Positions 1-64,000 of a stretch of 64,000 bases of DNA are shown here, piece after piece. The position numbers and the translations under genes were made by a program. Every line of letters starts with the position of its first letter. The first letter of the stretch is position 1. The notes under the pieces are model-generated. The model had not been told where the DNA came from and made no database searches. It saw nothing but the letters and a program-made list of their open reading frames with translations. Location of the stretch: contig CAVTLK010000005.1 in assembly GCA_963735595.1 (NCBI GenBank), forward strand, positions 877,711 through 941,710, given 5' to 3'. The DNA comes from an uncultured delta proteobacterium (GTDB lineage: Bacteria > Desulfobacterota > Zymogenia > Zymogenales > Zymogenaceae).

Positions 1-1
1 G

Positions 2-295
2 CACCTGCTTGGTGACCTCGTCGGCTCAAAAGGGCCGGGAGACTCCTTCTGGACCATCCCCTATCTCTGGCCGTTCTCGGAGCGGGAGTGGCTCTGGGAA
101 GGCCAATGGATGCTCAACGCGTGGCCCAATATCGCCGTCACGGCGGTCCTCCTTGCGCTGACGCTCTATCTTGCCTGGCGGCGGGGGTTTTCGCCGGTCG
201 GCCTTTTTTCCGAACGGGCGGACCGGACGTTCGTAGCGGCGCTGCGCACCCGATTCGGAAAGCCTGGCAAGTCCGCCACTCCTCCCGAAAGGTAG
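2..295 (+). CDS. metal-dependent hydrolase (YdjM-like membrane protein), 3' partial
   Basis: Frame open from the window edge: HLLGDLVGSKG...IPYLWPFS...NAWPN followed by a TM segment; HxxxD and LWPF motifs typical of this family. Confidence 0.6.
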   Translation, partial: HLLGDLVGSKGPGDSFWTIPYLWPFSEREWLWEGQWMLNAWPNIAVTAVLLALTLYLAWRRGFSPVGLFSERADRTFVAALRTRFGKPGKSATPPER

Positions 296-586
296 CACCC
301 GTCTCTCAATCCGGGCCGCTTTCATGACCAGCCAAATAAAATCCACAAATGTCTGAAAAAGCTGAACGTTTTATGAAGGTGACAGTTGATATATTGTATA
401 TTTAATTGTTTTAGTATTTTAAGTACTATACTATTCGGGCGTAGAGTACTAATTCGAATTGCCGGGTATGCCCCCGGAGAGAGCGGTCCGTGCCGCGGGT
501 AATACCGATGTTCGGGCATCGGCCGCCCGGTCGATCCTTGTTGGTTCGGGAAACTATCCTCATAACACTTCTATACGGAGGCGGGA

Positions 587-1285
587 ATGCACATCGGCGA
601 GAGACTGGACTTACACATGGACCCTAATCGTATGGTCCCCAACGCGTATCTCTATCAGGCTCTTGCCGCGTCACGGGAACTCCTGGGCAACGACGGCTTT
701 GCCGCCGTGATAAAGAGGGCGGGTGTGATCCTGCCGGTAATGGGGCAGTATCTCGACGAAAATAGCTGGCCCCCGGCGGACATGGAGCTTACAACGCCGG
801 CCCGGCATTTTTCCGCGATCTTCCAGGCGATCGAGGAGGTCGGCGGCGGACGCGCCCAGATGGTCAATATCGGTATCAGGACCGCCCAGATGGGCTTTGA
901 GGGCCTGGGGCCGGCGATGAAGGCGACGCTGTCGGTCCTCAAGAAACTCCCCGGTTTCCAATGGCGGGCCGAAACGGTCCTCAAGGCGATGGCCGATGAC
1001 CTGCTGGACGCGAGCCCGGGCGACCGGGAAAGGCAGGCTATCCGTGTCGTGACCGATAAGGAGAAAGGGGCGATCCTCTTCATCGACCGAACGGGCGATT
1101 CGTGCCATGGGAGGAACGGGGTGCACACCCCGGTATGCCACGTATACCGCGGGGGGATCATCGGCGCGGTAAAGCTCGCCACCGGGAAAGTCGCCAGGGT
1201 CGTCGAAACGGCCTGCATGGCCGCGGGAGACAACGCCTGTGTTTTCGAGGTCGGCTTCGAAGCGGAAGAAACAGACAAGGCGTAA
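587..1285 (+). CDS. V4R domain protein
   Basis: C-terminal C..G....PVCH...G...G...VVETACMAAGDNACVFE V4R zinc motif; GGAGG RBS. Confidence 0.8.
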   Translation: MHIGERLDLHMDPNRMVPNAYLYQALAASRELLGNDGFAAVIKRAGVILPVMGQYLDENSWPPADMELTTPARHFSAIFQAIEEVGGGRAQMVNIGIRTAQMGFEGLGPAMKATLSVLKKLPGFQWRAETVLKAMADDLLDASPGDRERQAIRVVTDKEKGAILFIDRTGDSCHGRNGVHTPVCHVYRGGIIGAVKLATGKVARVVETACMAAGDNACVFEVGFEAEETDKA

Positions 1286-1383
1286 GGCGATAAAGAGAGA
1301 CCGTCAGGCGTCAAGATCGGCTGCTGTGCGAATTTGAAACACTGGCGAACTGCCGATCAGATTAACTTACAACGGGGGATACG

Positions 1384-2106
1384 ATGTACGACCGCTTGCA
1401 CTTCCATCAGGATCCGAACAAGATGATACTGAACGTCTACCTTCACGGTGCCCTCCTGGCCTCAAAGGAGCTTCTCGGTGACAGCGGTTTCGCGGCAGTC
1501 ATCAAGCGGGCGGAGACCTACGCCCCCGGGATGACGGCCTATCTCGACGAGCGAAACTGGCCCGCAGACGATCTAAAGTTCCAGTATCCCGCCCGGCACT
1601 ACAGCGCCCTGTTCCAGGCGGTGGAAGAGGTGGGCGGCGGGAGGTCTCAGCTGGTGGCGATCGGCATCGTGACGAGCAAGTTGGGTTTCGAGGGTCTCGG
1701 GCCGTCGATGAAGGCGGCTCTGGCCGTAATGAAGAGGCTGCCGGGATACCGATGGCGGGTCGAGACGATCCTTTCGGGAATGGTCCAGGATATGCTCAAT
1801 GCCGCGCCGGAGGAGAAGCGGCTCAAAGCGATCTCACTTGAGACCGATGAGGCCCGCAGGGTATTCCGCTACGTCGATCGGAGCGGCGACATCTGCCACG
1901 GCAGAAACGGCGCCACGGCCCCGATTTGCCACGTCTATCGGGGAGGGTTCATCGGCGCGATAAATGGCGTTACCGGCCGTGTTCCCCACGTCCTGGAGGT
2001 GATGTGCATGGCGGCCGGGGACCCTGCCTGTGTCTTCGAAATCGATTTTGAGCCGGAGGGTGGGGGTGACGAATTGAGAGAAGGCGGAGTAGAAAATCGT
2101 GAATAG
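1384..2106 (+). CDS. V4R domain protein (tandem paralog of 587..1285)
   Basis: Collinear with the upstream ORF; CHGRNG..PICH...EVMCMAAGDPACVFE. Confidence 0.8.
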   Translation: MYDRLHFHQDPNKMILNVYLHGALLASKELLGDSGFAAVIKRAETYAPGMTAYLDERNWPADDLKFQYPARHYSALFQAVEEVGGGRSQLVAIGIVTSKLGFEGLGPSMKAALAVMKRLPGYRWRVETILSGMVQDMLNAAPEEKRLKAISLETDEARRVFRYVDRSGDICHGRNGATAPICHVYRGGFIGAINGVTGRVPHVLEVMCMAAGDPACVFEIDFEPEGGGDELREGGVENRE

Positions 2107-2163
2107 ATTCCCGGAAGCGAAGCCCGACCGCTCCCCCGTCTCACGCCACAATCAAAGCACGCC

Positions 2164-2197
2164 AAAAAAAGGGAGGGAAATCAATTCCCTCCCTTCA
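2164..2197 (-). terminator. rho-independent terminator of the glutamate synthase operon
   Basis: AAGGGAGGGAA-ATCAA-TTCCCTCCCTT hairpin with an A7 tract (U tract on the - strand). Confidence 0.7.
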
Positions 2198-2218
2198 AGT
2201 CCGTAGATTTTTGATCGG

Positions 2219-3796
2219 CTATCCGAAGATCTTATCTACCTCTTTTGCGTCGATATCGCTCACCAGCGGGATGCCGCTGACCCGGGACGCCTCCGGGGTG
2301 AGCGCGGCGATGTCGTTGGTGGTGATGCGGTCGATGGCAAACTTGCGCGAGCCGGCCATGAACTGGCGCAGGCCCTGGGCGAGCCGCTCGTAATAGGTGT
2401 AGAGGCCCATGGCGCCGGTCGGTATCCGGTCGTAGTCCTTCCCGAATTTTCTCTTCAGCCCCTCGGCGGTCACGAAGACCGATTCCACGTCCTTGCCGAA
2501 CCGCTCGATAAAGACGGGGGCGTCGCCGCTGTTGATCGCGTTTCCGATCGTCTTTCCCACCATGGCGGCCGCCAGCGGCGCCCGTGACATGGCGATGGCC
2601 TTGCAGTAGGGAGCGGCGAGCGATAACCCTTTGAACATCTGGTCTTCGAGGATGAACCCGCCGGCCAGCGCGATATCAGGCACATGCTGCCCTTTCTTTG
2701 CCAGGCGGTCGCAGTAGTCCCTGGTGAGCGCCCAGAGCTCGATGGTCGGGACGCCCCATTCGTTCATCATGCGCCAGGGGCTCATGCCGGTTCCGCCGCC
2801 GGCCCCGTCAACCGTCAGGTAGTCAATCTTTGCGATGGATGAGAACTTGACCGCCCGGGCAAGGTCCACCGGCCGGTAGGCGCCGGTCTTGAGCGACACG
2901 AACTTGGCGCCGGCCTTGCGAAGCTCTTCCACGCGCGCCACGAAGCTCTCCTCGTCCACCATGCCGACCCGGGAGTGCCGCTCGAACTCCGTGAATATGC
3001 CCTTCTTGAATTCCTCGATCACGGCGGGATCGAGCGGGTCGGGCAGGACGATGTAGCCCCTCTTGGCGAGGAGCTGGGCCTTCTCGAGGCTCTTGATCTT
3101 CACCTCGCCGCCGATGTCTTTTGCGCCCTGTCCCCATTTGAGCTCAACGGCGTCCACACCGAGCTTTTCTATCGCGTACTCCTGAATCTTCAGGCGGGTG
3201 TCCTCGACGTTGGCCTGTACGACGACGGCGCCGTAGCCCTTTTCCTGCCAGTCCTTGAAGAGCTTGACGCGCCGTTTTAGCTCCGGAGAATCAACCACCC
3301 TCCCGTTTTCGATCTTCGATTCGACGTCCATCCCGCAGACGTTCTCGCCGATGGTCAGAACCGTCCCGGTTATCGCCGAGCCGATGGCAAGCCCCTCCCA
3401 GTTGATCCCGGCGACGTTCGTCGACCCGAGGCCGCCGATAACGATCGGCAGCCGGAGTTTTATACCGCCGTTATTGCCGAGCTTCGTCTCGAGGCTGACG
3501 TTCGGGAAGATCGCCTTGTCCGAATCGGCCTCTATCCCGACGGCCCCTACGGCGGTTCCCATGATGGAAAAGTGGGAAAGGTCGATGGGGTAATCCTTCT
3601 GTGAGGCCATCGTGGAGATCCCGAAGGGCTGCGGGTAGATGACCTCGTGCCCCCGGTAGGCGCTCTTGCCGATCTCGCACATTCCGATGCAGCCGTCAAC
3701 GCAGGTTACGCACATACCGCTGATGGGAGACCAGTCCCCTGCCGTCCTGTTCTTTGTGAGGGTCGCGGCCGTCGCATTATATCTCGTTAGTGTCAT
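2219..3796 (-). CDS. FMN-binding glutamate synthase family protein (stand-alone GltB FMN domain)
   Basis: ELKWGQGAKDIGGE, LKTGAY and TVDGAGGGTGMSP motifs; N-terminal CxxCxxxCxxxC; no glutamine amidotransferase domain. Confidence 0.85.
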   Translation of the reverse strand: MTLTRYNATAATLTKNRTAGDWSPISGMCVTCVDGCIGMCEIGKSAYRGHEVIYPQPFGISTMASQKDYPIDLSHFSIMGTAVGAVGIEADSDKAIFPNVSLETKLGNNGGIKLRLPIVIGGLGSTNVAGINWEGLAIGSAITGTVLTIGENVCGMDVESKIENGRVVDSPELKRRVKLFKDWQEKGYGAVVVQANVEDTRLKIQEYAIEKLGVDAVELKWGQGAKDIGGEVKIKSLEKAQLLAKRGYIVLPDPLDPAVIEEFKKGIFTEFERHSRVGMVDEESFVARVEELRKAGAKFVSLKTGAYRPVDLARAVKFSSIAKIDYLTVDGAGGGTGMSPWRMMNEWGVPTIELWALTRDYCDRLAKKGQHVPDIALAGGFILEDQMFKGLSLAAPYCKAIAMSRAPLAAAMVGKTIGNAINSGDAPVFIERFGKDVESVFVTAEGLKRKFGKDYDRIPTGAMGLYTYYERLAQGLRQFMAGSRKFAIDRITTNDIAALTPEASRVSGIPLVSDIDAKEVDKIFG

Positions 3797-3847
3797 TCTT
3801 CACTCCTCTTCTCGTATCGGTTTGTCTATGTATTTAAATTAGTTCCG

Positions 3848-4513
3848 CTAATATGCCCGGTGCCCTTTGGCGGTCACGCTCTCCGAGCAGTGTACGCAGA
3901 TCTCGCAGGTCTCCACGTGAACCAGGTTCTGGCATCCCCCGCAGAGGCCGTCCTTGAGGTTTCCCGCGGTACAGGCCCGCTCGCACACGGGGCAGATCCA
4001 CTCGCAACCCCCGCAGTTACGGCATTCCTGGGGTGTGACCCCGAAGGCAGTGCCGACCTTCCGTGACGTGCCGCGCCCCACGAAGCCGATGCCGCCCGAC
4101 TGCATCTGTTCCTTACAGAAACGGACGCACTGCCCGCACAGGATGCAGTTCTTATCCTTTATCGTAAAGCGGATCTTATTGACGCCGTAGTTGGCGGCCA
4201 GGTCCTGCAGTGTCTTGGAGGTAGGGCAGGTCGAGACGAGCAGCTCGATGAGGACCTTCCTGGCCTTTCTTACCCGTTCGGAATTCGTGAGGATCTCCAT
4301 ACCCTCTGAGGCCGGCAGCGCGCAGGAGGCCTCGAGCGTCGAGCGGCTGCCTTTTTTCATCTCGACGACGCACACCCGGCATGCCCCGTAGGGCGTGAGG
4401 CCGGGATTGTGGCAGAGAGTGGGTATTGCGATCCCGAGGTTCCGCGCGGCCTCCAGCACCGTCGTCCCTCCGGCAACTTCGGTTGGAATCCCGTCTATGC
4501 TTAGTTTAGGCAT
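3848..4513 (-). CDS. 2Fe-2S/4Fe-4S subunit resembling the HydA/NuoG N-terminus, no catalytic domain
   Basis: IPTLC...GACRVC...ASC 2Fe-2S motif; CILCGQCVRFC and CRNCGGCEWICP. Confidence 0.85.
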   Translation of the reverse strand: MPKLSIDGIPTEVAGGTTVLEAARNLGIAIPTLCHNPGLTPYGACRVCVVEMKKGSRSTLEASCALPASEGMEILTNSERVRKARKVLIELLVSTCPTSKTLQDLAANYGVNKIRFTIKDKNCILCGQCVRFCKEQMQSGGIGFVGRGTSRKVGTAFGVTPQECRNCGGCEWICPVCERACTAGNLKDGLCGGCQNLVHVETCEICVHCSESVTAKGHRAY

Positions 4514-4526
4514 TGTCTATCCTTTT

Positions 4527-6389
4527 TTATGCAACGATGACCGCATCGAATTTACAGTTTTCCCGGCAGAGGCCGCATTTAATGCACGCGCTTTGATCGA
4601 CCACGTGAACTTCCTTCTTTTTACCGGTGATCGCCTTTTCGGGGCAGTTCTTGGCGCACACCATGCAGCCGGTGCATTTTTCTTTGTCGATCGTGTAGGT
4701 GATGAGGGCCTTGCAGACCCCCGCCGGGCAGCGATGCTGCCCGATATGCGCCTCGTACTCGTCCCGGAAATACCGTATGGTAGAGAGAACCGGGTTTCCG
4801 GCGGTGCCCCCCAGGGCACACAGGGACGTTTCCTTGATGACGTCGGCCAGCTCCTCCAGGAGCTCGATATCGCCGCTCTTTCCGTTTCCCCCGGTGATGC
4901 CGGCGAGGATGTCGTTCATCCGGTCAAGACCCTCCCTGCAGGGGAGGCACTTGCCGCACGACTCCTCGGTGAGGAAGTTCACAAAGTATTTAGCCGTATC
5001 CACCATACAGGTGGATTCGTCCATAACGATCATGCCGCCCGAGCCCATCATCGAGCCGACGCGGGAGAGCTCGTCGAAATCGACGGGCAGATCGAGAAGG
5101 TTTTCGGGAATACACCCTCCCGACGGCCCCCCGGTCTGGACGGCCTTGAACTTCTTGCCGTTCAAGAGGCCGCCGCCGATATCGTAGATAATCTCACGCA
5201 GCGTAATGCCCATCGGCACCTCAACGAGGCCGGTATTCCTGATCTTGCCGACCAGCGAGAATATCTTGGTGCCCTTGCTGCCGGCGGTGCCAATATCCGC
5301 GTACCATCCCGCCCCCTTGTTGATGATCAGCGGGACGTTAGCCCACGTCTCGACGTTGTTGAGGTTGGAGGGCTTATTGTGGAGCCCCTTGACGACGGTA
5401 TGGATATGTTTCTGGCGGGGCTCCCCGATCTTTCCCTCCAGGGAGGCCATGAGGGCGGTGGATTCTCCGCAGACGAACGCCCCTCCGCCCCTGGCGATCA
5501 CGACGTCGAAGTCGAAGCCGGAGCCGAGTATATCGGCTCCGAGCAGGCCGTATCCCCGCGCCTGATCGAGGGCAACGCGCAGGTTCTTGACGGCCAGGGG
5601 ATATTCGTGCCGCACGTAGACGTAGCCGTGCGCGCTGCCGATGGCGTACGCCCCGATGATCATGCCTTCCAGAACGCTGTGCGGGTTTCCCTCCAAGAGG
5701 CTCCTGTCCATATAGGCGCCGGGGTCCCCCTCGTCGGCGTTGCAGATGACGTAGCGGGTCCCGTTTGACGTTGGGGCATTGCGGCATGACTCCCACTTGT
5801 CGCCCGTCGGGAAGCCTCCCCCGCCGCGGCCCCGCAGGCCCGATTCCTTTATCTCCCGGATGACCTGCTCCGGCTTCATCTCGAACAGGGCCGTGGGGAG
5901 GGCGGAATACCCGCCCAACGCGATGTAATCTTCGATACTGGTAGGATCCAGGAGGCCGTTGCTGCCGAATATGAGCCGCCGCTGTTTCTTGTAAAACGGT
6001 ACGTCGTGTTCGTGCTGCACGGTTTGTCCCGAGTCCGAATCGGAATAGAGGAGACGATCGATAACGACTCCTTTACCGATGGTCTCCGTGAGTATTTCGG
6101 CAACGTCCTGTGGATTTACCCGGGTGTAGAATGTTTCCTGGGGGTGTATGGTGACAAGCGTCCCGTATTCACATAGACCGTGGCAGCCGGTGAGTTTCAG
6201 TCCGACCCGGTCGGCCATCTTCAGGCGGTCGATTTCATCGAGAAATGCGGCATGAACGAGTTCGCACCCGCACCCATGACAGCCCGTTCCGCCGCATACG
6301 CTTATCGTGGGTTTCTCTGACCGACTATCCTGCACGAGCTGTTTTTGCAGCCCTTTCAGGTCATCCGGTGATTGGAGCTTCTTTATCAT
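4527..6389 (-). CDS. NADH-binding flavoprotein, HydB/NuoF (BfuB-type) subunit
   Basis: GLRGRGGGGFPTG, CNADEGDPGAYMDR, GAFVCGESTAL and ESCGKCLPCREG; N-terminal 2Fe-2S domain and C-terminal 2x[4Fe-4S]. Confidence 0.9.
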   Translation of the reverse strand: MIKKLQSPDDLKGLQKQLVQDSRSEKPTISVCGGTGCHGCGCELVHAAFLDEIDRLKMADRVGLKLTGCHGLCEYGTLVTIHPQETFYTRVNPQDVAEILTETIGKGVVIDRLLYSDSDSGQTVQHEHDVPFYKKQRRLIFGSNGLLDPTSIEDYIALGGYSALPTALFEMKPEQVIREIKESGLRGRGGGGFPTGDKWESCRNAPTSNGTRYVICNADEGDPGAYMDRSLLEGNPHSVLEGMIIGAYAIGSAHGYVYVRHEYPLAVKNLRVALDQARGYGLLGADILGSGFDFDVVIARGGGAFVCGESTALMASLEGKIGEPRQKHIHTVVKGLHNKPSNLNNVETWANVPLIINKGAGWYADIGTAGSKGTKIFSLVGKIRNTGLVEVPMGITLREIIYDIGGGLLNGKKFKAVQTGGPSGGCIPENLLDLPVDFDELSRVGSMMGSGGMIVMDESTCMVDTAKYFVNFLTEESCGKCLPCREGLDRMNDILAGITGGNGKSGDIELLEELADVIKETSLCALGGTAGNPVLSTIRYFRDEYEAHIGQHRCPAGVCKALITYTIDKEKCTGCMVCAKNCPEKAITGKKKEVHVVDQSACIKCGLCRENCKFDAVIVA

Positions 6390-6901
6390 TTTGCGGACCT
6401 CGTCGCATCCTTCCTGTATTCGTCCAGGAGCTTCTTGATTTTTCCTGAGCTCATCTTCGCGTGATATCGTCCGTCCACGACGACCACCGGGCCGAGGGCG
6501 CAGGCCCCGAGGCAGTTGACGCTTTCCAGGGAAAACAGACCATCGGCGGTGGTACTACCGTTTCCAATTCCAAGTTGCCGCTCCATTTCCTCCAGCACCG
6601 ACCTTCCGCCCCTCACGTGGCAGGCCGTCCCCAGGCACACGGTTACGGTGTGTTTACCCCGGGGGGTGAGGCTGAAGGCTTTGAAGAACGTCGCAACGCC
6701 GTATACCTGGATGAGGGAAAGGTTAAGCTTGCCCGCGACCTGCTTCAGGGCCGCCTCCGGCAGGTAACGATACTGGGCCTGGATATCCTGGAGTATCGCG
6801 ATGAGGTTGTCCGGCGTTGCCTCGTAGTCGCCAATAACCCGCGTTACGAAATCCGCGGTCTGGCTTGCGTCATCTGCTCTGCTCATTAGGTTTTCCGCCA
6901 T
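6386..6901 (-). CDS. HydC/NuoE-like 2Fe-2S subunit
   Basis: VCLGTACHVRG...NCLGACALGPV. Confidence 0.9.
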   Translation of the reverse strand: MAENLMSRADDASQTADFVTRVIGDYEATPDNLIAILQDIQAQYRYLPEAALKQVAGKLNLSLIQVYGVATFFKAFSLTPRGKHTVTVCLGTACHVRGGRSVLEEMERQLGIGNGSTTADGLFSLESVNCLGACALGPVVVVDGRYHAKMSSGKIKKLLDEYRKDATRSAK

Positions 6902-7143
6902 TTCGGTTTACTTATTTGAAGTGTTTTACGCGTATATCGAGCTTTGCGGTTCCTGCCTGCCGGTATATCCTATCAATTGACGATAATCAGATTCGCGCGT
7001 GTCTGTAGAGATACCGTGCATGTCGGTCAATGGAGTTCTATGATCGGCAATCGATTGCCAATATTTCATACCGGTGACGGCCTGTCAAGAACAAAATGCA
7101 TAAGAGTATTAAATAATTACCTTATCATGACGAATTGTTGATG

Positions 7144-7335
7144 CGGTAATTATACCGTAAAAATTGATAATATCGGCAAACATGCCGTATCATTACCGCA
7201 GTGCGAGGCGGAACGGATGAAATACGAAGGGAAACTGTCCGTTATCAGTGGGAATTCCCATAACCCGTCGCTCAAAAACGACTTAGGTACCGGCAATACT
7301 GCCGATAATGCCCTTGACTACCGGTAAATTTTCCG
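7144..7335. promoter_or_regulatory. four related 14-bp palindromes (CGGYA-N4-TDCCG), putative NrpR operators
   Basis: 7144 CGGTAATTATACCG, 7174 CGGCAAACATGCCG, 7291 CGGCAATACTGCCG, 7322 CGGTAAATTTTCCG, in the region between nrpR and the divergent operon. Confidence 0.6.
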
Positions 7336-7349
7336 GTACCGTTATATAC

Positions 7350-8363
7350 ATGAGCGAAAAAATGGAAAAGAAGAGACTTGCAGTCCTCCGGTTTCTGGCA
7401 GATTCCGACGGCCCCCAGTCGAGCCCCGCAATCGCCGAGCATCTGACGGCCTCCGGCCATGAGATGAGCGAGAGGACGATCCGCCTCTATCTCCAGGAAC
7501 TGGATGAAGAGGCGCTCACCGAAAACCACGGCAAGCGGGGCAGGACGATCACGGAGAAGGGGAAAGCCGAGTTGGCAAATGCCCGTGTTTACGATAAGGT
7601 GGGGTATCTGGCGGCAAAGATAGACCGGATGATGTACCGGATGACTTTCAACCTCCGGGAGAGGGCGGGCACCGTCGTTATAAACCTCAGCATCATTTCG
7701 AAAGACATGCTGGCCACCGCCGTTCCGCTTCTTTCGAGCGTCTTTCAGGCGGGTTACTCGATGGGCAGTCTCGTCGGTTTATTCGGCCCTGGAGAGCGAA
7801 TCGGGGAAGTGACCATTCCACAGGACGCCGTGGGTATCGGCACGGTCTGCTCGGTTACGGTCAACGGTGTGCTGCTTTCCGAGGGGATACCGACGGTCTC
7901 CCGGTTCGGGGGTCTCCTGGAAATCAGGAGCGGTAAATATACCCGTTTCGTGGAGCTGATCCACTACGAGGGGACGACGCTTGACCCCCTCGAGGTCTTC
8001 ATCCGCAGCCGCATGACCGACTATTTCGGCGCCACGACAACCGGAAGTGGAAGGATCGGCGCGAGTTTTCGGGAGGTCCCGGCCGAGAGCCGCGCCAGCG
8101 TTATCGATATATCGGAGCGGCTGGAACAGGCCGGCTTGAGCGGTTTCATCTCAATCGGGTGGCCGGGCCAGCCCCTCATGGAGATACCCGTCGGGGACGG
8201 GAGGATCGGCATCGTCGTTATCGGGGGTCTCAATCCCGTGGCGATCCTCGAGGAAAAGGGCATCCACGTCCAATTCACCGGGGCTCTGGCGGGTTTGCTG
8301 GACTACGGAGCGCTCTACCACTACCGGGAGATGGAGGACAGGGCCGGCGCGCTGTTACGATAG
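7350..8363 (+). CDS. nrpR: nitrogen regulator NrpR (wHTH + DUF128/NRD domain)
   Basis: N-terminal HTH (SERTIRLYLQELDEEALT..GKRGRTITEKG); GTVCSVTVNGVLL, TTLDPLEVF and VIGGLNPVA NRD motifs; sigma70-like TTGACT(7314)-N17-TACCGT just upstream. Confidence 0.85.
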   Translation: MSEKMEKKRLAVLRFLADSDGPQSSPAIAEHLTASGHEMSERTIRLYLQELDEEALTENHGKRGRTITEKGKAELANARVYDKVGYLAAKIDRMMYRMTFNLRERAGTVVINLSIISKDMLATAVPLLSSVFQAGYSMGSLVGLFGPGERIGEVTIPQDAVGIGTVCSVTVNGVLLSEGIPTVSRFGGLLEIRSGKYTRFVELIHYEGTTLDPLEVFIRSRMTDYFGATTTGSGRIGASFREVPAESRASVIDISERLEQAGLSGFISIGWPGQPLMEIPVGDGRIGIVVIGGLNPVAILEEKGIHVQFTGALAGLLDYGALYHYREMEDRAGALLR

Positions 8364-8450
8364 TCAGCCGCCGTTTGGCCGGGGGATTGCTCCGGTGGCG
8401 GTCAATTGATATTGCCCATCAAGGGTAAACGGTGTCTCAGGGGAGCCAGG

Positions 8451-9575
8451 ATGACGCGTATTTACGGCGATGCGAATCTCTCACTCTTTGCAGGCCCCAA
8501 GGCGCTCGGGCTGATCAGGAACGGAGGCTTTTCGGCATCCTCTGTCACGACGATCCTCGGGGCCGCGGGCGGCCCCAAATGGCTGGTGCTGGCCGGGCTT
8601 GACCGGGCGATCTTTTTTTCGTGGCTTATCCATTCTAAGACCCCGGTCAGGCTCGTCGGCTCGTCCATTGGAGCATGGCGGTTTGCCGCCATTGCCCAGG
8701 GCGGGCGGGCTATCGCGGCCCATGAGGCGCTCGGGGAGGCCTACATCCATCAGCGTTATGACAGGAAACCCTCTGCCCAGGATATCACGGATGAGGCCGT
8801 CAGGATCATGGATACCTACCTCACCGACGGCAGCGCGGGGTCGATATTGGCCAACCCCCGTTTTCTCCTTTCGGTCATTACGGCCCGGGGACGCGGGCCG
8901 TTTTCTTCGGTCAGGCGGCCAGCCGTTGCCGCGGGTATGCTGTGTGCCGGAATCGCCAACGCGCTTTCCCGCAGCAACCTGGCCCGATTCTTCGTCCGGG
9001 TCATCTTTGCCGACCCCCGAAACGGCGGGCCGATGAGCGGGGCGGCGGGCTTCGCGCAGGATCCGATACCCACCGAATCGGTCGAGCTTACCGCGGATAA
9101 CCTGCGTGGCGCCGTCCTTGCCTCAGGATCGATCCCGGTGGTCATGTCGCCGACAACCGGCATTGCCGGGGCCGCGCCGGGCCTCTATTGGGACGGCGGG
9201 CTGGTCGACTACCACGTCACGATCCCCGATTCACCGATGCGGGCCGGGGAGGGAATTGTCCTGTTTCCCCACTACGTTGACCGGATCATACCGGGATGGT
9301 TCGATAAACACCTCCCGCGGCGCAGCCCGAAATCCTCGGCGCTTGACCGGTTGCTGCTGGTCGCCCCCTCGCGCGAGTTCGTCGGGTGTCTTCCCTACGG
9401 CAAGATACCCGACCGGGCGGACTTTAAATTATTGGCAGGCCGCGACAGGGACCGAATTGCCTATTGGGAAAAGACGGCGGCCGAAAGCGAGCGGCTGGGA
9501 GACGAGTTCCTGGAGATGGTGGAGTCCGGAAAGATCAGGGAGCGGGTAAGGCCCTTCCCGACGCCCGGGGCGTGA
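8451..9575 (+). CDS. patatin-like phospholipase family protein
   Basis: GAAGGPKW, GSSIG nucleophile elbow, DGG motif. Confidence 0.8.
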   Translation: MTRIYGDANLSLFAGPKALGLIRNGGFSASSVTTILGAAGGPKWLVLAGLDRAIFFSWLIHSKTPVRLVGSSIGAWRFAAIAQGGRAIAAHEALGEAYIHQRYDRKPSAQDITDEAVRIMDTYLTDGSAGSILANPRFLLSVITARGRGPFSSVRRPAVAAGMLCAGIANALSRSNLARFFVRVIFADPRNGGPMSGAAGFAQDPIPTESVELTADNLRGAVLASGSIPVVMSPTTGIAGAAPGLYWDGGLVDYHVTIPDSPMRAGEGIVLFPHYVDRIIPGWFDKHLPRRSPKSSALDRLLLVAPSREFVGCLPYGKIPDRADFKLLAGRDRDRIAYWEKTAAESERLGDEFLEMVESGKIRERVRPFPTPGA

Positions 9576-9655
9576 GCCGGGGAGGTTCGGGTGTCGGAGG
9601 AAGGCGACGGGGTTTGCTATCAACAATGTATCAGCTTCGGCACGGAGGTGTTATC

Positions 9656-9988
9656 ATGAAAAAAAGAACAATGGCGGCGGTCTTCGTTCTCGTATGCGGG
9701 CTGCTGATTGGGCTTTGTCTTACGGCGGCCGCGCAGGAAGGGGTGGAAATACCCGGCACCTACAGCGGATATTTATTCTGTAAATTGGACAATATCGGGA
9801 CGAAGTCCGAGGGGCGGAGCTACTATCTCCAGCAGTGGGACGACAGCGAGGTTCATATCATTAAGGACGGAATTTTATGGCAGAGCGACCCTCAGCTGGA
9901 CGAGCACCTGAACACAAAGGTGACGATAACCGGGACGATGGAAGGCGGGCAGCTGCGGTACACGAAGATCGAGCCTTTCAGGTATTGA
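9656..9988 (+). CDS. small secreted hypothetical protein (possible OB-fold)
   Basis: GGAGG RBS; signal peptide MKKRTMAAVFVLVCGLLIGLCLTAAA; KVTITG motif. Confidence 0.6.
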   Translation: MKKRTMAAVFVLVCGLLIGLCLTAAAQEGVEIPGTYSGYLFCKLDNIGTKSEGRSYYLQQWDDSEVHIIKDGILWQSDPQLDEHLNTKVTITGTMEGGQLRYTKIEPFRY

Positions 9989-10160
9989 GATGCGCTCAAA
10001 ATGAAGTCCTCGCTCATGCTTCCCTTCAACCCCGGCGATCATTAAGCCGGGCGTAATTACGGCAGCTTTGACTGACACTTCGGCAGGGATCGCGCCATCG
10101 CGTAAGTCCCTGTTCGCCCCCGCATAGTCGGGCAACAGGACGCGGGGCAGCCAATCATGC

Positions 10161-10247
10161 TCAGGCTACGGTCACGTACAGCAGGATCCCCGTCACCACG
10201 AGCATAGCGACGATCGTGATCCAGTCGTTGAATTCGCTTTCTTTCAT
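10161..10247 (-). CDS. 28-aa single-TM small protein, copy 1 (MKESEFNDWITIVAMLVVTGILLYVTVA)
   Basis: Translated by hand; AAGGAG RBS; paralog at 10986..11072 differs partly by synonymous changes. Confidence 0.7.
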   Translation of the reverse strand: MKESEFNDWITIVAMLVVTGILLYVTVA

Positions 10248-10317
10248 TGTTCTGCTCCTTGCCCTTACGGTTTAGACAGTACTGATACTTCACGTGTTCC
10301 CTTGATACCTAATATAT

Positions 10318-10333
10318 AGCAATCTCCGTGCCA
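10318..10333 (-). promoter_or_regulatory. sigma54 (-24/-12) promoter
   Basis: TGGCAC-GGAGA-TTGCT, exact consensus spacing, about 70 bp upstream of the 28-aa ORF. Confidence 0.75.
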
Positions 10334-10908
10334 TTATTAGGAAGTTCTTACTTTTTAATAGTGCCGGCCGGCCGTACAAATCTCCCACATTCTGCGACCT
10401 CCTTAGCATTCTGATAAGATAATCGCACGCAAAACCGCGCCGCAGCCGCATGAATCCAGGATACGTTGCACATGCGAACGGATTGATAGGGCGAAAAGGA
10501 ACAGCATTACCGTTTGTTACAATTAGCAGACTATGGTTAATATATCAGTAATATCGTATATATGACAATGGACGAGATATGCATTAGTGTATGCTGGATT
10601 CCTCATGTTTCATTGTTGTTGCACGCGAGAGACAGATGCAACGGCATCATCAGAGGTGGTCTTATCCCCCGGGCAGGAAAAAGAACTGCCGCGGCAAAGC
10701 ATTGCCTCGAAAGGGACCTCAAATAGAGGCGGTGTTTGGTAGGTTGGATGAGTCTTACGCCGGTATGGAAGAAGGCGGGCAACTGCGGTATACGAAGATC
10801 GAGCCGTTCAGGTTTGAAACCGCCGGCCAGATAAATTTTAGGCCAACGTGGGGTCGGGACCCTATCGAACTTTCAAACGGGGTCGTGCGCACCGGCCACT
10901 GTTGCCGA

Positions 10909-10944
10909 ACAGGGATTCACGCGGGCGCGTGAATCCCTGTTTTC
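10909..10944 (+). terminator. hairpin/terminator
   Basis: ACAGGGATTCACGC-GG-GCGTGAATCCCTGT followed by T tract. Confidence 0.55.
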
Positions 10945-10985
10945 ATTCAACAAATCGGCGGGCCGCCGGGGCGGCCGATCATTTC

Positions 10986-11072
10986 TTAAATTACAGTCAC
11001 GTAGAGCAAGATACCCGTCACCATGAGCATGGAGGCGAGCATGACCCAGTCGGTGAATTCTCCTTCTTTCAT
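10986..11072 (-). CDS. 28-aa single-TM small protein, copy 2 (MKEGEFTDWVMLASMLMVTGILLYVTVI)
   Basis: AAAGGAGG RBS; 19/28 aa identical to copy 1. Confidence 0.7.
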   Translation of the reverse strand: MKEGEFTDWVMLASMLMVTGILLYVTVI

Positions 11073-11398
11073 TTCCATCCTCCTTTCTGCTACCGTATAG
11101 ACAACGCCCGAGCCGTGTGTGTTCCGCAATTTTTTGCCGGACGGTAGACGTTTTGTAAATTAAGTGATCCTAATATTTAGATGCAAGCATACCGCACAAG
11201 GCTCTAATTATTTGTGACGTTCTTCACAATGTTATTAGTTTTCATAAGAAAAGGGAGGCGAGTTTTGGGTCCGAACCGACGCGGACGAGGGGACTGCGGA
11301 AGAGACGGCGTTAGGCCGGTGGGACCGCCGCCTGGCTTGCCGCGGCGGCGGCCGCAATTCGAATCCGGTCCTGACTGCTGTTTACCGGGGGCCTATCG

Positions 11399-12655
11399 TT
11401 ACCGATCGCCCAGCTCTTTCCCGATCCATCCGATGATTTCATCGATATGCGCCAGGATAAACGTGGGCTTGTGGCGGCCGCCGGGAATGATGTTATTCCC
11501 GGGAAAGACCGCGGCACCGTGAGCAGTGAGCCGCGGGGCTATGACCGGGACATGGCCGTCGAGGTTAAAATCGTCTTCCGACCCAACGATGAGGTAGTAG
11601 CGCTGGCCGGAGAGGTCCATGTCCCCGCCGTCAAGCAATTCCACCGGGTTGACCGCCGAGAGCCGCTCCCAAACCGGCCGATCTTCGGACCATACGGGGC
11701 CGGGGGTCTTATCGCTGTCAAAGACGGGATAGTAGAGCCAGTATTCCGTTACGCCGAGGAAACCCCTGCCGGCCGCGGCGTTGACGATGCGCCGGGGGTT
11801 GTCGACGTCTATCAGCGCGTAGCCCGCGGGGTCAAAATCGGCGAGCTTATCGCCCCCTATCCCGTAGCGCAGGTCGGCGGCGGGGTAGATGGGGACCAGG
11901 ACGTGAGAAAACGACGGGTGGGTCACCCCGTAGTAGAGGACCCCGTATCCGCCCATGGACGCGCCCATGAGGACGACCCCATCCGGGTCGGTGCGCACGT
12001 TGAACGACGAGGCGATAAACGGGACGATCTCCCCAAAGAAGTGATCCTCGAACCTCCCGAGGTTGCTGTTGATGTAAAAGTTCCCGGAGCGGTCGTCAAA
12101 CCAGGTGGCCGGGTCGTCGGTCCCGCTACCCGAAACGGAAAAATCGGGCATTACCACGACGACGGGTTCGATCGTGCCCGCCGCTATCGCGGCCTCCAGG
12201 GGGGCGATGACCTCATGTGCCCACGTCTGCGGCCGGCTGGCGTAGCCGTGCAGGGCCCAGATGACCGGGTAGGCGGCGTCCCTCTTGTCGTATCCGTCGT
12301 ATCCGGGGGGGAGCCACACCAGGAGTGTGCGATCTTCTTTCAGGATATCGCTGTGAAAGGGGGCCTCGTATTTCACGGAGGAGCCGTCGGGCCGGGCGGG
12401 GTCGTCGCCCACGAAGGCGACCAGTGTTCCCGCCCCCGTATAGACGGGCCTGGTCGATTCCCAGGGGCTGCCCATGTTGATGACCGAAAGGGGCAGCGGC
12501 AGCGGGCCCGCCTTCCACGCGTAGATGCTACACGCGGCCACAGCGGCGGCACAGATGACCGCCATGGTGAGAACGCCCCTCATCAGGCAGGACGTACAGG
12601 AATGCTTGCGGGTCTTTTTGACGGCTTTGGGCTGTTTACGCGTTCTTTTGGCCAT
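11399..12655 (-). CDS. membrane-anchored esterase (alpha/beta hydrolase, putative esterase family)
   Basis: VWLPPGY..YPVIWALHG, GASMGG nucleophile, C-terminal GGRH; N-terminal TM. Confidence 0.8.
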   Translation of the reverse strand: MAKRTRKQPKAVKKTRKHSCTSCLMRGVLTMAVICAAAVAACSIYAWKAGPLPLPLSVINMGSPWESTRPVYTGAGTLVAFVGDDPARPDGSSVKYEAPFHSDILKEDRTLLVWLPPGYDGYDKRDAAYPVIWALHGYASRPQTWAHEVIAPLEAAIAAGTIEPVVVVMPDFSVSGSGTDDPATWFDDRSGNFYINSNLGRFEDHFFGEIVPFIASSFNVRTDPDGVVLMGASMGGYGVLYYGVTHPSFSHVLVPIYPAADLRYGIGGDKLADFDPAGYALIDVDNPRRIVNAAAGRGFLGVTEYWLYYPVFDSDKTPGPVWSEDRPVWERLSAVNPVELLDGGDMDLSGQRYYLIVGSEDDFNLDGHVPVIAPRLTAHGAAVFPGNNIIPGGRHKPTFILAHIDEIIGWIGKELGDR

Positions 12656-12709
12656 GACGTGCTCCTTTACTCCGGGGTCTTGAGGCTTGCATGCGCCCCT
12701 GCACCCGAC

Positions 12710-13188
12710 CTATACTCGATATTTCTTTCCCGTCATCTCCTCGATTTCAATTCTCACCACGGCGGTGATATTCACGATCTTCTCGTTCAATGTAAACGAG
12801 GAGGGGTCCATGTTCGGCGCAACGCCCGCCATGAGGACCAGCAGTCCCTCACGCTTCTCGTCGGCGTCGGTGAGCAGCACCGCCCTGCCGCGTCCGATCA
12901 CCGAGCGGTAGGCCACTCCCACTCGCAGGCATCCGCGGGATTAGCCGGGGCAACGACGGCCACGTCGGTCTCGGCTTCGAACGATACGGCCGGGTCCTTC
13001 TCGATCAGCTCCATCTTCTTTCCCTCGTACGAGCAGTGGAAGTAGATCGCGCCGTCCTTGTATCCGAAGTTGACCGGGACGATATAGGGCGGGGCTCCCG
13101 CTCGTTGATCCCCAGGCGGAGTTTTCGCTGTTTTCAGTACCGTTTCCAGCTCGTGCCTGTCGGTGATCTCGCGCTCTTTCTTTCTCAT
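12710..13188 (-). CDS. pyridoxamine 5'-phosphate oxidase-like (NimA-type) flavin-binding protein, frameshifted
   Basis: MRKKEREITD, PYIVPVNFGY..IYFH..EGKK, then YRSVIGRG in another frame. Confidence 0.75.
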
Positions 13189-13310
13189 GTCTCTGGTGTA
13201 TCCTTACGGGGAAACCCGTGTCTCATACGGCTGCCTGTATTCTTACCGCCGCATGGTGAAATACGCTTCTCTGCCTCCCAGCGTCGTCTTCAGGACATCG
13301 GGCCCGAGCG

Positions 13311-14641
13311 TTACGTCTCCCGCGACGCCGTAGTGAACCGGGACGTATGCTTTCGTGCAGTCGGGGCACGGGACGGGCGGGCCGATCTCGAAGGACGGGT
13401 ACTCGGGATGAAAACGCGTTGAGCTCGAGAACCGAGCCGCCGGTGAACGAAAAAGGGCTGCCTTCTGTTTCCGGCAGGGGCAGGTACGTGGATCATCGTC
13501 CCCGTGCCGCCGACAAGGGCCGTGTTAAACGGGCCGGTACGACGGAAGCGGGGTAGAAGCGCGATCAGATCGCCGGCCGGGGTGATCGGCCTCCACGTAC
13601 TTGTCGTTCAGGATCTACCGGTCTTTGATCGTGCGGCCGGAAGACGAGGATGGTCGAAATGCCCCGGTGCGCCGTTCGCCTGGTACGCATCGAGCTCGGA
13701 GATACAGGATGATCACGGTTGGTCTCGTGTCACGACGTCGGTGGAAAACGACGTCAGGATCGAGTCGGCAAGCCCCGGCGCGACGGATCGGAAAGCGGGA
13801 AGTCGGACCGGTCGACGACGCCAGTCGGGGAAGACCGAGAACAGGGTCAGCGTCGTGATCGTCGAAGACGGCCAGGGAGAGTCGGTCGGGCCGCCGCCGA
13901 CCGTACGGCGAGCTTCACGGGGCGTTGCCACGATGCGGCGTCCCACAAGAAGATCGACGGGGGCGTCTCCGATATCGTCCGCCGTGGGCGTGCCGTCGAT
14001 CGGGTGTCGAGATACCTGACCTCGCAGGCGGCAAGTATCGACCCCTGCATCGACCCCGAAGAGGATGAAGGCCCCGTCATCGGCAGAGGAATATCTTCTG
14101 AGACCGTGGGCGTTCACGCTCGTCGGGAAACGAGAAGAAGGTGACGTCTTGAACGAAGTCGAAAAGGGCCTGAAAGGGCGTCCATCGGACAGTTCGGCGA
14201 ATTCGTCTGGCCCGATCGAAAGGCGAAGAGACGACGGGGGGATCGTCGATGACGCGGACGGCGATTTGCGTATTTCCGTAGAGGGTGGTCGAGCCCCACC
14301 GTATGGTCACCGGGCGACGCCGAAATACGGAATACATGGTGGTTACCGCCGTCGGAGCGGGCATACGGGACGCCGTCCAGGGAAAGCTCCACGAGACATG
14401 GGTCCATGCCAACGCGGGACACCCGGGTGCCGAGGAAGAGCAATGTATTGGTCTCGATCCCGAATGACCATTTCGCGGCGACCGCCAGTACCGAGAATTC
14501 CGTCGGTACGACGGCGTCCGGCGCGGGATAAAGGATTTCGAGGTACGAGCCGGGGAGGATCGGCTGGATGCAGCCGACGGCGACAAGAATGATGAGGAAG
14601 CAGATGATGGCGATGAGGCCGATGAGGACTACTTTTTTCAT
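13311..14641 (-). CDS. hypothetical lipoprotein, multiply frameshifted; 3' end uncertain
   Basis: Signal peptide MKKVVLIGLIAIICFLIILVAVG-C; Ig-like stretch EILYPAPDAVV...SLDG...PGDHTV; continuation split across frames. Confidence 0.4.
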
Positions 14642-14760
14642 AGTGTCATCCCTTATAAGTGATTTCGCCGAATCATACCCCATCGAAAACAAAAAACAAA
14701 TAGAAAAGGAGGGATTACCGGCGGAATAAAGGTATTGGTGAACGGCAGGTAATACGCATT

Positions 14761-14792
14761 AAAAAGGGGGAGCCGAAAGGCTCCCCCTTTTG
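14761..14792. terminator. bidirectional rho-independent terminator
   Basis: AAAAAGGGGGAGCC-GAAA-GGCTCCCCCTTTT. Confidence 0.8.
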
Positions 14793-14811
14793 CATCAGAA
14801 CATGAGCGCTC

Positions 14812-16657
14812 TTAGAACGCGAAACTCTGGTCGGCTATCTCGAGGTAGGCGTCTTCCTCGGATTTGAGCTGCGCGACCTTGCCCTTGGTGCGGGGCAGGA
14901 TGTTTCCGATGTAGAACTTGGCGGCGTTGACCTTGCCGGCGTAAAACGCCGTCTCGACGCTGTCGTCCACCTTCTTGGCCAGTTCGTCGCCCTTGAGCCC
15001 GCCGAGCTTCGGGTAGGCGATGTTCATCTGCCACAGGAGCTGCCAGCCTATGACGAGGTCGCCCATCAGCTCCATGAGCGGGACGGCGTTGCCGAAGATG
15101 ACGCCCATCTTGCCCTTGCCCAGGAGGCCCTGCTGGAAGGCAACGGCGTCTTCCATGCCGGCCATTGCTTCCTTGACCGCCGCGGCATAGGGTTTGAGGT
15201 CGGCGATCTTGTCGGCGGCGTCCGTTACCTTCTTGACCTCTTCCTTGAAGAAGGCGAAGTTGACCAGCCCGTTGAGGAGCATCTTGCGGAAGGTGAAGTC
15301 CATGGCCTGGATGCCGTTGGTGCCCTCATAGAGGGACGCAATCTTGCAGTCGCGAGCGTACTGCTCCACGGGGTAGTCCCGCGTGAAGCCGTAGCCGCCG
15401 TAGACCTGGATCGCCTGGCCGGTGATGTCCCAGACCATGTCGGTCTCGTAGCCCTTGCAGATGGGGATGAGCAGGTCCAGGAGCCCCTGCCAGCGGTCCT
15501 TCTCCGCGCCCTCGGTGGTCTCGACGTTATCGATGCAGTATCCCATGTAATACTGGAGGCCGCGCATCCCCTCGACGTAAGCCTTCATGCGGGTGAGCAT
15601 GCGGCGCACGTCCGGGTGCTGGATGATCGGAACGCCCTGTGCTGTCCTTCTCCTGCATCTTGGTGTAATGGACGCCCTGGACGCGCTCCTTGGCGTATTT
15701 GACGGCGTGCAGGTAGGCCGCCGAGCTCGTGGACAGGCCCTGGAGGCCGACGAACATGCGCTCCTCGTTCATCATCATGAACATGATCTTCATGCCCTTC
15801 ATCCGGTCGCCGAGCATCCAGCCCACGCATTTGCCGTTGTCGCCGAAAACCAGCGAGGTGGTCGGGGAGCCGTGGATGCCCATCTTCTCCTCGATGCCGG
15901 CGCAGTAGAGGTCGTTGGGCGCTCCGGGCGTCCCGTCGGCCTTGGGGAGGAATTTGGGGACGATGAAGATCGAGATGCCCTTGGTTCCCGGCGGGTCGCC
16001 TTCGATGCGGGCCAGCACCATGTGGATGATGTTCTCGGAAAGGTCATGCTCGCCGGAGGTGATAAAGGTCTTGTTGCCGACAATGGAGTATGTCCCGTCG
16101 GGGTTCGGGGTGGCCTTGGTCTTGAGCGCCCCCACCTCAGAGCCGGCGCCCGGCTCCGTGAGGCACATGGTGCCCAGCCACTGTCCCTCGTACATCTTGT
16201 AGAGATAGGTATTTTTCTGCTCCTCGGTCCCGAAGACCTCGATCATCCGGGCCGACCCGTGGGAAAGCCCCGGGAAAGCCACGAAGGCGAAGTTTGAGCC
16301 GACGAAGATCTCCATACACGACATATAGAGGGAATAAGGCAGGCCCTGTCCGCCGACTTCGGGATTTTCGGCCATGGCGATCCATCCGCCCGCCTTGTAC
16401 GCCTCCAGTGCCTTCTTGAAGCTCGGCGGGGTCGTGACGCTCTTGGTCTTGGGGTCGTAGACGGCGCCGATCTTATCGCTCTCGACATAGGTGGGCTCGA
16501 TATAGTTGACGGCCATCTTCTCGGCCTCGTCCAGCACCATCTCGAAGACGTCTTTGCTGTGGTCGGCGTACCTTGGCCGCTCGCAGAGCTTATCGATGCC
16601 CAGCTGCTCGTAGAGGACGAATCGGGCGTCCCGCATATCCATGATAAGGTTGCTCAT
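14812..16657 (-). CDS. acyl-CoA dehydrogenase (about 600 aa), one frameshift near 15640
   Basis: GTMCLTEPGAGS, FITSGEHD, EEKMGIHGSPT in ORF 15527..16657; IQVYGGYG..YPVEQYARD..YEGTNGIQA in ORF 14812..15609. Confidence 0.9.
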
Positions 16658-16799
16658 CTCTCATCACTCCTAAAAATAGATAGTATTGGCTTAAAGGATT
16701 TCCCGGTACGCGCCGCGTTCGTGCCGACGGCGGCTTACCGGGAACGATCACCACCACGGAGGGAAGGGCGCCGCAGGGCTGTCGGCCGTGCCCGATCCA

Positions 16800-16817
16800 T
16801 GAATGAATGGTCATTCA
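16800..16817. promoter_or_regulatory. TetR/FadR(YsiA)-type operator
   Basis: TGAATGA-N4-TCATTCA, downstream of a - strand promoter TTGACA(16855-16860)-N17-TAGAAA with extended TG. Confidence 0.7.
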
Positions 16818-17101
16818 CCTCCCCACGGGTTTTTCTATCACTTGAGAGGCGATATGTCAAGAAAATTGTTTTTTTCACCCGTTACGGCCGCACCGGATCG
16901 GGTGCGGGGGAAAGGAACCGCCGGTGCGCGACATCACGGGAAAGAAGTGATGGGACGGTCGTGACCGTTATTATTCAGTGGAAATCATGCCGGTGATTCT
17001 GATACAATTCCTTTCGATAGCATTAATTCCGGCACCGGCATCAAGCCCAGGGGGTGCCCGTCGCACACATGCGGCAGCGCCGGGCCATCGAGGTATCCGT
17101 C

Positions 17102-17689
17102 ATGTTTGCCGATTTTCCATTCTGGGAATACGTCGGTATTCCCCTGCTTATCTGTCTTGCGCGAATCTGCGATGTGACCCTTGGGACGATACGCATCATG
17201 TACGTCGCCCGGGGAATCAAGGTGCTGTCGGCGGTTCTCGGTTTCTTTGAGGTTCTGATCTGGCTGTTTGCCATCGGGCAGATCATCAGCAACCTGACGA
17301 ACGTGGTGAACTACTTCGCCTATGCCCTGGGGTACGCGCTCGGCAACTATATTGGAATTACCATCGAGGAACGGCTTTCGGTGGGGGTGCTGTTGCTTCG
17401 GATTATCACGAAGCAAAAAGCTGATAAGCTCATGGATGCGCTGAAAGCCGCCGGCTTCGGAATCACGACGATATCAGGCAAGGGGATCTATGGTCCGGTA
17501 AAGGTCATCTTTACGGTCATAAACCGCAAAGACCTCGACGGCGTCGTCGACGTCATTAAGGAGCATAATCCCCAGGCGGTTTATTCCGTTCAAGACGTAA
17601 GGTCGGTAAACACGGAGCCGTTCCCCCGCCCGAACGGCGACGAGAGGACCATGCGCCGCCTCATCTCCGGCTTGATGCAGCGCAAGTGA
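17102..17689 (+). CDS. DUF2179/DUF5698 (YebE-like) membrane protein
   Basis: ARICDVTLGTIRI, GFFEVLIW, YALGYALGNYIG, GFGITT..GKG. Confidence 0.85.
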   Translation: MFADFPFWEYVGIPLLICLARICDVTLGTIRIMYVARGIKVLSAVLGFFEVLIWLFAIGQIISNLTNVVNYFAYALGYALGNYIGITIEERLSVGVLLLRIITKQKADKLMDALKAAGFGITTISGKGIYGPVKVIFTVINRKDLDGVVDVIKEHNPQAVYSVQDVRSVNTEPFPRPNGDERTMRRLISGLMQRK

Positions 17690-17735
17690 TCGGGCCGCCC
17701 AGACGGGCCCGGCCGGGAAGAAAGGGCAAAAAGCC

Positions 17736-18416
17736 ATGGAAGAAATTATGAAAAAGACCGTCCGGCTCCTTATCGAGACCGGCGCCCTCCGTTTTGGGGA
17801 CTTCGTCCTCAAGAGCGGCAGGAAGTCACCCTATTTCGTTAATATTGGGGATATTGCCGACGGGTATTCCGTCGCTGCGCTCGGCACTATCCTTGCCGGA
17901 AAGATCGTGGACGACATCGGGTCCGATACCTTTGATGTCATCTTCGGCCCGGCCTATAAGGGGATCGTGCTGGCGTCGGTGACTGCTGCCTGTCTCTCGA
18001 CCGAACACGGAATATCCAAAGGATTCTGTTTCGACCGCAAGGAGGCCAAGGGGCACGGCGAGGGAGGCAGCTTTGTCGGGTGCGACCTGACGGGCGAAAC
18101 GAAGCGGCTCTTGATCATCGACGACGTGATTACCGACGGAAAGACGAAGATCGAGACGATACAGAAGATAACCTCCGAGACCAGGGCCGCCGTCACGGGA
18201 ATACTCTCGGTGGTGGACCGGATGGAAACCGACGGCGCGGGCCGTCTCTTTTCAACCGTGATCGCCGAAACGACCGGCGTACCGGTACGGTCCGTGGTCA
18301 ACCTATCGGATATCGTCCGGTACATCCGCGAGGAGGGCGCCGCGTCGCTCGGGGTGCCGGAGACGGCCTTCGAGGATCTGGCCGGCCTCGTCGCGCGACT
18401 GGAAGCGTCGGAATGA
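17736..18416 (+). CDS. pyrE: orotate phosphoribosyltransferase
   Basis: FGDFVLKSGRKSPYF, FGPAYKGI, DRKEAKGHGEGG, IIDDVITDG. Confidence 0.95.
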   Translation: MEEIMKKTVRLLIETGALRFGDFVLKSGRKSPYFVNIGDIADGYSVAALGTILAGKIVDDIGSDTFDVIFGPAYKGIVLASVTAACLSTEHGISKGFCFDRKEAKGHGEGGSFVGCDLTGETKRLLIIDDVITDGKTKIETIQKITSETRAAVTGILSVVDRMETDGAGRLFSTVIAETTGVPVRSVVNLSDIVRYIREEGAASLGVPETAFEDLAGLVARLEASE

Positions 18417-18462
18417 TCTCAGGGCCTGGCGGCATGTCGCGGCCGCCCACCGCCCCGACGGC

Positions 18463-18834
18463 CTATTCAATAGTAATCTTCGAAGATCGGATCCTTATAA
18501 GCTGCTGGGAATAGGATTCCGAAAAGATACAGCGGGTAATCGCCACGGCCATGCAGGTATCGGCCACAACGGCCACGCCTTCGCCGACAAACATCGAATC
18601 GACCACGTCGATGTTCCAGCAGCGAACAAGCACGAGGTTCTTGACGGTGCAGTTGGCCAGATCGACGTTGAAGCAGTTGACCAGGGTCAGGGTATCGTAG
18701 GTCACCCCGGTTATGGTGAGGTTGATCTTTCCCGATAGCGTGGTATTCGTCAACCCGGGACTCTGCGCCCAGCAGAAGACCGGGAACAATCCGAGTAGGA
18801 CGATGAGACCGAGGATACTCAGGGCTTTTTTCAC
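18463..18834 (-). CDS. secreted hypothetical protein with beta-helix-like repeats
   Basis: GTG start with RBS; signal peptide; repeated LvnCxNvdl pattern. Confidence 0.5.
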   Translation of the reverse strand: MKKALSILGLIVLLGLFPVFCWAQSPGLTNTTLSGKINLTITGVTYDTLTLVNCFNVDLANCTVKNLVLVRCWNIDVVDSMFVGEGVAVVADTCMAVAITRCIFSESYSQQLIRIRSSKITIE

Positions 18835-18910
18835 CGATTTTCCTCCCTCTATGAAGCAACAGGCGAGCACGACGCAACTGCGGTGACGCCGGAAGCGGGT
18901 CCCTGCGTGG

Positions 18911-19474
18911 CTACTCCGCGGGTCTTTTTCGCCCCCGCTGTATGAACCGGGCCGGCACGGCGATAATCCAAACGACAACCACGAGGGCAAGGAGCCCGAA
19001 CTTGACGGTCGCGCACCAGGCGGCGACCTCCGGGTAGAGGTCGGGTATATCGTGGGGAGACTTGAGGATTAAGAGGAGAAAGGCGTTCTCCACGACGTCG
19101 GCCAGTCCCGAAACGAAGGGTAGAAATGCCGTACGCCTGACCCAGAGCGACGGGGCACCGCCCAGTAAAAGAGAAATGAGCATGGTGACGGAGAAGAAGA
19201 GAAACGCGTATGCCGGGATGAAGACGAAATCCACCCTGATGCTGTTGCGGGCCAGGATCGACAGCTCAGGACCCCAGCCGTCGATCATTTTCTGCGCATT
19301 TTCGGCGCTTCGGGCCAGCTCAAAGGCGACGATGCCGTTGTTGGGTGGATTTTCCGTCAGACGGGCATCGATATTACGCATTGTAACCCAGGGGATGACG
19401 GCAACGGCGATAGAAAGCAGCAGAATGGCCAGGAGTGTCTTTGACGTCAGGTGCGGCTGTTCGGTTTGCATCAC
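18911..19474 (-). CDS. hypothetical membrane protein
   Basis: Four hydrophobic segments; DFVFIPAY and DVVEN motifs. Confidence 0.6.
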   Translation of the reverse strand: MMQTEQPHLTSKTLLAILLLSIAVAVIPWVTMRNIDARLTENPPNNGIVAFELARSAENAQKMIDGWGPELSILARNSIRVDFVFIPAYAFLFFSVTMLISLLLGGAPSLWVRRTAFLPFVSGLADVVENAFLLLILKSPHDIPDLYPEVAAWCATVKFGLLALVVVVWIIAVPARFIQRGRKRPAE

Positions 19475-19857
19475 GCTTCCTACGTAATTGGTGTGTTATT
19501 GAAAACCGTCATACAAAAAAGGGCGGGTCTTTTCCCCTTACCGTTGTTATACCTAAAATCTGTCTAAAAATCAATACCTTTTCACCCTCCGGGACGCCAA
19601 AAAAAGGCGGGCCCGGTTGGTTGATGCGTCCGAAGGCCTCGGTAGGGCTGCGGCAGGATCGTCGGAGCGTTGCATGTTGTCAAGGACATAGTCGAAATAA
19701 GGACATTGGCGAAATGGAGCGCGACAGGGAGCCCTATCCCAACTGCCGCATGGAGCGCTAAATCTGCCCTGCCCGGCCGGTCCCTCCCGTCTATGGGTCA
19801 TGATTTATTTTGACGCCGCCCTAAAATGTGGTATGATACGCTCACGTATAATTATGG

Positions 19858-20301
19858 ATGGAGTTATGCATGGGGCGCGTTATTGGGTTGGCGTTATCTC
19901 TCGTGTTGGGGATTTCCGTTTTGGCCGCAGCAACCGAAATCGAGCTGCAAGGACCGCTGTTTGTCCCGACGGCCTATGTATACGAAAACGGTAAGATACT
20001 GGACAAGAACCACGTCCTGTTGGGACGGATCGATAATGACGGCATCGTGTACGACGTGGGCAACCGCCATCTGGGCTTCATTGAGAAAGACCTGACCGTT
20101 ATGGATACCCATTATAAAACGCTGGTAACCGTAAACGCGGACGGAGTAATGACCAACGCCGAAGGCGTTGTTGTCGGCTCTTTTACGGAGACCAAGCTCG
20201 CGGATGCCGCGGGGCGGCCGCTGCTGCGCTACCTGGTGCCGGGCGATAAGCGGGCGATACTCGGGTATTTCTTCTTCTTTTCCCCGGGATTCGGCAATTG
20301 A
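19858..20301 (+). CDS. secreted hypothetical protein with short beta repeats
   Basis: Signal peptide; repeated G.I..DG.V.D pattern. Confidence 0.55.
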   Translation: MELCMGRVIGLALSLVLGISVLAAATEIELQGPLFVPTAYVYENGKILDKNHVLLGRIDNDGIVYDVGNRHLGFIEKDLTVMDTHYKTLVTVNADGVMTNAEGVVVGSFTETKLADAAGRPLLRYLVPGDKRAILGYFFFFSPGFGN

Positions 20302-20342
20302 CGCGGTATCCCCTTTTACTCAAAAATGGTGAGGTGTAACAC

Positions 20343-21110
20343 GTGGTACCAGCCGAAAAAGAGCGAACGCTGGCGGTCTTTATTGATTTTGAGAATCTGG
20401 CCCTCGGTTTTGTGAAGGAAAAGTCCCTTAAGTTTGATATAGAGAAGGCCCTGGAGCGGCTGCTGGACAAGGGCAAGATCATCGTCAAGAAGGCCTATGC
20501 CGACTGGACCCGTTTTGCCGAGTACAAGAAGGCCCTCCACGAGTCGGCGGTTGAGCTCATCGAGATCCCCAAGCGTTTTATGACCGGTAAGAACTCGGCG
20601 GATATCCGGCTGGCGGTGGACGCCATGGACATGTCATACTCCAAGGACCACATCGATACCTTCGTTATCGTCTCGGGCGATTCGGACTTTTCCCCGCTGG
20701 TCAGCAAGCTCAAGGAAAACGGCAAGACCGTCATCGGGATGGGGATGAAGGGTTCCAGCTCCGAGCTCTTGATCCACAATTGCGATGAGTTTATCTATTA
20801 CGAAGACCTCGAGCGGCCGCTCAGTAAACCCCCCAAGGTCGACACGAGCCTCTCCAAGGAGAAGCAGGAGGCCTTTGCGCTACTGGTGTCGTCGGTAACC
20901 GCGCTGCAAAGGGAGAACAAGGACATCATCTACTCGTCGATGGTCAAGGATACCATGATCCGAAAGCAGCCTTCGTTCAACGAGTCTTACCACGGCTACC
21001 GCTCGTTTTCGGACCTGCTGGAAGACGCTCAGAAACACGGGCTCATCACCCTCAAGATCAACGCCCGCAGCGGGACCTATACGGTCACGGGATTCGGGAA
21101 GGTGGAGTAG
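20343..21110 (+). CDS. NYN domain protein (LabA/DUF88) with C-terminal OST-HTH/LOTUS domain
   Basis: FIDFEN, GKNSADI, VSGDSDF; FNESYHGYRSFSDLLE. Confidence 0.9.
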   Translation: MVPAEKERTLAVFIDFENLALGFVKEKSLKFDIEKALERLLDKGKIIVKKAYADWTRFAEYKKALHESAVELIEIPKRFMTGKNSADIRLAVDAMDMSYSKDHIDTFVIVSGDSDFSPLVSKLKENGKTVIGMGMKGSSSELLIHNCDEFIYYEDLERPLSKPPKVDTSLSKEKQEAFALLVSSVTALQRENKDIIYSSMVKDTMIRKQPSFNESYHGYRSFSDLLEDAQKHGLITLKINARSGTYTVTGFGKVE

Positions 21111-21139
21111 GGAGGTAGAGAATCCATGTTTTTAAATTT

Positions 21140-21168
21140 AAAGACCCGCCGGGAGGCGGGTCTTTTTG
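21140..21168 (+). terminator. rho-independent terminator
   Basis: AAAGACCCGCC-GGGA-GGCGGGTCTTTTT. Confidence 0.8.
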
Positions 21169-21259
21169 TTATCGGTTGTAAGCGCGGCACTAATGCCGGC
21201 CGGCGGGTGGGTGGCACGGGCAATGTTAAACTGTGCCGCCTTCGGCGGCGATTATTATT

Positions 21260-21440
21260 GTCATTGCGAGGGCGCGGCAGCGCCCGCGACAACCTCATTG
21301 CCCGTGGGGTGGGGGAGCTGCCGGGCACGACGTGTCATGCCCCTACAGGTTATAAACCCATTTCGTGTTAGAACGCGTAGGGGCTGCATTCATGCCGCTC
21401 GTCCCTTCATTATCGCCTCTCCATCGTCATTGCGAGCCGC
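21260..21440. repeat. cluster of REP-like palindromic elements
   Basis: GTCATTGCGAG heads at 21260 and 21426 (also at 28814); inverted pair GCCCCTAC (21339) / GTAGGGGC (21377). Confidence 0.55.
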
Positions 21441-21856
21441 CCATCGGGGCGCTCGCCGAACGTGAAAACGTCGCCGTAAATGTATTTCCACGCTTCGATG
21501 GCATTCCTGTAGAGGGTTATGAATTCCTCGAATTTTCTTTCCGGGGATTGGGTCTTATCGAGACTAAGCATGTCGGGAAAGAACTCGAGGGTAAGGTCGA
21601 AAGCCTTTTTCCCTCCGCGAAAGAGGAGCGGCCGGGCGCCGCGTTCCCCGAAGAGGCCCAGCGTGCTGGTGAAAAACCGGGTCATATCCGAAAGAGGATA
21701 GACCATTTCGAAATCAGGGGGCGGATAATTCCCGATGAATTTATCGAGTCCCGCGTAATTCAGTACTGCGGACAAGCCGCCCTTACCGAGGATATCCTCA
21801 GTGGTCATAAACGTGAGGTTCAGGAGTTGATTTGGAATCTTCTCATTCAGACCCAT
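21410..21856 (-). pseudogene. truncated V4R-family paralog lacking the C-terminal zinc motif
   Basis: Collinear with 22036..22641 from MGLNEKIPNQ to IYGDVFTF, then runs into a REP-like element and stops. Confidence 0.65.
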
Positions 21857-22035
21857 GGTAGTATGTCTCCGTACGAGTTTTAGGGAAGAGACCACTGCAA
21901 CCGGATAGGTATCTGCAAAGAAACGATCAGGAGGCAAATGGTAGTGGATGCCTTCACATTACCCCATAATAAATAATAAGGTCAAGGATTGTTTTAACGA
22001 TCCTTGACCTTATCGGAGAGCAGGTAGTGATATTC

Positions 22036-22641
22036 CTACGGCCGGTGTATGATGAACTTGCACACCGGGTCGCCCGCGGCGATGCACTGCGTTTCCTCGA
22101 CCTTCACCTCGCCGCCCATAACATAGTGCAAAAAGCCGTACTGAAATCCCACCTGGGCGTGGCAGATCGGTTTTTCTGTCTTGAGCCCCAGGCACCAGAA
22201 GCAGGGGCCTATCTCGACGGCGGCGCCCTCCGGGATCTCGTAAAACGTGAAGACGTCGCCGTAGATGTAATTGGAGGCTACTACGGCGGCCCCGTAGAGT
22301 TTGACAAACTCCTCGAACTTTTTTTCAACCGGCTTGGTCTTATCGATGCGGTGCATGTCAGGGAAGAGCTCGAGGCTGATCTCGAACCCGCGTCTACCCC
22401 CGTGAAAAAGTATGGGACGCGCGCCCTTCTCCCCGAAGATATCAATAGCGCCGGTGACGAACTTGATGAACTTCTCAATGGGATAGACCATCTCAAAATC
22501 GGCCGGCGGCATCGAACCTACAAATTCGTCGAGCTTCGCGTACCGGAGGAGGGTGTTCAGCCCGGACTTGCCGATGATCTCCTCTGTAGCCATGAAGGTC
22601 AGGTGCAGCAACTGGTTCGGGATCTTCTCGTTGAGCCCCAT
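22036..22641 (-). CDS. V4R domain protein
   Basis: CFWC...PICH...VEETQCIAAGDPVCKF. Confidence 0.85.
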   Translation of the reverse strand: MGLNEKIPNQLLHLTFMATEEIIGKSGLNTLLRYAKLDEFVGSMPPADFEMVYPIEKFIKFVTGAIDIFGEKGARPILFHGGRRGFEISLELFPDMHRIDKTKPVEKKFEEFVKLYGAAVVASNYIYGDVFTFYEIPEGAAVEIGPCFWCLGLKTEKPICHAQVGFQYGFLHYVMGGEVKVEETQCIAAGDPVCKFIIHRP

Positions 22642-22822
22642 ATTTTATTCCTCCGTTTTCGTATGTCCTCGGTTCGGCCTATCGCATTACGGAAATTCCC
22701 AATACTCGTGACCCAACGCGGGGAGAGGGCGTAACGCCTTCTCCGTAATCATAGCACAGGACGCGGGCGTTGTCGACGGCTGGGCGCTTGTATGAGACCC
22801 AGGCCGACGGTGCTTCTGCCGC

Positions 22823-23398
22823 CTACGCGCCTATCACCACCTCATAGTGGCAGGTTTCGTCCCCCTTCGCCTTGCATCTGGTCTCCGCCGACCGCGCCCC
22901 TTCGAAACCGGCCCAGACAGCCAAGCTATCCAAAAAGCCGTTGATGATGGTGCAGATTGGGACGTCGCTCTTGAGGTTGAAACATGTGGCGCATTGAGGG
23001 TTGTCGAACGTCAACCTGTTCCCCTGAATCGTGACCGTTCCCCGGCCCGATACAATCGTGTAGAGCTCGACGGCCTTGAAGAGCTTCTCCTGCCCCGGAA
23101 GGTCTTTGAACTGATCGAGGAGACCCAGGTCCTTGACCCGCTTGGCGATGGACTTTCCTATGATCCGAAAGATCGCCTTAGCCCCGGGGACGCCCAGCAA
23201 CTCGTAGAAACTCACGATGATCCGGGAATACTCCATGTCGGTGTAGGTCTTCTCGAACCCGTAACCGGGTTTTTCCTCCATGAGGTGGGACATCATGGCG
23301 TAGTTAAGGAGCGACTTGAGGCCGTTAGTCCCGATTACGTCTTCGGCGGCGTCCATCAGGACCCGGACGGTCCCGCTGCCGACGGTCTTTTCGTCCAT
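22823..23398 (-). CDS. V4R domain protein
   Basis: CATC...PICT...ETRCKAKGDETCHY. Confidence 0.85.
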   Translation of the reverse strand: MDEKTVGSGTVRVLMDAAEDVIGTNGLKSLLNYAMMSHLMEEKPGYGFEKTYTDMEYSRIIVSFYELLGVPGAKAIFRIIGKSIAKRVKDLGLLDQFKDLPGQEKLFKAVELYTIVSGRGTVTIQGNRLTFDNPQCATCFNLKSDVPICTIINGFLDSLAVWAGFEGARSAETRCKAKGDETCHYEVVIGA

Positions 23399-23423
23399 TT
23401 CTGATGTCCTCTTTACGCGGTTC

Positions 23424-23627
23424 TCACTGCTGCACGAAGTGTTCGACCGATTCCCCGAGCCCTTCCATAATCGTGTTAAACTCATTGATGAACTCGTCCC
23501 GCACGACGATGATACCTCCGCACACGGGACAATGAAGCTCGTCTCCCGACTTCGGGATACCGGCGGCAAACGCGTTAGCCTCGTTGCAGTCGGGACAGGT
23601 AAAGACGATAACCATATCGGTAAGCAC
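23424..23627 (-). CDS. small zinc-ribbon protein
   Basis: CPDC...CPVCG; directly upstream of a V4R gene. Confidence 0.55.
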   Translation of the reverse strand: MLTDMVIVFTCPDCNEANAFAAGIPKSGDELHCPVCGGIIVVRDEFINEFNTIMEGLGESVEHFVQQ

Positions 23628-23890
23628 TGCTTATCCTTCGTACACAATAAAGCTTCAATCGATAGCGTGGCCGGCTGATCGGGGCAGGTTTCGGGATTAA
23701 AGGCCTTATGGGGGTGGCGAGAGGCGCCGGCAAATGTATATTATATTATACGCGATACGTAACCCGATAGCAAGGCCAATTGACCGACGACCGACGGCCC
23801 TTCCGTACGTCTTCCCCCTGATTTCTCACCGGGCAGGCAGGGATGGATTCGCGTGCCCGCCCATTGTCCGGTGAATCGGCGGAGAGCCGC

Positions 23891-25486
23891 CTACCCGCCG
23901 TAAATGATCTCTCCGCCGATCATCGTCATCTTCACGGCGATATCCCTGATCTCGTCCGGCGAAACGAGACGCGGATCGCGGTCGAGGATCACGAGATCTG
24001 CCTGTTTCCCCGCCTCGATTGTGCCCCTGGTGTCTTCCTCGAAGGAGGCGTAGGCCGCCCGGCTCGTGTAGAGGGAAAGCGCGTCATAGGCGCTCAGTCG
24101 TTGGTCCGCCGTGAAACCGCGCCGTGTTACTGCACCCCACATACCCGCCAGGACCGACGGCGACTCTATGGGTGAGTCCGATCCGCCGCACACCGGAATG
24201 TCCGCTTCGAGGGCGTGCCGTATGGCATAGACGTCCTCAAGGCGGCCCTTACCCACGCGGCTTTCGATCCATGACCCCTCCGAGACGATGAACGACGGCT
24301 GGAACGAGAGGATAATCCCGGCCTCTTTTATCGCCGGGAAATCGGAGCGCCTGATCATCCCGCAGTGTTCGATGCGGTGGCGCAAGTCGGGGCCGCCTAT
24401 CGACCGCCGGGCTTCGGCGAATACGGATATCGTCCGGCTGACGGCCTCGTCACCGATGACATGGGCCGCGACCCGCAGACCCTCTTTCTGCGCCTCGAAA
24501 ACGGTAGCCCGCAGGGCCTCGTCGCCGATGACCATCATACCCCGCTCACCGGGCATATCCGAATAGTCCTCGGAGAACCGGGCAGTGCGGGAGCCGAACG
24601 TTCCGTCTACGAATATCTTGAGGGCGCCGCCGCACCACCTGCCGTTCTTCTTTTCGGCGCCGAACTTTTCGGCGAGCGTCGTGACGGCCTCGGCAACCGA
24701 GGTGGCGGCGACCAGCGGGTAGACCGACTGGTGTATCTCCTTTTCGAAGAGCTTCAGCAGCGGGACCTCATACGGCCCGAGACTCCCGGCGGGCCCGTTC
24801 TGGCCGGTTTGGAGGACCGAGTGGACGCGGACAATCCCCGATTTAGACAGCTCGTCCACGAATAGATGGAAGCCCTTTCTGAACTCCTCCACGTCGGGAA
24901 TGGGAAAGGCGGCCAGCGCGAGATCGATGGCAAGCTCCTTGAGCACTCCCGTCGGCCTGCCATGCTCCCGCGCGATGACCCCTCCCTCGGGATCGGGGGT
25001 ATTGTCGGTGATTTTGGCCGCGGAAAGCGTTGCCGAGTTAACGAGGCCCGTATGACCGTCGTACCGGATGAGCAGGACTGGATTGTGGGGGGCCGCGGCG
25101 TCAAGCTCGGCCAGGGTCGGCATTCGCTTGTCCGGGAAATTGTCCTCCCTGAAACGGAGGCCCATGATCCATGCCCCCGGGGAGGATGCGGCGACCTTAC
25201 CTTTGATGATCGAGAGAAGCTCATCGACCGAGCCGACGTCGGCAAGATCGGTGTTCATCCTGAAATAGGCCGACAGCACCAGGTGCAGGTGACAATCGGT
25301 GAAGCCGGGGATCAGCACCCCTCCCGCGAGGTCTATCTCGTCGCATGTTGCACCCGCCCGGGCCCGCAGCTCATCGGCAGTTCCGGTGCCGGCTATCGTA
25401 TCGCCGGAGACCAGGCAGGCCCCGTATGTGACCGACTGCCCCTCCATAGTCAGGACGGTTCCATTGGTAAAGATATAGTTTCCCAT
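23891..25486 (-). CDS. amidohydrolase (YtcJ-like, Amidohydro_3)
   Basis: PGFTDCHLH, KIFVDG, HVIGD, HRIEH, GGSDSP, GKQADLVILD. Confidence 0.9.
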   Translation of the reverse strand: MGNYIFTNGTVLTMEGQSVTYGACLVSGDTIAGTGTADELRARAGATCDEIDLAGGVLIPGFTDCHLHLVLSAYFRMNTDLADVGSVDELLSIIKGKVAASSPGAWIMGLRFREDNFPDKRMPTLAELDAAAPHNPVLLIRYDGHTGLVNSATLSAAKITDNTPDPEGGVIAREHGRPTGVLKELAIDLALAAFPIPDVEEFRKGFHLFVDELSKSGIVRVHSVLQTGQNGPAGSLGPYEVPLLKLFEKEIHQSVYPLVAATSVAEAVTTLAEKFGAEKKNGRWCGGALKIFVDGTFGSRTARFSEDYSDMPGERGMMVIGDEALRATVFEAQKEGLRVAAHVIGDEAVSRTISVFAEARRSIGGPDLRHRIEHCGMIRRSDFPAIKEAGIILSFQPSFIVSEGSWIESRVGKGRLEDVYAIRHALEADIPVCGGSDSPIESPSVLAGMWGAVTRRGFTADQRLSAYDALSLYTSRAAYASFEEDTRGTIEAGKQADLVILDRDPRLVSPDEIRDIAVKMTMIGGEIIYGG

Positions 25487-25721
25487 CGCCGGCTCCTTGT
25501 TGGAAAATCGTATATGTTTGTTTGACGGTCTGCAGGATTTCCCCGCCGCAGGGACCCTTGCACCGAGGCGTTACGGGCTTGCGCCGCCCCTCGGCATCGC
25601 AGCAACCCCCTCGAATATGTATCATTGGCCCGCCGCCGTGTCAAGGGCAAGAACGGCGCAAGGTGTGACCGGCGTCATAGAAGGCCGTTGGGGTGTGGGG
25701 TAGTAATGTAATAATGGTTCT

Positions 25722-25767
25722 TGTTACAGTTGCGCAACCTTCATCGGCGGTGTTGCAGTAATGTAAC
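25722..25767. promoter_or_regulatory. tandem imperfect palindromes, putative enhancer-binding-protein sites
   Basis: TGTTACAGTTGCGCAAC (25722) and TGTTGCAGTAATGTAAC (25751), abutting TTGACT-N16-TATAAT (25774-25801). Confidence 0.5.
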
Positions 25768-25829
25768 TTTTATTTGACTTTCTATAACGATTCACTATAA
25801 TAATCATCAATTAATAAGGACTGTCACTC

Positions 25830-28766
25830 GTGACCGAAAGACAGATGCATATTCTCCTGATTGAAGACAGTCCCTGGGACAGGCGGCTCATCGGCGATAT
25901 GCTTGCCGAGGTAAAAGACGAATCCTTCGTCCTTTCGACCGCCGACGACCTTGCGGAAGGTAAGCGACTGCTGGGCGTCGGCGACATAGATCTCATACTG
26001 CTTGATCTCATCCTTCCCGACTCCGAAGGACTGAATACGCTCCATGCCGTCCTGGAAGGCTACTCCGTCGATACCAATAGTCATCTGCTCGTCGATATCC
26101 AACAAGGAAATCACGCTCAAGGCCGTAAGCGAGGGCGCCCAGGACTTCCTGATCAAGGGCAGTATCGACCCGACGACGCTGGTGCGCTCCATGCGGTATG
26201 CCCGGGAGCGTAAAAGGAGCGAGGAGGCCCTTAAACTGGCCCATGACCATCTGGAGATGCGGGTCAAGCAGCGGACCGCCGAGCTTAACCGAGGCAAACG
26301 ATCTCCTTACAAGAGAAATCGTCGAACGCAAGGCGGCCGAGGAATCTCTCTCGTCGCTGAGAAAGGCTGTGGAGAGCAGCACCGTCGGAATAACCGTTAC
26401 CGACCTCTCGGGCGTCATCATCTATACCAATCCTGCTGAAGCCGCAATGCACGGCTACACGGTAGGTGAGCTCATCGGGTCCCAGGCCCGTTTACTGGCC
26501 CCGGAAGAGATCAGGAGAAAGATGACGCTCGCGGAAATCAGCGAGATGAAAAGCAGTGACCCGCGAGACGGTCAATATCCGAAAAGACGGCAGTACTTTC
26601 CCCATCAGCAGGACAACCGATATCATCAGGGAACAAAACGGCCACCCCCTTTTTGTTGTAAGCGTCTCGGAAGACATTACCGAAAAGAAGCACGCAGAGG
26701 AAAAGATACGCGAATCAGAAAAGAAATATCGGGACCTTGTGGACAACATGCAGGACCTGGTCTACATTATCGACGAGAAAGGGAGATATCCGATTCGTAA
26801 ACCAGGCGGTAGCCGACCGGTCCGGATTCGAGATAGAAGAGCTCAAGGGGAAGAGCATCGCCGATTTCTTCACCACGGAGTCACTCAAATACCTGGAAGA
26901 GGTATACAGGCAGCGTGCAACGGGCGAAGACGTGGGCGTATATGAGCTGGACTATTACGACCGCCAGGGCAACGTCAGAACGATCGAGGCCAAGGAACGG
27001 CCGATCATCAGAGACGGCAGGATCGTCGAGGTTCAGGGGATCGCCCGCGACATCACCCAACGAAAACAGGTGGAGCAGGCGCTGAGAGAATCGGAGCGTC
27101 AGTACAGGGAGCTGGTGGACACGATCAGCGATTATCTGTATGTTGCCGACGAAAAGGGAACGGTTTTATTCGCCAATAAGTCCCTGTGCGACGACGCGGG
27201 CTATTCCCTCAATGAGATCGTCGGCAGTAACGTCAGCCGGTTTCTGACCCCCGATTCCCAGGAGCTTTCGGCGCGGTTGTTTCGGAAACAATTGGCCGGA
27301 GAAGAGATCGAGGCCTTCGAAATAGATTTTTCCGCCAAGGACGGCACAATCAGGACGGTCGAAATTCGCGAGAGCCACGTTTGGCAGAACGGCCGCATCG
27401 TTCAGGTCAGGGGGATCGGCCGGGACGTTACCGAACAGAAGAAGGTGGTCGCCACCACGCTTGACAGCGTTTCGGACGGGATCATCATCCTGAACATGAA
27501 GGGCGAGGTTACCTCAACGAATGCCGCCGCCGAACGGATTACGGGACTCGACCGCAGCCGGATAATCGGCAAACTCCTTTCCGAGATCCTCCGGGAGCGG
27601 TACCGGCAGCGGCGAGTCAATCCCGCTTGGAATTATCGGCACCGGGAAGACCTGGTAAACCGGGAGCTGGACCTGATAACCGCCACCGAGCGAATTGTTC
27701 CGGTGTCTCTTTCTCAAGGTGCTCCTCACCGACCGGGAGGGCAAGACCCTCGGCCGTGTTGTGACGTTCCGGGACATCTCGCGTGATCGTCGAGCTTAAA
27801 AAGGAGATCGACCGGAAATATACCTACCAGGATATCATCAGCAAGAACAAGCAGGTCAAGGAAATATTCGACATCCTCCCCCACATATCCGACAGTGACA
27901 GCACCGTGCTGATAGAGGGCAAGAGCGGGACCGGCAAAGAGCTCTTCGCCCGGGCCATCCACAACCTGTCGACCCGGAGAAAGGGACCTTTCGTTGCGGT
28001 AAACTGCGCCGCCCTTCCCGATACGCTGCTGGAATCGGAGCTTTTCGGATACGTGAAAGGGGCCTTCACCAACGCCGTGAAGGATAAACCCGGAAGGTTC
28101 GCCCTGGCACAGGGAGGAACGATACTCCTGGACGAGATCGGAGACATGCCGAAAGCCCTTCAGGTGAAACTGCTGCGCGTCCTGGAACAGAAGGAATATG
28201 AGCCGCTCGGCTCGGTGGCCAGTATAAAGAGCGATGTCCGGATCATTGCCTCAACGAACCGGGAGCTTGCTTTCGAGGTGGAACGCGGTAATTTCCGGGA
28301 AGACCTCTTCTATCGCCTCAACGTCGTAAAGATCTCGCTGCCGGAGCTCAAAGAGCGTCGGGAGGACATACCGCTGCTGACAAGCCACTTCGCGGATAAA
28401 TTCGCCAGCAAGATGGGAAAGGCCGTATCGTCGGTGTCCGAGGGGATGCTCGATATCCTGATGAGCCATGATTTCCCGGGCAACATCAGGGAGCTCGAAA
28501 ATGTCATCGAGCATGCGATGGTTATTTCCGGCGGAGGGGTGCTTGACGTGCAGCATATGCCGAAGTCGCTCCTGGACAAGGCCTCGGCGCGGGGCTACCT
28601 GCAGGCATCGTTCAGGGAAGAGGTAACCAAGTCCGAGAGGAAGATCATTGAGGAGGCCCTCGCCAAGTTCCACGGGAGCCGCATCCTGGCGGCAGACTTC
28701 CTGAACATGAACCGGACGACCCTCTGGCGCAAGATGAAGCGGTACGGGCTGTTGGTCGAGGAATAG
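25830..28766 (+). CDS. sigma54-dependent activator (REC, multiple PAS, AAA+, Fis HTH), split by several frameshifts
   Basis: ILLIED/LILLDL receiver domain; PAS repeats; GKSGTGKE, GAFTNA, LLDEIG, FREDLFYRL, PGNIREL; C-terminal HTH. Confidence 0.85.
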
Positions 28767-28838
28767 GGGGCGGGAGATTACGGGGACACCATAGTTAATT
28801 TTCCCCTTTCACCGTCATTGCGAGGAGGCCCCGGAGGG

Positions 28839-29597
28839 TCATAATCCCGCCTTTCTGATATACGCTCCCCAGATAATCGCGGTGGGGGGGACCCTGAGGG
28901 GGGCGCGCCTGAGGCTGTCCGCGTTCATCGCCACGGCTTTGCGCGAGATGGGGGATGTAGTAACGGAGAAATCGGCCACGCCCGCCGCCCGGATAATCTC
29001 TTCGGCGCCCTCCGGCGCGATCGCCTCTTCTATCGATTCGAGGAACGCCCCCGCCGCCGCCTTTGACAGATTGCCAGCGATGAAATCGACAACCGACCGA
29101 TCGGCCCGGCCGTTCAGGTCGATGACCAACGCCAGCCCGCCGGGCGCCAGCGCCCGGTATATCTCCGCAAAGAGCCGTGTCTTGTCCGGCACGTGGTGGA
29201 CGACCCCGTAAGAGGCGACGACGGCAAGGGAGTTATCCCGAATCGGGAGCATGGTCGCGTCGCCCGCGACCGGCCTAACGCCTCCGGGCAAACCGCCATA
29301 CGCCATCGCCTCGGAGATTATCGCGGGGGAAATGTCGAGCGCCACGACCGGGCGGCCCGGTGAGCGCCTGGAGAGCTCGGCGGCCATGTTTCCCATGCCG
29401 GTGCCGATATCGAGGATAGCGCCCGCCCGTCCGCAGGCCGTCCACCCCTTTGAACGGATGAAAAGCTCATCGGCTACCAGCGCGTACATCGTGGCCAGCA
29501 CCGAGTCGGCCATCTCTTTGTATGCCGCCGCCGCTTCCGAGACCGACAGGCCCGCAAATTCGCCGGAAAGATCCACGCTCTTTTTCCGGTCATCCAT
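28839..29597 (-). CDS. class I SAM-dependent methyltransferase
   Basis: ILDIGTGMG, GDATMLP, HHVPD..EIYRALAPGG. Confidence 0.85.
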   Translation of the reverse strand: MDDRKKSVDLSGEFAGLSVSEAAAAYKEMADSVLATMYALVADELFIRSKGWTACGRAGAILDIGTGMGNMAAELSRRSPGRPVVALDISPAIISEAMAYGGLPGGVRPVAGDATMLPIRDNSLAVVASYGVVHHVPDKTRLFAEIYRALAPGGLALVIDLNGRADRSVVDFIAGNLSKAAAGAFLESIEEAIAPEGAEEIIRAAGVADFSVTTSPISRKAVAMNADSLRRAPLRVPPTAIIWGAYIRKAGL

Positions 29598-29708
29598 ATA
29601 GCACCGCATACCGTATCGTCCCGATATTCATACATGGAAATTGGGCCGATGTCCAGAGTAAATCGACCGGGGAAGCAGGGCCGTATGGGTTCTGTTGATA
29701 CCTGTTTT

Positions 29709-30242
29709 CTATACGGAAGTTTTCTTCCCGGCAATCGCCTTTTCCCTGGCCAGGATCAGCGCGATAACCACCAGCGTGATCACCGTCTCGGGGAGCATAT
29801 AGCTGCCGTTGTATATTGCCGAATAGGCCAGCACGTTCATGCCCTCCGGCGCGTACTGCGCGAAGAAGATCACCCCCGAGAGGGTATGGGCGGCAAACCT
29901 CAGGAAGCTGCCGACCACCACGCCCACGAGGGGGACGGACCGCATGAACCCCGCTACTCCCAGCAATGTGAAGGCCAGGGGATAGTCCAGGACCAACTGG
30001 GCCGGATGGACAATGTAGGCCCCGAAGAAGAGCTGACCAAGCCCCATGAGTAAGCCGGTGACGCACCCAAGGACACCTCCACGCCGCACCGCGATATAGA
30101 ACACCGGGATCATCTCCAGCGATAGCGAACCGCCCTGGGGAAGGGTATAGAGCTTAACGAGCGAGAGGACTACGGCCAGAGCCGCGGCCAGCGCCACCTC
30201 CACCATGACCCGAACATTCTTGATATTGGTCCTTGTTTCCAT
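29709..30242 (-). CDS. thiT: ECF-type thiamine transporter S component ThiT
   Basis: LPQGGSLS, HPAQLVLDYPLAF, RF..H.LSGVIFF.QYAP, YSAIYNGSY; upstream TPP riboswitch. Confidence 0.92.
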   Translation of the reverse strand: METRTNIKNVRVMVEVALAAALAVVLSLVKLYTLPQGGSLSLEMIPVFYIAVRRGGVLGCVTGLLMGLGQLFFGAYIVHPAQLVLDYPLAFTLLGVAGFMRSVPLVGVVVGSFLRFAAHTLSGVIFFAQYAPEGMNVLAYSAIYNGSYMLPETVITLVVIALILAREKAIAGKKTSV

Positions 30243-30322
30243 CTCTTTTGTCTCCTTTTATTTCCATACAACGCGCCGTAATCGGCAAGAGCCTGCGTTT
30301 GAAAGTGGACTTCGGGGCGCCG

Positions 30323-30360
30323 AAAAAACAAAACGGCCGTCGGAAAACCGACGGCCGTAG
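30323..30360 (-). terminator. riboswitch expression-platform terminator
   Basis: ACGGCCGTCGG-TTTT-CCGACGGCCGT followed by U tract on the - strand. Confidence 0.75.
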
Positions 30361-30374
30361 TGGATATAGTATTA

Positions 30375-30447
30375 ATTTTCCTCCGCCGGAATTACCCGGA
30401 TCAGGTTCAAAGGGTATAATCTCAGCCCAGTGGGCACCCCAGTTTCC
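30375..30447 (-). ncRNA. TPP riboswitch
   Basis: GGGGTGC...GCTGAGA...ACCC.TTGAACCTGATCCGGGTAATTCCGGCGGAGGAA core. Confidence 0.95.
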
Positions 30448-30750
30448 GATTTTCAACGAGCATTTTAATACATCGAATCGCCGATATCGATCCGACTATG
30501 ACGTTCATGATAGCCCAATCGACGGCGAGGTCAAGGAAAAATAGTGAAGGCGGGGACAAATCGGGGATCGGGCCGGGCGTGGCAGCGTCACGGGGCAGGC
30601 GACGGGGGGGGCGATCGGGAGGGGATCGGGCTAAATTCTATTTGACACCTCCGGTAAAAGTTGGTACTAATACCCGATCGGTGATATACGGGATACCTGC
30701 TCAACGGCGATCTCCCGTTTCGGCCGAGGACATAAAGAACACTTCACTAC

Positions 30751-30826
30751 GCGCCCGTAGCTCAGGGGATAGAGCAACGGACTTCTAATCCGTGGGTCGC
30801 AGGTTCAATTCCTGCCGGGCGCGCCA
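30751..30826 (+). tRNA. tRNA-Arg(TCT)
   Basis: GCGCCCG acceptor stem; ACGGA-CTTCTAA-TCCGT anticodon arm; GGTTCAATT T loop; encoded CCA. Confidence 0.97.
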
Positions 30827-30887
30827 AAATCCTAATGATCTCAATTGGTTGAAAATCACCCCAACCCATTTTTTTGCGTATTTTGGA

Positions 30888-32000
30888 TTAAAACGCGCCA
30901 TGTGTCACTTTTGTGTCACTTTTTTTGGCGTTACCGCCGAGATATTTGGATAGCTTCTGCACCGCTTCTTTCCCATCGGACTCATCCACGCTGTTATATC
31001 GGAGGAACATCGACATAGTCTTGTGACCCGTTTGGGCCATTATAACCGAATCATGGACACCGGCCTTTCTCATGTTGGTTACAAAGCAGTGACGCAGGTC
31101 GTGTATCACAAAACCGGCAATATCGGCTCGCTTACAGGCATTCTTGAAAGCGGTTCGAATACTCCTTACAGGTCTGCCGTCATTATAGATGAAGACAAAC
31201 TTGTGAGAAAGGCTCCTCATTTTGCTTGCCTCGATGAGAACCGATTTGACCTCATCAGTCAGGAATATGCGACGCTTTTGCTTAGTCTTTGTGTCGGCGT
31301 ATCCGAGATCGACGTGTTCTTCCTTCATATTTACCTTATCCCAGGTAAGGGTTAGGATTTCATTGATCCTCATTCCCGTATGGTAGGCAACAAGAACGAT
31401 CGACCGTATCGGTTCATGAAGCTCCTCGAAAAGCTTTCGATATTCCTCTGATGAAAGAGTCCTGTCTCTCTTGTTCTGTTCTGGCAGCATCGGGATGCCT
31501 TTACATGGATTACGCAGAACTAACTCGTCCCTAATTGCCAGGTTGAACGCTCGCCTCATGAGGGCAAATTCTCGGTTAATTGTGGCGGGCCTGGTGGGTA
31601 TCCCCCGACGACTCGTTTCTTTTAGCCGTTTCTGTTGGAATCTTTCAATGTCGGACGGTAATATCTTTGAGGCTTTTAGGTTACCGAAATGCCTCCTGAG
31701 GACTCCTGATCTCTGAACGTCATCCTTATAAGAAAACTTCGCTCTCGGACCAGGTTGCTCAAGGTACCAATCGATGAGTTGGCTAAAAGCTAGGTCTTTA
31801 GCATACTGGCTTCCAGTCCGTTCCCTCATTTCAAACTCGGCAATCTTGTTAGCAAGAAAAGACTTGGCAGCCGTCTTATCTCCGACCTTCTCTCTCGCGT
31901 AGACGATCTTCCCGTCTAAATCCCTTTCGATCGGGTACCGGACAAACCAAGGTCCACTCGGCTTCCCTTCCTTGTTTCTGTATCTCTGAAAAACGCCCAT
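30888..32000 (-). CDS. tyrosine recombinase/integrase
   Basis: TGMRINEI, HDLRH, GHKTMSMFLRY catalytic motifs. Confidence 0.95.
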   Translation of the reverse strand: MGVFQRYRNKEGKPSGPWFVRYPIERDLDGKIVYAREKVGDKTAAKSFLANKIAEFEMRERTGSQYAKDLAFSQLIDWYLEQPGPRAKFSYKDDVQRSGVLRRHFGNLKASKILPSDIERFQQKRLKETSRRGIPTRPATINREFALMRRAFNLAIRDELVLRNPCKGIPMLPEQNKRDRTLSSEEYRKLFEELHEPIRSIVLVAYHTGMRINEILTLTWDKVNMKEEHVDLGYADTKTKQKRRIFLTDEVKSVLIEASKMRSLSHKFVFIYNDGRPVRSIRTAFKNACKRADIAGFVIHDLRHCFVTNMRKAGVHDSVIMAQTGHKTMSMFLRYNSVDESDGKEAVQKLSKYLGGNAKKSDTKVTHGAF

Positions 32001-32110
32001 TGTTTTCTCCTTTCTCATCTAGTTGATGTGAAAGGTATGGTAGAGCTGGGCGTAAGGTCTAATATCACCTCCTTTCTGAGGAAGATAATAGCACCCTTGT
32101 CGCCCAGGTG

Positions 32111-32296
32111 TCAATTTTCTATCTTCTTATTCTTTTCTATATAGTTGTCTATGTCATGAATATCGAACCGTAGCGCTCCTCGAAGTTTAATATGTGGGAT
32201 AGGAAACAGACCTTGTGCAATTTCGTTCCTGATTGTTTGCGGTCTTTTGCCGATATAATGAGCGAGTTCTTTTATGTTCAGTAGTCTTTTTTCCAC
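32111..32296 (-). CDS. excisionase-like HTH protein (AlpA/Xis)
   Basis: LLNIKELAHYIG...TIRN...FP.PHIKL.GALRF. Confidence 0.8.
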   Translation of the reverse strand: MEKRLLNIKELAHYIGKRPQTIRNEIAQGLFPIPHIKLRGALRFDIHDIDNYIEKNKKIEN

Positions 32297-32448
32297 TTCT
32301 AACCTCGACTATTTCTCGTGAGCCAATTGCTTACCTTTAGATACCTTTTCCCTAATAGAACTCAAGAGAGAGTCATGCTCCTCTCTAAAGCCCGCATCTT
32401 CTGTAAGCGGCTCTCCCAAGTCAAAGGCCGTGAAATATCAGAGATAGA

Positions 32449-33159
32449 CTAAACGCCCGGAATCTCATCCCAGGTACGACCGTCAAGTATCCGACCGCTT
32501 TTCTTCTTATTTCTTCCGCCCCACTGTTTGAAAAAGAATGGTACTCCTTCTCCTAAACATTGATCACGGACTTCAGTGACCCATTCTCTTAGCATCGGCC
32601 TAGACTTAGGACCTGACTCCCCGCCAACGATAACCCAATCAATTCCGTTCAAATTGAGATTACCCATGGGACCTAGAAGAGGTTCGAGCGAAAGAAACTT
32701 GATTCTTGCAGGGGTATCTATCAAATGGCCGATTCTGTCTATGTAGTCCCTATTTTCTACACTCACGCCCATCCAGACATTATCGGGCCATGGGAGCTTT
32801 GAGCTTAATTCCAATAAGCGAAGAGGCCGTTTCGTGAGAACCTGAAAACGATGTTGTTTCGCTTTTGTCATAACGCCAAAAACCCTAAGAATGAAATCCG
32901 TTGGGACGTCATCGTGAAAGAGATCGCTCATGGAATTGACGAAAATAGTTTTAGGTCTTTTCCATCTCAAAGGGATATCCAGCATATGTTCATGGAGTGT
33001 TGGTTGAAATCCGTTTCTATAATTTGGCTGTCCCATGGCCTTGAGTCTCATTGACAGCTTTTCTGCGTAGCAGTTCTTACAACCCAGGCTGATTTTTGTG
33101 CATCCTGTTATCGGGTTCCATGTAGCCTCGGTCCACTCTATCTTTGAATTGGTTGACAT
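32449..33159 (-). CDS. DUF5131 (phage Gp37/Gp68) radical-SAM-like protein
   Basis: [58 protein letters not shown]. Confidence 0.92.
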
Positions 33160-33187
33160 TTTCCTCCTCCTTCTAAATCGTCTTTGA

Positions 33188-33415
33188 TTATCTCCACTCA
33201 ATAAAGTTGGGCATATCTTTCTTGGGCACGTCCAGGATTTCAAGGACACTGTATGCGGTGTCGATGTCGATCGGAAGAAGATTAAGAGCCCTGCAAAAAG
33301 TCCGATAATCGATGTCGCATCTCCGTCTCTGAAACGCCCCATTACCATCGTAAAAGTAGCGCTTTCGGTTCTTCCTCAGAAAGGACAGAACTTCCGGCCT
33401 CAAATGGGGTCTCAT
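33188..33415 (-). CDS. small hypothetical protein
   Basis: GGAG RBS; tightly packed between the tubulin gene and DUF5131. Confidence 0.45.
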
Positions 33416-33439
33416 TATTTATCTCCGTTCTACGATGTA

Positions 33440-34541
33440 TTATTTCGTCTTATCCTTGTTGAAGAAGAAATCAAAATCAAGTTCAGTCTTTTTTATTGTC
33501 TTTTTTTCCTCGAACACCTTTATTTCTGATTTCGTCTCCTCGATGAGTCCCTGGAGTTTCTTTATGGGGAGACTCAGCCCGCTGAAGATGGAATGTACGC
33601 GAATACGATCCCGATAGGCGTGATCGGCGTAAATCCCCCAATAGACCAGGTTCGCTTTTGAGACCTCCTTGATGTACGTGAGCGCGTAGCTGATGTCTTT
33701 CTCCGCTATCTTCTTGAATAGCGAGGGAGCGCCTCTGAGCACAATCCCTACCTTGTCGGCGTCAGAGAAATCAAAATCAGAGGCATAGAGTCCCTCTGTT
33801 ATGCCCCGCCTCAGGCTCTCAGCTAACCGGTCCCTGCTGGTAAACTCCTTCACGGACATCTCCCCCATGGTTGCACAGCCCGGTGTTCGGATGATCTTTC
33901 GATAATCGGCGGGATCGAGGGAGTATACCAGTCCCTGTTGCGAGCTCATCTTATTGATGATGTGGAATGTATGGGCGATATCTTTATTAGACCTCTCCCA
34001 GAAGGTGCCGATGGAAAGGTTCGGATACTTCTTCGAGATCTTTGCGTTATCGATAATAATGATCGGTTTGATGATGCTCGAATCATAAACCTGTTTTATC
34101 GCCATCAGGCAATTCTTCTTGGTCTCGGTGTCTTCGGATTCAAGGGGAAGGGTGATGATGATCCCGACTTCAATCCCAAGTTCGTGAAGTATTTCTGCCA
34201 TGGGGAGTAATCCCCCCTGTCCCTGTTCCACCCCCGCCCCCGACACAGAGCATGGCGTACTCGGACTTGTCTATTCCATGCAGCCTAATAAAGTCTCTGA
34301 TCGTATCTGAGTTGTTCCTGAAGGCGAGCTCCCCCACCTTCATGTCCCTCCCGGCTCCTCCCGTCGTATCTTTAAGCAGCAGTTTATGTCCTTTGGGGAC
34401 AGTGATTTTCCCTAGGTCGGTCTCGGCGGTATTGCAGACGTATCCGTCGTATCCGTATTCTTTATGAAACGCGGCGCAGACTCGGCTTCCCCCGTAGCCC
34501 AGACCAAATAGGCGGAAATCTATCGAGTGCTTGTCCTTCAT
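33440..34541 (-). CDS. tubulin/FtsZ-superfamily GTPase (TubZ/PhuZ/CetZ-like), frameshift in the C6 run at about 34212
   Basis: GLGYGG (T1), NTAETDL (T2), GGAGRD (T3), GGGGGTGTGG (T4 signature), IIIDN (T6), LDPADY (T7); about 366 aa when joined. Confidence 0.85.
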
Positions 34542-34554
34542 CGTTCTCACTCCA

Positions 34555-34830
34555 TTATCCGCTATTCGTGATTTCATCCAAAATAGCTGAAAGTGCCTTC
34601 CCGGAATCCGAGAGCCTCAGTAATATACTGTTGCCTACCCTCGTCTCCTCGATAAATGTCCCGCCCCTCAATCGCGAGAGGGCATCCCTCAATCGTGAGG
34701 TAGTGAGGCCGGATACCTGGGACGCGGACTCCTTATTGAGCACTCCCTTTTCGACGAGCGCGGATATTACCCTCCGGTCATCCTCATGGAGTTTACCGGA
34801 CATCTCAAGGAGACATGTCTTACACAACAT
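34555..34830 (-). CDS. winged-helix DNA-binding protein (TubR-like adaptor candidate)
   Basis: HTH (SGLTTSRLRDALSRL) plus wing (FIEETRVGNSILLRLSDSGK); immediately upstream of the tubulin gene. Confidence 0.65.
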   Translation of the reverse strand: MLCKTCLLEMSGKLHEDDRRVISALVEKGVLNKESASQVSGLTTSRLRDALSRLRGGTFIEETRVGNSILLRLSDSGKALSAILDEITNSG

Positions 34831-34844
34831 TTTTCACCCAATCT

Positions 34845-35090
34845 ATTAATTGATACATTAACTGATTAATTGATATATCCGACGCAAGCAGCCTTTCCCT
34901 TTCGATTCTGATTCGATTCTGCCTTCGGTTCGATTCTGATTTTGGTTTTTCGCCAGAATCGAAAGGTCTCCCGTCCTCTCAAGCGGATTTCGATTTATCA
35001 AAACTCCAATGTTCCTATATAATTAGATCAAGAGAACATATTCCTGATGTCCCACGTTTTTATTCTGATTTCGATTCGATTCTGATTCTG
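34845..35090. repeat. iteron/centromere-like repeat array
   Basis: ATTAAYTGAT x3 (34845, 34857, 34865); TTCGATTCTG at 34901, 34912, 34929, 35075 and inverted at 34954. Confidence 0.75.
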
Positions 35091-35159
35091 GCCATATTTA
35101 TTCTTTTTTTATCTTCTATTCTTTTTCTTATCTTCCTATTATCATTACCCTCTCTTCTT

Positions 35160-35207
35160 TCTATTTCTATTTCTATTTCTATTTCTATCTCTATTTCTAT
35201 CTCTATT
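35160..35207. repeat. (TCTATY)8 tandem hexamer
   Basis: Eight consecutive TCTATT/TCTATC units within a pyrimidine-rich tract. Confidence 0.85.
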
Positions 35208-35375
35208 CTTTTCACCGTTCTTTACTCATCTCCATTTCCTCACTTCCAGCTTCCGTAACGTCGTCCCGCGGGGCGTGGGGGCGAAGGAGGCGAGGGAGGG
35301 GGGAGGGATAAAGACCTGACCCTCCATAACAGAACCCTATCTAATATCTATCCTACCTATGGGATTCTTTCTCTT

Positions 35376-35591
35376 TCATATTCTTCGATAAGCAGCCTCA
35401 TCGTTAGTCTTCTTCTCTTCAGGACGCACAAATGTTATCGGATTCATTTCATGCCACAGACACCTTATGTACTCATTGACCTGAACGTACGTATTCAACT
35501 TCTTACAGAGGAAGTATGAATACCCTTCTTGATCAATTTGCATGAGTCTTCCGTGCACGCATCGTTCGCATTTAACCGTCATTTCAACCAC
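35376..35591 (-). CDS. small Cys-rich hypothetical protein
   Basis: CERCVH...C...C; GAGGTG RBS. Confidence 0.45.
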   Translation of the reverse strand: MVEMTVKCERCVHGRLMQIDQEGYSYFLCKKLNTYVQVNEYIRCLWHEMNPITFVRPEEKKTNDEAAYRRI

Positions 35592-35865
35592 CTCGAATAT
35601 ATTTATATATGTGAGAACAACAGCACCTTCTGTTTTCTCATTTCGGAGAAAACAGAAGGCAGGGAGGGCGTGACTGTGCGAGCGGACCCCCCGATAAAGC
35701 TTTCGGCGAAGCCGAAAGATTTACGATAGGGGGTCTGCGTGGGCACGCCCGACCGCGTATACAGCAACGAGCAACGCGTCCCATTACATATACCTATCGA
35801 CCACATCAAACGAGAGACCTTTTATATCTGCACCACCGAGAGCCTTTTCAACCCTTTCCTTAGTC

Positions 35866-37732
35866 CTACCAAGCAACTCCCTTTGTAGTGACAACCACTA
35901 CCTCATCCACACCGACGGTAAAATCTCGTGATATATTTTCCATGATGTGATCTGTGACACTCAGTTCAATCTCAATTGCGATAAGTCTACCGGCCTTATT
36001 AACCAGGACATCGATAGACTTCCCGTTAAGGCTCTTTTCGACATAGGCATTGTATCCGAGATCCTCGTAGTACTTCTTTATCCTGCTCTGGTAGGTCTGA
36101 TGTTCTATTGATCCTTTTCCTGCCATCCGCTTTTTTGGAGAATCGATCGCCTCTCTCCCCTTATCCGTTAGTTCAAGATAGACGGATTTTCCTCTTCTCA
36201 CTTCGACGATGTATCCCGTCTCCACAAGCTCCTTCTGAATCCTGTTTCCCATGTAGGCGCTCAATCCCATCGCCATATATCGCTCGGTGACACTCAAATC
36301 GGTGCTCCTTCTCGATATTGATCATGAAGTCCCGGGCCTGAGTCTTTTTAACCCGTTTAACTTCATCCACGCGGAGCTTGAAGTTAGAAGGTTTTTCTCT
36401 CGATGGTTCAGGCTTCTTCTCCGTCCTCGTAGGAGCGGGTTTCCCCTCAGTCTTCGCCAAAACCTCGCTCAGGGCGTTTCCTGGGTTTAATCTTTAGTTC
36501 CATAGTAGGACCTCATATGTCTTTCGACTTCCTCATCGGTGACAAACCGTTCAAGAGGAAAATCGGGGATTACGATATGAAACGGCTCCGGCCACCGATC
36601 AGCGAGTTTTACAATACCCTGGCCCACCGGAAGCTTGTTCAGGAAATCGGCCTGCTCACTCCGTGAGCCGCATCATCCTTGCCATATCCTCGATGTCCTT
36701 ACCGTTGGAGAGGGAAAGACAGATCGTCGCAAAGACATTGCTTTTGACGACATCGGAAAGGGTGTGAGGCATCTGGTCCGCGAAAACAAAGCCAACCCCG
36801 AATTCTCTGATTCTCCGCACCATCTGCTCCATATAGGGTGTCCCAAGTTCGCTCTTATAGTCCTTCTTGAATATTTTGCTTGCCTCATCGAGAAAGATCA
36901 CCTGCCTCAAGGTGCCTCTTTCGGCGCGGTCCAATCTGTAAGTAGAAACCTGTGCCAGCAGAATATTAACGAACAAAGTCTGGAGCTCGTCCATTAGGCC
37001 ATCGAGCTCAAAGACGATATTCTTTTGAAGGAGCATTTCGAGGGAATAGCCCTCATCGCAATCGAAGATATCTCTCGTTATCGTCGCACATACGGCGGCT
37101 TTATTATCGAGTCTCGCAAGGTAGCCCCGTTTATCGTATGAAAGGCCTTTCACTTTTTCTTCCTTTTCAAGCTTCTCGTGTAGGTCAAGTATTGTAGGGT
37201 ACACGTCGCTTCCTTTGAAAACACCGTACAGCTCATAAAGTTCATAAAGCAGGTTTGCCAGTAAAGCTTTTGACGCGGCCAGTAACGCAAACGAGATACA
37301 GAATATGTCGGCAAATATCTGTATCCACTCCACAGGGTCAGTCCCCGGAGGGGGACGAAGGGGATTTATCCTGAAATCCTTCCACCTGAAGATAAGCAAG
37401 TCTTTCGTATATTGGAGGAAATGGCGGTAGTCCCTCTTGAAGTCAAAGAACCAACACGGAACCAAAGGCATGAGCTGATACGCCAGGACTCGGCTCTCGG
37501 TCGTCTTGCCGCTTCCTGCGCGACCTGTTAAGAAGGTATTTTGATTCACCTCCTCAAGAACAAAAGCCGCTCTTTCCGATGTATCCGCCAATAAACCGTA
37601 GGCAATTGGACCCGCGACATCTACGCCGTGCGGAGCGGAGAAAGGAGTCCCGGAAAGGTTCTCGAAGAAAATTTGATATTCCTCCGGGAAATGCTTCGAA
37701 ATATCATCATCGAAGAAGTTTTCTTTTTTCAT
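35866..37732 (-). CDS. HerA/VirD4-like (DUF87) ATPase with C-terminal wHTH and PD-(D/E)XK-like domain, frameshifted
   Basis: GRAGSGKT Walker A; IFLDEA Walker B; IREFGVGFVFADQ; tail GKGSIEH...IDVLV...IAIEIEL. Confidence 0.75.
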
Positions 37733-38159
37733 CGGTAAGTTCCTTGGCCGGCTCTTTAGCCCTTCCCCGGATCAGAGACTTCAGAATAGAAAGAGGTTGT
37801 TTTGCTTCAATCCGGGAGACCTTTCTCCCGTCCCAGGTTATCTTCAAGTCCTTTCGGCAAATGAGGACGCCCGATTCATCGGATCGATCGAGGCAACCAG
37901 GACGAGAGCAAATTACTCTGTGGCAGACGCCACAGAATCCCTCAAGGTCATCTAAGCTCTTTATAAAATGCCCACACCCTGCAGGAACAACGAGGTCCAT
38001 GTTGTTGAGGAATATCCCTCTCTCGCTTACCTCAAATGAGCTTACACGACCTCCGACCGGTATAACCCTTCCGTTTACCAATACGACATTGCCGTAGTAT
38101 CTGGCAACAAATGGTTCGTTGAATTTCCGTGAGAGATATCCGTAGAGCATGGAATCCAT
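37707..38159 (-). CDS. Cys-rich hypothetical protein (possible Zn finger)
   Basis: CGH...CGVCHRVICSRPGC...C; overlaps the ATPase start. Confidence 0.55.
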   Translation of the reverse strand: MDSMLYGYLSRKFNEPFVARYYGNVVLVNGRVIPVGGRVSSFEVSERGIFLNNMDLVVPAGCGHFIKSLDDLEGFCGVCHRVICSRPGCLDRSDESGVLICRKDLKITWDGRKVSRIEAKQPLSILKSLIRGRAKEPAKELTDEKRKLLR

Positions 38160-38206
38160 AGTGGTAAACGTGTATTCTTTACCGTGTTCATCCGTCGTAA
38201 ATCCCC

Positions 38207-38491
38207 CTAAAAGATACTAGCGGCCCAGCCAAAAAAGGCCTTCCCGAGCATGACGAAAAAGGTGATCACGCCGGGAACGAACGAGAATACGATGATGAGG
38301 AGGGTGATCACCAGGCCAAGCTTCATTAAACCGAATAAGAACCGTATCAGCTTCTTGAAGAAATCGTCATCGTCCGGACCCTTTGGAAACTCGAAGGGAG
38401 TAGTGTAGTTGAGCTCGTCTTGTGGGAAGTCCGGATTCTTATAGAAGTCGCCGTATCCCTTGTCCGACGATCCCGAGTTATTGAATGTCAT
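38207..38491 (-). CDS. small membrane protein
   Basis: GGAGG RBS; long hydrophobic C-terminus. Confidence 0.55.
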   Translation of the reverse strand: MTFNNSGSSDKGYGDFYKNPDFPQDELNYTTPFEFPKGPDDDDFFKKLIRFLFGLMKLGLVITLLIIVFSFVPGVITFFVMLGKAFFGWAASIF

Positions 38492-38774
38492 TGTTCCCCC
38501 CCTCCTGAAAGGTAATATTGCCAAACCTGTCTCTCTTGATCTTCTTCTCTCCAGAATCTGATGGGCTGCTATCTGAATTCGACGGTGAATAGGAGTTGTC
38601 CTTATTTTGTTCCTGAGGTTCCCCGCCGAAAAAGCCCTCAAAGAACCCAAATGTAAAATCAAGAGTTGCTTCCACCGGCGCAGCAACGACCCTTCCGGCA
38701 GTAACTCCAAGCGTGTGAGCGAAACAGCCCGAAACTAAGAGAGACGCCAAAACCAGGATCGTGAGTCTCTTCAT
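38478..38774 (-). CDS. small lipoprotein
   Basis: MKRLTILVLASLLVSG-C lipobox. Confidence 0.6.
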   Translation of the reverse strand: MKRLTILVLASLLVSGCFAHTLGVTAGRVVAAPVEATLDFTFGFFEGFFGGEPQEQNKDNSYSPSNSDSSPSDSGEKKIKRDRFGNITFQEGGNNDIQ

Positions 38775-38791
38775 GTTTCTACCCCCTTTAT

Positions 38792-39298
38792 CTAAAGCGA
38801 CCTCCATTCCTCCGAGGTGATGAGCCACGTTCCGTACGACTTTTCGAGGCGCATGGTGACGACGCCCCGATCGGATGCCCCATCTATTGTCGTGACCTGC
38901 ACAAATGTGAGGCATGCGTTGGAATCGGAGATAGATAGAACGCGAAAATCATTGAGTGATAGGTCGATGGAAGAGGAATGGGAAAATACGTTATTGAAAT
39001 AACCCTGTAAGCTCTGATAGTTTAACCCCCGGCCCTGGAACCGGGGGCTATACATCGTCATAAGGTAGGAGACGTTTTTAGACTCCCAGTCGGTCTCCCA
39101 AGAAGAAACGAAATCTCGAAGCTCACGTACGTTTGGATCTTCGGGTGGCGTTGAAACGACAGGTGGTTCTTCTGATGAAGTTCTCGGGGTCCTACTTGAA
39201 CAGAAGAGCGCCCCAAGGACGAACCCAATGAGAACAGCGATAATGAGAATAAGCTGGAAATACTTATTCTCAATAAGCCAAAAGAGTGGTGTTTTCAT
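38792..39298 (-). CDS. membrane-anchored NTF2/SnoaL-like protein
   Basis: N-terminal TM; W..DWE.K......YS..F...and C-terminal WLITSEEW NTF2-like pattern. Confidence 0.6.
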   Translation of the reverse strand: MKTPLFWLIENKYFQLILIIAVLIGFVLGALFCSSRTPRTSSEEPPVVSTPPEDPNVRELRDFVSSWETDWESKNVSYLMTMYSPRFQGRGLNYQSLQGYFNNVFSHSSSIDLSLNDFRVLSISDSNACLTFVQVTTIDGASDRGVVTMRLEKSYGTWLITSEEWRSL

Positions 39299-39301
39299 AG
39301 T

Positions 39302-39607
39302 CTACTCGTCACTTTCTTTCTTTGTGTTCTTGTGCTCCAGCTGCTTCATCATGAACTCTCCGACCGGTGCTGGAAGTACCATCACGGAGTTTAATCCGTC
39401 ATAGCCGAGTCGGAGGCTAACGTTGTTTTGCTCGATCAAACCCATAGCCACGTTATTCACGAGGGGAACCATATGATCCTTGAGTCCCTTCGAACATATC
39501 CCGACTATTTTTACGTCATTTCCGGTTCCCTGGCCTTTTTTCATTGTCTGATCAACGCCATATCCTGCGTTTGCCCCTGTCTTAATTCTGAGATAGACAA
39601 ATTCCAT
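39302..39607 (-). CDS. hypothetical protein
   Basis: GAGGAG RBS; packed within the operon. Confidence 0.5.
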   Translation of the reverse strand: MEFVYLRIKTGANAGYGVDQTMKKGQGTGNDVKIVGICSKGLKDHMVPLVNNVAMGLIEQNNVSLRLGYDGLNSVMVLPAPVGEFMMKQLEHKNTKKESDE

Positions 39608-39619
39608 TAGCGTTCTCCT

Positions 39620-39895
39620 CTAATTAGGTTTACTGTAATCAAACTCGAACTGCTCGAAGAACAGCTCGGTACCTAAGACCATGACTCTATACTTCTCTTT
39701 ACATTCAGCCCCATCCGCGTTAAACCTAATAGGATTGGAGTCGGGGAGAATAAAAAGGACCGGTTCGCCCCTCCTATATATGAAGACGACATGCTCTTCC
39801 GGACGGGCACCCAAGAGCTCAAAGAATCCTGCCCCGGTGATTTTCGTTGGAAGAATCGTCTCTTTGATAACGAATGCCCGAAAATGCCTCTTCAT
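39620..39895 (-). CDS. hypothetical protein
   Basis: ORF packed within the operon. Confidence 0.4.
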   Translation of the reverse strand: MKRHFRAFVIKETILPTKITGAGFFELLGARPEEHVVFIYRRGEPVLFILPDSNPIRFNADGAECKEKYRVMVLGTELFFEQFEFDYSKPN

Positions 39896-40808
39896 TTTCC
39901 ACCCGGTAATATCCGTAGTCCCGTAAGCTGCTCGATCCGGAGAGTATATAAGTAAGAGCACTCCGTGCCTCAATACCTGATATAGATTTTATTGAGCCTG
40001 ATCGAATGAGGATATTGAGCAAAAGAACCAATAGCGTCGGATCACTTGTTTTAACCAGCAGAAGATCGTCTGACAGCAAATCCTCTTTGCGTCTTACTTC
40101 AAACACCCGCCCGTTTGAACAGCATAGAACGAACGAGGCGAGCCACTTCGGATTCTTACTCATGAAAGGATCCTGGCTAAAACGTATTATTTAGGTACAG
40201 CAGGGGAGAATTAAGGAAGGAGAGATGATAGTGTGCGGTGGTTGTATTTTTCTTGTAATCTACCCAACGCTATAGTAGAGTGAAACAATAGGGGGGAACG
40301 GGGTAGATTAGCACTTTGCCTGCCAGGGCGGTCTATGAAGCTCCTATCTCTCCTTTTTCTCTCCAATAATAAGCTGCCATCAAAAAAGAGTCCTAACAAA
40401 TTCTTCTTCCATCTCAATATAGAATAAAGTGGCAGGAAAGTCAAGGAAAATCATTAAAAGCATACGTAATATACTTGTACAGGTATACTTTAATGTCACT
40501 ATTTAAGGACTATTTAACTAGATACATTTCTTCAACTCAAAAGGATTTCTTGTAGGAGCCTTAGTGCTATTAGAAGGCTATGATTTTAGGGGAGAGTATT
40601 GACGGTAAGCTATGAATTACAGAAACGAAAAAGCGGGTACGTTTTTAGGGAAACCGAAGAAGGAGAAATCGAGCAGAGACGGTTTCTAATGCATTCTATT
40701 GCTATCACATCCGATGATGATAATCGCGTTAAATAGGATGGTTTTTCTTATAACTACGGCTATAACCCTTACAGCCCGATTCTCTCCTTCTCTTTTCCCA
40801 TAAGTAAA

Positions 40809-41063
40809 CTACATTACTTGCTTCCTGGGAGGAAAGGTCTGATCCATTAGTTCCACCGTAGGGCTACCGTTTTCTTTGACGGCACGGACCCTATAACCCT
40901 CTTCCTGCATTTCTACTACCCAGTTATATACCTTCAACGCATTTCGCATTAGATCGGTTTTTGAGACTACTCCCGTTCTTTTCGCAAGGCCGTCCATGTA
41001 GTTGAGTGTTTCCTGAGTGAATGCGAACTGTAGTTTCTTTAGCTCAGTTTTCTTGGTTTCCAT
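40809..41063 (-). CDS. ribbon-helix-helix DNA-binding protein
   Basis: KLQFAFTQETLNYMDGLAKRTG.VSKTDLMRNAL RHH pattern. Confidence 0.65.
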   Translation of the reverse strand: METKKTELKKLQFAFTQETLNYMDGLAKRTGVVSKTDLMRNALKVYNWVVEMQEEGYRVRAVKENGSPTVELMDQTFPPRKQVM

Positions 41064-42006
41064 CTCTTACCCCCTTACTCATCAGAATGCATCAGAAAAA
41101 AGCTTACGGAAAGAGGGGGTTGTGCTTTCAACACACGCATTCTGATAGAGTTCCCTTCGATAATTTTGTGGAATAGCATGTCTTACCCAACATATCGAAG
41201 AACTCTCTTAATGGAAACCAGGTAGAATAAGGTATATTCTTTATACCGTATTCGATGTTTATAAACTCTTCAGCCTCATAAGGTAGCTTTATTTTCTTGA
41301 GAACGGGGATGGGTTCGCAAATGCCGTAATGATCTTCAATATAATAAAAAACCTTTGGAGTTTGAAGAGCCTCTCTTATTTTCAGCAATTCGGAAAGTAA
41401 TCGCTGGGCACTCTTACCATCATCATAGTCAAATATATTTACCAGGAAGAATACGCGAGTTTTATTGTCTGAGTCGATTATTAGTATCTCGCGTGAGAGT
41501 CTCGAACGAGTCAGGTGCTTTCGAATATAGTAAGTAATTCTTCTTACTTTTTGGAAAAACATGCCCCTAGCCTTCTGAGAGAAGGGAAAATCTTGCAAAT
41601 TCTCTTGTGGTCGGTACCCTATTTATGACTTCTTCTCGGCGCATTCCCCAAACCCATAAATAAGACCGTTAAAGATCTCGTATTTTGGGTCGGTTCTTGG
41701 TTCAACGTAGATGATTTGTGAACCCGGTTTGCCTCCATCTTGAAAAGAGTCATCCCTTCCGTCCGTCCTTGCCATGGGCATCCCCTAAAAAAATGTCCAT
41801 GAAAGCTGTTTAGACGTAGTTTATTGTATATTATGCATGATAATAAGTCAAGAATAATGTTGGAATGTGGATAGTAAATATACTTATTATTGTACGAGTA
41901 TAGGATACAATTTTAGCTCCTATTTGTAAGCTTAGTAGCGCCGCATACTAGATGTTAAGCTCATTTACTGATACTCGATCTAAGGATAGGAAGAAAAAGA
42001 AAAAAA

Positions 42007-42210
42007 TCAAACTTCCTCCACGTCAGCGTCTTCCCAATCATACTTAACATTGTCATCACCAATATAGGGATCGAAATCAATATCAATGTAGTCGAAATCC
42101 ATAGCCTTATGGAGAGCTTCTTTTTTCGACCCTGCTTTCACGGAAAAGGTCACTGTCTCCACTTTATGGAAGTCTACTATCACTTCAAAGGTCTTTACTG
42201 TGGAGGTCAT
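42007..42210 (-). CDS. small acidic hypothetical protein
   Basis: KTFEV.V......VKA.SKKEA pattern, common in mobile elements. Confidence 0.5.
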   Translation of the reverse strand: MTSTVKTFEVIVDFHKVETVTFSVKAGSKKEALHKAMDFDYIDIDFDPYIGDDNVKYDWEDADVEEV

Positions 42211-42330
42211 TTTTGACCTCCCCTCTCTTCCTTCAGCAGATGCTCCTGGAAGGCATGTAAGTCTCCAATGATGCCTGTATCTCCCTATGGGAAGGAGCCT
42301 TCATCACTGATATCTTCAACTATAGGAAAA

Positions 42331-42513
42331 TCACCCTGATCGATCAGGGTGACTTCTTTCATTGATATCTTCGATGCTCCTGAAGGTACACGCTTTGGCT
42401 GCACCTTCCACCAACTTTGTCAATTCAGGAATCGAGGTATAAAACCACTCCTCACCAACCACGATTTTAAATCCTTTTCCTGCTTTTGTTCTGCATAGTT
42501 TTACATTTGCCAT
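42331..42513 (-). CDS. small hypothetical protein
   Basis: AGGAGG RBS; 60 aa. Confidence 0.5.
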   Translation of the reverse strand: MANVKLCRTKAGKGFKIVVGEEWFYTSIPELTKLVEGAAKACTFRSIEDINERSHPDRSG

Positions 42514-42805
42514 TTTAGACAACCTCCTTTGTTTCATAGTGTGCCCCTGAGCCGAACAGCCGATAATGCTTTAGAGCAGCGACCTCAAAGAGGGAAAGCT
42601 TTATCGAGATGGGAGGCGTGCACCGCCGATGAAACCGAAAAGGAGGTTGATGGCAAATAAGCAGACCGAAAAAGCAGAAAAGAGAACAGGTTGGTGAAAA
42701 AAAGCTTGACATATTCTTCTGGGTGTTCTATAAAGGTAGTCAAGGAAGGCGAGAAAGCCTTCCTTTTTTGATAAAGAAGGAGGGGCCAAGAACGGCCCCT
42801 CTTTT

Positions 42806-45027
42806 TCATTCAAACATCGAAAACTGTACTGTACCCTTTTTCTCCTCTTTCAAAATAGACTCAACCTCATCGGCTTTGATGGCTACCCGCTTTGCTCCCT
42901 TTTTCTGTTTCCCCGTGAAGGTCAGGAAGTCCACATAGACAACCCTGTCGGAATCGGGCTCTGCTACGATGTGTTCTTCGGTGGTATCTCCGAATTCGTT
43001 GATCTCCGCGACTTCTTCGACCGCATCAGTAGCCCTATAGACAGCGTTCTTCTCGTTGAGCTTCCTCCAGATGTTCTCCGCTCCTTCGCCGGAGATCCCC
43101 TCCATCAAGTGTCTTGGCTAGAGCGGTCGTCATGTCCTCGCCCGATGTCATCGCCAGGAGTCCTTCCTCTGAAAACTTCCCTTCGATGGCAAGGGACGCT
43201 TCCATCTTCTTTCCCATGAGCTGCATTGCCCGTTCCTGCATCGTCCCGGCATAGAAGAGATAGTAGACTTTCACCGGCTTCTTCTGCCCGATCCGCCACG
43301 ATCTCCTTGACGCCTGCCTCAAGGTGAAGACCGAATACCCCGTCTGATAGAAGATCAGCGTCGGGAAGTCGTAGAGGTCAAGCCCCGTCTGAACCAGCTT
43401 CGGATTGGCGATGATCACTTGGATTCCCTGTCTTACCTTCTCCTTCACCCATTCCTCCCGTTTCTCCGGGTCCACCGTAGATCGCATCACCTCGGCCCGA
43501 AAACCCTTCTCAGAGAGGAGATTTTTCAGCCTTACTGTTACGTCCTTTGTCGCGGTAAACTGGCAGTAGACGAACGTTTTGCGGCCTTCCTTGACCTCCC
43601 TCGTGATGAGCTCGATCAGCTCCCGCTCCTTGGCGTAGGTGAAGTCCTTTGGAAGCTCCCTCGGCAGGGCAATCGGTTTGGTCGGATTGCGGGGATCGAC
43701 GATGACCTCGTTGTCGAACGGCCGGTCGGGATAGGAGAGGAGGGTATTGATGTAGGTCCCAAGCAGTGCCTTACTTCCCTTCGCCAGGGCTTCCCTCACG
43801 GCCTTCTTGAGATCATCCTCAACCTCGGAATATGCCTCCTTCAGTTCCTCATCCATCCTGACGACAACTACCTGTTCGGTGATCGGGGGCAGGTTCGTGG
43901 CGATATCCGTAAGGTGCAAAAAGGCGGTCTTCTCCATCAGGTGCTGGGAAAAGACGAGGGGAGAGATCCCCGGCTTCCTCTTGACGCTGGTCGATACCTT
44001 CTTGCCCCGCGAGCACACATTATCCTCAGCAGAATACCTCGTTACCGTCTCAAGGACTCCGTATCGGGCGATCCAGTTGGATACCCTCCGGTATTCGATG
44101 TCCTCCTCCTTCATGGTATGGGGCGATATCCGGTAGAGGATGTAGAAGATATCGTCGGCGTATCCTCCCACTACCGTTCCGGTAAGCGTGATGACCTTCT
44201 TACAGGCCGAAGCCAAAGCGCCGAAGGCGTTACCCTGGGCGGTGTCCCCTCCCTTCAACTCATGCACCTCGTCACAAATCAGGAAATCGTAGTACCCATT
44301 GAGGTACTTCTTGATGTACTCGGCGACCGCAAACCTCCTCAGCTTATCCTTATCCGCCTGCCAGAGGGGAGACGTGCATGACCGGCAGTATCTCCGGTTT
44401 CTCTTGAGGTAGTCGAGGCCCGCCGGATTACCGTCGCCGTCAATGATCAGTTCTCCGCATCCGGGGCAGTAGTAGTCCAGCCTTTGACCTGCTCTTGATA
44501 TATACCGGCCTCCAGGCGTAGGAGAGCTTTGCCCGGTCCTTGCTGATGATGTAATACTCGGGTCTCTTGTTCTTCTTTCCCCTCTCGATCTTCATCACGT
44601 CTTCGAGGCTTCTCAGGATGATGGATTGGGCGTCCGGTATCGTCTCCTTTACTTCACGAGCCCACTTCTGGGTGAGGTGTCCGGGGCACATGATGAGGAC
44701 CCGCGGGCTCCTCCCGTGATTGGTGAAGATATAGGGCACCGAGGCACCGATGAGGCTCTTTCCGGTCCCCATCTCTCCCACCACCATCGCGGACTTCTGT
44801 TTCTTCAAGACCTCGATGAGCCCCATGATGGTGTCGCCCTGGGCCTGAAAGGGCTTCCTCAAGAGGGTATCCAGTCTCTGATCCCACGTAGTTCCCGGCA
44901 CAAACAGAGGCTCCGCCTCGTCCTGAATCTTTCCGGCAAGGAGAGGGCCGTACTTGGTCAGGTAGCCGGTGATGTCGTTGACCTCTCCCGATAACGAAAT
45001 GTTCTCTTCAAAATCCGATGTCTCCAT
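42806..45027 (-). CDS. SNF2/DEAD-like helicase of ICE type, frameshifted
   Basis: VGEMGTGKS, (D)EVHELK, TLTGT, VQTGLDL, QASRRSWRIGQ. Confidence 0.85.
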
Positions 45028-45556
45028 GCTTCACTCCCTCCGATATGATTGAATCGAGTTGATTCTCGCTCGTCCTCAATCTGAGGACTTTGGTTGTTCC
45101 CGACAGCTCCTCTACTGCCTCGTTCTCTTTGAGACGGGCATAGATCCACCCCGCCCATTGGGACAGTGCCGGCACGGAAAAGGTCGCCCTGATGGTATTG
45201 AAAAGGATCTCCTCCGTCTTTTCTCCTTCCGGGACGAATACCATCACCGGGCCTTGTTCTCTCCCGAAAAAGAGCTCCGAGAGCACGATCTGGTGGAGCA
45301 TCCCCGAGCCGAGCCGTGAGCTCATGATCCGGTTCTTGTGGTAGTAGGGAGCCGATAACTCAAGGATATCGTTTTCCCTCTCGATCCGGACGTTCATCCC
45401 CCGTACCACGGCTGCCGACAAGCCCTTGACGGCGCTATCCTGCCCGACGATGGACAGGAGATAGAGCAGGCTGTACTGATCGTAGGCGTAGCCGTCGGTA
45501 TGCGCCTCGATGTGGACGTTCCTTGAGTAGTCGGTCATCATGACTTTCTGAAGCAT
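45008..45556 (-). CDS. hypothetical protein between methyltransferase and helicase
   Basis: 182-aa ORF translationally coupled in the operon. Confidence 0.6.
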   Translation of the reverse strand: MLQKVMMTDYSRNVHIEAHTDGYAYDQYSLLYLLSIVGQDSAVKGLSAAVVRGMNVRIERENDILELSAPYYHKNRIMSSRLGSGMLHQIVLSELFFGREQGPVMVFVPEGEKTEEILFNTIRATFSVPALSQWAGWIYARLKENEAVEELSGTTKVLRLRTSENQLDSIISEGVKHGDIGF

Positions 45557-45574
45557 CGCTTTCCTCCTTTCCTC

Positions 45575-46591
45575 TCACATGAGGGTGATGATGTCTCCCT
45601 CCCTCGTGAGGATCTTGATGGTTACCTGATACGACTCGACCTGATGTTCTTCGGTGACCTTGTCCTTCACCTCCTGATAGGTCTGGACGACCTTTGCCAC
45701 CTTGCCCCGGACGATGTGTCTCTCGTCCCCTTCACCCACCAGGCCGTCGAGACAGCCGGAGGCCAGGAGTAGCCCCAGGTGTCCCGAATGGAGCGGGAGG
45801 GGTGGTCTCTTGAGCTTCGCGTTCTTCCTCGAAAACATCTCGTTCAGCCTCTTCCAAACGGGCGAGTTTCTGACTTCCCGTTCCAGCTCCTCAAGCTCGA
45901 CGACGCTCGACCTGAAAAGAGGTGATCTCATCACCGGTTGGGACTTCATAGACATCCCCGGCCATGACCGGTATCTCGTCGAGGGCAAAGCCCGGCACCT
46001 GGGCGAGGTTCAGGTATTCGGTCTCGTCCGGCTCCGTGTTCCTTTTCTTTCTCCCCATGACGACGATCTGTTTGTACCCTTCATATTCTCCGTCCATGAA
46101 GCGATAGACCTGGATGTTCTCGAACTTCGAGCTGAGGGTTTTGGCGATCGATTTGTCAAGTCTCGATTGGGGGATGATGTAGACGAGTATCCCTCCGACT
46201 TTGAGGTACTTGATGGTATTGATGAGAAAGGTCTTTTCCTTCCTCTCGGTCATTCTCTCTACGTTATCTCCCATCGTCTCGAAGTCGTAGGGCGGGATTG
46301 AGCCAGAGGATCGAAAAGGCGTTGTTGCTGATCCGGGCCTCCTCGTATCCGCAGGCAAGGACATGATCGAGGTTTGACTTTGCCTCTTCCGCTCTCTTCT
46401 TGTCCAGCTCGATTCCGTAGGTCTCCGCATGACATCCTCGAACCAGCTTCTTCACCGCCAGCCCTTCGCCGCAGCAGGGGTCCAGGATCGTCGACCTTCT
46501 TTTCCGGTAACTTCAGGAATGACCTCACCCGTTCAACGACGCTCAAAGGCGTCGGGTAGTATCCCATCTTGATCTGACCTTCAAGTCTCAT
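45575..46591 (-). CDS. DUF6094-like adenine methyltransferase, frameshifted
   Basis: KMGYYPTP, DPCCGEG, YGIELD, L(N)PPY, KQIVVMG, RPPLPL..GHLGLLLASG.LDG. Confidence 0.75.
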
Positions 46592-46655
46592 AGTGTTCTC
46601 CTCAAAACGAAAAGGGCCGGAAAAGCCCGGCCCCCTTCTCGAAAAAGGTTGATAA

Positions 46656-46796
46656 TCAGGCGACGATCTGCTCGGCGTAGTATTCAAGCTCCATCTCGTC
46701 CCCGCAGTTGAGGCACACCATCAGCGTCCCTTCGTCCCTCTCGGATAAGATCCAGTTGACCGATCCGCACTTCGTGCACACTGGTTCGCCACACAT
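46656..46796 (-). CDS. 46-aa zinc-ribbon protein
   Basis: CTKCG...CLNCG; AGGAGG RBS. Confidence 0.55.
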   Translation of the reverse strand: MCGEPVCTKCGSVNWILSERDEGTLMVCLNCGDEMELEYYAEQIVA

Positions 46797-47720
46797 ATCT
46801 TCCTCCTGAAAATAAAAAAACGGGCCGAAGCCCGTCTCCAAAAGAACGCTGTCCTGATAATTAGCTCTTTCTTCTTTCCCTGATTTCTTTCAGATACTCC
46901 AGTCCCTTGTCGAGGATCGCCGCGTTGATCTCGAACTCCTCGATCAGCTTTTTCCGAGCTTCCCTGGTATTCGCTTTGTTGATCTCGTTTCTCTTGATGA
47001 TGAGCGCGATGATCCCCAGGGCGAATTTGTCCTGGATACTTCTTTGATAACAACACCACCATCACCTCCTTCCAGAAAAACAAAAAGCGGACTATGAAAG
47101 TCCGCTTCCATGCGGTGAGATCGCTCCCACCAATTCCTATATTTCTATTTCTACAGGCTCTAAATGCCTGAAATAACTGAAACCCCTTTGCTCTCATCCT
47201 CGATTGCCGAGGCAGGGTTTTATCCGATTGGATGTTTCTTCATTATTTAAGAGTGGTAACTCCTATATAAAGGTTTCGGTTTGAAGTAAGTATTTTTTGA
47301 TCCAAGTAGAAATTACTTTCCTGAGATTGCGAAAAGATCTGATTGTTCGGTAGTAGGTCGGTTTGAATCGCGCGCCCATTTTTGGCCAAAGACCTCAATT
47401 TAACCGTTGAATCACCGTCCCCGAAAGCTAAGTTCATAGATTTCATAAGTGGGGTGGTGTCTAAGGTATATTCGATTAAATGTGGGATGGAACAAAAGAC
47501 GTCTTTTTAGAATCTGAACGAACGTGGTTCGATTAGCAATGGAATTTGGGGTAAAAGTGGTTATATTATACGTGGGATAACGCCAAGGTGCCAAGCTATC
47601 CCACTATTAATTAACCCTGTAGTAATATCAAGGACTTACATTCGGAAAAGTCATTGACAAGTTGTAAACTTGTGGGATATGATGTTTCCGGTATATCGGA
47701 AAAGGGTGGAGGTGAGTAAA

Positions 47721-48168
47721 ATGGGACTCACAGCGAAGAATATAGCAGAATACTTTTTGATGAAAACCAACAATGAAACTGGTGAATCTCTTTCTAATAT
47801 GAAAATTCAGAAACTGGCTTTATTATGCTCAAGGTTTCCATCTTGCAAAATATGATTCTCGCTTATTCAATGAAGAAATAAAAGCATGGCCTTATGGTCC
47901 AGTAATTAGAAGTATTTATGATGAATATAAGAAATACCGCTCTGGAGCTGTTAAGCCACCGGAAAATGGTATTGACATCAAAAAGTATACAAAAGAGATA
48001 AGAGAACTTCTCGAAGATATTTGGGATGTATACGGACAATATTCAGCTTTTAAATTATCAGAATTTACCCATCAAGAAGAACCCTGGAAAGAGGCCTTCG
48101 ACAAGAGACCGGGGAGCACTATATCGGAAGAAACCATGAAAGCCTATTTCAAGACTCAATTGGTTTAG
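47721..48168 (+). CDS. Panacea (DUF4065/SocA/GepA) antitoxin, frameshifted near 47817
   Basis: SNMKIQKL / YYAQGFH...F.EEIKAWPYGPV...L...THQEEPW motifs. Confidence 0.85.
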
Positions 48169-48659
48169 TGTGTATGGGTAAGCGGGTTAAGGGGAAACAA
48201 GGGAAAGAGCAGGGACAAATCGTTAAGGTTCCAAAAGTCAGAGTGGAGGACTGCAACAAGCGGACTCCACTTTTTTGCATGGAGTATATGACAGACGATA
48301 GGTATGATTTGAATTGCTGTGATGATGTCGCGAGAGAAGCGTTTTTTGATGCCCTAAAAAGGAGATGCGTGTTAACGTGGAATGATATAAATCAACAGGG
48401 AAGGACCGAATTAGGCACAGAAATTATTCCACCCAAAAAGATAAAAATAGATATACCACACAATTTCGGCCCAAACTTGGGTTTAAATATTCTTTCTTTA
48501 CACACCAAAGGAAAAACAAAGAATCGTATTATGGGAGTTAGAATGGGAGAGTATTCCATATATTTTGGTACGATCCTGATGGAAATATTTACCCACACGA
48601 TGGAAAAAACCGATAAAAATCTCTCCCCTCCAGTCTATTTTTATTCTTGTATTGCTTGA
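48168..48659 (+). CDS. putative toxin partner of the Panacea antitoxin
   Basis: Coupled downstream; LTWNDI...GTEIIP...RIMG pattern reminiscent of RelE-like toxins; C-terminus possibly frameshifted. Confidence 0.55.
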   Translation: MCMGKRVKGKQGKEQGQIVKVPKVRVEDCNKRTPLFCMEYMTDDRYDLNCCDDVAREAFFDALKRRCVLTWNDINQQGRTELGTEIIPPKKIKIDIPHNFGPNLGLNILSLHTKGKTKNRIMGVRMGEYSIYFGTILMEIFTHTMEKTDKNLSPPVYFYSCIA

Positions 48660-48680
48660 CCGGTCATGCTACAATAAGCC

Positions 48681-48896
48681 ATGACAAAGAAGAAAACCCC
48701 AATTGATATTAATCAGCTCGCTAAATTCATCACCGATCAAGTGACAGAAGAGAAGCCAGTCGAAGAAGACTTACCGGCAAAAGAAAAGAATCCCGCTGCC
48801 GTAGCTCTCGGAAGGCTGCGGGGGCTAAAAGGTGGAAAGGCAAGATCAGAGAAACTTAAATACGCTTTCTGGTGGACCGGCGTGAGTAGATGTTAG
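48681..48896 (+). CDS. small basic IS-associated protein
   Basis: DINQLAK...KNPAAVALGRL.GLKGGKAR..KL motif. Confidence 0.6.
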   Translation: MTKKKTPIDINQLAKFITDQVTEEKPVEEDLPAKEKNPAAVALGRLRGLKGGKARSEKLKYAFWWTGVSRC

Positions 48897-49724
48897 TTAA
48901 ATTGGTCGACTTCTCGTACATTACCGTCGATCTGCAATGTGCTATACGTGATGACATATCGTCTTAGGGATTTATTCCTGTCCACAAACTGGCGGAGACA
49001 TTTGATTGATTCTGGACAAGGCACGTTACTTAACTTAAAAGAGTGGCTAACAAAGATTTCCACTGGATCGCTCTGGATATTCCGGCTCTATTCGATTGCA
49101 AGACTAAGGAAATTGTGAATCCGGGCTAACATCTTGAGAGGCGTTATTCGCGCAGGTAGTGTTTTGAGCACGCAAGAAGTCAGATAGACTAGTTCAAGAT
49201 GGGGTATTAAATAACTGCCATTAATCCGGAGATCTCGTCACGAACCCATGCCCCCAATAGGCCAAGAAAAAGAAAGCCACCCGATCGTCAGATATACCAG
49301 CAAGAATGGCCTCATGCATTCATCGAGCCATGCAAGTCGAAGCGTAATGCTGTCACCAGAGGTTTGCGAGGTATGTGAAAAGTGGCATCGTATGGATATT
49401 ATCGTTTTGAATCCACTCATCAGAGACTACTTCAGAATGAATATTCGGGAAACTATCCATCTCCCCGGAGGCCTTCACTTATAAGCAGCGCTTCAAAATT
49501 TGGCCCATGTGTAATATCACCCTGAGACTCGCAAAGGTGAGGTCCGACAAGAGCTTTTGATGTTAAAGATGAAACATTACATGCTTAGTAAAGAAATGTA
49601 GTGATGAAGAAATCTGGATATACACAGTTGGCCTATAGAGACAACATGACCAAACGTATCTAGTATTCATTAATACATTTGAATAAATCAGAATGAAAGA
49701 TGCCTCAAGAATTATCTGAAATTT

Positions 49725-50162
49725 ATGGATCTCCAGTGTAAGAAAGTCCAGTGCGATGAGATTTGGGCCTTCTGTTATGCAAAAGAAAAAAACGTGCCGG
49801 AAGATAAAAAGGGTCATTTCGGGTATGGTGACGTTTGGACGTTTACGGCTATTTGTGCGGATTCTAAACTCGTTCCCACTTGGCACATTGGAAGGCGCGA
49901 CATAGAGAATGCGACGCTCTTCATGAATGATTTGGCCGGTAGACTGGCAAATAGAGTGCAATCAACTACAGACGGTCATCGGATGTACTTAGAGGCCGTG
50001 GAAGATGCTTTCGGGTCCGAAGTCGATTATAGCCAGCTCGTCAAAATATATGGTACATCTCCCAAAGCCGAAAAGAGATATAGCCCCACTCAATGCAACG
50101 GTGCGGAGAAGCATAGAATCAGTGGGAACCCGGACAGCGAGAACGTATCCACGAGTTATTGA
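49725..50162 (+). mobile_element. IS1-family DDE transposase fragment
   Basis: QCDEIWAFC..KEKN, GDVWTFTAI.ADSKL, TTDG..Y, DYSQLVKIYG; truncated at both ends. Confidence 0.75.
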
Positions 50163-50235
50163 CCTGCCCGCTCCATCCTAACCGAAAACTATATAAACCC
50201 GTTCATCTTACCATTCCCATGAAGGAGTGGTAACA

Positions 50236-50679
50236 ATGGAGCACTACTATATCTCAAAACTGGAAATGATCCTTGGGGGTCAGTTGAAAGAGACAGAATC
50301 AGAAAACTATAAAAGCACCAACGACATAGACATCCTTGAAAGCCTTTTGAGACAGAGCCCCGAGAATCTGAAGCAAACCATCGACCTTTTATACGCCCAG
50401 ATAGAGGAACGGGAGAAGATAAAACACAAGACCCTTTACGAGCTTCAGGACCAGATCATGAAGGTCCAGTGCCTGATCAGTCGTGCGTCATACGGATATG
50501 AAAAAAGCCCTTTCACCAAATCAATCTTAGACAAAGCGTGGATAGACCTGGAGCAAGAGAAGTTGAAGGAGGAGATCAACTCATTCAAGGATGTATCTTA
50601 TCTCAACACACGGCTTGTCTATATGATCGGAAAATACAAGGAGGAAAAAGGCAAACATGACCTGATAAAGAAAAAATGA
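50236..50679 (+). CDS. helical/coiled-coil hypothetical protein
   Basis: RBS; ATGA overlap with the Cas4-like gene. Confidence 0.6.
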   Translation: MEHYYISKLEMILGGQLKETESENYKSTNDIDILESLLRQSPENLKQTIDLLYAQIEEREKIKHKTLYELQDQIMKVQCLISRASYGYEKSPFTKSILDKAWIDLEQEKLKEEINSFKDVSYLNTRLVYMIGKYKEEKGKHDLIKKK

Positions 50680-51317
50680 AACTGATACCGTTAATCGATA
50701 CCCTTCTGGAATCACGGGAAGAGAGCCGGAACGATACGAGAGACTACTTCCACATCAGCGAGGTAGACAAATGCCCCCGGGCGATATTCTACAAGATGAA
50801 GGGATACCTCGGAGAGAAGTTCAAGGCCGACATGTACCGGAAGCTCGACAACGGGGATTACGTCCACAAGCGGATCATGTCGATCCTGGTGAGCCTCGGC
50901 ATCGTCGTCGCCTCGGAGATCAGGATACCGGAGAGCAACCTCTTCCACGGAAGGGCCGACGCCATCGTCACTATCGACAACGAGCTTTACGTCCTTGAGA
51001 TCAAGTCCATGAACCGATACGCCTTCGACAAACTCGAAGCGCCCGACCCCGCCCACCTGAAACAGATCCAGCTCTACATGCACTACTTCAATATCAACAA
51101 GGGGATCATCCTTGTCGAGAATAAGGACAGCCAGGAGATGAAGGAATTCATCGTCACCAGAGACGATAGAATACTCAACGAGATATTCATCTCCTTCGGC
51201 ATCCTGAAAGAGATGACCCAGGCCAACACCATCCCCCCAAAACCCAATTTCAATCGGGATGAGAAATGGAGGTGCGACTACTGCCCGTACCGGAAAGTCT
51301 GCGCTCAACATGATTGA
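50676..51317 (+). CDS. solo Cas4-like PD-(D/E)XK nuclease with Fe-S cysteines
   Basis: CPR, GDYVH, GRAD, LEIKS, QIQLY and C-terminal CDYCPYRKVC. Confidence 0.8.
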   Translation: MKLIPLIDTLLESREESRNDTRDYFHISEVDKCPRAIFYKMKGYLGEKFKADMYRKLDNGDYVHKRIMSILVSLGIVVASEIRIPESNLFHGRADAIVTIDNELYVLEIKSMNRYAFDKLEAPDPAHLKQIQLYMHYFNINKGIILVENKDSQEMKEFIVTRDDRILNEIFISFGILKEMTQANTIPPKPNFNRDEKWRCDYCPYRKVCAQHD

Positions 51318-53295
51318 TGTCAACGAGTGTCTCAGGAGATTGGAACCGGTCCTCGGAGAGAGGGCGGATAAGCTCTGGCTCATCTACCTGGCGTCAGACT
51401 TTGAACAGAAGAGAAAGATCGAGGAGATCATCAGGATACTCTGCGAGCGGCACCTAAACCAGGACTACAAGGAACGAGAGAAGATATTCCTTCCTCCCCC
51501 ACCCAAAAAGATCGCCGATGGAGATTACAGGGTCGGAGGTGTGTTATATCCGGAGGGCTTGTACTGTCCCTTCGGGATCAGAGAAGAAGAGTGGATACAG
51601 CATATCGGCATCTTCGGGAGATCGGGGAGCGGGAAGACCAACGTCGCCTACGTCATCATCAACGAGCTGAAGAAGAAACAAAAGCCGTTTCTCATCTTCG
51701 ACTGGAAGAAGAACTATCGGGGCCTGATGGGAGAGGATGATTATAAGGACATCCTCGTCTTCACCGTCGGCACAGGGACCTCGCCCTTCTTTTTCAATCC
51801 CCTCATCCCCCCACCCGGTACGCCGCCGAAGGTCTGGCTGAAAAAGCTCGTCGAGATCACCGCGCATTCGTTTTTCCTCGGGGCCGGGGTCATGCACCTG
51901 CTCCAGAACGCGATAGACTTCTCCTACAAGAAATACAACGTCTACGACGGCAACCCCGAGCGGTATCCCACCTTCCGGGATATCCAGGAGTATATCGACA
52001 AGATGAGGACACGGGGAAGGGAGATGCTCTGGCACGCCTCCGCGAAAAGGGCGCTGGGGAGCCTCACCTTCGGGCCGATGGATGAGGTGGTGAACAGTCC
52101 CGTCTCGTTTTCCATCGAGGAGCTGCTTGAGTAGAGATATCGTCCTGGAGCTTGACGCCATGACCGACGACTGCAAGACGTTTTTCATCGAGGCGCTTCT
52201 GCTCTGGATACACCACTACCGGATGCACGAGGGCAAGCGGGAGGAGTTCAAGCACGCCATCATCATCGAGGAGGCCCACCATATCCTGCTCAAGAAGAAA
52301 CAGCAGGCCGAGGGAGGCGAGGCGATCACCGACGTGGTATTGAGGGAGATCAGGGAGCTGGGGGAGTCCATCATCCTGATAGACCAGCACCCGTCGCTCA
52401 TCAGTGTCCCGGCCCTCGGGAACACGAACATCACCATCGGCATGAACCTGAAGCACGGGGCCGACGTGAGCGCCCTTGTCAACGCGATGCTGCTGACCAA
52501 AGACCAGTATCATTACCTCGGGATGATCGAGGTCGGCAAGGCGATCGTGAAGATACAGAGCAGGTATCCGAATCCATTTCTGGTATCGTTTCCCTGGGCC
52601 AAATCTCAGCGGAAAATCTCAAACGAGGACATCAAGGAGCGGATGGAGGGATTTTACAGGAAATACAGCCTGAAAAAGCTCGAACGCCAGAGACAGAAGG
52701 AGATATCGGTTTCATCCCATTATGATCTCTCCCCCCAGGAGCGGGATTTCCTGATCGATGTTTTCACCAATCCCTTTTCCAGCATGTCCGAGAGATACAA
52801 GCGGCTCGGCTTCAACAACCGCCTCGGGAACCAGATCAAGGACTGCCTGATCAAGAAAGGGGCTCTTCAATCCCGTCGATATCTCCGTCAGGAACGGGAG
52901 GATAAAGCTCCTCGACCTCACCGAGAAAGGAGCCACGATTCTTATCCAGATGGGCTACTCAGCGAAAGCCCCAAAAGGGCGAAGGCGGCATCGAGCACGA
53001 GTACTGGAAGAAGAAGATCGGTGATCAATACCGGAAGAAGGGATACGAGGTCTTCGAGGAATACGAGATCGGCAAAGGAAAGAAGGTTGACCTGTTCGCC
53101 AAGAAAGGCGACGAGAGGATCGTCATCGAGATAGAGACGGGGAAGTCGGATATCGAGGAGAATGTCAGGAAGGTGTCAGGGCTTGATTGTCAGGTGGTGT
53201 TCTATGCGGTGAATGGGGAGGTGGAGGGGAGGATAAGGGAGATTGTAGAAAAGGAGAATTCCGGAAATATTAAAACCCGGAAGGTTGGCATTTGA
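51310..53295 (+). CDS. HerA/VirD4-like (DUF87) ATPase with C-terminal wHTH and PD-(D/E)XK-like domain, frameshifted
   Basis: GRSGSGKT, IIIEEAH, IRELGESIILIDQ; tail GGIEHEYW...VDLFA...IVIEIETGKS. Confidence 0.8.
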
Positions 53296-53323
53296 GTTCA
53301 GAGGTGCGTATCGCGCCGCATTT

Positions 53324-53701
53324 CTAGGAGTTGTCAAGACAAGTTAATCTTGACACTCGAAAGAAACACGCGTAGTCATCAGCATCGACAACATCGAGAA
53401 ACTTTTCAATTGATGGAACGGTTGGGACGGGTTTATACCCGTGCCACTTGAGATCGGCTCGTCGCCAATAAACCTTCCACACGTTTTGTGTCTTGACGTA
53501 GGTGGCTTTGGCGAATGGGTGCTCGTGGATCATGCTTGGATCGTCCCATCAGGACGTATTTCGAAAAGCTCGACGCTGTATCCCGAAAGCCTGTACCCTA
53601 AATCCAGTTGCTTTCGGATGTGTGCAGGAGGTCGCCTTTTGGCGAAAAAAGGCAGATAGCGCTTTCTCGATTCTTTTTAATTCAAGTTCGTTAAATGCCA
53701 T
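53324..53701 (-). CDS. DUF3024-like protein, frameshifted
   Basis: FAKATYVKTQNVWKVYWRRADLKWHGY.P. Confidence 0.7.
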
Positions 53702-53834
53702 AGGATTTTCGAGCTCCCTAAAATCCTTGGTAAACTTCGTCAAGGTGTTTTTTGTATAATACATCTTACCAAAAAGACCGTGATACTTCTCTTATTAACT
53801 CGTCACCTGTCAACACTTTTAATGACTAGGGTAC

Positions 53835-54437
53835 CTAAGGTATTGGAGGGATAGGTACTTCCCTATTTGCTATGGCCTTTTTGACTTCTCTGAAGGCCCG
53901 TAAACAGAGGATCGAAAGATTCCAGTCCTTTAGAGTATACTTTTGCGACTCTAAATCAGATACAAGATAGAGATGGATATTTGACCTTCTTTGACGGAGC
54001 TTTTCTAGAGCATCACAGCATTTCTCATCAACTCCGTATTTCTTGAGCTTGGGAATATTCTTGCTATGTTTCTTGCCAGGTTCTTCATTGAATTGAATCA
54101 GTAAGTCCCTAGCAATAGCTTCAACTATCATATTGACTAGGATAATCCCGGTCTTATACAGATAGCCTTCGACGCTGGCGTATAGGTTAAAACGGTTTAT
54201 GATCCAACGATAAAAGTCCAACGCTTCTATCGCGTAACATACATTTCGGCGTATTGTAGAGTTCCCAATAAAGCTATATTCGGAGAGTAGTTCATTTACA
54301 GTCCGTACCACGCCTCCCGGGACCTTTATTTCTGTTCGATCTTCCTGGGACAGAAGTCCCTGCAATTCTTTCATTGCGCTAGCTATTTGATCTGTTAATT
54401 CGCGTATCTTTTCTTCCTTGTCCATTTGCCTGCTCAT
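53835..54437 (-). CDS. hypothetical protein with a possible HEPN RxxxxH motif
   Basis: Helical; EA....and LRQRRSNIH. Confidence 0.5.
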   Translation of the reverse strand: MSRQMDKEEKIRELTDQIASAMKELQGLLSQEDRTEIKVPGGVVRTVNELLSEYSFIGNSTIRRNVCYAIEALDFYRWIINRFNLYASVEGYLYKTGIILVNMIVEAIARDLLIQFNEEPGKKHSKNIPKLKKYGVDEKCCDALEKLRQRRSNIHLYLVSDLESQKYTLKDWNLSILCLRAFREVKKAIANREVPIPPIP

Positions 54438-54575
54438 GGAAACTAATACAGCTTTTGAGGTACTATATTATTCCTTCATAGTTCCATCTGCTAGAATCAT
54501 GGTTATTTCGACTTAGGCCAATTCAAAACGGCCCATATCGCCTCCAGATACTCGGCATCAACCTAATTTACCCTT

Positions 54576-55811
54576 TTATAGAATACCGGAGCCTTTTGAG
54601 GCGTTACACTCCGGGCACGCGACTTGCCCGTTTAGAACGGTAGTCTTGCCTCCTTGCGACCAGGGTTTTATGTGATCAGCCTCCCAATTGTCCCAAGTGC
54701 ATCTTACGCCTTCGCATTTCGTCTTTACCTGGCAAATTCCGCCTTCTCTGCGATAGATTGCCAAGCGCTGCTCACGGGTAAAAATCCTTTGGTCATCTTT
54801 AAGCTCAATATCGGGAATCGACTCAAAAAACTTGCGAAGGAGAAATTCGTGGCGCCAGCTAATTGAATCTATGCTGTCAGTGCTATGGCTTATTTTTTCG
54901 TGATATGAGATTAATTCGGGATCAACATCGTCTTCAGAGAGTTTAATTTCGTTTCTTCGATATGTTTCAAAACCTATAAACCATTTTGCCAAATCCTCAT
55001 ATCGGTTCAGAAATACATAACGCTCAAGCAGATTAGATGCCATCGTATATAGGGAAATCACGTTATACCGTTCGAGTTCCGGGGTTTTTTCAGGGAACGC
55101 CTTCAGTAGAAAATCAAGGACACGCCTTATCTTTTTCGCAATTTGCCCGCTCTTATCAAAGTTGGTATTTTCCTTATATAGCTTATTAAGATTTGCATTC
55201 TTAACATTACAGGGACCTCCCTCTAATTCGATGAGGGTTACTTGTGCTGCTATATGATCAAAGGTGTAGCGTGAATTGTCGAATCCGCAGCTAAGGAAAA
55301 AGCGATGCTCTGAAAGTTCCTTTACGAAATCACGCATATTGCCGGACATCGCATTGCGCCTTTCTTGGGCCTTAAGCGTTGTCCCGTTTTGTAACCGTAA
55401 AAACATTTCCCTTACTTCTTCTTCGTCATCAGTCTGAATAATTACAATATCGAGTGGATAGATATCGAAGCGGGTCCTTAGTTCTATAGGAAGGTCTTCG
55501 TACTTCTTCGATGAAATCGAAAAACCGTCAATGTCTTCAATTTCATTTGTTAGAGCAAAGCCGCCGGAGTGAAACTCCCAAATAGCTCTTAGTCGCTGTT
55601 GACCGTCAACGACTTCATATTTTTCGGGATTAGATCGAATTTTTCTCCAATATAGTTTAGGGATATCGTAATTCTGTAAGACCGTATTGATAAGGAGTTG
55701 CTTTTGTGATAGGCTCCAAACTGCCGGTCGTTGGTAATCGGGATTTGTATCGATCTGCTTTCTGATTCCGCAGATTGTAGTTAATGGAAGGGGCTTCTTA
55801 GAAATATCCAT
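54576..55811 (-). CDS. DUF262 + HNH endonuclease (GmrSD-like)
   Basis: PDYQR..VW, VVDGQQRL, FLRLQ.G; C-terminal C..C...EADHIKPWSQGG.T...NGQ..C..CN. Confidence 0.88.
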   Translation of the reverse strand: MDISKKPLPLTTICGIRKQIDTNPDYQRPAVWSLSQKQLLINTVLQNYDIPKLYWRKIRSNPEKYEVVDGQQRLRAIWEFHSGGFALTNEIEDIDGFSISSKKYEDLPIELRTRFDIYPLDIVIIQTDDEEEVREMFLRLQNGTTLKAQERRNAMSGNMRDFVKELSEHRFFLSCGFDNSRYTFDHIAAQVTLIELEGGPCNVKNANLNKLYKENTNFDKSGQIAKKIRRVLDFLLKAFPEKTPELERYNVISLYTMASNLLERYVFLNRYEDLAKWFIGFETYRRNEIKLSEDDVDPELISYHEKISHSTDSIDSISWRHEFLLRKFFESIPDIELKDDQRIFTREQRLAIYRREGGICQVKTKCEGVRCTWDNWEADHIKPWSQGGKTTVLNGQVACPECNASKGSGIL

Positions 55812-55837
55812 ATTTTCGTCCTTTGATTGTTACGCCA

Positions 55838-56317
55838 TCAAAAGTAATATCCTTTGCTTCTCTTGGGATTTGATGAACCTCTAAGGCGAGCCTCTCCATC
55901 ATCCTCGTATTTGATAATGAGCTCAGCCTTCTCAATACTAATACTATCGGGCGTGTATATGCCAGTATCTTCACCCGTCATCGTGTCGTAACCGATATCC
56001 TCTCTGTGTGCTTTGAGAACTCTCGTTTTACCAGGGGCGACGATGTCTTCGTCATCTCCTAAGAAAATGAACTGATATTCCTTCCCTTCATAGAATAGGA
56101 TAACGTCGGTTAGCTGTAATTCCCGTTCGATGTTAGGATTGAAAATCTTGAAATATAGCGTATGCCAATTAGCCTGCTCCATTTCAAGCCAGAATCGTAT
56201 CAGTCTAGGCTTTCTGAAAAACTTCGTATGATTAATGTAGTATGAAAAATATAGCGAAACTATGCTAATGGCTAGTGCAACTAAAGAAATCAAGTTATTT
56301 AGAATAAAGTCCCACAC
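55838..56317 (-). CDS. hypothetical protein with N-terminal TM
   Basis: Hydrophobic N-terminus; AT-rich. Confidence 0.5.
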   Translation of the reverse strand: MWDFILNNLISLVALAISIVSLYFSYYINHTKFFRKPRLIRFWLEMEQANWHTLYFKIFNPNIERELQLTDVILFYEGKEYQFIFLGDDEDIVAPGKTRVLKAHREDIGYDTMTGEDTGIYTPDSISIEKAELIIKYEDDGEARLRGSSNPKRSKGYYF

Positions 56318-56341
56318 GGTCTATCTCATAGCTTTTTAGAG

Positions 56342-59300
56342 TTAAACGCTTTCTGCTCTTATAAGGCGGCTACTCACGAGATCAATAACTGCTTCGTAGA
56401 CCCCCCTTCTTTCTTCTTGAGTAAGACATAGCGCATCGAATATTAGGTTATCTATTGTTTGTCTTCCATCATCAGCTATTTCTTCTCTCAAAGACTAATA
56501 ACTCTATAGCGATTGGACTTGAAAATAGAGTTCACCAATCCATAATCGGTAGACATGAAAATCGGACAATCTGCAAGTTCATAAACCGCTAAATCGAGAA
56601 GCCCTTCGCCTAGCCCGGTGCGAGATCCGATTTCAAGAAACAAGCTACAAGTTATAGCATTTGTGCCTATCAAGACTGATTCGATCATATTAGGATCATG
56701 TGGATATATCTCATATAGCCTCTTATCAGCGAATATTCCGATATTTCTGAAAGTCCTTGGTATTTCAGTAACGCTGCTTGGGCTTATAATTGAAGGATAT
56801 CTCCTCTCCCCTAAATCCCACCACCTCGGTCTCGTTGCGCACGTTGGGCGGCGATGAAATTCCTGGGATTCTCCCCATTTGATATACTCAAGAGCTCTTG
56901 TTCCCTTCAAATCCTTTATTTCTTTATCGCACATGAAGACCTTATATCGGAGGTCTGCCGGATCGATCAAGATTTTCTTGCATTCACGCGGGCTCTTGAT
57001 TACCAGCTTGAAAAACTCCTCCTCTATCCCCCACTGCCTTATTGCCTCATCGTCGAGGTAGAAAAAGTCGATTTGCGCGGTCTTGATTCCGAAGCGCACC
57101 TCCGCTATATCTCCGAGCCTCACGGCTTACCCTTTCCCTTTTCGAGGATCGTCCAATAAATATCAGGCGCCCGGAGGTATTTGCCTCCCCACTTATTGCC
57201 AACGTACCGAACGACTTTGATGAGGGGACCGCCGGGCGAAGGTTTCGGCAATTTCTCTCCTTCCTCATCATCTTCATCGTCGTGACCCATTCCCTCTTCA
57301 ATCAGAGCGTCCTGACTCTTTGGAAAGACCCGGTATTCTGCGGTCGTCCGCTTTTACCATGGCCTCCTCTATCTCCTCAAAGATGACTGGGGAGACTATC
57401 TGCTCGAAGGGTACGTAGCTCATTACAAATTTGGCTACCTTATCTTTCCCGCCATCTGACTTTAGGTCGGGGGGTGAGAAGAGGACAATGATGGTGTTCA
57501 CATCGGCCTGCGAAAATGACCGCTTCACCTTGTTATCAATGATGAGCCTGACATGGCAGTACCTCAGGAGGAACTCCTGTAGAGATCCTTGCCGTAGCCC
57601 ACGTCAAGCCATGAATTTGAGGTGATGAAACAAAAGGAGCCATTCGGGTTGAGGAGAGAAAGACCATGAAAGTAGAAGTAGATGTAGTAGTCGCTCCGGG
57701 CTTCGATCTTTCGTTGGGCAGCTTTGCTTGGGTTGTTCGGTAAGTCGTCGTTTTTCGCTTCGATAGCCGAAAAAGGCGGGATACTTTCGGTAGACCGAGC
57801 GAAAGAGCTTTGCCTTATAGAGTTTCCTGTTATCCGTTGTAATTGCTTCTCGTGCTAGGAGGGGATTGGATATCTTCTCCTGACGGACATACGGCGGATT
57901 GCCGAGGACGATGTCAAATCCCTTTTGGTCTCCCTCGAATATCTCGACGAATGAGATGTCCCAGACGAAAAAAACGTCCTCCGGTCCCCTGATTCGGGAG
58001 AGAGCGTCGTCAAGCTCCTCCTGCTCAGCGATGAGCCGTTCCCTATCCTTTTTCGCTTGCTCGGCCTTGAGAGAGAGTTGGGTTGGACGGGAGGTTTCGC
58101 CGCCGAAAAGGCCCATCTGTTCGGCGCGGGGAGGTTGGATGATAAGACTCGAGCCGTTCGATCTCCTCCCTGATCCTTTTCTTTCGGTCGCTGAGAACTT
58201 CGCGGAAGAGATTAAGCTCTTCGAGTTTGACCTCCGATTCCGTCTTGAGCCGCCGATCCTTGACGTTGTTGTAGAATTCAAGCTTTTCCCGTTTGAGCCG
58301 GGTGATCTTGCTCCTTTACTTCAGGCGAGAGGATCCCTTTCATCTTGAGATTACCGAAGTCAATCCCTCCCACTTCCTGCACGAGGCTTTCGCCTGGTCG
58401 AATCTTGAAGCTGAAATTTGGAAGAAGCGGCTCCGTTCGGATGGAGAGTTCGTAGGGATCAAACTCTGTATCGATGATGAGGGAAAGCCGAGCCTGAGTC
58501 GCCACGTGGCAGGCCCACTCCATTACGTCTACGCCATAGAGGTTCTCTGCGATAATCTTTTTTCGTCGCAAAAAAGGGTCTTGCCCCACACCGTCAACGA
58601 AACTGCCCGCCCGCTCCATCAGATCATCGTAGATCGCAAGCATCCCCACCAGAAACGATCCGGAGCCGCAGGCGGGGTCCAGTACTGTCGTTTTCTGGAG
58701 CCGTTCGTGCGACACGCCCCAGAGCCCGGCGCGGTCGAGAGATAAGTCGGCCTCGACCTTTTCCTCGTCGTCGAGTGAAAAGACGACACGGAGTATCAGG
58801 GGCTTATGCTCTTTCCCTAGGTTGTTCGCGAGGTTATCGGCCAGGGCCAGACGCACATGAGGTCGATTTCAGTACGGGGAGTATAGAGATACCGGCGTCA
58901 CCCCGCTCGTCGCTCTCGAAAGGATAATTGACTAGGCTTTCGTACACCCGGCCGATCATCTCCGGATCGACGGCGACTTCCTTGTCGAAGCGGTGTGTCC
59001 TCCGCTATAGTGAAGTTATAGCGCTCGAAGAACTCGAATAGCTCCTCAAAGCGCGTGTCACGGACGATGAACCCGCTCATTTCATCGAGCTTATTTTCCC
59101 GGAAAAGACCACCGTTTAGATAGGGCGCTTTAAAAAGTATGTCGCGATATTTTTCGGGGATATACTCCCTTTGATTCGTGTTGAGGAGCACACGGTCTTT
59201 TCCCTGGTTAAATGCGTCAAAAAAGAGGACGCCCAGCCACTGAGCGAAAAAGGTGTCTTTCGGACGGCGGCTTCGTGGTAGGCGTTCCAAAAGCTTAAGA

Positions 59301-59975
59301 GAAACTTTCTGTCAGTGCCGAGCCATCCCTTCTTTTGGATGAAGTAAAGAAACATGACGCGGTTGAGGAACTGAAGAGCGTAATCGTGCGCCCAGCGCTT
59401 ATCGCCTATCTGGTTCTTGAGGTCGTTTTGGAGATCATCGAAGATCTTCCGGTAGTCTTTATAGAATTCATCGGTGACCTTCTCGACGGAGAAGGCTTTC
59501 TTGAGATCCCCAAGTGACGAGAAGTCGGCGTCACCGATCCGTTCGATAAATGTCCGGTTTTTCTGGTCGCGGTCGACAAAATAGGTGAACCGGCGGTAAT
59601 TGCTATAGTCCTTTCGTGTCCCCAAGTATTCTGCATGAACAAGACTGAAGCGGAAGTTGCCTTCCTTATCATGGAAGATAAATATTCCCGCATCGTGGGC
59701 GAGGGTCTCCTTGAGGATTTTCTTCGCCTTCTCATACTGCGCCTTTCGACTTCTGCGCTCCCGAGTTCACCCTCGACGGATAGTGAGACGACCATGAGAC
59801 CGCCATCTTGGGCGAACCGGAACTCTCCGAGCCTTCGGATATCCCCGAACTTCTCGTCATAATACTGGTTGAGGGTTTCCGGCAGTTCGGCGAAATTATT
59901 CTTTTGACAGAAATAATCTACGAACTTATTTACATTGCCGCTTTCGACTATCGGTTTCAGTGCTTCTCTGGTCAT
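56342..59975 (-). CDS. type IIG (Eco57I-like) restriction-modification enzyme, N6-adenine MTase, many frameshifts
   Basis: AFSVEKVTDEFY, LNRVMFLYFIQKKGWL, YLNGGLF, VLDPACGSGSFL, GFDIVLGNPPYVRQE. Confidence 0.85.
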
Positions 59976-62900
59976 ACGTCCACGCCTTTTACATTTTCAA
60001 TCGCGATAATGACTTCTTTCTGGAGTTGCCCCAACCGTTGCTCTATCTTCCTCAGATAATCGTTCCCAAGTATTTCGCGAATTTCCGAAAGCTCTTCCCT
60101 GATTTTCTTAATATCCTTTTGGGCGGGGTTTAACATCTCCAGATTCGCAATCCGCCGGAGTGTGAACTCCGAGAGGGTGTTGTAGTCGATGAGATCACGC
60201 CTCAACTCCCGGGCGAATTCAAGGAGGTCATCGAGATCGGGAGGTGGATTATTGAGGAGGGTTTTGAGGTTGTTGAGGGCTTTCGTCTCGAGACTTTCTG
60301 TGACGCGGGCGGCTTTGTCGCCGAACGCATATCCTTGGTGGCTATGTAGTTGTCCCAAAATGTGGGGCTCAGGTCCACTCGCGGCTGATCTTTACGGCAC
60401 TCGATATGGGGAATGATATCCTCAAGAACAAGGTCGATCCATGTTTTCTCCTTCCCCGATGATCTCCCGGGTGAAAAAGCCGAGGTTTTTCTTGATGAAG
60501 ACGAGGAGTCCGTTTTCCGGATACCGCTTTGCTACCTTCACCCGCGGGGGGAGTGTAGAAATCCGATCGATGACATCGGGGTGAGCCTCTTTTATCTCGA
60601 AATACTTCCGGCGGAGGGTGGTCTGAAAGCTCTCTGCCTCGTGGGCTTCCGGGTTTTCCATAACTTTCTTAAAAAGCCCTGCGGCCGTCGGCTCCTCGTC
60701 CGACTCGAAGATCTTGGCGTCCTCCCCGAGGGTGTTGTGGATGAGGAACATCTTATCGCCAGCGATCTGCCGGCTCTTAACGTAGCGGCCCCCTGTTCGG
60801 TTGGGAAGAAGTTATGGATATACAGGTCTCTGAATACCATCTTCCCGATACGGTTGATGCGCCCTACTCGTTGGATGACGCGGGTGGGGTTCCACGGGAT
60901 GTCGTAATTGATAACAGCTCCGGCGCGGTTTAGGTTGAAGCCTTCGGAGATTTTGTCGGTACCGAGGAGGATCTTGATAGTCGTCTTTTGCTTTTCGAAA
61001 GCGGCGTCGAAATTTTCGATTATTCGGTTGATCTTTGATGAGTCAAGTGACTTCCCAACACTGAGGGTCTTATCCGGGAATTCCTTTTCGAGTTTATCTT
61101 CGAGATATTTCGCTGTATCTTGGTATTCTGTGAAAATGACGACCTTTCTTTTCGGTTCACTTAGAGTTGGTTTGTTCTGTTCGATGATTTCCCTAACTAC
61201 CGATACGAGTTTTGCGAATTTAGGGTCGTCATCAACCAGACGTAGGTCTTCGAGTTTTCTCTTTATCTCGGCGAAGAGAACTTGGTCCGCCCTTATGTCC
61301 TTTATAAACTCCTCTTTCTTGGTAAAAGCCCCAACGTCATAAATCTTATATGTCTTCGGATAGTTGCCCTCACCGGAGACGGTCTTCAAAATCCTTGAGG
61401 TTTTCCTCGATTTCATCAGATATCGCTTTCATCGATCTTCTCTATGAGCTGGCGATCCAAAATATACTTTCCCCCCGAGTTCTCGATGAACTTTAACACC
61501 TTCTCTGTTACACGCTCAAAGTTGCAGATGCTCTACCGGAACGCACCAAAAGAGCTTTCGAATCGCTTAACAAGCAGGCGTCGCATGAAATCATAGAGGT
61601 TCTTTTGAGTGAGCGCTTCCCTGTGGTCTACGTCAGAGACATCCTCAGTATCGTTATCACTTGGCCGGTTTCATAGGCAAAAGGACGGTAGATCGCGCCG
61701 GTGAATTTCCCGTTTTCCCCGAAGTACTCATCAATAACCTGGTCGTAGAATACCGATTGAGGTTTTGTGAGCACAAAGAAGGACTCGACAGGATCCTTAA
61801 CTTCCGAAAGCTCGTATATCTCTTTTCGAATATTCGGGATCGTTTCTTAGGTCAATACGGTTCCGGCGAATAAGAACAGGTTCGATGATCTGGCGGATAT
61901 TCCTAGAAATGTGCTTTGACCGATCCTTGACCCTACTTAATTCGATCTTACGATCCCCGAAAAGAGATTCATAGTACGTCTCTGAGCGATTCCTCTTCTG
62001 GGCGTCTGACGAATTGTGATTCTTTTTTATGTATGCGAGCTTTTGAAAATCAGCGGAGTACGTCCTGAATTTAAAGACGAGGTCATCATCGAGGGTGATG
62101 TTTGATTTCCCAGGGATAATAAAAAGCTTGAGCATCGAGAAAATATCCGCAGGGGTGTTGTTAAACGGCGTTGCCGTAAGGAGAATGACGATTCTATTCC
62201 TGCATATAGTAACTGAGCGCTTCGTATGCTTCGGTATCCTGATTACGGAAGCGATGAGCTTCATCGATGATTACGACCTCAAAATCCTCGTTCTCGCTTA
62301 GAAACTCTTGTGTCCTTATCAGGTTCTCTAGACCACATGATCGGATCTCCCAATCGTGTAGCTGAAAACCTCCCGGTATTTTTCCCATCCGGTTTCTTTA
62401 TTGGGATCTCCGATAAGGCCTGGAGGGCAGATAATGACACCCCGTTTGCCGAGACTTCGGGCGATCATTCCGGCGATGATGCTCTTTCCGAGACCCACAA
62501 CATCAGAAACTAGTACTCCGCTGTAGTGTTCTATTATGGTTAATGCTTGGGCAACGGCATCCAACTGATACTTGAACTCGCGGTAATTCTTTTTCTGGAG
62601 GAGCTCCCGAAGACTTGGTCTGACTTTCTTCTGATCCTGCAGGTCAATGTATGTCTTCAGAACGAGGGTATACGCTTCAAAGGGCGTGATTTCCGTTATG
62701 AGGGTTTTATTCTTTATCAGATCGACGAGCCTCTTTCTGAATTCCTCATGTTCGGTTATTCTTATGGCACTGTTCCATAGATCATCAAAGTATTTTTCTG
62801 CCTCATCGGTGCCGTAATCTTTGATTTCCACATTGAATTCGCCTTGAGATAGTAGACCGGCCCTCGTGAGGTTGCTGCTCCCAGTGATGAAAAGGGAAGG

Positions 62901-63347
62901 CAATACTCTCCCGACATCCTTTTTGAAAGAGAAGATGTATAATTTTGCGTGGTTCGGGTCTTTAGTTTTTCTGATGATGAGCCTTCCCTGATCGAGAAGC
63001 TCAAGAAAAAACTTAGTTTGGATGTAAAACTCTTCGTTGTCGAAATATTCGGAGTTAAGTGAACTTGAGACTGACTTTAGATATTTCTCAATTTTCTCGT
63101 TATTTGTTAGACCCGCTGTATCCTCGGGATACTCCACGAGGCCATGAATTGTCTTGTCAACATTCAAGCCAACCAACAGGTTTATATCTACGTCTGGATT
63201 CTTTTTAAGCGACTCGAAGAGAACGTTGATTCCCGAAAAATAGAAGAAGCCCACTAAAAATTTCAGTTTATCACTACTCTCAATGAGTTCGGTTATTCGC
63301 TTTTTGAGACTGGTGTGTTTTGAAGCATTGGTTATGAATGTGGACAT
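59972..63347 (-). CDS. PLD-nuclease + SNF2 helicase fusion, many frameshifts
   Basis: HAKLY...GSSNLT (HKD); SDVVGLGKS, IIDEAHRFRN, LTATPFNN, SEGFNL, NYDIPWNPTRVIQRVGRINRIG. Confidence 0.85.
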
Positions 63348-63636
63348 TCCTGATCCTTTGCCTTCGAGTGAATATGACCGAAAGTGGATGGAGTCTTTTA
63401 TATCATTCTTTTTAATGAAAATCAAGTTTAGATAAACTGAGATACATATATACCACAATCTTTATATACAACTTCCCCTTTCAATAAAATGGAAAAGAGA
63501 ACAAAGTAGAAGTAGAACTTTGCCCCAGGAATAAGTAGTTCTGCTTCTATTTAAAGATTTCGGGTGTGAAATAGATACATTTCCGATGGAACATTATTTC
63601 CTGTGGAGCCGGAAAATGAAAGTAAGCGATACCCCC

Positions 63637-63790
63637 TATACACAACGCATACACACATCAGATCCGATATGCAAACCGAAACATACACACACCATACACA
63701 CATCCCGAATTTGAGGGAATCAAGCCCCAGGGACCCCTTTAACAGGGGGACATACACAACGCATACACACACCACATCACACATACACAC
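63637..63790 (+). repeat. seven YATACACAM nonamers, iteron-like
   Basis: Copies at 63637/63648, 63682/63693, 63751/63762 (pairs 11 bp apart) and 63782. Confidence 0.8.
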
Positions 63791-63831
63791 ATCACAAAAC
63801 AATAAGTTTATAAGTTATAGAATCTTTAAAA

Positions 63832-64000
63832 ATGCCGAGGAAAAACGTATGGGTCACCGAGGAGGTAGAGAAGCTCATCAAGGAGCTCGACATCAACCTA
63901 AGCGGGTACATCAACGATGAGCTACCGTTGAGATACAACCCCACCAGGTTCCTGCGATCCGAGATCAAGAAGACAGAGAAACGCCTCAAACGGCTCAATG
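63832..64000 (+). CDS. small DNA-binding-like protein (RHH/antitoxin-like), runs off the window
   Basis: Hand translation MPRKNVWVTEEVEKLIKELDINLSGYINDEL...; beta-helix-helix pattern. Confidence 0.5.
   Translation, partial: MPRKNVWVTEEVEKLIKELDINLSGYINDELPLRYNPTRFLRSEIKKTEKRLKRLN

Follow-up and report, generated by a model that had tools for sequence, protein, structure and literature searches.

Two paralogous ATPase-nuclease loci, A and B, of the 64,000-nucleotide window (the whole stretch of DNA that was analysed) are real genes, and they belong to the backbone of a tRNA-Arg-integrated island that is truncated by the contig end. The reading we favour, to which we give somewhat less than an even chance, is that A and B are the DNA-transfer machinery of this element, in which no T4SS or HUH relaxase genes were recognisable, and that transfer is non-canonical. 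Members of the A/B family occur in many uncultured bacteria as well as in some archaea, and match none of the named families tested, namely MOBC/Replic_Relax, T4CP, defence HerA and the Orc/CDC6 'HerA capture' group. For many genomic islands no mechanism of transfer is known. This large family is found across phyla and domains together with swappable defence cargo, and profiles for T4CPs, relaxases and defence systems fail to detect it. If it mediates transfer it would be a new route of gene flow, and if it serves defence it would be a large unlisted system.

The tRNA-Arg island and its sister element

The integration site is a tRNA-Arg(TCT) gene (30751..30826, + strand), the only Rfam match obtained, beyond which the GC content drops from about 58% to about 46%. 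A tyrosine integrase gene (30888..32018, - strand; PF00589, E 2.7e-28) adjoins it, so that the window carries the signature of an integrative element, the far end of which is unassembled. Contigs C1 and C4 have low-GC ends, but these were ruled out as the rest of the island, since the 92 ORFs scanned there proved to be housekeeping genes, those on C4 including T9SS genes. In a genome of the same genus, this tRNA carries another island, which is 13 kb long and has a 55-bp repeat.

A complete sister element of 46,133 bp was found in genome G001, where it is bounded by 47-bp tRNA-Ala repeats (47/47 identical), including the far-side repeat, and has the same gene order as the window. The A/B backbone is constant between the two elements while the defence cargo is swapped: genes for GmrSD-HNH, an Eco57I-like methyltransferase and PLD-SNF2 occupy 54576..63458 (- strand) in the window, and ABC-3C and type I R-M genes take their place in G001. 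The backbone resumes at the contig end (63448..63999, + strand) with 96% identity to G001. It also includes a block of DUF6094 methyltransferase, hypothetical and SNF2 helicase genes (42806..46591, - strand) with frame breaks, which adjoins B in L010, L072 and L084 as well, and an FtsZ/tubulin-like GTPase gene (33440..34577, - strand; weak PF00091 match) with one frame break, whose G001 ortholog is intact at 402 aa. Upstream of the latter lies a gene for a small winged-helix protein (34555..34830, - strand; weak Pfam wHTH match), and G001 carries such a gene in the same slot. The two elements use different tRNA genes, their integrases are 25% identical and they are present in 2 of 41 relatives, indicating that the element is mobile.

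No VirB, HUH relaxase or capsid genes were found among the 62 window ORFs scanned, which bears out the initial annotation of a window without VirB-type T4SS, HUH relaxase or phage structural genes. Similarly, the 32 ORFs scanned in the complete G001 element gave no T4SS, relaxase or capsid match in Pfam; five cargo ORFs of this element were judged by eye only. Canonical partners just outside the window, which the initial annotation had named as a refuting finding, were not there, and the content of a canonical ICE (VirB4, mating-pair genes and a MOB relaxase inside att sites) was seen neither among the scanned ORFs of the window nor among those of the G001 element.

Organization and partners of loci A and B

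Most of the frame breaks are single-base assembly errors, as indicated by contigs from other runs, which represent relatives (under 90% to 99% alike) and not reads of this genome. In paralog A, extra bases relative to these contigs were located at 36658/36662, 36475, 36303 and 35879; contig X2 spans the whole A stretch with 4 gaps, and X5 shows 3 gaps over 36113-36799. The fifth break, near 36502, corresponds to no extra base in the contigs, ruling out that all A breaks are errors. Paralog A had been described as one fused ATPase-tail gene ending at 35866. After correction it consists of a 414-aa HerA/VirB4-like ATPase gene (36487..37732, - strand; one insertion) and a separate 238-aa ORF coding for a MarR-type wHTH and a PD-(D/E)XK-like domain (35784..36503, - strand; three insertions), which ends at 35784. 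The start of the tail ORF overlaps the ATPase stop, with GAGG 7 nt upstream. A separate tail was what the initial annotation had named as refuting its proposal, and this holds for A. G001 shares the split, with an intact A tail of 237 aa, whereas A is fused in other relatives, including the close relatives P0121 and L097; in G075 and G224 the tail likewise stands alone as a gene, adjoining membrane genes and an integrase.

The start of A is overlapped by a gene for a Cys-rich 150-aa partner (37707..38159, - strand), homologs of which lie directly upstream in 7 A-type loci, while further A loci have different Cys-rich proteins at this position. Next to it are three small envelope genes (38207..39298, - strand) coding for a membrane protein, a lipoprotein-like protein and a membrane-anchored Csd6/Pgp2-type NTF2 protein (PF24125), which keep their order in L091 and L100. 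The NTF2 protein matched PDB 7o21, 4xzz and Pgp2, and its identification as VirB8 was rejected because a shallow 3-sequence profile matched Csd6/Pgp2-type domains and no VirB8 entry. A operons include membrane proteins; those of this element's A operon are single-span, and no VirB6-like polytopic channel or pilin was recognisable among its products.

Just behind the A nuclease gene, a conserved 51-nt imperfect inverted repeat (35685..35735, - strand) is a candidate cis site. Its hairpin (fold z -4.1; 0 of 200 shuffles) is present once in the genome, is identical in G001 and occurs with a different loop in L097; it is known from these three elements only. A hairpin behind every tail was ruled out, as only L097 had the motif among the full-length loci folded, and a likeness of the preceding hexamer to MOBC nick sites was dropped because L097 does not have the hexamer.

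Paralog B (51310..53295, + strand) is a single gene of 660 aa after correction, in which a helical N-domain, a HerA/VirB4-like ATPase, a wHTH and a PD-(D/E)XK-like nuclease are fused, as first proposed. Three inserted bases (52129, 52856 and 52962) are absent from short-read contigs of other runs. Intact, near-identical proteins are present in P0001 (659 aa) and L010 (662 aa), and the L010 DNA is 94% identical to the window with three single-base gaps. B is preceded by a gene for a 150-aa coiled-coil partner without a Pfam family (50227..50679, + strand), which is near-obligate (71/80 B loci) and gave no usable match in an Atlas search. A Cas4-like PD-(D/E)XK protein gene (50676..51317, + strand), also present in L010, L072 and L084, is inserted between them and is accessory. 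At least 15 of the 80 B loci stop after the wHTH, and this nuclease-less subclade retains the partner.

Domain affinities and spread of the family

In this genome neither A nor B has a paralog other than its counterpart (tblastn 32-37%), and the motifs listed in the initial annotation were found in both: FDxKxxYR, NPLxPPPGTxP, YPT, IVxELD, Walker B, ERY and EH...D...EIE, with Walker A reading GRAGSGKTT and GRSGSGKTN. Their identity is 30.7% over 303 core columns. B forms one clade (100/100, 20 rows) while A types are diverse, suggesting an old A/B pairing.

The ATPase belongs to the FtsK/HerA superfamily, having Walker A/B, a sensor Gln, an Arg finger and the helical insertion, with motifs invariant in 42/42 sequences and a PF01935 match over the cut-off. 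Its closest folds were DndH-C (Z 33), VirB4-C (Z 30), HerA (Z 27) and TrwB (Z 24). Among NCBIfam profiles that of CedD, an ATPase of DNA transfer, scored best (NF053655, E 1e-25), though its 90 bits fell short of the cut-off of 600. The marks of a VirD4-type coupling protein, a PF02534/TrwB_AAD_bind domain with a membrane anchor, were not found: PF02534 had no match in the 5 genomes holding these genes (control matched in 5/14), PF10412 covered 40 residues only (20.6 bits), and the ATPase model has no N-terminal membrane helix. VirB4 (PF03135) had no match in this genome. PADLOC returned the defence ATPases mad8 (E 2e-11 to 2e-16), DndH and HerA over part of the ATPase (best 41.7-58.5 bits), and the cognate partner genes of these systems gave no match.

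In the tail, H, E, D and E are invariant in 57/57 aligned sequences. The wHTH is of MarR type (Z 11.7), and the C-domain resembles AF1548 (Z 9.9, rmsd 3.0, 98 aligned) and Mrr/AHJR/Hjc-like REases. The tail has the MOBC-type layout, in which a wHTH precedes an acidic active site of restriction-like type. Its initially suggested Replic_Relax likeness found no support in Pfam (PF13814, 0/57 at E<=0.05, with true members near B loci scoring over the cut-off) and weak support in HHalign (45%), covering the wHTH and His helix only. A six-frame PF13814 search of 5 genomes was silent, as were its controls; no relaxase was among the structure matches listed, and a weak Atlas lead pointed to a cluster in which 33% of the members are Replic_Relax (score 0.84).

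B homologs are distributed across many phyla including archaea (273 confirmed, 80 kept), and the tail profile matched 4,283 clusters at 50% identity (E<=0.001). The family occurs in 14 of 401 genomes of this phylum. An integrase lies near B in 23/80 loci, Cdc6 in 28/80 and a separate true Replic_Relax gene in 6/80, and no VirB cluster was found among 45 annotated recurrent neighbour clusters. A second paralog lies within 10 kb in 7/80 loci, most having none in that range; G298 has a further A+B pair, which lies beside a tRNA and whose members are separated by 37 kb. A phage packaging ATPase would be expected in viral genomes with capsid genes; a search of viral contigs with the B alignment gave one partial match among 19 pattern matches. 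No description of the family was found in the literature searched, although the supplements of PMC10853773 may list members, and the accessible part of PMC4158269 has nothing specific to it.

Possible functions and known counterparts

If A and B mediate transfer, each locus would combine a ring-type DNA pump with a winged-helix restriction-like nuclease acting as a relaxase-like cutter. The integrase would excise the element first, and the A nuclease would then bind and nick a site in cis, for which the adjacent hairpin is a candidate. DNA would be pumped out by the A ATPase, which the Cys-rich partner and the small membrane and peptidoglycan-associated proteins would link to the envelope. B and its coiled-coil partner may work in the cytoplasm as a translocase-nickase, either preparing the substrate or establishing DNA in the recipient, and uptake might use host functions, as in Thermus transjugation. 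This develops the initial idea of a translocase with its own DNA-processing domain, of which the mobile element free of recognisable T4SS genes stands through the complete sister element and the fusion in A does not. The fixed A/B backbone of a mobile element with exchanged cargo, the integrases near B, the G298 pair, the old A/B pairing, the CedD match, the TraX-like domain order with its invariant residues, the free tails, the membrane proteins of A operons, the spread of B homologs over many phyla, the absence of PF02534 from five hosts and of PF03135 from this genome, and the single partial viral match are all consistent with transfer. However, the top fold (DndH) and PADLOC matches are defence ATPases, the tail has no Replic_Relax match, at least 15 of 80 B loci are nuclease-less and most have no A paralog within 10 kb, the hairpin is known from three elements only, A is fused in close relatives, and its operon in this element has no recognisable VirB6-like channel or pilin.

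The same DndH-C and PADLOC matches, together with the REase-like tail, the defence genes flanking B and the defence interpretation of related HerA/FtsK neighbourhoods in the accessible text of PMC10853773, would suit HerA-type translocase/nucleases that scan and cut foreign DNA like DndFGH or HerA-effector systems. We consider this unlikely, as those matches span the ATPase core only and partner genes are absent, exchange of the recognised defence genes leaves A and B in place, A is operonic with membrane genes, and nuclease-less B keeps its partner. Equally improbable is a maintenance role inside the cell, in which the modules would see to the replication, resolution or segregation of the excised circle, through replication primed by a nickase or through FtsK-like pumping at division. 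The tubulin-like protein, the wHTH protein and the hairpin would then make up a partition set. No replication initiator was recognised in the complete sister element, and Cdc6 near B and the tubulin-like and wHTH genes downstream of A agree with such a role. However, it leaves the envelope genes of A and the spread across phyla unexplained, and Cdc6 is present in many B-bearing elements, so B is not simply an initiator. More doubtful still is that A is a CloDF13-like coupling protein and MOBC-like relaxase pair borrowing the T4SS of another element, as an integrative mobilisable element would. The gene order, with a separate wHTH-REase gene behind that of the ATPase, the Atlas lead and the HHalign result point that way, but PF02534 matched neither these ATPases nor anything else in the five hosts, this genome has no PF03135, the ATPase has no membrane anchor, and true Replic_Relax genes near some B loci imply that the tail is not their stand-in there.

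Beyond transfer by this element, a more speculative and rather unlikely generalisation is a cross-domain class of self-transmissible integrative elements, in which two anciently diverged HerA/VirB4-like pumps replace the T4SS and HUH relaxase. Each pump would have a wHTH-nuclease 'relaxase' module that can be fused to it or separate, one of the two would be envelope-linked and act at an adjacent hairpin origin, and the elements would ferry defence cassettes among uncultured anaerobes and archaea. The locus offers test material in the complete 46-kb sister element, the naturally free 238-aa nuclease and the adjoining candidate cis site.

Among known systems, HerA-Sir2, HerA-DUF4297, TdpAB and HerA-NurA share the ATPase fold, but here no Sir2, DUF4297 or NurA partner is present, and the wHTH and nuclease either form the C-terminal part or are encoded by the next gene. 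DndH and the 'HerA/FtsK capture' group, in which Orc/CDC6 has an inactive REase inserted before its wHTH, similarly combine HerA/FtsK, wHTH and REase in mobile neighbourhoods (PMC10853773, accessible text). However, DndF/G are absent here, no Cdc6 is present in the window or the G001 element, and Cdc6 near B is canonical, the representative scanned being a 351-aa AAA-lid-wHTH protein with no room for an insert. The crenarchaeal Ced system likewise has two paralogous VirB4/HerA-like ATPases, CedB and CedD, and transfers DNA without VirB4, but as far as described in the accessible text of PMC11868833 it is encoded on the chromosome, works as a DNA importer with CedA channels and lacks a nuclease tail. 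MOBC relaxases such as TraX of pAD1 and MobC of CloDF13 also have a wHTH followed by a PD-(D/E)XK domain and a coupling ATPase of the FtsK/HerA superfamily (PMC12857230, accessible text), whereas the nuclease here is smaller and Hjc/Mrr-like without a Pfam Replic_Relax match, and the ATPase is soluble, non-PF02534 and often fused. ICEth1/TdtA of Thermus thermophilus is tRNA-integrated with 47-bp repeats and a tyrosine-type recombinase, and a HerA-like hexameric ATPase with nucleases stands in place of a T4SS (PMC5365140, accessible text). ICEth1 has one ATPase with a separate NurA and a type II REase, whereas the present element has two, anciently diverged paralogs that come with wHTH-PD-(D/E)XK tails, with a coiled-coil or a Cys-rich partner and with envelope genes.

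Gene structure and predicted nuclease of the two paralogs

Both paralogs of the HerA/VirB4-like ATPase carry the motifs that the initial annotation listed as common to them. Paralog B (51310-53295, plus strand) had been described as an ATPase-wHTH-nuclease fusion, and this was confirmed. A homolog search with its first frame gave 727 proteins of at least 481 aa, the best 120 of which were mostly 650-730 aa long. The intact homolog P0001 (659 aa) is 99, 96, and 80% identical to the frames of B, DNA comparison with the closest relative (locus L010) revealed three single-base gaps, and the three bases are also absent from contigs of other runs. Thus, B is one gene of 660 aa after correction. The corresponding claim for paralog A did not hold. 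Intact fused relatives were found among nine hits (P0121, 643 aa; P0122, 661 aa), and contigs of other runs compared with 35740-36800 removed four of the five breaks, leaving that at about 36502. Corrected A consists of two minus-strand ORFs, an ATPase of 414 aa (37732-36487) and a tail of 238 aa (36503-35784). A is broken at the homologous codon in the complete sister element of another genome, G001, despite only 55% identity between the two ATPases, and in both the tail start codon overlaps the ATPase stop, with a purine-rich site 7 nt upstream. We infer translational coupling from this arrangement; alternatively, a programmed frameshift may operate at the overlap. The initial observation is real overall, and was partly misread.

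In the AlphaFold model of P0001 (pLDDT 87), a three-helix N-domain precedes the ATPase (about 60-435); behind the ATPase come a long helix, then a wHTH (470-550), and finally an alpha/beta domain (555-659). Structural matches of the ATPase were DndH-C (Z 33.1), VirB4-C (30.1), HerA (27.1), and TrwB (23.9), and Foldseek concurs. In the tail model (pLDDT 94), the wHTH part matched MarR-type wHTHs (Z 11.7) and residues 90-191 matched AF1548 (Z 9.9), with weak matches to the nuclease domains of Can2/Cdn1, Bax1, EndoMS, and SfsA (E 1e-4 to 1e-3). Among 57 aligned tails (61 found; two A-type and two near-duplicates omitted), H, G, E, D, and E never vary, and at least 90% keep the second Glu of ExE, so the tail likely has a catalytically active center of the PD-(D/E)XK type in which ExE replaces ExK.

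Gene neighborhoods of B and A

Eighty B loci were retained from 273 confirmed genome loci, and their neighboring ORFs were clustered. The hosts include Planctomycetota, Desulfobacterota-like groups, Acidobacteriota, Chloroflexota, Ignavibacteria, Elusimicrobia, archaea, and others. A coiled-coil gene (50227-50679 in the window) is present in 71 of the 80 loci, in 70 upstream on the same strand; six of the nine loci missing it have less than 170 nt of upstream contig. Also near B are Cdc6 (28 loci), tyrosine integrase (23), a ThiF cassette (12), a MoxR set (9), a second paralog (7), and a true Replic_Relax gene (6), and no VirB family occurs among the 45 recurrent neighbor clusters that were profile-scanned. 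The Replic_Relax gene stands alone near the B cassette in L031, L057, L069, L077, L086, and L089, with no VirB neighbors recognized within 10 kb. The ThiF cassette, together with three unannotated genes, recurs beside B in Planctomycetota-type elements (L025, L034, L036, L052, L053, L056, L058, L061, L063, L069, L079). At least 15 of the 80 B genes end after the wHTH. A nuclease-less subclade (REIREFGE/REIREYGE) contains L052, L056, L058, L059, L061-L063, L065, L066, L073, L076, L079, L082, L083, and L088, and L056 and L065 have a separate nuclease ORF in an A-type operon nearby.

The survey of A covered 43 metagenome loci. In many of those listed, a Cys-rich gene (37707-38159 in the window) lies directly upstream, preceded by small membrane or lipoprotein-like genes; both kinds of partner come from several unrelated clusters, and A-like genes in L109, L113, and L111 are paired with the coiled coil instead. 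A 1120-aa HTH_17 and PRTase-like protein, with no counterpart in the window, is encoded upstream of the A operon at L091:4911-8270 and L100:309-3668. With two candidates scored per genome, at least 14 of 401 genomes of the phylum have matches. A adjoins a tRNA in G298, with B 37 kb away; two genes separate ATPase and tail in G075; and G224 has a tail-less B ATPase and a free tail adjoining membrane genes and an integrase. In the tree (46 rows, four on long branches), B forms a single clade (support 100/100) and A types are diverse, the window's A clustering with two fused relatives and one split relative (100/100).

The island and its complete relative

The window is the terminal part of contig C5 of a 3.6 Mb genome, and many of its genes are frameshifted. 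Behind tRNA-Arg(TCT) (30751-30826) lie a tyrosine integrase gene and lower-GC DNA that extends to the contig end. On contig C1, 49 bp form a degenerate copy of the tRNA 3' end, adjoining DNA that in a same-genus genome comes after the same tRNA's island; the island's far end is therefore probably missing from the assembly. The copy is followed by about 110 bp (together G000:C1:1018424-1018596) similar to two places on C2 and to the inner end of the G001 element, an end sequence common to several islands. G000:C1:1030000-1077780 and G000:C4:1-75000 carry housekeeping genes at low GC, C4 also type IX secretion genes (PorP, GldM), and are likely another organism's DNA joined into the assembly. 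Positions 47670-50162 of the window hold small ORF fragments. Second copies of part of 46890-47285 and of the coiled-coil gene start, at C5:542340-547684, suggest a remnant of a related element.

The sister element (G001:C48:1486-47618) lies between two identical 47-bp copies of the tRNA-Ala 3' end. Its order is integrase, cargo, tubulin-like gene, wHTH, hairpin, A, partner, membrane genes, cargo, SNF2/DUF6094 block, cargo, coiled coil, Cas4-like gene, B, defense cargo, small genes, a short XerC-like recombinase, and cargo. DNA identity to the window is 92-94% for B and the SNF2 block, and protein identity is only 52-55% for A and 25% for the integrases; these unequal values indicate a modular element. 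Cargo behind B comprises GmrSD-HNH, Eco57I-like, and PLD-SNF2 genes in the window, and ABC-3C and type I R-M in G001. The 70 nt around the hairpin (35685-35735) are identical in both. The FtsZ/tubulin-like GTPase and upstream wHTH (33440-34830) are a backbone pair that could be a partition module. Purine-rich short repeats at 34900-35330, in the stretch that separates the wHTH gene from the hairpin region, include three 12-nt-spaced copies at 35158-35205 and a 30-nt pair (34916 and 35062); they are a possible protein-binding array. Three ATACACAAC-type repeats occur in the conserved terminal backbone (63638-63790), and also in G001.

Possible mechanism and comparison with known systems

The element's mobility signature, its fixed backbone, the folds, the conserved catalytic residues, and the partner genes are established, and no T4SS or relaxase is recognizable in it. 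FtsK/HerA ATPases are hexameric DNA motors, and conjugative leading regions typically contain SNF2/DUF6094, ArdC, and RadC genes. A would be an export pump linked to the envelope, with a relaxase-like nuclease, and B would be a cytoplasmic processing motor; we favor this transfer reading without quite calling it probable. It is weakened because no channel protein was recognized, and because numerous B genes have no nuclease or no A close by. The nearest fold of the ATPase, that of a defense ATPase, also weakens it. A defense function and a role in maintenance are less likely alternatives of equal rank, and hitch-hiking on the T4SS of another element is slightly less likely again.

In the TdtA system, DNA is pushed out with nucleases and without a T4SS (PMC5365140), TraX combines a wHTH with a restriction-like domain (PMC12857230), and a single transfer system employs the paralogous ATPases CedB and CedD (PMC11868833). 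No description of the A/B family occurs in the open-access article texts searched. The A/B element is a new form of non-canonical integrative element. It differs from 'HerA/FtsK capture' neighborhoods in lacking their defining Cdc6 feature, and although it does not match the profiles of ICEth1 or a MOBC/coupling-protein pair, it is closest to these in its proposed mode of working.
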